Below are positions 1 through 28,192 of a stretch of 28,192 nucleotides of DNA, piece by piece. Where the stretch lies: IMG/VR virus record IMGVR_UViG_3300027644_000672, positions 1 through 28,192 of that record; one strand, given 5' to 3'. The translations under genes were made by a program, and so were the position numbers. The stretch is from a virus (taxonomy: Duplodnaviria > Caudoviricetes). Below the pieces are notes generated by a model. The model searched no databases and was not told where the DNA came from. It saw only the letters and a program-made list of their open reading frames with translations. Within the stretch, counting starts at the first letter, position 1. Each line of letters opens with the position of its first letter.

Positions 1-570
1 ATCAGCACGATCAGTAATCTGATTATTAGTCAATGCATGATCACGCCTGGCTCCCCAATAAGATCTTGTGAAACGAGTGTTGTCTCCGGGTTGATCAATC
101 CAGTTATTTTTTTTAAATTGCTCTTGTATAAACCCCCATCCAATGTCCAGTTGATTAATCACAACCTGAGCATTGTGAGTGTCCTTGTATTTTTGTGCAG
201 TTTTTAATGCCACACCCACTTCGCCATCATCAAAATAACTGGTTTGATCAAACACAACAATTTCATCAATTGGCAACTGTGCTTGGATAAATGTTTCTAG
301 GATATGAGCACTGTCATATCCTCCACTGTACCAAAGACAGACCCATTTGTGAGTGTCTCTTATCTGTTGTGCTCGGGCTCTACACAAGGTGTCCCAGTCT
401 TGAATGGGATCACGAGAAAAATCCACGTGATCCCAGGTATTTTCCATCCAGTGATATTTCACACGGCCGATATTGCCCTGGCAACGAGACAGTGCGTCAA
501 GTTTGCTGTAAGTAGCATGCCCGTCGACTGACCAATAGCTGTCGTGTGTATCATATGCACCTGGTAACAT
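1..570 (-). CDS. PP-loop (adenine nucleotide alpha-hydrolase superfamily) protein, runs off the window edge
   Basis: Manual translation from ATG at 570: MLPGAYDTHDSYW...WVCLWYSGGYDSAHIL..., open to position 1; SGGxDS PP-loop motif. Confidence 0.7.
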   Translation of the reverse strand, partial: MLPGAYDTHDSYWSVDGHATYSKLDALSRCQGNIGRVKYHWMENTWDHVDFSRDPIQDWDTLCRARAQQIRDTHKWVCLWYSGGYDSAHILETFIQAQLPIDEIVVFDQTSYFDDGEVGVALKTAQKYKDTHNAQVVINQLDIGWGFIQEQFKKNNWIDQPGDNTRFTRSYWGARRDHALTNNQITDRAD

Positions 571-573
571 GGA

Positions 574-1563
574 TTAGTCTTTCTTTAGTTTTTGTATTCT
601 ATCATGCATGCGACGAGTTGCATCTCTTTCTTGTTCAATGACTTTTTGCACAGCATTGATATCAAGATCGTGTCCCGACATTAAACTAAACATCTTCCAA
701 CGTTCCTGACTTTCCACAGTGTTTGCTGCAATTCTAAATATCTTGTTGTAGTATTCTTTGATGTGTTTCGGAGTATCTTGGTGAACAGCAATCAACTGCT
801 GTTGATTTGATTTAAAGCCAGGAAGGTGTGTGGCAATTGGCTGAGCATTGGGATAAATGGGCAAGCTAGTATTCCAACTGGTGCCCACTGCTCTCAAAAT
901 ACCTTTGTCAACAAACTGTTTGTTGTCGGCACCTGAGCTCAAATACACGTCAAGATCTCCCAGATCGATCTGAATAGGCATCTCTGTGGCTCTTGTGTAG
1001 GGCACAAAATTAACATTGTCGACACCATTCTTTGCAAAAAATTCAGATTGAATCAACATAGAATGAACTGTGGGGTGTCCAGCATTGAACTGTTTGTTTT
1101 TCTTGGCAGCATTGGTGGCAGCATTGGCAAGATCATCAAGAGTATAGATATTGCTCTTGGCGCTGACATAGAAAAATTGCGGACTAAACACATGAATAGC
1201 AATTGCCGGCAACAGGTTCATGTCCACCGCTCCTATTGGGGGAATCACTGGATTGATCACATGATTGGTGTTGTCTCCGGCAAACAGTGTGAGACCATTT
1301 GGCGTACTGCCTACTACTTCTCGAGCAGCAATGAGACCTTGCGCACCAGGCTGATTGACAACAATAAATTTCAACCCAGTCAATTGTTTAACCTGCTCCA
1401 AGATAAATCGTTGTGTGACATCTGTTTGGGCACCAGCTGCTCTACAGACTATGACCTTGATAGTTTTGTCTACAAGTTCCGGGGGCATTGGAGGGACTGT
1501 GCTGTTGGCCCAAGAGCCAACTGACAAAATCATACCAGCAATAAAAATTAATTTTTTAAACAT
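574..1563 (-). CDS. Bug/TctC-family tripartite tricarboxylate transporter substrate-binding protein
   Basis: Signal peptide; KTIKVIVCRAAGAQTD, VVNQPGAQGLIAA and PNGLTL match Bug motifs (PGGxxD, NxPGAGG, PDGYTL). Confidence 0.8.
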   Translation of the reverse strand: MFKKLIFIAGMILSVGSWANSTVPPMPPELVDKTIKVIVCRAAGAQTDVTQRFILEQVKQLTGLKFIVVNQPGAQGLIAAREVVGSTPNGLTLFAGDNTNHVINPVIPPIGAVDMNLLPAIAIHVFSPQFFYVSAKSNIYTLDDLANAATNAAKKNKQFNAGHPTVHSMLIQSEFFAKNGVDNVNFVPYTRATEMPIQIDLGDLDVYLSSGADNKQFVDKGILRAVGTSWNTSLPIYPNAQPIATHLPGFKSNQQQLIAVHQDTPKHIKEYYNKIFRIAANTVESQERWKMFSLMSGHDLDINAVQKVIEQERDATRRMHDRIQKLKKD

Positions 1564-2203
1564 TTATACTTTCCTTTAGGTTAGGGATAACATGAAACTG
1601 CAATGCGGAAGGATCAATATCCACAGTGAGATTCAATCTGGCACCGATGTTTTTTTCCACAGAATGCAAAATGCATCCATTGAACAACACCCATTGTGCC
1701 ACGGGGAATTGCACACGCTCTAGTTCAATCAATTGGTCATGATCCAATTCGTAAATGGGATCTGCTGCTTGATAGTCTTGCATGTTGTAAACCACCGGCT
1801 TACCGGGCTTGTGATAAAACACTGTTTCTGCAGAATCACTGCCACGGTCAATTAGATAAAACAGTCGTATTTTTCCAGGCTTGTCCACATGCGCACCGTG
1901 AGTGTCACTGTCGCCTACACTGATACGAACTGTGGTTTCGCGAAAATTGGGAAATATATTTTCTTGACACCATTGGGTCCACTCGGGACTCATCTCAAAT
2001 GCCTGCTGATGTCTAGTTGTCACTGTGTTGCCTTTGACAGTGATCTTTCGATGCAGATAAGTTCCGGTGTGGTAACCTTTCTGTATCTGAGAGTATTCAT
2101 CATGATTTATTTTTGGACGAGCAACACGCCGTGCCTCGGCAATGAAATGTTCAGGAACAGTCGGCAAGTGCGGCATTGGAATCCAAGTAAACAATGGTGC
2201 CAT
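1556..2203 (-). CDS. Hypothetical protein, putative cupin/2OG-Fe(II) oxygenase-like fold
   Basis: HxD (GAHVD), distal H (LHSVE) and R; paralogous to 3524..4099. Confidence 0.55.
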   Translation of the reverse strand: MAPLFTWIPMPHLPTVPEHFIAEARRVARPKINHDEYSQIQKGYHTGTYLHRKITVKGNTVTTRHQQAFEMSPEWTQWCQENIFPNFRETTVRISVGDSDTHGAHVDKPGKIRLFYLIDRGSDSAETVFYHKPGKPVVYNMQDYQAADPIYELDHDQLIELERVQFPVAQWVLFNGCILHSVEKNIGARLNLTVDIDPSALQFHVIPNLKESINV

Positions 2204-2242
2204 TGATATATGTCCTTTGAGTTTGCAAGTTAGATCGGCAGA

Positions 2243-3205
2243 TCAGAATGTGTGTGCCAACGCAAAATATGTGCCAACACCATTGGATGTTTTGGTAACA
2301 TGACCACTGGACTTGGCCACCTGTGTTATGATCCTGGTGCGTTTGCTCAGCACATAGTGTGCAGACACAGTGTTGCGTTGAAAAGCGCTCTGTTCGGAAG
2401 AAAGAGTGGCAATGCCAAACTCAAATTGATTGTACTTGGTCTGAGCACCGAATGAAGTTAATACATCATCTTTTACGCCACTTAGTCTGGAAACAATACC
2501 GTTGCTGTCTACGCTTCGTGCGGTCATGAGCAAAAATTTACCAAAATCGTATACAGCACCGAATTGTTGGTTGGTCTGTTGTACCACAGCATAGTTGTTG
2601 GTTTGGCCATAATATGCTCTAAATGGCAAGTTCACATAGGTCAATGAGTTTTGTGTTAGGTTGTGGCCGCCTGGAGTGGGAGTTACCACACTGGTTGAAG
2701 AAACTTGTTGATCGTTGTAAGCTCGCACTGTTTCAAACTGGAAGCCGGCGATTCTCGGAGTTGAATAAGACACTTGACCTGCTTGTCGAGGAAAAGCCAT
2801 AGTTGCGTGAGATGCCAATGCACCATCATCTCTAAGCGGACTAGTCCAAAAAATAGCCGAACCTAGATTTGTTGTGTACTTGCCGGCGCTGAGTTTACCG
2901 TATGGAGAGTCAATCCAAAGTCTGGTGCGTTCAAATATGTTTTCGCCGTAGCTTGAATTACCATTGGCTATTTTGAAACGAGACTGTGCATCAAATCCCA
3001 CTGTTGTGCCCGCACCTAGGTCTTCTTTGGCTTCCAGTGCCAAGAACGTACGAGCGTTTCCCACTTGGTCAATTGTGTTTGACTTGTCTGAAGCTATTGG
3101 ATTATATGCTCCAATCTCGGCCCGGCCGCTGAACTTAACAGGTGATTCAGCAAATACAGATGTTGTAGCGGCTGCAATAGCAAATGCCGCAATAATTTTT
3201 TTCAT
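2243..3205 (-). CDS. Gram-negative trimeric porin (Betaproteobacterial Omp32/OmpC-like)
   Basis: Signal peptide, EDLGAG, YVLSKRT, C-terminal aromatic ...AHTF. Confidence 0.85.
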   Translation of the reverse strand: MKKIIAAFAIAAATTSVFAESPVKFSGRAEIGAYNPIASDKSNTIDQVGNARTFLALEAKEDLGAGTTVGFDAQSRFKIANGNSSYGENIFERTRLWIDSPYGKLSAGKYTTNLGSAIFWTSPLRDDGALASHATMAFPRQAGQVSYSTPRIAGFQFETVRAYNDQQVSSTSVVTPTPGGHNLTQNSLTYVNLPFRAYYGQTNNYAVVQQTNQQFGAVYDFGKFLLMTARSVDSNGIVSRLSGVKDDVLTSFGAQTKYNQFEFGIATLSSEQSAFQRNTVSAHYVLSKRTRIITQVAKSSGHVTKTSNGVGTYFALAHTF

Positions 3206-3390
3206 ATAAGATTACCTTAAAAAATATTTCACATTTACTTCAATTTCAAAAGCGGCCGCTGACTGATACTTTATTGCAATGTTGCAAAAATTTTGATCGC
3301 GACCTCATTTTAAAATGAAGTGATTCATTAAATAACGTTTTGGGGTAGCTTGTAGAAGAACTCTACTTACAGGTATCGGCGTTATGTTAT

Positions 3391-3420
3391 AGTATAACAG
3401 TAAAGACATCACTATGTCAA
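3391..3420 (-). promoter_or_regulatory. sigma70-type promoter for porin
   Basis: TTGACA-18 nt-TATACT with extended -10 TGn. Confidence 0.65.
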
Positions 3421-3523
3421 GCGTCAATTTGCAATTCTGGCGTCAGAGACTCTGGCGCTGCTATTTCTATTTATACAACTGACAAGTTCAAAAAATTTTT
3501 GTCAATTAGTCAGGCGGCCAACA

Positions 3524-4099
3524 TCACAGTGCCAACTGTTTCTGATTGGCGTGTTTGATTATGCCATCATCAATGGGGTCTCGGACAAAACTTATTTGTA
3601 AAGTTATTCTAGTGTCTGTGCAGCCTTCTACACTGTGTAGATCGCCTCTACCATACAGCAGGTACCAGTTGCCTTCTTTCATATGGAATTTTTCAGTCAC
3701 TTGCAATTGGTCGTAGTCGTCCACACGACTGTCCATCATGCCAAGATCCAGCTGGTTGGTTTTGGGTTCGTAATACACAGTTTCAACATTTGCACCGCCT
3801 TCCTTGATTATATAGGTCAAGACGTAGAATCTGGTTCTATCCAGGTGGGGACCAAGCACACCAGTCATGCGCATGTAACCCATTTCTTTCCAGTCTGTTA
3901 CAATATTTTCTTTCAACCACGGTTCTATTTCAGGAGCTGCCTGTTGTTTTCTAAATACACCTTCGGCAAATTCAACACCGTCTTTTTTGAGCATACGCGG
4001 TAGGTTGGCCAGCATGATACGATCTTCCATGTCTAGGTTGTACCCTAGCAGATTTTCAGGTATTGCCGGCAGCCAATCTAAATGAATAAGTTTATACAT
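3524..4099 (-). CDS. Hypothetical protein, putative cupin/2OG-Fe(II) oxygenase-like fold
   Basis: GPHLD...LHSVEG...R; paralog of 1556..2203; SD AAGGA. Confidence 0.55.
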   Translation of the reverse strand: MYKLIHLDWLPAIPENLLGYNLDMEDRIMLANLPRMLKKDGVEFAEGVFRKQQAAPEIEPWLKENIVTDWKEMGYMRMTGVLGPHLDRTRFYVLTYIIKEGGANVETVYYEPKTNQLDLGMMDSRVDDYDQLQVTEKFHMKEGNWYLLYGRGDLHSVEGCTDTRITLQISFVRDPIDDGIIKHANQKQLAL

Positions 4100-4182
4100 A
4101 GCATTTTCCTTTGTGTTGTTAGATTTATTTATTCTCTAGTTTACGCAAGATTGAAAAATACAAGTGAGCCAGGGTTCCAGCA

Positions 4183-4893
4183 TCAACTCCAGTATCTGGA
4201 TGATTCTAACTTGTCCCAGTAGGCTGCGTTGTTGCGGTTCACAAAGTTCTTGACTAGATATCGGGCCATGCCCATGTAGCCCATCTTTTTAAATCTGCGA
4301 CTGTCTTGGCCACAGTGATGTCGTACAATTCTAAACTTGCTGGGTTTATATTTGCGGGATAAGAAGTAGTCTTCGCTGGTTACAAAGTTGTGAGGGAATC
4401 CGCCAAATTCTTCAAACCGATCACGTCGTGTCAGCATGAATGCTCCCACTGCAAATGGACTAAAATACTTCAATGCATGGTTTACTGTGTTGAAAATACC
4501 AAATCCAATCCGGGCTCTAAGGTCTCTATCGTAGCATCGGATGTTCAATCCCACAAGATCCAAGTCTTTGGATTCCAGTGTGTCAACTGCATCTTGAATA
4601 ACTGTGGGTTTGAAGAAGCGAACATCAGCATCAATGAACAGGATGTAAGGAGTAGTTGCTAGTTCAGCACCGTTGTTTTTTGCAACACTGACCGGGCCGC
4701 CGTCTATGATTTCCACATTCAGATCGCCCTTTGTTGCTTGAATAACTTCTCTGGTACGATCTGTAGAACAGTCGGCGATGATGATTCTAGTATTGCCTAC
4801 GGATTGTTGGCGTAGGTGCATTAGCAAATGTGCAATGTAGTTTTCCTCGTTTTTACAAGGCACCACAATGGTAATTTTATCACTGAGTTGCAT
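4183..4893 (-). CDS. Glycosyltransferase family 2
   Basis: IVVPCKNEE, DCSTDRT, FIDAD (DxD), SEDY motifs. Confidence 0.9.
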   Translation of the reverse strand: MQLSDKITIVVPCKNEENYIAHLLMHLRQQSVGNTRIIIADCSTDRTREVIQATKGDLNVEIIDGGPVSVAKNNGAELATTPYILFIDADVRFFKPTVIQDAVDTLESKDLDLVGLNIRCYDRDLRARIGFGIFNTVNHALKYFSPFAVGAFMLTRRDRFEEFGGFPHNFVTSEDYFLSRKYKPSKFRIVRHHCGQDSRRFKKMGYMGMARYLVKNFVNRNNAAYWDKLESSRYWS

Positions 4894-5647
4894 GAGCGTC
4901 TTTCTCCTGAGTCCAGGTAACTATTTCCCAACGACCGTTGTGATGCTCTACCAGAGCAGTGCATGATTCCACCCAGTCGCCGTCATTCATATACACAATG
5001 CCATCTATGATTTTTATTTCTGCATGATGTATGTGCCCGCAGATCACTCCATCAAAGCCACGCTTCTTACAGTAGGCCACTAGGTTCTTTTCAAACTGAA
5101 AGATGAAGTCTACTGCTTTTTTAACCTTGTGCTTAAGATACTTGCTAAGGCTAAAGTACCCAAAACCCATGCGGCGACGAATCCAATTAAACTTAGTGTT
5201 GATAGAAAGGATGATATCATATGCTTTGTCTCCTAAAAATGCTAGCCAAGGCGCTAGGCGTGTAATACCATCAAACAGGTCGCCGTGAGTCACTAGATAG
5301 TGTTTGCCGTCTGCACCTATATGCTCCGTCTGATTGGCTATTTCAATGTTGCCAAAGCCAATACCATACGGCATCAAGGGCCTTAGGAATTCATCATGAT
5401 TGCCTGCCACGTAGATCACTCTAGTGCCACGTTTGGCAAAGCCCAGTATGCGTCTTACCACATTGGTGTGGCTTTGTTTCCAGCGCCACTTGTTTTGCTG
5501 TATCTTCCAAATGTCTAGAATGTCGCCTACAAGGTACAATGTTTCGCAGGTATTGTGTTTGAGAAAATTGTTTAACTTATCCGCTTGACTATCTCTGGTG
5601 CCAAGGTGTACATCACTAATAAAAATAGAGCGATAAGTTTTCTGCAT
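4880..5647 (-). CDS. LpxH-like metallophosphoesterase (UDP-2,3-diacylglucosamine diphosphatase family)
   Basis: SDVHLG, VGDILD, GNHD, THGD, CGHIH, NDGDW motifs. Confidence 0.85.
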   Translation of the reverse strand: MQKTYRSIFISDVHLGTRDSQADKLNNFLKHNTCETLYLVGDILDIWKIQQNKWRWKQSHTNVVRRILGFAKRGTRVIYVAGNHDEFLRPLMPYGIGFGNIEIANQTEHIGADGKHYLVTHGDLFDGITRLAPWLAFLGDKAYDIILSINTKFNWIRRRMGFGYFSLSKYLKHKVKKAVDFIFQFEKNLVAYCKKRGFDGVICGHIHHAEIKIIDGIVYMNDGDWVESCTALVEHHNGRWEIVTWTQEKDAHATQ

Positions 5648-5669
5648 CTAGTATTTACGCAGAAACAGC

Positions 5670-6074
5670 TCAAAAGTCTATTTCGGTTGTTTCCACTACT
5701 ACCCACCCTATACTACGTAGATCCTCTTCAATCTCGTCGGTAACCACAGTTTCTGATACAAATGCTAAGAGTTCTTTGTGTCGTATCTGCTGATCTGGAT
5801 CCATCATAGCAAATTCTTCAGCACTGAGATCTGTACTACCGCGTATTCCACTGCAATAGTAGTCCAGGTAGTCTTCGTTACAATCACGCATTTCGGCCAC
5901 AATTCCGCCGGCACTGCGCCAACTGCAACTCCAACGCTGGTCGCGTAGAATGTCCATCACATCCAGTCGCTGGAACTCGTTGTTGCACATGGCTGCATAG
6001 AGATTCTGTGCGTAGATATTGCTTCCTCGCACTTTTGCTAACATTAACTCACTGGCCATTAGATCTGTATACAT
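5670..6074 (-). CDS. Hypothetical phage protein
   Basis: 134-aa ORF in the same orientation and spacing as neighbours. Confidence 0.7.
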   Translation of the reverse strand: MYTDLMASELMLAKVRGSNIYAQNLYAAMCNNEFQRLDVMDILRDQRWSCSWRSAGGIVAEMRDCNEDYLDYYCSGIRGSTDLSAEEFAMMDPDQQIRHKELLAFVSETVVTDEIEEDLRSIGWVVVETTEIDF

Positions 6075-6095
6075 GCTGTTTTACTCATTTGTAGT

Positions 6096-6172
6096 TGGTC
6101 GGAGTACAAGGATTCGAACCTTGGACCCCCTGGTCCCAAACCAGGTGCGCTACCAGACTGCGCCACACTCCG
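6096..6172 (-). tRNA. tRNA-Pro(TGG)
   Basis: Cloverleaf, loop TTTGGGA, TTCGAAT T-loop, encoded CCA. Confidence 0.95.
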
Positions 6173-6178
6173 AATTAC

Positions 6179-6253
6179 TGGTGCCCAATGTCTGATTCGA
6201 ACAGACGACCTACCGCTTACAAGGCGGTTGCTCTACCCCTGAGCTAATCGGGC
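6179..6253 (-). tRNA. tRNA-Thr(TGT)
   Basis: Cloverleaf, loop CTTGTAA, CCA. Confidence 0.95.
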
Positions 6254-6271
6254 AATACTTTACCTATATAA

Positions 6272-6346
6272 TGGTTGCGGGGGAAGGACTCGAACCTCCG
6301 GCTTCCAGGTTATGAGCCTGGCGGTCTACCACTGACGTACCCCGCG
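6272..6346 (-). tRNA. tRNA-Met(CAT), initiator-like
   Basis: CGCGGGG start, C1:A72 mismatch, loop CTCATAA, CCA. Confidence 0.9.
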
Positions 6347-6353
6347 ATAATGT

Positions 6354-6923
6354 TTACAAAAGACCTTCTGCTGTCAAATGTTGCACAGTCTGCTCACTCA
6401 GAGCAATGTCTATGCGCACATTCAATTCCAACACTTCGTCTTGCAATTTTTGTTTGGCCTTTTTGGCACTGGTCACAATGGCCTTGAAACCTTTGATATC
6501 AGCTTCTGTGAACACTGTGGTGGTCACTGTGCTTTCAAAACCGTAGATACTGCGAGTATCTTCTTTACGGTTTTTAATCTTGTCCAACTTGCCCAACACG
6601 ACTGCTTCTTGTTCACGAACTTCATTTGCACTCAATGCTGTGTAGTTCTGAATCTGCTTTTCAAGAAAGGCAATCTGAGTCAGCTTGTCGTCTACGCCCA
6701 CACGGCTGTTGACAGCACTGACCTGCGCACGAATGTCATACAGAGCTCGTACCAAAGCATCACGTCGGGCCAGATTGGCCTTAAACTCTGCGGTGGCCTT
6801 GTCAATTTCCACCACAGGAGCGTGGAACTCTGTCAAGCTGACTTGACCTTTAAGGTCGATACCTTTGACAGCATCGTTGATGCTGTTCTGCAATGCACTT
6901 GCTTTACGTAGACTGATATTCAT
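6354..6923 (-). CDS. Hypothetical helical/coiled-coil protein
   Basis: ATG at 6923 (MNISLRK) with SD AAGGA, preferred to the ORF-track start at 6941. Confidence 0.75.
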   Translation of the reverse strand: MNISLRKASALQNSINDAVKGIDLKGQVSLTEFHAPVVEIDKATAEFKANLARRDALVRALYDIRAQVSAVNSRVGVDDKLTQIAFLEKQIQNYTALSANEVREQEAVVLGKLDKIKNRKEDTRSIYGFESTVTTTVFTEADIKGFKAIVTSAKKAKQKLQDEVLELNVRIDIALSEQTVQHLTAEGLL

Positions 6924-6940
6924 ACATTTCCTTTTGATCA

Positions 6941-6969
6941 ATTATACAACAAAAAAATAACGAAGTCAA
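6941..6969 (-). promoter_or_regulatory. sigma70-type promoter
   Basis: TTGACT-17 nt-TATAAT. Confidence 0.75.
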
Positions 6970-6974
6970 GAAAG

Positions 6975-7227
6975 CAAGTGACCAACTGGACAAATAACAG
7001 TGAGATTGATCTCTCAATCTCTCACAAGTCACAATGCACAAAGCACAGAGACCTGCATATGTCTGGTTAGCAAATCACAAAGTTGATAGATAAAGACCAG
7101 TTCACACAAGCACGAGGCGTTTTCAAGGCGCCGGCCAGAGTTTGTTCATCGTCGCATGAAGCGATAATGGGTGTCAGCTCTCGTCTCTTTCTCTTCTCCG
7201 GGCAGTTGCCAAAGGCCTACTGCCAAA
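6975..7227 (-). ncRNA. Putative structured non-coding RNA
   Basis: No credible ORF; hairpins GGCAGU..ACUGCC and GAGAUUGA-GAGA-UCAAUCUC; heptamer UUGUG repeats. Confidence 0.4.
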
Positions 7228-7228
7228 A

Positions 7229-7323
7229 ACACTTTATTGAAACACACTTAAACCGTTCTTCAACCTGGATCTGGCTATCTCGGGGTATCCACCCGCGAAT
7301 CAGTATGTGCTTCAATAAAGTGT
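7229..7323 (-). repeat. ~20-bp inverted repeat enclosing ~53 nt (stem family member D)
   Basis: ACACUUUAUUGAAGCACAUACU / AGUGUGUUUCAAUAAAGUGU. Confidence 0.7.
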
Positions 7324-7524
7324 CCGGCTACTCCCACCACAGGAGCCCCGGACCGGGCTGACTACTCCGTCTACGTATTTGTTCTTATGGTAAAGGTTAG
7401 CGTTCCTCACCCTAGGCAGTTTTCAGTATCTCCGAACAGGAGACTGTAAGGTCAGGTCCTAGTGTACCCCCTGTTCTATCGTTTCAGGGACGCTGTTTTA
7501 TAACGTAAAAACAGTAAACCGGGA
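7324..7524 (-). ncRNA. Putative multi-helix non-coding RNA
   Basis: Helices CUGUUUU/AAAACAG, CCCUG/CAGGG, CUAGG/CCUAG, CUCC/GGAG, GUCCGG/CCGGAC directly 3' of tRNA-Ser. Confidence 0.5.
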
Positions 7525-7525
7525 T

Positions 7526-7615
7526 TGGCGGAAGCGGTGAGATTCGAACTCACGATACGATTACTCGTATGCTGGTTTAGTAGACCAGTTCCATCGGCCA
7601 CTCGGACACGCTTCC
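7526..7615 (-). tRNA. tRNA-Ser(ACT), atypical A34 anticodon
   Basis: Class II body, G73, stem CTGGT/ACCAG, loop CTACTAA, CCA. Confidence 0.85.
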
Positions 7616-7623
7616 TATTCTGT

Positions 7624-7652
7624 ATTATAACACTCGCAGGGTTGACTGTCAA
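7624..7652 (-). promoter_or_regulatory. Consensus sigma70 promoter
   Basis: Perfect TTGACA-17 nt-TATAAT, 8 nt upstream of tRNA-Ser(ACT). Confidence 0.85.
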
Positions 7653-7669
7653 CTCTGCAGTTGTCCAAA

Positions 7670-8170
7670 TCATCTGCGACTGTTAACCGTACTGCGCTGT
7701 TGTGCAGTGCCCAGACCTCTGAATCGATCTGCGGCATAGCTGGCAGCAAATGCATCGGGTTTGACCAGTGGTGTCACATTGCAGGTACCTTTGATGTAGC
7801 CCACTGCTTGAGATATCACACAGCTGGATCCGAATTGGTCGTTGGGGTTGATGTCCAAGTGAACTTCAACAGGACGATGTTCCAACACTTCGCCTAGGCG
7901 TAGATACAGTTCTGACACCTTGTACACTTCGGTCATAAGCCGCATGCGTGGCTGTGAAGTTTTTTGATCATAGTCACGTTCACGTTGCACTTCACCAAAC
8001 AGTTTGCAACCGTTGTTGCCGTTGATGTGTACCACAATGGCCAACACATAGTCGGCATACCAAACGCCGTTGACTCGAACACGTTCACTGTCACAGCCCA
8101 GGTAGATTTTTGTTTCTGGGGTTTGTTCTTCGATAAAAGCCTTGACTTCTTCTAGATTGAGCTTTTTCAT
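7670..8170 (-). CDS. Ribonuclease H-like YkuK-family protein
   Basis: KIYLGCDS, E in RLMTEV, EVHLDIN, KPDAFAASYAADR motifs. Confidence 0.8.
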   Translation of the reverse strand: MKKLNLEEVKAFIEEQTPETKIYLGCDSERVRVNGVWYADYVLAIVVHINGNNGCKLFGEVQRERDYDQKTSQPRMRLMTEVYKVSELYLRLGEVLEHRPVEVHLDINPNDQFGSSCVISQAVGYIKGTCNVTPLVKPDAFAASYAADRFRGLGTAQQRSTVNSRR

Positions 8171-8188
8171 ATCGTTGTCTCTAATAAT

Positions 8189-8262
8189 TGGAGCGGGATA
8201 GGAGAATCGAACTCCTGACTAAACCTTGGCAAGGTTTCGTTTGACCATTAAACTAATCCCGC
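8189..8262 (-). tRNA. tRNA-Gly(GCC)
   Basis: Loop TTGCCAA, U73, CCA. Confidence 0.95.
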
Positions 8263-8275
8263 ATCTACTAACATG

Positions 8276-8358
8276 TGGTGGGCAAGGAGAGACTCGAACT
8301 CTCACGCACTAGGCACTGGCTTCTAAGACCAGCGTGGCTACCATTACACCACTTGCCC
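8276..8358 (-). tRNA. tRNA-Leu(TAG)
   Basis: Loop CTTAGAA, long variable arm, CCA. Confidence 0.95.
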
Positions 8359-8367
8359 ACAATAATT

Positions 8368-8443
8368 TGGCTCCCCAGCGTGGGATCGAACCACGGACAC
8401 CTTGATTAACAGTCAAGTGCAACTACCGCTGTGCTACTGGGGA
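8368..8443 (-). tRNA. tRNA-Asn(GTT)
   Basis: Loop CTGTTAA, CCA. Confidence 0.95.
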
Positions 8444-8450
8444 ATATTTT

Positions 8451-8609
8451 TTACTTGCGTTCTTTGAACGACTGCGGCACTGCGGCCGACAACTGTGCAT
8501 CAATCATGGCTCGCTTGAACTCGTTGCGATCGTGTTGATCTTTAAACTTTAGCAATGCCAGCAATGTTTTTGTTCGCTTGGCCAGTTTGAATGTTGATGT
8601 TGATCTCAT
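8451..8609 (-). CDS. Small basic hypothetical protein (52 aa)
   Basis: MRSTSTFKLAKRTKTLLALLKFKDQHDRNEFKRAMIDAQLSAAVPQSFKERK; SD AAGGA; TAAATA upstream at 8631-8636. Confidence 0.7.
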   Translation of the reverse strand: MRSTSTFKLAKRTKTLLALLKFKDQHDRNEFKRAMIDAQLSAAVPQSFKERK

Positions 8610-8662
8610 TGGAGTCCTTGTTGTGTAAAATATTTATTGCTATCTCTTGTCTGCAGATAATT

Positions 8663-8736
8663 TGGTGCTCAAGTACAGAATCGAACTGTCGACTGCTCCT
8701 TACCATGGAGCCGTTATGCCACTTAACTACAAGAGC
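8663..8736 (-). tRNA. tRNA-Thr(GGT)
   Basis: Loop ATGGTAA, CCA. Confidence 0.95.
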
Positions 8737-8738
8737 AA

Positions 8739-8813
8739 TGGTGGTTCCTACTGGGGTCGAACCAGTGACCTCTTGGATGTCGACCAAGCGTTCTACCGCT
8801 GAACTAAGAAACC
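8739..8813 (-). tRNA. tRNA-Val(GAC)
   Basis: Loop TCGACAT (C33), CCA. Confidence 0.9.
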
Positions 8814-8817
8814 AGTC

Positions 8818-8893
8818 TGGGGAGTCGTACGGGAATCGAACCCGTATTAACGGAATCACAATCCGTGGTGTTGACCGTTACACTAACAACTCC
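8818..8893 (-). tRNA. tRNA-His(GTG)
   Basis: Loop TTGTGAT, encoded G-1:C73 pair, CCA. Confidence 0.95.
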
Positions 8894-8894
8894 A

Positions 8895-9788
8895 TTATTT
8901 GTTGAGTGGAGAACTCCAAGACACAATTGAATTCAAAATTGGAACCAGGTGTTCTTCTTCCACTGCTGTGCTTGATTTTATACAAACACAGTTAAACTTG
9001 TCAATATTATCTAGTTTTAAAAATTCTTCAATGGTATAGTGGTCAGCATGCTGTTTCCAGTAACCAGTGGTGTCATCATAAATGCTTAATCGATTTTGAA
9101 ATTGAAATTCAGCATCGGGGTTTTTTTGTAACCCTAGATTGCCCAAAAGTTCATATTCGCTAAACCAAATTGGAGGAGAATTGTCGGGACTAGCATTGAC
9201 ATCAGCGGAAAACACCTGTGCCATGGCCAGTAACCAATTACATCCGTATGTTTGTTCTATGTGATTTTTCAGTGCCACCCAGTCTTTCTTTAGCACAGGC
9301 ATAAATTCTGTGACAAAACAATGACTGGTTTGACGTTCCTGCCCTGTAAACTTTTTTACGTATTGATAATATTCTAAACTGTGTGTGGTATTTTCTATCA
9401 CGTAATACCTTGGGGTTGACCCATCAAAATATCGATAAGGCGTCAACGAAAACGTATCACAATCTTGAATCAACACACGGTCGCTGTTGACTTGATCCAG
9501 TGCCAGTAATTTAAAAAATTGCTGGGCTATCCATCCTGAGAATTGGTAATAGTCAAACTCTGGAAGCAACTGTCGTTCCATCAATTGCTGGTCAAAAACA
9601 ACAGTCATGTTTGAAGTATCAATGCCATGATCTCGGTAAATCTGTAACAGATCAATTGGTTCTCGATTATGGTCTGGGCCAAAACAAATGTATGTTTGGT
9701 CAGGTTGTGGGTCAAGAAAGTGATCAAACTTTAAGGTAAGTATTGAATCTGCAATTCTTGAACCTGCAACAAAAAATAATCTTATCAT
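8895..9788 (-). CDS. DUF6492-like putative glycosyltransferase
   Basis: GWIAQQFFKL, DCD (DxD) and FSEYELLGN motifs. Confidence 0.6.
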   Translation of the reverse strand: MIRLFFVAGSRIADSILTLKFDHFLDPQPDQTYICFGPDHNREPIDLLQIYRDHGIDTSNMTVVFDQQLMERQLLPEFDYYQFSGWIAQQFFKLLALDQVNSDRVLIQDCDTFSLTPYRYFDGSTPRYYVIENTTHSLEYYQYVKKFTGQERQTSHCFVTEFMPVLKKDWVALKNHIEQTYGCNWLLAMAQVFSADVNASPDNSPPIWFSEYELLGNLGLQKNPDAEFQFQNRLSIYDDTTGYWKQHADHYTIEEFLKLDNIDKFNCVCIKSSTAVEEEHLVPILNSIVSWSSPLNK

Positions 9789-9828
9789 CCTCTATTTATT
9801 TGACGATATCATCGTCAATTGAGTATTG

Positions 9829-9903
9829 TGGCCTCGCCTGCAGGAATCGAACCCACATTCAAGAGGTAGAAGCTCTTTGTATTATCCATTATACTAAGGC
9901 GAG
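9829..9903 (-). tRNA. tRNA-Arg(TCT)
   Basis: Loop CTTCTAC, CCA. Confidence 0.95.
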
Positions 9904-9906
9904 AAT

Positions 9907-9980
9907 TGGCAGAGGGTACTGGGATCGAACCAGTGATGACAGAGTCAAAGTCTGTAGTGTTACCGCTACACTAACCCCCA
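9907..9980 (-). tRNA. tRNA-Gln(TTG)
   Basis: Loop CTTTGAC, CCA. Confidence 0.95.
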
Positions 9981-9994
9981 ACAAAATGTTACCG

Positions 9995-10070
9995 TGGTGG
10001 TAATAGTTGGACTCGAACCAACGATAGGCTGCGTATGAAGCAACTGCATTAGCCACTATGCTATATTACC
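9995..10070 (-). tRNA. tRNA-Met(CAT) elongator (or Ile2)
   Basis: Loop TTCATAC, paired 1:72, CCA. Confidence 0.9.
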
Positions 10071-10178
10071 ATATAGAAACATACTCCGCAGGAATTGAAC
10101 CTGCCCACCCAACATGTCGTCGAGCTGTAATCCGCTACATCTGCCTGGCCTAAGCATTTGAATATGTTTTTATATGGT
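10068..10178 (-). ncRNA. Stem-enclosed tRNA-like RNA (stem family member C)
   Basis: 19-bp inverted repeat enclosing 73 nt that end in a T-arm GCAGG-UUCAAUU-CCUGC. Confidence 0.5.
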
Positions 10179-10248
10179 AGGGGTGCTCGGGAACGATCCG
10201 AGTTTTACTGGTTAAAAGCCAGTTACTTCACCTTAAAGTTTCACCCCC
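10175..10248 (-). tRNA. tRNA-Lys(TTT), non-canonical T-loop
   Basis: Loop CTTTTAA; T-arm CTCGG-ATCGTTC-CCGAG; CCA. Confidence 0.9.
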
Positions 10249-10374
10249 TAATGGGTTTTGTTTTTGTGCTCGTCGTAGAGCCTTGTTGCTCTTGCGATGC
10301 GCACCTGCTTTGCGGAACAGTGCAAGACGAACGAAGCAGTTACGTTCGCGCACGATCGGTTTACGTTTCTTCAT
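10228..10374 (-). CDS. Small highly basic protein (48 aa) with its stop codon inside tRNA-Lys
   Basis: MKKRKPIVRERNCFVRLALFRKAGAHRKSNKALRRAQKQNPLGGETLR*; SD AAAGGA. Confidence 0.65.
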   Translation of the reverse strand: MKKRKPIVRERNCFVRLALFRKAGAHRKSNKALRRAQKQNPLGGETLR

Positions 10375-10395
10375 AAAGTTTCCTTTGTTTTAAAT

Positions 10396-10470
10396 TGGTA
10401 GGCCCTGAGAGAATCAAACTCCCACTTCCGGGTTCGTAGCCCAGTGTAATATTCATTTTACTAAAGGCCT
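10396..10470 (-). tRNA. tRNA-Arg(ACG)
   Basis: Loop CTACGAA; D-loop GA and T-loop TTTGATT; CCA. Confidence 0.9.
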
Positions 10471-10474
10471 AAAT

Positions 10475-10548
10475 TGGTGGAGGATAAGAGAATCGAACTC
10501 TTAATTGAAGCTTGCAAAGCTACCGTTATCCCATTTAACTAATCCCCC
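10475..10548 (-). tRNA. tRNA-Ala(TGC)
   Basis: Loop TTTGCAA, G3:U70, CCA. Confidence 0.95.
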
Positions 10549-10551
10549 ATA

Positions 10552-10740
10552 TGCTCTGCATCCCCCGGCGGTAATTGTAGTACATCAGACCTTTGGAGTC
10601 ATCACACATACCTTCCACCCGCTTCCCGACAGGAACCGTTATCGCATTGCCAGCGGCCTTTCGGTTCAAAGACTACCACCCGTGGCTATCACACCACTTC
10701 TCATCGTGCGGGTCGCACTATCTGTTGATTAAACAGAACG
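10552..10740 (-). ncRNA. Putative pseudoknotted ~190-nt non-coding RNA
   Basis: Closing stem GUUCUG/CAGAGC; crossing helices ACCCGC/GCGGGU and GGUGGUAGU/AUUACCGCC; GAAA tetraloop. Confidence 0.55.
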
Positions 10741-10743
10741 TTC

Positions 10744-10829
10744 TGGTGGAGGTGATAGGGATCGAACCTATTGAGACCTGAGTCCGGCGGAGTTACAGTC
10801 CGCTGCCATACCATTACGGCGGCACCTCC
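10744..10829 (-). tRNA. tRNA-Tyr(GTA)
   Basis: Loop CTGTAAC, long variable arm, CCA. Confidence 0.95.
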
Positions 10830-10835
10830 TAAACT

Positions 10836-10919
10836 TGGTATGAGCGGAGGGACTTGAACCCTCAATCCCGAAGGCGGCAGATTTTAAGTCTGCTGTGTAT
10901 ACCATTCCACCACGCTCAC
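10836..10919 (-). tRNA. tRNA-Leu(TAA)
   Basis: Loop CTTAAAA, long variable arm, CCA. Confidence 0.95.
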
Positions 10920-10927
10920 ATAATTCT

Positions 10928-11001
10928 TGGTGCCCCATGACAGAATCGAACTGCCGTAACCTGATTACAAAACAGGTGTAATGCCATTATACTAATAGGG
11001 C
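10928..11001 (-). tRNA. tRNA-Thr(TGT), second copy with divergent sequence
   Basis: Loop TTTGTAA, U31:U39 mismatch, CCA. Confidence 0.9.
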
Positions 11002-11062
11002 GTGTTGAGTTCGAACTTACCTAGACAGCGTGACTTTCTCTTGCTGACACTCTAACAAAACT

Positions 11063-11137
11063 TGGTACTCGATAGCGGAATCGAACCGCTCTTACCGGGA
11101 TGAAAACCCGGTGTCCTAACCGATAGACGAATCGAGC
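11063..11137 (-). tRNA. tRNA-Glu(TTC)
   Basis: Loop TTTTCAT, CCA. Confidence 0.95.
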
Positions 11138-11140
11138 ATG

Positions 11141-11184
11141 AAAAGAAAAACCCTGTAGCAGTCCAGTTAAGCAACCGAACAGGG
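11141..11184 (-). terminator. Terminator-like hairpin with U-tract
   Basis: CCCUGU...ACAGGG followed by UUUUUCUUUU; loop is unusually large. Confidence 0.4.
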
Positions 11185-11198
11185 CCGTGTTAAAGGAG

Positions 11199-11260
11199 GA
11201 GAGCCACGGTTGCAGGACCTAGTGCCTCAAAGAGGGAAGTGTCCAGGCGATGTGGCTCTC
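11199..11260 (-). ncRNA. Small GC-rich stem RNA
   Basis: 9-bp GAGAGCCAC/GUGGCUCUC closing an internal CCUGG/CUAGG and CCUC/GAGG stack. Confidence 0.4.
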
Positions 11261-11268
11261 AAAAAAAT

Positions 11269-11344
11269 TGGCGGTCTTAGGGGGTAACGATCCCCACTCT
11301 TATGGCGTGACAAGCCATCGTGCGTCCATGAACACTTTAAGACC
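11269..11344 (-). tRNA. tRNA-Asp(GTC), non-canonical T-loop
   Basis: Loop TTGTCAC; T-loop ATCGTTA; G73; CCA. Confidence 0.9.
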
Positions 11345-11346
11345 AA

Positions 11347-11559
11347 CTATATTAAAAAATACTAAAGGAACCATTGTGCATCTGTCTCTACCCTATGCAA
11401 CGTCTACATAGGGCCTGCACGGTCATTACTTCCTAGAAGGCCCACCGCAAATCCGGATTGCTCCTGCTTCATGCTCCTGGACTTGACCAGCGCCCGTCGG
11501 TACTGTCATCATCCCAGTCGCCTAGTGGTCTAGGTAACCTTTAATATGTTTTAAAATAG
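11347..11559 (-). ncRNA. Stem-enclosed ~170-nt structured RNA (stem family member B)
   Basis: 22-bp imperfect inverted repeat; internal helices CCCUAUGUAG/UUGCAUAGGG, GUGCA/UGCAC, CUGG/CCAG. Confidence 0.55.
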
Positions 11560-11588
11560 CAACCCTTGCGGGTTACCAAAAACAACAA

Positions 11589-11623
11589 CTTTTTAAAGAA
11601 CGTCTAGTTAATTTCCTAACTAG
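11589..11623 (-). promoter_or_regulatory. boxB-like hairpin plus boxA antitermination-like site
   Basis: CUAGUUA-GGAAAU-UAACUAG then CGUUCUUUAAAAAG (rrn boxA consensus UGCUCUUUAACA). Confidence 0.6.
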
Positions 11624-11628
11624 TCTCT

Positions 11629-11657
11629 AGTATAGCACAATGGCTATATCTAGTCAA
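11629..11657 (-). promoter_or_regulatory. sigma70-type promoter P2
   Basis: TTGACT-17 nt-TATACT. Confidence 0.75.
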
Positions 11658-11726
11658 TTTGTTTTGCAAACACCCTACAACATGTAGGGTTATTTGCAGA
11701 TCCAGTTAATTTCTTAACTTGCTTCT

Positions 11727-11755
11727 ATTGTAGCAAATTGCCGTTAATTGGTCAA
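11727..11755 (-). promoter_or_regulatory. sigma70-type promoter P1
   Basis: TTGACC-17 nt-TACAAT; part of a ~98-bp duplicated unit. Confidence 0.7.
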
Positions 11756-11796
11756 CTTAGTACTTTAGTTAACACTACTTGCAGTAGGGTTATTGT

Positions 11797-11870
11797 TGGC
11801 GTACCTCCAGGGACTCGAACCCCGACGAACAGTTTTGGAGACTGTCATGCTGCCATTACATTAGAGATAC
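11797..11870 (-). tRNA. tRNA-Trp(CCA)
   Basis: Loop CTCCAAA, G73, CCA. Confidence 0.95.
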
Positions 11871-11876
11871 ACTGAC

Positions 11877-11951
11877 TGGTAGCCATGGACAGTTTCGAAA
11901 TGTCGACCTAACGCTTATCAAGCGTTTGCTCTTCCTCTGAGCTACACGGCT
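11877..11951 (-). tRNA. tRNA-Ile(GAT)
   Basis: Loop TTGATAA, CCA. Confidence 0.93.
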
Positions 11952-11958
11952 AAATTTT

Positions 11959-12033
11959 TGGCGGGTCCTGCAGGAATCGAACCCACACCACTTGGTTCGA
12001 AGCCAAGCATGATATCCATTTCACCAAGGACCC
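11959..12033 (-). tRNA. tRNA-Arg(TCG)
   Basis: Loop CTTCGAA, CCA. Confidence 0.93.
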
Positions 12034-12037
12034 AGAT

Positions 12038-12113
12038 TGGTACCAACGACTGGACTCGAACCAGTCACACCCAGATTTTCAGTCTGGTGCTCTACCTGAT
12101 GAGCTACGTTGGC
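12038..12113 (-). tRNA. tRNA-Phe(GAA)
   Basis: Loop CTGAAAA, CCA. Confidence 0.95.
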
Positions 12114-12118
12114 AATGT

Positions 12119-12208
12119 TGGCGGTGTGACTGAGACTCGAACTCAGAACCCGGATTACGCCGAGCGACAGATTAGCAATCTGCTCTAATACCATTATAGG
12201 ACCACACC
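12119..12208 (-). tRNA. tRNA-Ser(GCT)
   Basis: Loop TTGCTAA, long variable arm, G73, CCA. Confidence 0.93.
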
Positions 12209-12214
12209 GTTGTT

Positions 12215-12306
12215 TGGCGGAAGACGGAGGAGTCGAACCCCATCCCTGTTAAGAGAACCTGGTTTTCAAGGCCAGTCGCAGGACCAACCCCGCTGCATCA
12301 TCTTCC
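12215..12306 (-). tRNA. tRNA-Ser(TGA), 8/4 cloverleaf
   Basis: Acceptor GGAAGATG/CGTCTTCC (8 bp), T-stem GGGG/CCTC (4 bp), loop CTTGAAA. Confidence 0.85.
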
Positions 12307-12312
12307 TGAATT

Positions 12313-12404
12313 TGGTAGCCCCGGCGGGATTCGAACCCACATGAACCAATTATCTGTTGCTTACGGGATATAAATCCGCCGTTTTACCATTAAACTACAG
12401 GGCC
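12313..12404 (-). tRNA. tRNA-Ile(TAT) with ~22-nt variable region
   Basis: Loop TTTATAT, normal D and T arms, A73, CCA. Confidence 0.8.
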
Positions 12405-12408
12405 AATG

Positions 12409-13179
12409 TTATAAATTTTTAAACGCTTTCTTTATAATTGCATTGCGATCCAGTTTGGAACTGGCACCCAACACAATCACTGCATACTGTTGCCGGTTGT
12501 GTTCCACCAACATGGCCACACACCACCCAGCTGGCGTGGTAAATCCAGTCTTGCTCACAGCCACACGGTCAAACTCTGCCATCAGTTGTTGAGATGTGTG
12601 AATGAGATTCAAAGTGTTGCCACGAGTTCGGTCTGACTTTTTTAACTGTACAGTGGGTTGACCGCTGACTTCTTGTATAAACCAATAACCGGCAGCAATC
12701 TGCACCATCTCCGCCAGGTCCTGCGCAGTGGTCACATTGAACACGCCCAGTCCCGACGGATCTACAAATTTAGTATTTCGAAGATCCCACATTTTAGCAT
12801 GCCGATTCATCTCAGCTACAAATGCAGATCGGCCCCCGGGATAGTCCTGTGCGATGGCTTCGGCTGCTCCGTTGTCACTGCTGACCAACATGGCCTTTAA
12901 CAACTGCTCTCTGGTGTACTGACCAGGCGGCAATCGACTACCGCTGTTTTTCCCCAACATCATTGGCTGTAGTAGATCTCTGTTGTGATCCAGTGCGACC
13001 ATGGCAGTCATCAGCTTGGTTATACTGGCCATGGATCTCACCTGATCGGCATAACGGTTCAGTTCCGTGTGCTGTGCGTTGATGTTGTAGACCAACACTG
13101 TGGGCTCACTGGTTCGAGCTGTAGCATTGGTCAATGCTGCACAAAAAAACACAATGGCAAATAATTTCATATTTTTCAT
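12409..13179 (-). CDS. Peptidase S11 (D-Ala-D-Ala carboxy/endopeptidase, PBP7-like)
   Basis: SxxK (ASITKLMT), SDN and KTG motifs, signal peptide; start trimmed to 13179 (or 13170) because the ORF-track start lies inside tRNA-Cys. Confidence 0.9.
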   Translation of the reverse strand: MKNMKLFAIVFFCAALTNATARTSEPTVLVYNINAQHTELNRYADQVRSMASITKLMTAMVALDHNRDLLQPMMLGKNSGSRLPPGQYTREQLLKAMLVSSDNGAAEAIAQDYPGGRSAFVAEMNRHAKMWDLRNTKFVDPSGLGVFNVTTAQDLAEMVQIAAGYWFIQEVSGQPTVQLKKSDRTRGNTLNLIHTSQQLMAEFDRVAVSKTGFTTPAGWCVAMLVEHNRQQYAVIVLGASSKLDRNAIIKKAFKNL

Positions 13180-13190
13180 TTTATAAAATT

Positions 13191-13267
13191 TGGAGTGGGT
13201 GACAGGACTTGAACCTGCATGATACGGATTTGCAATCCGGGGCCTAACCATTCAGCTACACACCCAC
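13191..13267 (-). tRNA. tRNA-Cys(GCA)
   Basis: Loop TTGCAAA, U73, CCA; slightly long acceptor-D linker. Confidence 0.88.
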
Positions 13268-13292
13268 ACGTAACACACTGTCGCCAATGTGT

Positions 13293-13348
13293 GTATTAAA
13301 GCACTCTAAAATACTTAGGCTGCCTGTTCTTAAAGAATGCTTTAATAC
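13293..13348 (-). repeat. 15-bp inverted repeat (stem family member A)
   Basis: GUAUUAAAGCAUUCU / AGAGUGCUUUAAUAC. Confidence 0.7.
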
Positions 13349-13412
13349 GAACCGATTTTTCCTCCCATACAAGGGATTTCATCCTGGCCGCCGCCCGTTT
13401 GTGCTTGTTTAT

Positions 13413-13442
13413 AGTGTAGCACAGGACCTCGTTTCCTGTCAA
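13413..13442 (-). promoter_or_regulatory. sigma70-type promoter
   Basis: TTGACA-18 nt-TACACT with TGn extension. Confidence 0.6.
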
Positions 13443-13456
13443 CACTTTAAGAAGAT

Positions 13457-13618
13457 CTATGTCAAAAGCTGATTCTTGACTCGTTTGCGATTTTCGGATT
13501 CTATCCGAGCACGTTCCAATTTATCTCGTATCAACTGATTTCGCTGATCCGCAGTCAGAGTATGCTCTGTGGTAAATCTTACTTCGCGCATTCTTCGTTT
13601 TAAATCTGATTTTTTCAT
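13457..13618 (-). CDS. Small basic hypothetical protein (53 aa)
   Basis: MKKSDLKRRMREVRFTTEHTLTADQRNQLIRDKLERARIESENRKRVKNQLLT; SD AAGGAG. Confidence 0.7.
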   Translation of the reverse strand: MKKSDLKRRMREVRFTTEHTLTADQRNQLIRDKLERARIESENRKRVKNQLLT

Positions 13619-13630
13619 TTTCTCCTTGCT

Positions 13631-13667
13631 AAAAACAAAAAACCCTAGGGTTTTAATCCTAGGGTCC
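13631..13667 (-). terminator. Intrinsic terminator (attenuator)
   Basis: GGACCCUAGG-AUUAAAAC-CCUAGGGUUUUUUGUUUUU. Confidence 0.85.
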
Positions 13668-13692
13668 TTGGAGTTTAACTGTAAACTGTTGC

Positions 13693-13839
13693 TTACAATT
13701 TGGTCTCCCGGACCCTGGTAACCTCTGGTGTGCGATCATATGACATGCTATTAATTGCAAACCAAATAGAGGGCGTGAAGCCCGCCTGCTTGGCAGAACA
13801 ATTTGATATAGAATGTAACAAGTTCGTTTGCATTTTCAT
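13693..13839 (-). CDS. Putative attenuator leader peptide (48 aa, contains all 20 amino acids)
   Basis: MKMQTNLLHSISNCSAKQAGFTPSIWFAINSMSYDRTPEVTRVRETKL*; codons 42-45 are complementary to the terminator 5' arm; SD weak. Confidence 0.6.
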   Translation of the reverse strand: MKMQTNLLHSISNCSAKQAGFTPSIWFAINSMSYDRTPEVTRVRETKL

Positions 13840-13882
13840 TTCTTTAAAATTTACATGAGCCGTTTTATCAGCGCATGTGTGT

Positions 13883-13911
13883 ATTGTATAGGTTTATTTA
13901 TACAAGGTCAA
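13883..13911 (-). promoter_or_regulatory. sigma70-type promoter with nested TATAAATA late-type motif
   Basis: TTGACC-17 nt-TACAAT; TATAAATA at 13895-13902. Confidence 0.75.
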
Positions 13912-13969
13912 CCCTCAGGTTGTCCAAATTGCTGTTTTTTTGCCAATATTTTTTAGTGCAGGCCGATCT

Positions 13970-14332
13970 TCAATAGTTGACCAGGAACTTTTCCAAATTG
14001 CCGTACAGCTGAGCTACCACTGCTTCGCGACTGCCAAACATGCAAATCTCCACCGGAATACGTTTTTCAACTTTGATATAGTAAGGACTTTGCAGTTTAC
14101 GGTCCAACGACAAAATAGTACGACGGGTGCTCGGTCCAGGTTGAATTTCTAAATCATAGTGTGTTAATTCCAACACACGACTGAACACATAGAATCCATG
14201 ATCAGTAAGTCGTAGCCCACCAGTTTTTCGAATATTGGCCCACCAGGTCCGAACAGCGACTTCTGCTGACTCAGCAAATTCTTCTGGCAGATTGGCCACC
14301 AGTGCTTGGGTCAGCAGTAGTTTGTCACGCAC
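13970..14332 (-). CDS. Hypothetical phage protein
   Basis: 120-aa ORF overlapping the upstream gene. Confidence 0.7.
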   Translation of the reverse strand: MRDKLLLTQALVANLPEEFAESAEVAVRTWWANIRKTGGLRLTDHGFYVFSRVLELTHYDLEIQPGPSTRRTILSLDRKLQSPYYIKVEKRIPVEICMFGSREAVVAQLYGNLEKFLVNY

Positions 14333-14621
14333 TGCCGGGCTGAACTTTGTCGCCCTGGGTCAACAAAATCACAGAGAACTTGTCTGTTTTGAACTGTGCA
14401 TTTAATTTTTTTGAAAGATTGTGTGCATGCCCAGGATTGGAGAAACTGACCTTTTTGTACTTGGGTCCAGGATGTTGTATCAGCATGTTACTGGTTTTGA
14501 GATTGATAGGACTGTTGTCATAAAACACTGCCCAAACGCCCGTTGACGACAAGACCTGTTCGGTCTTGTATGTGCTTTTGTTTGTCAGTTCTAATAGAAC
14601 TTTGGGTTTTGGTCTGCTCAT
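14325..14621 (-). CDS. Hypothetical phage protein
   Basis: 98 aa, SD AGGAG, TAAATA upstream. Confidence 0.75.
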   Translation of the reverse strand: MSRPKPKVLLELTNKSTYKTEQVLSSTGVWAVFYDNSPINLKTSNMLIQHPGPKYKKVSFSNPGHAHNLSKKLNAQFKTDKFSVILLTQGDKVQPGSA

Positions 14622-14665
14622 ATCATTAAACTCCTACATTTTTATTTATGCCAATATAGGAACTT

Positions 14666-14872
14666 TTAAAATGACCCGCCTTGCATTTCTACCTTGATTG
14701 TGTTTTCTTGTGCGGTGCTTACAGCAGACTCTCTCGCGGCTTGTAATGTTATAAGCAATCTGGTCAAATCTGCATGTAGGTCTTTGGCATCTTTGATGGG
14801 CATGGTAAAGTCTCTAGCACCACGTGCTTCGAAACCTTGTAGTCTTTCGATGAACCGTTGAATATGCAACAT
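14666..14872 (-). CDS. Hypothetical phage protein
   Basis: 68 aa, TAATG coupling to the upstream gene. Confidence 0.7.
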   Translation of the reverse strand: MLHIQRFIERLQGFEARGARDFTMPIKDAKDLHADLTRLLITLQAARESAVSTAQENTIKVEMQGGSF

Positions 14873-15561
14873 TATTTTCTATCGCCAAACAACTGCAACA
14901 GGTTCAAGAACAGATTGATAAAGTCCATGTACAAGGTCAGCGCACCACGAACCTCAGCCACGTCGCTGGTTTCGGTACTGAGTTCTTCACGAATCTTCTG
15001 TGTGTCGTAAGCAGTGAGTCCCAAAAAGATAATAATGGCCAATGCGGAGATCACCATCTGCATAACTGTACTACCAATGAAGATGTTCACAATGCTGGCA
15101 ATCACAATGGCAATCAAGCCCACAAACATAAACTTGCCCACGCTGTCGAGACTCTGCTTGGTAAAGTAACCGTAGCCACTCATTACACCAAACAGGATGG
15201 CAGCACCCATGAACGCACTCACAATTGATCCCATGGTAAACACAGCAAAGATCATTGCAAAGCTCAGCCCCATCAAGGCCGCAAATCCATGCAGGCAAAG
15301 TTGTGCGGTGCTTTTACTAGGGTTGTTGGCCAACACCATGCTGATGCCAAAAATTGCCACCAGTGGTGCAAAGATCACAATCCACTTTAGCACACCAGTA
15401 AAGAAGAACTCCAGCAACTCTGGACTGGTGCCCACAAAGTAACTGACCAGCATACTCACGATCACTGCCAGACTCATGTGTCCGTACACACGGCCCATGG
15501 CCGAGTTGATTTCGGTGGCACTGCGATAGGCCACACTGTTATTATAACTTGTTTCAAACAT
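14872..15561 (-). CDS. Bax inhibitor-1/YccA family membrane protein
   Basis: About 7 TM helices; GLTAYDTQKIR and ALTLYMDFINLFL motifs. Confidence 0.92.
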   Translation of the reverse strand: MFETSYNNSVAYRSATEINSAMGRVYGHMSLAVIVSMLVSYFVGTSPELLEFFFTGVLKWIVIFAPLVAIFGISMVLANNPSKSTAQLCLHGFAALMGLSFAMIFAVFTMGSIVSAFMGAAILFGVMSGYGYFTKQSLDSVGKFMFVGLIAIVIASIVNIFIGSTVMQMVISALAIIIFLGLTAYDTQKIREELSTETSDVAEVRGALTLYMDFINLFLNLLQLFGDRK

Positions 15562-15564
15562 AAT

Positions 15565-15936
15565 TTACTCCCGTGTTAAAAATGTATTTAATTCAGGTGC
15601 CGTCCAACCCAATGGTTTCAGCACTTTTCCATCTTCTCGCTTGCGTACTTTGCCTGTTTCGTGATCGATCTTGGCAAAGTTAGTTCGCATGACTTCTTTC
15701 CAGGCACCTTCGGCATCAGCGCCCATTGAGTGAATAGCACCAATGGTAACAACTAGAATATCAATTAATGCATCTAACTGCTCAACACGGTCATCTGATA
15801 GTGATGCCTCTAACAGTTCCTGATGTTCTTCGTCGATAAGTTTAACATACATTGCATACTGTAGTTCATTAAACTTGCCAACACTTTGATCGCAAGCTCG
15901 CATAAACTTTTCTTGATCTCTAAAAGGATTGGTCAT
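15565..15936 (-). CDS. MazG-like nucleotide pyrophosphohydrolase
   Basis: LIDEEHQEL, DALIDILVV, REDGKVLKP motifs. Confidence 0.85.
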   Translation of the reverse strand: MTNPFRDQEKFMRACDQSVGKFNELQYAMYVKLIDEEHQELLEASLSDDRVEQLDALIDILVVTIGAIHSMGADAEGAWKEVMRTNFAKIDHETGKVRKREDGKVLKPLGWTAPELNTFLTRE

Positions 15937-16370
15937 ACTGTTACTTCTTGTTGAGTTTTAAATGGGCCTTGGTAAGGATAGCGTTGCAGTGCAATCAGTT
16001 TGGGATCCCGTACAACTTTCCAGTTACGACCACGTTTGACAGAGTACCAGCCGGCTGCAAACCATGATTTGCTTTTGCGAGTTTTGGTGTACATTGGCAA
16101 GTGATGTGCCACGTCCCACACAGGATTATAAAAACGGCCCACCACTGGGAATCCGTACACAGTGGTGTTGTCTTTTGGTTTTGGATTTGATTGTTTTTCA
16201 AACACAATATTTGATTCCTTGGCAGCAAGTTTGATAGTTTTGAATTGTTTTACTTGATTGTTGATTCGAACTTGATACCCGCCGTTCCAGGCTTCGATGT
16301 TGCCAACCTTACAATCATCTTGTTGTAAAATCCAAAACTGCTTGTCTGCTACCACTTTAGCTATTAACAC
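15933..16370 (-). CDS. Hypothetical phage protein
   Basis: 145 aa, overlaps both neighbours. Confidence 0.7.
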   Translation of the reverse strand: MLIAKVVADKQFWILQQDDCKVGNIEAWNGGYQVRINNQVKQFKTIKLAAKESNIVFEKQSNPKPKDNTTVYGFPVVGRFYNPVWDVAHHLPMYTKTRKSKSWFAAGWYSVKRGRNWKVVRDPKLIALQRYPYQGPFKTQQEVTV

Positions 16371-17364
16371 TTAGCACTCCTTTATATGTTTCATTCAGCC
16401 ATCGACTGAATCCTTCGGCATTCTCACTGCACCGAACCAGATCATACTTGCCACAAAACTGCATGAATCTCACGCCAACTTGGCCAACATCTTTGTTAGA
16501 CACCTGCTCAATAATGGCCAAGTCCACGATGTCTTTGACAGCCTCGGGTTGATGGGTAAGATCAATCAACTGTCTATTGCGCTCGTAGTCGTCCAACACA
16601 CGATGTTCTTCGCCATTGTGGTCAGTCCAACGTTGCAACATCATGTTGTTCCAATTGTAGCCTTTGGTGTTTCGGTCTGCAAAGGCCTCCTGGAGACCAA
16701 CCTTATTTTTTGTGCCTTTTGTGCGTACTCCTGGATATGCACTGAACACATTGTCTGAGGTATCGCCTCGCATGCACTTTTCAAAAAGTAACCACTGCGG
16801 GTTCGGTGGGACTTTTGCTTCTTTAGTTTTTTTATCAACAACTGGCTTGTTTTTAGCATCAAAGATGCCGTCGGTGGTGATGAGTTCGTCTGTGATACCA
16901 TTGTATTGTTTTACATTGGGAGCCACCAGCTGCACAAAATCTGTGTCGCTGCTGATCACAATGTGTTCGTCTTGGGGATGTAGAGCGATCCAACGTGCAA
17001 TGATATCATCGCCTTCGGCAGTGGCACATCTGATCACACTACAGTTGGTTTTCTCTGCCAGGTATTTAGTCAGATTATCATACGTTTCCCAAAACATTTT
17101 ATCTTCTTCAGCTTCTGTTTCGGTTAGTGCAGCTCTGGCCACAGCACGATTGGCCTTGTAGGGCTTGTAATGGTCTTTGCGCCAGCTACGACCTTCCAGT
17201 GCGAACACCACGTGATCTGCTTCAAATCGACGCACAACCTTGTTGGCGCTCATCAATGTGGTATGCAGTGCTACACCGACCTTTTCCCAAGCATCGCTGG
17301 CACGAAACGCAGTGTGCCTAGCACGAAAAAACATATTGGCCGTGTCAATCAACACATAACGCAT
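16357..17364 (-). CDS. 5'-3' exonuclease / T4 RNase H-like (FEN family)
   Basis: LIDTAN, YKANR, EGDD, SSDTDFVQL, GDTSDN, GV motifs. Confidence 0.92.
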   Translation of the reverse strand: MRYVLIDTANMFFRARHTAFRASDAWEKVGVALHTTLMSANKVVRRFEADHVVFALEGRSWRKDHYKPYKANRAVARAALTETEAEEDKMFWETYDNLTKYLAEKTNCSVIRCATAEGDDIIARWIALHPQDEHIVISSDTDFVQLVAPNVKQYNGITDELITTDGIFDAKNKPVVDKKTKEAKVPPNPQWLLFEKCMRGDTSDNVFSAYPGVRTKGTKNKVGLQEAFADRNTKGYNWNNMMLQRWTDHNGEEHRVLDDYERNRQLIDLTHQPEAVKDIVDLAIIEQVSNKDVGQVGVRFMQFCGKYDLVRCSENAEGFSRWLNETYKGVLSVNS

Positions 17365-17373
17365 ACTTAACCC

Positions 17374-18075
17374 TTAGACTTTGTTGTTTGCATTGATATA
17401 TTGTAACATAAAACGATTCCAAAAGCTATGGCCATCTTTGCCAAAATGCCAGGAATTGGGTGCAACTGTTTGTATTCCTGCGGCTCTGATTCGAGCATTG
17501 TATGTGCCTGCAGGCTCGTAAGGGTCAATGTAACTGTTACCCCAGTCTTTTCGGTCAGCGATTGCGCTGAAATCATTATTGCCATTGAAGAAAATATGGT
17601 TAACACCCAATTCGTCTAATTCGGTATGCAATTGCCAAATTTCATTGTGTGCCTGCTGAGTCTTTTGTTTCCAATCTACGCCGACCACAAATTCCTTGTA
17701 GCGTTGTTGATGTTCCACTGGTACATCGTCCATGCCACTGGCACCGATCTGATAGTACACATCGTCAATCAACCATTCTTCGCGCTCCCAGGTACTCCAT
17801 TGTATCACCATCAACACTTCTTCTGGGTGGCGTATCTTTTTCAGCCAATTTCTAGTGGTTCTTAAGATTCTAGTGTTGCTGGCAGCACTCTCAGCATCAC
17901 AATGCAAACCAGCTCGTAGTGCGTCGGCCAAACGCCGGCCCCAACTCACTGCTAAATTTTCTGGATGCGGGGCCCGGCCCATGTAAAACAAATGACCATC
18001 GTCCATGGCAAACGCATGCGGGTTGACTGCTTCAGCGGCAGCAGTGTGACTATCGCCATTTACATACAAGATCAT
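17374..18075 (-). CDS. Hypothetical protein, SGNH/GDSL-like
   Basis: N-terminal NGDS and C-terminal H (WHFGKDGH). Confidence 0.6.
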   Translation of the reverse strand: MILYVNGDSHTAAAEAVNPHAFAMDDGHLFYMGRAPHPENLAVSWGRRLADALRAGLHCDAESAASNTRILRTTRNWLKKIRHPEEVLMVIQWSTWEREEWLIDDVYYQIGASGMDDVPVEHQQRYKEFVVGVDWKQKTQQAHNEIWQLHTELDELGVNHIFFNGNNDFSAIADRKDWGNSYIDPYEPAGTYNARIRAAGIQTVAPNSWHFGKDGHSFWNRFMLQYINANNKV

Positions 18076-18464
18076 GATACTTCGCTTCTGCCGTCACCGA
18101 TATCTCGTGATTTTACCACACGATTGGGATTGTTTGCCACTTCCTGTTCCCAGGTTTCCATGACCACATGTCTGCAGACATTTTGGAACCAGCGATCTAC
18201 AATGTCCGAATCTTTGTCGTCGGCTTTCATTTGATATCCGGCACGAACCAAGTTGGCAATAAATTTGTCATTCCAATCCAGTTCAAATGCGCCTTGATGT
18301 AGATTTTCCGGATCAATATCCATGCTGAGAATGGCAATCCAGGGTTCGCCTTTTTCAGTAGCAATTTCTTTTTCAGTTTTTACCGGCGCCTTGACTCGCG
18401 GTGCAGGCGGCTCTTTGGCCACCGGCTCGGGCGGCTTTTTCTTAAATCGATCAAATAAACCCAT
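18072..18464 (-). CDS. Hypothetical phage protein
   Basis: 130 aa, SD AAGGA, ATGA overlap. Confidence 0.75.
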   Translation of the reverse strand: MGLFDRFKKKPPEPVAKEPPAPRVKAPVKTEKEIATEKGEPWIAILSMDIDPENLHQGAFELDWNDKFIANLVRAGYQMKADDKDSDIVDRWFQNVCRHVVMETWEQEVANNPNRVVKSRDIGDGRSEVS

Positions 18465-18476
18465 ACAGTTTCCTTA

Positions 18477-19373
18477 TTATTTGCCCCAGCCGTTGCCCCA
18501 CAAGTCCACATGCAATCGAGGACTGTAATAGTAGCCCCGGCTGCAAGCCCAGTCTGCTACTCTAACACGATTCTGTGAATAAGGAGTGACCACACCACCT
18601 TGTGGCATAACATATACAACACCGGTAAAGCCACCAGCACGGAATTCTTTTACTGCTTGTTCAACTTCTGCAAAGTGTTCTTCTGTTTCCACAACAAATT
18701 TAAGATAGGTGGTGCCAATGTCTTGATAACTGGCCACTATGTCAGGGCAGATGGCTTCAGACCACCGTTCGCCACTGGCACTGAGCTTGGGACTGACACT
18801 GAAAGTGAGTTGACCTGGGGTACGTCGAACAGCTCGACTGTTCAGTTTGCTGTTCAGTGTCCAATTAAGCAGATACTGCCTAAACTGTGGGTTTAGAGCC
18901 TGAGTACCATTCGTTTCAAATGTGATATTCTGTAGATCCAACATGGCAGGACCACTCAACAGTTCCGGATATGTACGTTGCCAGCCCAACAAAGGTTCAC
19001 CACCTGTGATGACCAAATGAACATCGTTGCCGTTGTCCTGTATCCATTTGTGATTGGGTGTCAGGACCAGCATTTGATCCACCAGCTTGTCTGTGTCAAT
19101 GGTCGGACTTAGGTCTTTAAAGTCCGGATGCCAACTGGCATAACTGTCACAGCCGGTATTGACCAGTGGCAAGTCTTCAAACTTTGAAAACGGTTGGATC
19201 ATGACATGTTTGGCTGCAATGTCAGTGGCTTCGTGGCTTAGTTGACCGGGCGGCATACCAAAACCGGCGCACTTAAAGTTACACCCAAAGGTGCGTAGAA
19301 ACACTGATGGGACACCAATAAAGCGTCCTTCACCTTGTGCGGAATAGAATAGTTCAGATACTTTTAATTTCAT
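18477..19373 (-). CDS. queE: 7-carboxy-7-deazaguanine synthase (radical SAM)
   Basis: ELFYSAQGEG, FLRTFGCN, ITGGEPL, ETNGT, SVSPKL, PRLH; clustered with folE and queD. Confidence 0.85.
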   Translation of the reverse strand: MKLKVSELFYSAQGEGRFIGVPSVFLRTFGCNFKCAGFGMPPGQLSHEATDIAAKHVMIQPFSKFEDLPLVNTGCDSYASWHPDFKDLSPTIDTDKLVDQMLVLTPNHKWIQDNGNDVHLVITGGEPLLGWQRTYPELLSGPAMLDLQNITFETNGTQALNPQFRQYLLNWTLNSKLNSRAVRRTPGQLTFSVSPKLSASGERWSEAICPDIVASYQDIGTTYLKFVVETEEHFAEVEQAVKEFRAGGFTGVVYVMPQGGVVTPYSQNRVRVADWACSRGYYYSPRLHVDLWGNGWGK

Positions 19374-19378
19374 GTACT

Positions 19379-19408
19379 ATTATACAATAACTGTTTATGA
19401 CTTGTCAA
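19379..19408 (-). promoter_or_regulatory. sigma70 promoter, probably giving a leaderless queE mRNA
   Basis: TTGACA-18 nt-TATAAT, 5 nt before ATG, no SD. Confidence 0.7.
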
Positions 19409-20306
19409 CTAAATTTTTAATAATACGACCAACACCTTGTTCAAATGACATGGGCGCATAGTCCGGCATGACCGATCTGAGTTTGTCAATGTTGGGCCTA
19501 CGAGTAGCAGTGCTGCCGGCTCGGCCAGGTGTGGCGGTCCAGGCTGGGTCAGTATGTCCAAATTCGGTAGCAATGACCTTCACTGCATCCATAATGGTAA
19601 TTTCTCTGTCATTGCCAACGTTGAACAGTTGATTGACCTGTGTTTCGGCACAGAATATTGTGGCACGAACAGCATCTTCCACATGACAGAAACTGCGTGT
19701 TTCTTCTGGACCAACCACTTGGAATACACCATTTTGGATCTTGGCAATTTGGTCTGCCAGGAAGTGACCGGCCTTGCTGTTGTCGCCGTACACGTTGAAG
19801 TAACGTATCATCACATAGGGCAATGGGCTATTGGTCAAGTAGTTTTCTGCACAGATCTTGGGCAGGCGATAACTCCATCTGGCATTGTGGATGTTGTTGA
19901 TTGTGATGTCAGTGTGTTCGGCCACTGGACTCACAGGATCATCGCTGACCACTTCACTGCTGGATGCATACACTAATTTTTTCAATTGCGTGTTCATGCC
20001 GGCAAACTCAAATATATTAAAGTCTCCCACCATGTTGTTCCATAACACTTGGTTTGGACGCTCGTAAAAGTTTTTGGTTCCGTTGATTGCACCATAGTGA
20101 TAGATGTAATCAAAGTCCACCGGCAGGTTGGCGTAGGCTACATCACCGGCAGTCAAATCCACATCGATGAACTTGTCACAGGGAGGAATGGTTGAGCTGC
20201 GACTATGGTTATCCATGGCCCACACTTCGTTGTTGGAATTTTCTTTCAGCTGTCGGCAGATTTCTGTGCCCAACAAGCCGCTGGCACCGGTTACTAGTAT
20301 TTTCAT
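19395..20306 (-). CDS. NAD-dependent epimerase/dehydratase (extended SDR)
   Basis: TGASGLLG, ASSSEV, YRLPK (YxxxK), RYFNVYG, RSFCHVED. Confidence 0.9.
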   Translation of the reverse strand: MKILVTGASGLLGTEICRQLKENSNNEVWAMDNHSRSSTIPPCDKFIDVDLTAGDVAYANLPVDFDYIYHYGAINGTKNFYERPNQVLWNNMVGDFNIFEFAGMNTQLKKLVYASSSEVVSDDPVSPVAEHTDITINNIHNARWSYRLPKICAENYLTNSPLPYVMIRYFNVYGDNSKAGHFLADQIAKIQNGVFQVVGPEETRSFCHVEDAVRATIFCAETQVNQLFNVGNDREITIMDAVKVIATEFGHTDPAWTATPGRAGSTATRRPNIDKLRSVMPDYAPMSFEQGVGRIIKNLVDKS

Positions 20307-21076
20307 TTGTTAAATTTCTCGTTGTCGTTGATTACCGATTGGATCAGGCCAAACTCTAGACCTAGATCTTTTATCAGATTGTTCCATGCACTGGTATCTT
20401 TGGGCAAACAGTGTCCACCGTAGCCACGCATGTTTGGATTGGCCATTAGGTAATGTGGATTGATACAGTCACGCTTGGTGATGGCCTTGTACACGTTCAT
20501 GTAGTTGGCGCCCAGCTTGTCGCATACTTCATAAGTGATGTTGGCAAAGGTCACACTCATGGCATGATGTACGTTGTTGAAGTACTTGATCACTTCAGCT
20601 TCAGTGGGCGTCACGCGAGCAATGTTTTCGGGAAAACTGCCGTGTATCTCCACAATCAAGTCAGCATCGGCTTTGTTGTTACAGCCTACTACCAACAGGT
20701 CGTGATTGTAAACAAAGTCAGCCAGCGCACTTTTTGCACGGAGAAATTCTGGTACCATGCTCAATCTCAACTGAGGGTACAACGTTTGTAGTCGATCAGT
20801 TGTGCCAGGGATCACTGTGCTCTTGATACTGATTAATCCCTTGTAATCAGCTTTGGCCAGATCTTCGATTGTACGATCAATAATTGACACGTCACAGTCG
20901 CCGTTGGCAGCCTGATTGGTTGGCACACTGATAAACACACAGTCTGTGTCCAACACATGGTCCAGCACTGATCCTTCATATGCTGGATCAAAGAACGACA
21001 TAGTGTGTCCTAAATATTCTAGCCCTTCGTACACAGCTTTGCCCACTGTGCCTTTTCCAATTATACCTATTTTCAT
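20303..21076 (-). CDS. UDP-glucose/GDP-mannose dehydrogenase family, lacking the C-terminal domain
   Basis: GKGTVG, KSTVIPGT, PEFLR, GYGGHCLPKD. Confidence 0.88.
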   Translation of the reverse strand: MKIGIIGKGTVGKAVYEGLEYLGHTMSFFDPAYEGSVLDHVLDTDCVFISVPTNQAANGDCDVSIIDRTIEDLAKADYKGLISIKSTVIPGTTDRLQTLYPQLRLSMVPEFLRAKSALADFVYNHDLLVVGCNNKADADLIVEIHGSFPENIARVTPTEAEVIKYFNNVHHAMSVTFANITYEVCDKLGANYMNVYKAITKRDCINPHYLMANPNMRGYGGHCLPKDTSAWNNLIKDLGLEFGLIQSVINDNEKFNK

Positions 21077-21690
21077 ATTGCATCCTCAAATGTTATGTCT
21101 ACACAAGTACTAGCACCGGTGCCTGTTGCCAGTTTAAAAATGTCCTGCGCTACCCGCTCGGGCAAAAGATAATCCAACGCAGGATCTTTTGCTTGGCCAC
21201 CTGTGGCCATTCGAGTTAGTGTCCTTACTGGGTTAACCAAATGAACACGTATGTCAGTGTTGACAAGATTCTCACTGACTCCTTGCCACAAGTTGTACAA
21301 GGCTGCCTTGCTGGCACTGTACAACGGATATTGTTTTCTTCCGCCAGTGTAGCTGCTGGATCCCACCATCACTATGTTCACCGGTTTCTTTTGATTGCCA
21401 GTGTAAAGATAGTGCCGCATGATGGACCAATTGCTGCCTACATTCACTGACATGGTCTCTTGATGATCTGACAAGTGTCCGCTTACAAACACTCCGGCGC
21501 AGTTGATCACAATATCTGGATCCAGCACACTTAGAAATTTGTGTATCTCTTGATCAGCCGTAGGCAGTTTTAAATCAATAATTGCACGGTCAACATCAAC
21601 AATCTTGTATTCAGCAGGATCGAATAGCCGCCTTACAGCAGAGCCAATACCGCCACCGGCACCAAAAATAGCAACAGCTGGGCGTGTCAT
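21073..21690 (-). CDS. Short-chain dehydrogenase/reductase
   Basis: GAGGGIG, NCAG, YSASK. Confidence 0.9.
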   Translation of the reverse strand: MTRPAVAIFGAGGGIGSAVRRLFDPAEYKIVDVDRAIIDLKLPTADQEIHKFLSVLDPDIVINCAGVFVSGHLSDHQETMSVNVGSNWSIMRHYLYTGNQKKPVNIVMVGSSSYTGGRKQYPLYSASKAALYNLWQGVSENLVNTDIRVHLVNPVRTLTRMATGGQAKDPALDYLLPERVAQDIFKLATGTGASTCVDITFEDAI

Positions 21691-22094
21691 TGGCCCACTA
21701 TGCTGTCTACACGATAGGTATCTGACTCGTAGTCAGCACCGCCGCGTGGGCCGGCTGCATAGGCAACAAACGTACAGCCATCGGCGCCGGCCTTCATGCC
21801 ATGTATTTCGTTGGGTTCGCTGATCAGCATGTCACCAGGACCTGCTACAAACAGTTCAGCTGCTTGGTCGGAATCCACTGGTCTTGAGTAATAACTGAGA
21901 CTGCCACTCAATACCAATGTGTACTGTGTGGTCAGCTTGTGATAGTGATTGCCACGTACAGCACCGGGTGCGTTGGTGATCACACAGCCATGATTGATAT
22001 TTTGAGAATAAAATAAATCGGTAATTGTGCCGCGCTCGTCGGTGAATTGTCCTAACCCGGGTTCTGAGTTGGTGTGTATATTGTAGTGTTTCAT
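21687..22094 (-). CDS. Cupin, NDP-sugar epimerase/isomerase-like (RmlC/FdtA-like)
   Basis: FTDERG, RGNHYH, distal H. Confidence 0.8.
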   Translation of the reverse strand: MKHYNIHTNSEPGLGQFTDERGTITDLFYSQNINHGCVITNAPGAVRGNHYHKLTTQYTLVLSGSLSYYSRPVDSDQAAELFVAGPGDMLISEPNEIHGMKAGADGCTFVAYAAGPRGGADYESDTYRVDSIVGQ

Positions 22095-23311
22095 TGTGAA
22101 ATAAATCTAGTTTGTGGATTGATATTTAGTATGGCCTTTCGGAGCCCTTCCCCAATGTTCCAACTCAATATCAGTGCATACGGATTCTTGTGCTGAGCAA
22201 ACTCTTCATCTGCTAGAATTGGAATCCGTGTTAATGGTGTAAATTTTCCCTGTTTAAACTCACTAGAGTCGGTCACACAGTGCAGATGTGTTGCATTAAG
22301 ACCGTGCCAGGTCAGCCAGGTATTGGCCTTGGCTGCTGCTCCTACTCCAATGAACACAGCATCAGGTTCTGCTGTTCTTATTGCATAAAAATTTGCCAAC
22401 CAACAGTCTCGGTTCTGTGCAAATTGTGTCTGTAGCTGTGTGTAAAAATCTCGGGAGAACAAGCCCATCTCGGTTTCACGATCAATTGCCTGTGCTACCT
22501 GCAATGGCATGGCAGCACCGGTGTCCCGACGAGCAAACATTCGTAAACTGCCGCCGTGATAGTTGACCACATCAAAATCTACAATTTCAAGCCCGGCTGT
22601 TTTCAACAGATTCCACACGCTCTTCACTGTGAAATAACTGGGATGTTCGTGATACACCATGTCCACAAACCGCCCAGACTCAATCATACTGGCCCAATAT
22701 GGCACTTCAAAAACAAACAGGCCGTCTGCGCTCAACAACTGTTCAACACACCGGGCAAAGGCCACAGGATCGTTGGCATGGTTAAACACATTGTTGGCCA
22801 TAATTACCTGTGCCGGTCCGTGTTGCTCCAACAGTGTCACAGCAACTGCCTCGTTAAACAATGCATTCACAGTGGCAACACCACGTGACTCAGCCACTCG
22901 GCACATGTCTGCACTTGAATCAACGCCCACTGCATTATCACCAAACTGACCAATCAAGTAGCCGTCGTTGCTACCAATTTCCACTGCAAAACCTGTTGGG
23001 CATCGTTGCTTGACAGTGGCAGCATACTCATCCCAATGATCCCTTGCAGTTTTGGAATTGCTGGATGTGTAACTGTAGCTGTAGAGGTTGTAGCGATCTT
23101 CAGCTGAACTTGCATAGCCCAATTGTATACTGCCGCTGTCGGCATTCATGTACACATGCAGTGGAAAAACTGGTTCACTGAGATTCAATTGATCTGCACT
23201 GACAAAGGTGTCGGCAAATGCATGCTGACCAAAATCTAATATTTTCTCCACTGGTGCAGAAGTCAGCATGCACCGATCAATTAGTTGACTGTAGGTAATG
23301 GTGTTGTTCAT
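22091..23311 (-). CDS. NDP-hexose C-methyltransferase
   Basis: EIGSNDG, NNVFNH, FEVPY, YHEH, HGGSLR, GAAAKA, WN motifs; start reassigned to ATG 23311 (ATGA overlap). Confidence 0.88.
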   Translation of the reverse strand: MNNTITYSQLIDRCMLTSAPVEKILDFGQHAFADTFVSADQLNLSEPVFPLHVYMNADSGSIQLGYASSAEDRYNLYSYSYTSSNSKTARDHWDEYAATVKQRCPTGFAVEIGSNDGYLIGQFGDNAVGVDSSADMCRVAESRGVATVNALFNEAVAVTLLEQHGPAQVIMANNVFNHANDPVAFARCVEQLLSADGLFVFEVPYWASMIESGRFVDMVYHEHPSYFTVKSVWNLLKTAGLEIVDFDVVNYHGGSLRMFARRDTGAAMPLQVAQAIDRETEMGLFSRDFYTQLQTQFAQNRDCWLANFYAIRTAEPDAVFIGVGAAAKANTWLTWHGLNATHLHCVTDSSEFKQGKFTPLTRIPILADEEFAQHKNPYALILSWNIGEGLRKAILNINPQTRFISQ

Positions 23312-24129
23312 GATAATTTTACCTTGTACTGTGACATCTGCTTGTTGACATCCATCAGTCTTAATTTTTCCCAAGGATCCTGAGTTCCGGCCTTGACACT
23401 GTTCCACCAGGGTAAGGAACTGGCATTGCCTTGCGACAACATGTAGGTCATCAAAGTTTCGCAGTCTCGGTATCGCCGTTGTATAGTGGCAGGATAATGA
23501 AAATCCAATGGACTCTTGGGGTTGTGTTCGAATCGACTCTTGGGCTTGAGTGGATCAGTGGCATCCTTGGTCAGTTCAACCTGATTGTGCGTGGCATGCA
23601 CATCAATCACCTGCATGATGTCCAACATGAATGCCATTTGGCTAACTTCGGCGTCGATCATCTGATGTCGACTCAACAAGCCCATAACCTCAAACCAGGC
23701 CCTAGGCACAATGGGAAATATGCTGTAGGGATGGTCGTTGTGAGTGTGCAGTTTCAGCAGACGGAACTGACCAGTATACTGACTGATCACTGTGTCCCAG
23801 CCAGGTGTGTCCATCACAGCATCGTCGTTCCACACAAACAACCAATCAGCATCAGCTGACTTGGCCAGATGATTGTAGTATCTATTGAGTCCAGCGTAGC
23901 CCATACTTTTGAATAGCTGTGCTTCGTACGCCAGTTCAGTCTGATCTAACCACGGCTGTATCACTTTAGAAAAATGATCCAGTCCTGCGGTATCGTCGTC
24001 GTCGAATCCCAACAACAGTTGAATGGAGGACAAATTATCTGCTGATTTTACTATACTGCTTATACTTTGAGTAAGAGCTGTGGTTCTACTTCTGGTGGGT
24101 AGCAATACTGCTATTTTGTATTCACTCAT
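23308..24129 (-). CDS. GT-A fold glycosyltransferase (GT2-like)
   Basis: VLLPTRSR, FDDDD, WNDD motifs. Confidence 0.75.
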   Translation of the reverse strand: MSEYKIAVLLPTRSRTTALTQSISSIVKSADNLSSIQLLLGFDDDDTAGLDHFSKVIQPWLDQTELAYEAQLFKSMGYAGLNRYYNHLAKSADADWLFVWNDDAVMDTPGWDTVISQYTGQFRLLKLHTHNDHPYSIFPIVPRAWFEVMGLLSRHQMIDAEVSQMAFMLDIMQVIDVHATHNQVELTKDATDPLKPKSRFEHNPKSPLDFHYPATIQRRYRDCETLMTYMLSQGNASSLPWWNSVKAGTQDPWEKLRLMDVNKQMSQYKVKLS

Positions 24130-24145
24130 ATACTGTATTTAAATT

Positions 24146-24691
24146 TTAACCTTCGTAGGTGGCACTGTTGCCTGCGTGTTCAAACACTTCTGCACTCTTG
24201 ACTCGTACTGTTGGATTGATTGGGTAACGCATATCACCACTGGCCAGCAGTTCTGCCATTTTGTCATAGCACATTTTGGCAAACATTTCACAGCCCACTC
24301 CGGGCACAATACGCAAGTCGCAAAGTGATCCTCTTTGATACGGCTCAAAATTATCTCTATTAACTTGCATTTCATCTGGACCGGTTTCGGGCAAAGTCCA
24401 GTTGGTGTCAATCAATGCCATTTGTTTGAAAAATTCTAGCTGGGGATCGTCTTCGGCAATAACCAAAGTGTGATCAAACATGTGATCGGCCCAGGCTTTG
24501 AATTCTTTGAGGCCGCCAAAGTCCATACACCAGTTTTTCTCATCCAGTGTGTCACATTCAAATACCAATTTGATACCAAGACTGTAGCCGTGCAGTGTTG
24601 AGCAGTGGCTGTGTTTGGCACGCCACTGTCTAAAACAGCAACTCAGCCCTCTGTCTGTACCGTAGGTTTTTGTTGAATAATATTTTGCCAT
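24146..24691 (-). CDS. queD: 6-carboxytetrahydropterin synthase / PTPS family
   Basis: HCSTLHGYS, MDFGGLK, FDHT, GCE motifs. Confidence 0.8.
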   Translation of the reverse strand: MAKYYSTKTYGTDRGLSCCFRQWRAKHSHCSTLHGYSLGIKLVFECDTLDEKNWCMDFGGLKEFKAWADHMFDHTLVIAEDDPQLEFFKQMALIDTNWTLPETGPDEMQVNRDNFEPYQRGSLCDLRIVPGVGCEMFAKMCYDKMAELLASGDMRYPINPTVRVKSAEVFEHAGNSATYEG

Positions 24692-24699
24692 TGATTTCT

Positions 24700-24763
24700 C
24701 CTATGTTGATTATAGCATAGGCAGCGGAGTTTGTATAGCGGGTCGATGCTCTAAAGTCCGCTG
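24700..24763 (-). promoter_or_regulatory. preQ1-I-like riboswitch candidate with SD-sequestering hairpin
   Basis: P1 AGCGG/CCGCU, loop GAG pairs with CUC after the AUACAAA tail; CCUAUG/CAUAGG hairpin overlaps SD AGGAG; directly upstream of queD. Confidence 0.55.
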
Positions 24764-24782
24764 AAGAAGAATATTTATTCTG

Positions 24783-25202
24783 TCAAACATCAGGATGTTT
24801 ATAACTGCCAGTACGATAATTGCCCTGGCCAGGAATGGTGTTTCTAACGCCACCAATAGGATCTTCTACGTCGCCTGCTCTGCGTGGAATCAAATGCACA
24901 TGTGGCCATGGCACTGTTTGTCCGGCAGCTGATCCGTAATTCATGCCAATGTTAAACCCGTCCCATTCGCCAGATTCAACCTGCGCTTGGCCGTGCTGAA
25001 CAGCATCGCGCATGGCATCCATCAGCACACTCACTGTGTTGAATTTTGGAACAAACAACATGTGCCCAGGCGTCACTGGATAGATATCGTTAAACACTAC
25101 AACATGGAAATCTTCACGTACCCGTTCGGTCCACGGTGCAAGTTGTTTATTAATTTCCGGAGGCAACCCAGGAAATATCTCTTGTGTGTACGGCAAATTC
25201 AT
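24783..25202 (-). CDS. HIT family nucleotide hydrolase
   Basis: PVTPGH, GFNIGMN, AGQTVPWPHVHLIPR. Confidence 0.88.
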   Translation of the reverse strand: MNLPYTQEIFPGLPPEINKQLAPWTERVREDFHVVVFNDIYPVTPGHMLFVPKFNTVSVLMDAMRDAVQHGQAQVESGEWDGFNIGMNYGSAAGQTVPWPHVHLIPRRAGDVEDPIGGVRNTIPGQGNYRTGSYKHPDV

Positions 25203-25242
25203 ATTGGTTCCTTTTATATGACAGTAATATACAATAACATTT

Positions 25243-25575
25243 TTACACTGTGCCGCGATCTAGGTGTTGTAATTTGTCCGGCACATTGGTCCATCGTTCA
25301 TGATCTGGCAAGGGATCCTTGCGTCGAGTAATAGCGGGCCAATGGCCGGCAAGGTCAGCATTGATCTTTATAAATGCCTGTTGATTTTCCGGCACATCCT
25401 CTTCAGCATAGATTGCATTAACAGGACATTCTGGAACACATACTGCACAGTCAATGCACTCGTCTGGGTTGATGGCTAAAAAGTTTGGTCCTTCAACAAA
25501 ACAATCTACCGGGCACACTTCTACACAGTCAGTGTGTTTGCATAAAATGCAGTCATCGGTTACGACATAGGTCAT
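25243..25575 (-). CDS. fdxA: 7Fe ferredoxin (FdxA family)
   Basis: [17 protein letters not shown] and [12 protein letters not shown]. Confidence 0.93.
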
Positions 25576-26402
25576 CTTGGAGCAAAGTCCTGTTGTAGTT
25601 TGATATTGTCAAAGAATTCTTTTTTTGTGCTTTGGTCATCTTTAAACGCACCTTTAAGCACTGTAGTCTGTGTCAGACTACTGTGTGCCATAATGCCACG
25701 ATTCTCACAGCACCCATGCACAGCTTGTACGTACACACCTACATCGGTAGCGTCAGTGGCCTTCATTATTTCCCGAGCAATGTCAATAGCCAGTTCCTCC
25801 TGGAGAGTGCCTCGTCTTGCACACCACTGTGCAATTCTGGTGTACTTGGACAGTCCAATAAGTTTCTGTGCGGCAATAAGGCCAATATAAGCAACGCCAC
25901 TAACGGGTTGATGATGATGGCTACACATACTACGAAGCTCACTGCGAACAACCAGCATGCCTTCGTAACGATCCGCCGAGTCATTTGGAAATGCTGTTGC
26001 GTCTGGTTCTGGTTCATATCTACCTGCCATTATTTCATTAAAGTACATTTTAGCAAGTCGTCTTGCTGTACCCTTACTGTTTGGATCAGTTTCTCTATCA
26101 ATCAGCAAACGATCCAGCACAGTTTCAAATGCTGGCGTGGCTTCATCAATCAGTCGTTCAATGTCGCCTTCGTGCAGGTAGTCGCTGATGTTGTCGCCGG
26201 CCCAGAAACGTTTGTTATCACGCCGCATTTTAAAGCGAAGATGATCGCCTAGGTATGCTTCTTGGTAGCCGCCGTCGCCGGCCATGGCGTCTAGGCCTGT
26301 TTCTTTTTTAACATACACTTCCTTGCCCAGTGGTGTGTATTGATCTGGCATAAATTCCATCTTGGAATTAGCAAGGCTATCTGGTATAAATTCTGTTGTC
26401 AA
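25572..26402 (-). CDS. folE: GTP cyclohydrolase I
   Basis: [25 protein letters not shown]; TTG start at 26402 with SD GGAG, downstream of the promoter. Confidence 0.92.
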
Positions 26403-26444
26403 TTTGTATTTCTCCGAGTTAGTGACGTGGATGTCGTGTGTTAT

Positions 26445-26473
26445 ATTATATAGGATATTTAGGACCTTGTCAA
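26445..26473 (-). promoter_or_regulatory. Consensus sigma70 promoter with nested TAAATA
   Basis: TTGACA-17 nt-TATAAT; TAAATA at 26456-26461. Confidence 0.85.
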
Positions 26474-27060
26474 GGCACAATAGTTATTTTTCTGCAATCT
26501 GGGTAATCAACATGTACAGGAGTAGGTCGATTGTTTCGAACTCCTTCCAACAGAACCAAGCCCTGCTCGGCTTCTTCAATAGTGGGCTTGTAGTGATAGC
26601 CCACCTTGAATACCTGTTGCGACTGCCAAGGCAAAACTGTAAGATCTCTACCGTCATAGCGTTGAGACAGTATGGTGTCATAGGCAACCACATCGTCTAA
26701 CAAGATGGCACCACCGCGCCCAATATGCAAGGGTTTGCCGTGGCCAAAGCTCAAGCACTGCATAGTACCTTCACGATACATGTCTTTTTCTAGCCTGCGA
26801 GCCGAGTCCCAGATGCGGGTGTCATGGAACTGATATTCTCCAATCCACGGTTCGTTTTCCAAACTGTACTTGATGCCCAGTTTGTGCATGGTCATAGGAA
26901 TGCTCAGATAGGTAAACGCTGTAAAGCTACAGGATCGAATTTGGTCGTAGCGTAGACACAGCTCGATGGCATGGGTGCAACAATCAGTCATCACGGCGTA
27001 AGGTGCGCCGGTAAACTTAGCCAAATCTCGTTCAAATTTTAGTATGCTATCAAAACTCAT
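26470..27060 (-). CDS. Short DegT/DnrJ/EryC1/StrS aminotransferase-like protein
   Basis: FERDLAKFTGA, CCTHAIEL, WDSA, SFGHGKPL, GGAIL; start at 27060 (ATGA overlap). Confidence 0.82.
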   Translation of the reverse strand: MSFDSILKFERDLAKFTGAPYAVMTDCCTHAIELCLRYDQIRSCSFTAFTYLSIPMTMHKLGIKYSLENEPWIGEYQFHDTRIWDSARRLEKDMYREGTMQCLSFGHGKPLHIGRGGAILLDDVVAYDTILSQRYDGRDLTVLPWQSQQVFKVGYHYKPTIEEAEQGLVLLEGVRNNRPTPVHVDYPDCRKITIVP

Positions 27061-28004
27061 TTGGTGTACCATTTCCATGCGTGTGAGATCATATCGTCCA
27101 AAGTATATTGTTGCCAGGCACCGGCCACTGCGGTAAATTTGTCTGCACTGGCAGTGAGTATAGGAGGATCACCTGCACGTTGGTCACCTGTTGCAATAGT
27201 TACGGTCTGTCCGGTGATGCGTTCTGCGGCTGCAATGATTTCTCTATTGCTGGTGCCTGTGTTGGATCCGAGATTGTAAACGCCTGCAGGAATTGCTTGA
27301 TCCAATGCCATGACATGAGCACGAGCAATGTCGTTCACGTGTACATAGTCTCGAACACAGGTTCCATCCGGAGTGGGATAGTTGTTGCCATACAATGTAA
27401 ATGTTTGGCTGTCTCTAATGCTTTCCAGCACACGGGCAATGATGTGTGTGGCATTGGGTTCTTGACCGTGTCTAGCTTGCGGATCTGCACCGCAGGCATT
27501 GAAATAACGGAAACTCACATAGTCAAGTCCGTATGCTCGATGATACGATTCCAACATCATGTCGATCATCAGTTTACTTTCGCCATACGGGCTAACCGGT
27601 TCAGTAGGATCAACTTCTTGACACGGTGTCATTATGGGTTCACCGTATGTGGCTGCACTGGAACTAAAGATGAATCTAGTCTTGGGCATAGCTTGTGTTA
27701 TGAAAGTGATCAACTGTAGTGTTTTGGCTACGTTATTGAAGTAGTAGGTGCTGGGGTGCTTGATACTGGGGCCAACCAAGCTGGTGCCGGCACAATGTAC
27801 AATGGCTTCGGGCCGCACATCCAGTAGTTTTTTATACGCAGTATCGCTGTCAAAGTCTGCCAAGACAAAACCGTCGAGCAGGCCTTTTTGATGCGGCTGC
27901 AACGGCCTAAAGTCAATGCCTGTGACAACATGCCCTGCGTCTTTCAACTGCAGGGCAACCTGTCCGCCAATGTATCCGGCTGCTCCGGTGACTATTACAT
28001 TCAT
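27057..28004 (-). CDS. galE: UDP-glucose 4-epimerase
   Basis: TGAAGYIG, SSSAATYG, YGESK, RYFNACGA, TPDGTCVRDYVHV; start at 28004. Confidence 0.92.
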   Translation of the reverse strand: MNVIVTGAAGYIGGQVALQLKDAGHVVTGIDFRPLQPHQKGLLDGFVLADFDSDTAYKKLLDVRPEAIVHCAGTSLVGPSIKHPSTYYFNNVAKTLQLITFITQAMPKTRFIFSSSAATYGEPIMTPCQEVDPTEPVSPYGESKLMIDMMLESYHRAYGLDYVSFRYFNACGADPQARHGQEPNATHIIARVLESIRDSQTFTLYGNNYPTPDGTCVRDYVHVNDIARAHVMALDQAIPAGVYNLGSNTGTSNREIIAAAERITGQTVTIATGDQRAGDPPILTASADKFTAVAGAWQQYTLDDMISHAWKWYTK

Positions 28005-28192
28005 TCTTGTTTCCTTTGTGGATAATAGTAGTGGCATTCATGACGATACGGATACCAATCTCCTGCCATGCCACCCAAGTGCTGTAACGCACAACGAGCC
28101 CGATCTTCTACGTCGTTCATTTTGGCAATCCAAGGAGCGGTTGTTTGAGCACAAATATACTGCTTGAGATAGCAGAAACTTTGTTCCCGAGG
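28001..28192 (-). CDS. C-terminal part of an unknown protein (starts outside the window)
   Basis: Open frame PREQSFCYLKQY...YYPQRKQE* ending in an ATGA overlap with galE. Confidence 0.65.
   Translation of the reverse strand, partial: PREQSFCYLKQYICAQTTAPWIAKMNDVEDRARCALQHLGGMAGDWYPYRHECHYYYPQRKQE

Follow-up and report, generated by a model that had tools for sequence, protein, structure and literature searches.

A candidate ribosome-coupled attenuator with a leader covering all 20 amino acids at the head of a phage tRNA array

Known attenuators and the layout of the locus

In the leaders trpL, hisL, pheL, thrL, ilvL and pheM-pheST, codons for 1-3 cognate amino acids stand in runs, and leaders of the trp type terminate when they are untranslated. 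Attenuation by an upstream ORF is known in kind, and the nearest precedent for the locus described here is the whiB7/wblC uORF of Actinobacteria. In the available part of that report, efficient translation leads to the terminator and stalling to the antiterminator, the composition of the uORF sets which starvations are sensed (a Trp-less variant served as a test), and the M. smegmatis uORF contains all amino acids except Cys (10.1101/2023.06.02.543512). Why phages carry tRNA arrays, and how these are regulated, is an open question. Phage tRNAs are described as a counter-defence to PrrC, retron-Eco7, PARIS and VapC (PMC11555353; see also PMC10264068 and PMC11464382), which explains the need of a phage for extra tRNA once that of its host is cut, and dose matters against tRNA-cutting defences; T5-like phages have a strong promoter for their tRNAs, and "attenuat" does not occur in the accessible text (PMC11555353). 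Full-text searches of a collection in which subscription journals are mostly missing turned up no report of tRNA genes controlled by leader-peptide attenuation, and the terms "attenuat" and "leader" are absent from PMC7824862, PMC6102473 and PMC11242549.

The locus lies in a 28,192-nt virus record (Duplodnaviria; Caudoviricetes; IMGVR_UViG_3300027644_000672), hereafter the window; judged by one gene, the cultured phages closest to it are the jumbo phages Phosso, PA5oct/Paride, Atu_ph07 and SCTP-2. Like trpL, hisL, pheL, thrL, ilvL and pheM-pheST, it combines a promoter, a short ORF and alternative antiterminator and terminator structures, with a fixed stop distance and, as predicted, negative feedback on the supply that would be sensed. 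Unlike the trp, his, phe, thr and ilv leaders, it has no cognate run, includes all 20 amino acids, is predicted to adopt the antiterminator as its untranslated fold, precedes tRNAs instead of biosynthesis or synthetase genes, and matches no Rfam leader. With whiB7, as far as the available text describes it, the leader shares an ORF of broad composition whose completion favours the terminator, here in silico. The whiB7 uORFs, however, control a transcription factor and are longer, Ala-enriched and often devoid of several amino acids, whereas the present leader, compared by architecture only, has about 46 codons, appears to be selected for completeness, is phage-borne and heads tRNA genes, with a phage tRNA array and a 53-aa ORF downstream and not the whiB7 of Actinobacteria.

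The initial annotation placed a promoter, a 48-codon ORF and an intrinsic terminator in this order, and a promoter scan and the ORF listing bear out the arrangement (Table 1). The ORF exists as described from an upstream ATG (13839-13693, 48 aa), but its start does not hold: that ATG is missing in 10 of 12 close homologues and retained by two identical copies only, so the conserved leader comprises 46 codons from 13833. Because the sequence 5' of the promoter diverges among these 12 homologues, the cassette behaves as a unit. Transcription is predicted to start at about 13876. Contigs from four of 18 listed RNA runs were compared with the window. One such contig (13392-13877, including the terminator) ends at 13877, in weak agreement, and another extends beyond the promoter; strand, level and termination are not readable from such contigs.

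Table 1. Positions of the leader cassette, the downstream elements and neighbouring features in the window
Feature	Position	Strand	Remarks
Sigma-70-type promoter of the leader	13883..13911	-	TTGACC-17-TACAAT, 10/12; promoter scan
Leader ORF, 46 codons + stop	13693..13833	-	All 20 amino acids, complete by codon 38
Candidate pause hairpin within the ORF	13724..13766	-	Trp-xxx-Ala-Ile codons pair with Asp-Arg-Thr-Pro codons
Antiterminator 5' strand (final leader codons)	13705..13718	-	Folding; all three frames; covariation
Antiterminator inner stem over the stop codon	13677..13700	-	Folding
Antiterminator 3' strand, overlapping the terminator 5' arm	13658..13673	-	Folding
Intrinsic terminator	13631..13669	-	12-bp stem (13669-13638) + T tract; scan and folding
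53-aa basic ORF, optional in the family	13457..13618	-	
Motif 2, second conserved structured RNA	13334..13448	-	No Rfam match
Two hairpins after motif 2	13270-13335	-	Long variable hairpin closed by ATTAAAGCA/TGCTTTAAT; ACACATT...AGTGTGT hairpin directly 5' of first tRNA; both recur in most homologues
tRNA array	6096..13267	-	All 20 amino acids; ORFs and internal promoters interspersed; ARAGORN 28 + Ser(TGA) by eye
Host-like envelope genes	574-3205, 12409-13251	-	TctC receptor, porin, D-Ala-D-Ala carboxypeptidase (last inside the tRNA array)
Two tandem promoters	11629-11755	-	Each followed by a similar AGTTA(A/G)GAAATTAACT hairpin
tRNA-Ser with unusual anticodon ACT	7526-7615	-	Behind a perfect 12/12 promoter; in 3/35 arrays
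Non-coding stretch, ~470 nt	7050-7520	-	From tRNA-Ser(ACT) to the next ORF; no Rfam match
QueE-like, PTPS/QueD and GTP cyclohydrolase I genes	18477-26480	-	QueE-like gene assigned by reading, itself without Pfam match

The leader family and the genes behind it

The leader family belongs to giant lake phages. A search for the core antiterminator/terminator pattern returned at least 120 viral stretches from an estimated total of 340, and together with earlier loci these gave 115 distinct sites. An ATG ORF of 38-56 codons ending 9-28 nt past GGGTCC is present at 107 of them against about 5% expected by chance, and we reject a chance ORF; the other eight sites were left out of the leader set. Leader length is kept at 40-54 codons, and 102 of 105 homologues have a promoter scoring at least 10/12 no further than 130 nt from the leader ATG. 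Twenty-two leaders start no more than 10 nt from the -10 box and are probably leaderless, and an SD-like core (AGGA, GGAG or GAGG) precedes only 34 of the 78 leaders having longer 5' regions. Where 600 nt or more of 3' DNA is available, which is the case for 67 leaders, a sense tRNA invariably lies downstream. The family shows the short ORF between promoter and intrinsic terminator that characterizes an attenuator.

The leader peptide itself found no match in a word-indexed protein search and no family in PHROGs, and positions 13270-13920, compared with cultured phages by blastn, had no matches beyond 32-nt ones at chance level, while a leader-profile search matched 201 protein clusters with a conserved Trp and Asp-Arg. 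Because the leader alignment was too variable to seed, we used motif 2 as an independent locus seed. It recovered at least 121 of about 350 stretches, and the 71 sites with sufficient upstream DNA yielded a terminator in 60 and an automatically called leader in 52; the remaining 19, inspected by eye, mostly have a terminator-like hairpin or a shorter leader, and two have neither. In five loci (L206, L213, L216, L198 and L158) inspection by eye showed leaders of only about 22-35 codons, again accompanied by this terminator and by motif 2.

Cultured jumbo phages also carry the leader–antiterminator–terminator layout at the heads of tRNA clusters, namely Phosso (a leader of 54 codons that begins with GTG and has 19 amino acids), Atu_ph07 (42 codons, 18 amino acids) and SCTP-2; Paride has no such leader ahead of its main tRNA cluster. 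The Salicola phage SCTP-2 has three leaders, each matching in composition the tRNA cluster behind it: one rich in Asn/Asp/His/Ile/Met before Asp-His-Met-Ile-Met, one rich in Lys/Phe/Ser/Gly/Ala before Lys-Phe-Trp-Val-Ser, and a third, whose computed antiterminator is weak, rich in Thr/Arg/Ser/Glu before Ser-Glu-Thr.

As first annotated, the window array holds 29 tRNAs for 20 amino acids; the one found by eye, Ser(TGA) at ~12306-12215 on the minus strand, is missed by both ARAGORN and Rfam at default thresholds, as is an atypical Tyr-like tRNA in relatives. When a leader lacks an amino acid, the array behind it tends more often to lack the corresponding tRNA (8/15 vs 97/625, counted over related sequences with incomplete flanks), and many all-20 leaders head arrays that lack several tRNAs within the flank seen. 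The AGT codon occurs in 93% of leaders, an observation to set beside the tRNA-Ser(ACT) gene. A GC-richer non-coding stretch at about 11380-11560, after the tandem promoters, may be a structured RNA.

The annotation also suggested that internal promoters may bypass the attenuator. Promoter-like sites are indeed common within the arrays: of 30 long arrays 29 contain them, the 30 together have 157 in sense and 49 in antisense orientation, and a median of 4 of 21 tRNAs lie ahead of the first, and in the window a 12/12 promoter lies at 7652 while eight tRNAs precede the promoter at 11755; the site at 13413, on the other hand, overlaps the conserved motif 2. These sites, together with the position of motif 2 after the terminator in most loci, are what one would expect if the attenuator served the 53-aa protein and motif 2, with the tRNAs transcribed mainly from internal promoters and merely nearby. 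We regard this reading as improbable. The 53-aa ORF is absent from 17 of 67 loci, all of which have tRNAs, which also weakens the proposal that the leader mainly controls this ORF. Furthermore, the first tRNA of SCTP-2 and of Atu_ph07 lies about 30 and about 124 nt past the terminator without motif 2, and leader composition tracks the cluster in SCTP-2. The 53-aa protein has no Pfam match, a weak match to an unnamed PHROG and Atlas scores of at most 0.78, and a SufB label from one source is unsupported by its length. Since internal promoters are common, the leader is probably a booster of the tRNA array and not its sole switch, with the internal promoters probably supplying basal expression of the later tRNA blocks.

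Amino-acid coverage and the predicted switch

Using a start rule blind to composition, the first ATG in range, we found that 83 of the 106 distinct viral leaders include every one of the 20 amino acids and that another 17 include 19, whereas pooled leader composition predicts 4.0 complete leaders among the 106. Equal-length segments of phage ORFs cover all 20 in 4.5-6.4% of cases, so a single complete leader would be weak evidence, but the family is not. Nor does shared ancestry account for the coverage, because among leaders at less than 50% identity 22 of 31 are complete against 3.2+/-1.7 after column permutation, with none of 1000 permutations reaching 22. The profile search agrees: among the 150 clusters listed, out of 201, 126 are 38-56 aa long, and of these independent 50%-identity representatives 83 are complete compared with 22.6 after permutation. 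Small ORFs just downstream are never complete (0/46). Cys, Phe, Tyr and His each occupy 17-21 alignment columns, Cys 17 and yet nearly always as a single residue, and their positions shift among leaders while completeness holds. There is no run of cognate codons, and per-amino-acid counts are under-dispersed. We take this as strong statistical evidence that the leader is under selection for amino-acid completeness, as judged from sequence comparison.

At the level of codons the signal is different in size. The presence of all 20 amino acids and 36 distinct codons in the window leader was confirmed. The annotation cautioned that this codon diversity is only slightly above random; in the family, 34.95 distinct codons against 32.4-34.2 in three nulls is a real but small effect among related sequences. 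With 36 of 61 codons used, the leader samples every amino acid and not every isoacceptor; the claim that loss of any tRNA is sensed goes too far. Upstream of the Trp codon, four-fold-box NNT codons are avoided (38/290 vs 0.31 background) and NAT codons favoured (69/96 vs 0.58), a bias that one would expect if codons read by a single tRNA were preferred. NAT codons are read by queuosine-type tRNAs, and the window carries QueE-like and QueD genes, although these and the GTP cyclohydrolase I gene may have a role in DNA modification instead.

The only conserved leader residues, Trp and Asp-Arg-Thr-Pro, form the two arms of an RNA hairpin. In 41 of 45 leaders its stability exceeds that of synonymous recodings (another 13, of 58 in all, lack the motif and fall outside this count), and amino-acid changes in the arms preserve pairing. 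On this sequence evidence, the W…DRTP "peptide motif" is an RNA hairpin; it ends just 5' of the antiterminator and may act as a pause hairpin.

The mutually exclusive pairing proposed between 13705-13716 and 13661-13673 recurs in the minimum-energy fold of 13625-13745, although the pairing is longer than claimed, with a further, inner stem that covers the stop codon. This antiterminator fold has -37.7 kcal/mol (z -4.0; 0/200 shuffles as good), and the alternative, the terminator alone, -22.5 kcal/mol. GGGTCC falls in all three reading frames (67/33/6 among 106 leaders), which argues that it is kept for pairing and not for protein. Among the 52 leaders found through motif 2, 25 depart from the seeded core pattern; 17 of these are complete, and in all 25 the pairing within the locus beats the swapped mean (-20.3 vs -14.5 kcal/mol), with compensatory cores such as GGGTCT/AGACCC, GGGTTT/AAACCC, GGGGCT/AGCCCC and GGGTTC/GAACCC in several. 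Thus the family has a covarying antiterminator over the end of the ORF, mutually exclusive with the terminator, as in known attenuators. The stop codon lies 50-66 nt from the T tract in 52 of 52 loci within a search window of 35-100 nt. The homologue comparison proposed at the outset therefore upholds ORF length, stop position, 20-amino-acid coverage and antiterminator covariation alike. A T-box or known riboswitch was rejected, as Rfam returned nothing but tRNAs at the gathering score in the window and, in 20 homologous loci, nothing but tRNA above gathering, with no leader family.

When RNA is masked to the stop, folding gives a terminator probability above 0.9 in 49 of 52 loci. For the unmasked full leader at equilibrium no more than 25 of 52 fall below 0.5, about half of the homologues favouring the terminator, so read-through requires that the antiterminator form first and persist through cotranscriptional kinetics; with early stalls, the model of the window leader yields values of 0.06-0.84. 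On the assumption that a ribosome covers 11 nt from the P site, the nascent antiterminator of the window is predicted to form when the stall is at codon 37 or earlier, to be weaker at codons 38-39 and to be lost from codon 40 onward. Val, the last of the 20 amino acids to occur, is not encoded before codon 38 and so sits at the edge of the predicted sensing window. Across the family all 20 amino acids precede the masked zone in only 29 of 58 leaders and at least 19 in 49 of 58, the marginal residues being Val and Glu, with Val often confined to the tail.

We consider it likely that the locus is a ribosome-coupled attenuator whose leader is selected to contain every amino acid and which boosts transcription of the phage tRNAs upon translational failure. 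Host RNA polymerase would initiate at about 13876, a ribosome would translate the 46 codons behind it, as their conservation suggests, and the W/DRTP hairpin may hold the polymerase until the ribosome arrives. In the folding model, a ribosome that is in time at about codon 39-40 would cover the GGGUCC strand and permit the terminator, whereas a stall at codons 1-37, or a failure to initiate, would allow the antiterminator to form first, given kinetic trapping, and transcription to reach the tRNAs after passing the 53-aa ORF and motif 2. As each amino acid has only one or two codons, the leader would probably respond to severe depletion, for example when host defences cleave tRNAs or when starvation is hard, and also to a general slowing, but not to mild limitation.

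Alternatively, the leader may sense ribosome speed or availability in general (coupling, antibiotics, hibernation or the timing of takeover), its completeness being incidental. The untranslated state is also predicted to read through, and theory, in the part of that paper available, holds that sensitivity is low when regulatory codons make up a small share of a leader (PMC1183508). A pure speed sensor, however, needs no selection of the kind that maintains completeness while Cys, Tyr, Phe and His move, and we judge this explanation slightly less probable still than one centred on the 53-aa protein and motif 2. Amino-acid sensing and general-speed sensing are compatible, and general slowing should also trigger the leader. 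That the 46-aa peptide is a small trans-acting protein and the terminator simply ends its transcript is very unlikely and was rejected despite the 201 profile-matched clusters with their conserved residues, because the pairing strand occurs in three different frames relative to the C-terminal codons, the Trp/DRTP motif belongs to an RNA stem, the antiterminator covaries and PHROGs holds no family for it.

Motif 2 and its possible role in delivering the tRNA array

In most loci motif 2, an RNA of about 115 nt with an estimated 350 viral copies, sits between the terminator and the first tRNA. It consists of a pseudoknot (P1/P3) with an A-rich linker, a hairpin P2, an invariant GGGCGG and a stem P4 with a capping hairpin. 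Two-sided changes occur in 11 of 13 predicted pairs, and the pseudoknot was parsed in 54 of 106 loci, where the P3 cognate helix reaches 4.8 vs 3.0 when swapped. The P2 loop type tracks the junction 5' of GGGCGG (AACGAGG with AAAC, AACGCGA with TAATGA/T), which hints at a tertiary contact. The promoter-like sequence at 13442-13413 overlaps motif 2, its TACACT being one stem strand; a promoter of at least 10/12 overlaps motif 2 at only 5 of 71 homologous sites, and the window copy may still be functional. The two hairpins between motif 2 and the first tRNA are possibly a processing signal. In locus L201 a single array contains motif 2 twice, with about 4.8 kb between the copies; the second copy follows a promoter that has no leader.

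Motif 2 has no Rfam match in the window or in 20 homologous loci and was not found in Phosso, Paride, Atu_ph07 or SCTP-2. Its pattern has 12 matches in 185,579 prokaryote genomes, and only one of the 11 analysed, a 2-kb contig (L278) that is probably a phage piece, carries leader and tRNA. The main text of PMC5737381, whose supplements may list motif 2, names only GOLLD and ROOL near tRNAs.

According to the accessible text of PMC9378689, HK022 put RNA is a processive antiterminator that works without protein, and putL has a 5' helix, a UAAAC/UAAACA linker after its 3' strand and a crossing second helix; motif 2 resembles it in that topology, followed by a GGCGG-containing stem, and in its early place in a long transcript. 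A put RNA binds the beta' zinc-binding domain and suppresses distant terminators. Motif 2 differs in its extra hairpin with an AACG(A/C)G(A/G) loop and in its second domain, and the likeness is topological and generic to H-type pseudoknots. We reject membership in the put family because a motif 2 model, built without pseudoknot pairs, did not match two HK022 stretches containing putL at E<=10; put-like antitermination is thus, by analogy, a hypothesis, and a processing element or a ligand sensor are further candidates. A two-stage alarm, in which the leader would detect the loss of any charged tRNA and a put-like motif 2 would then make polymerase termination-resistant, is a speculative idea that we think unlikely. 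If true, it would deliver the whole 7-kb tRNA array on demand against any tRNA-attacking host defence.

With about 350 copies in viruses, motif 2 is a structured RNA in its own right that is not yet catalogued. Selection on a coding sequence for completeness, with residues that are mobile, is unusual in form and can be measured in this family. The 250-nt cassette is a possible compact reporter for tRNA-cleaving defences, and the leader switch is testable now in the cultured phages Phosso, Atu_ph07 and SCTP-2. If failed decoding raises the array through such a feedback switch, the role of phage tRNAs would lie in tRNA shortage at the time of infection and not in codon usage.
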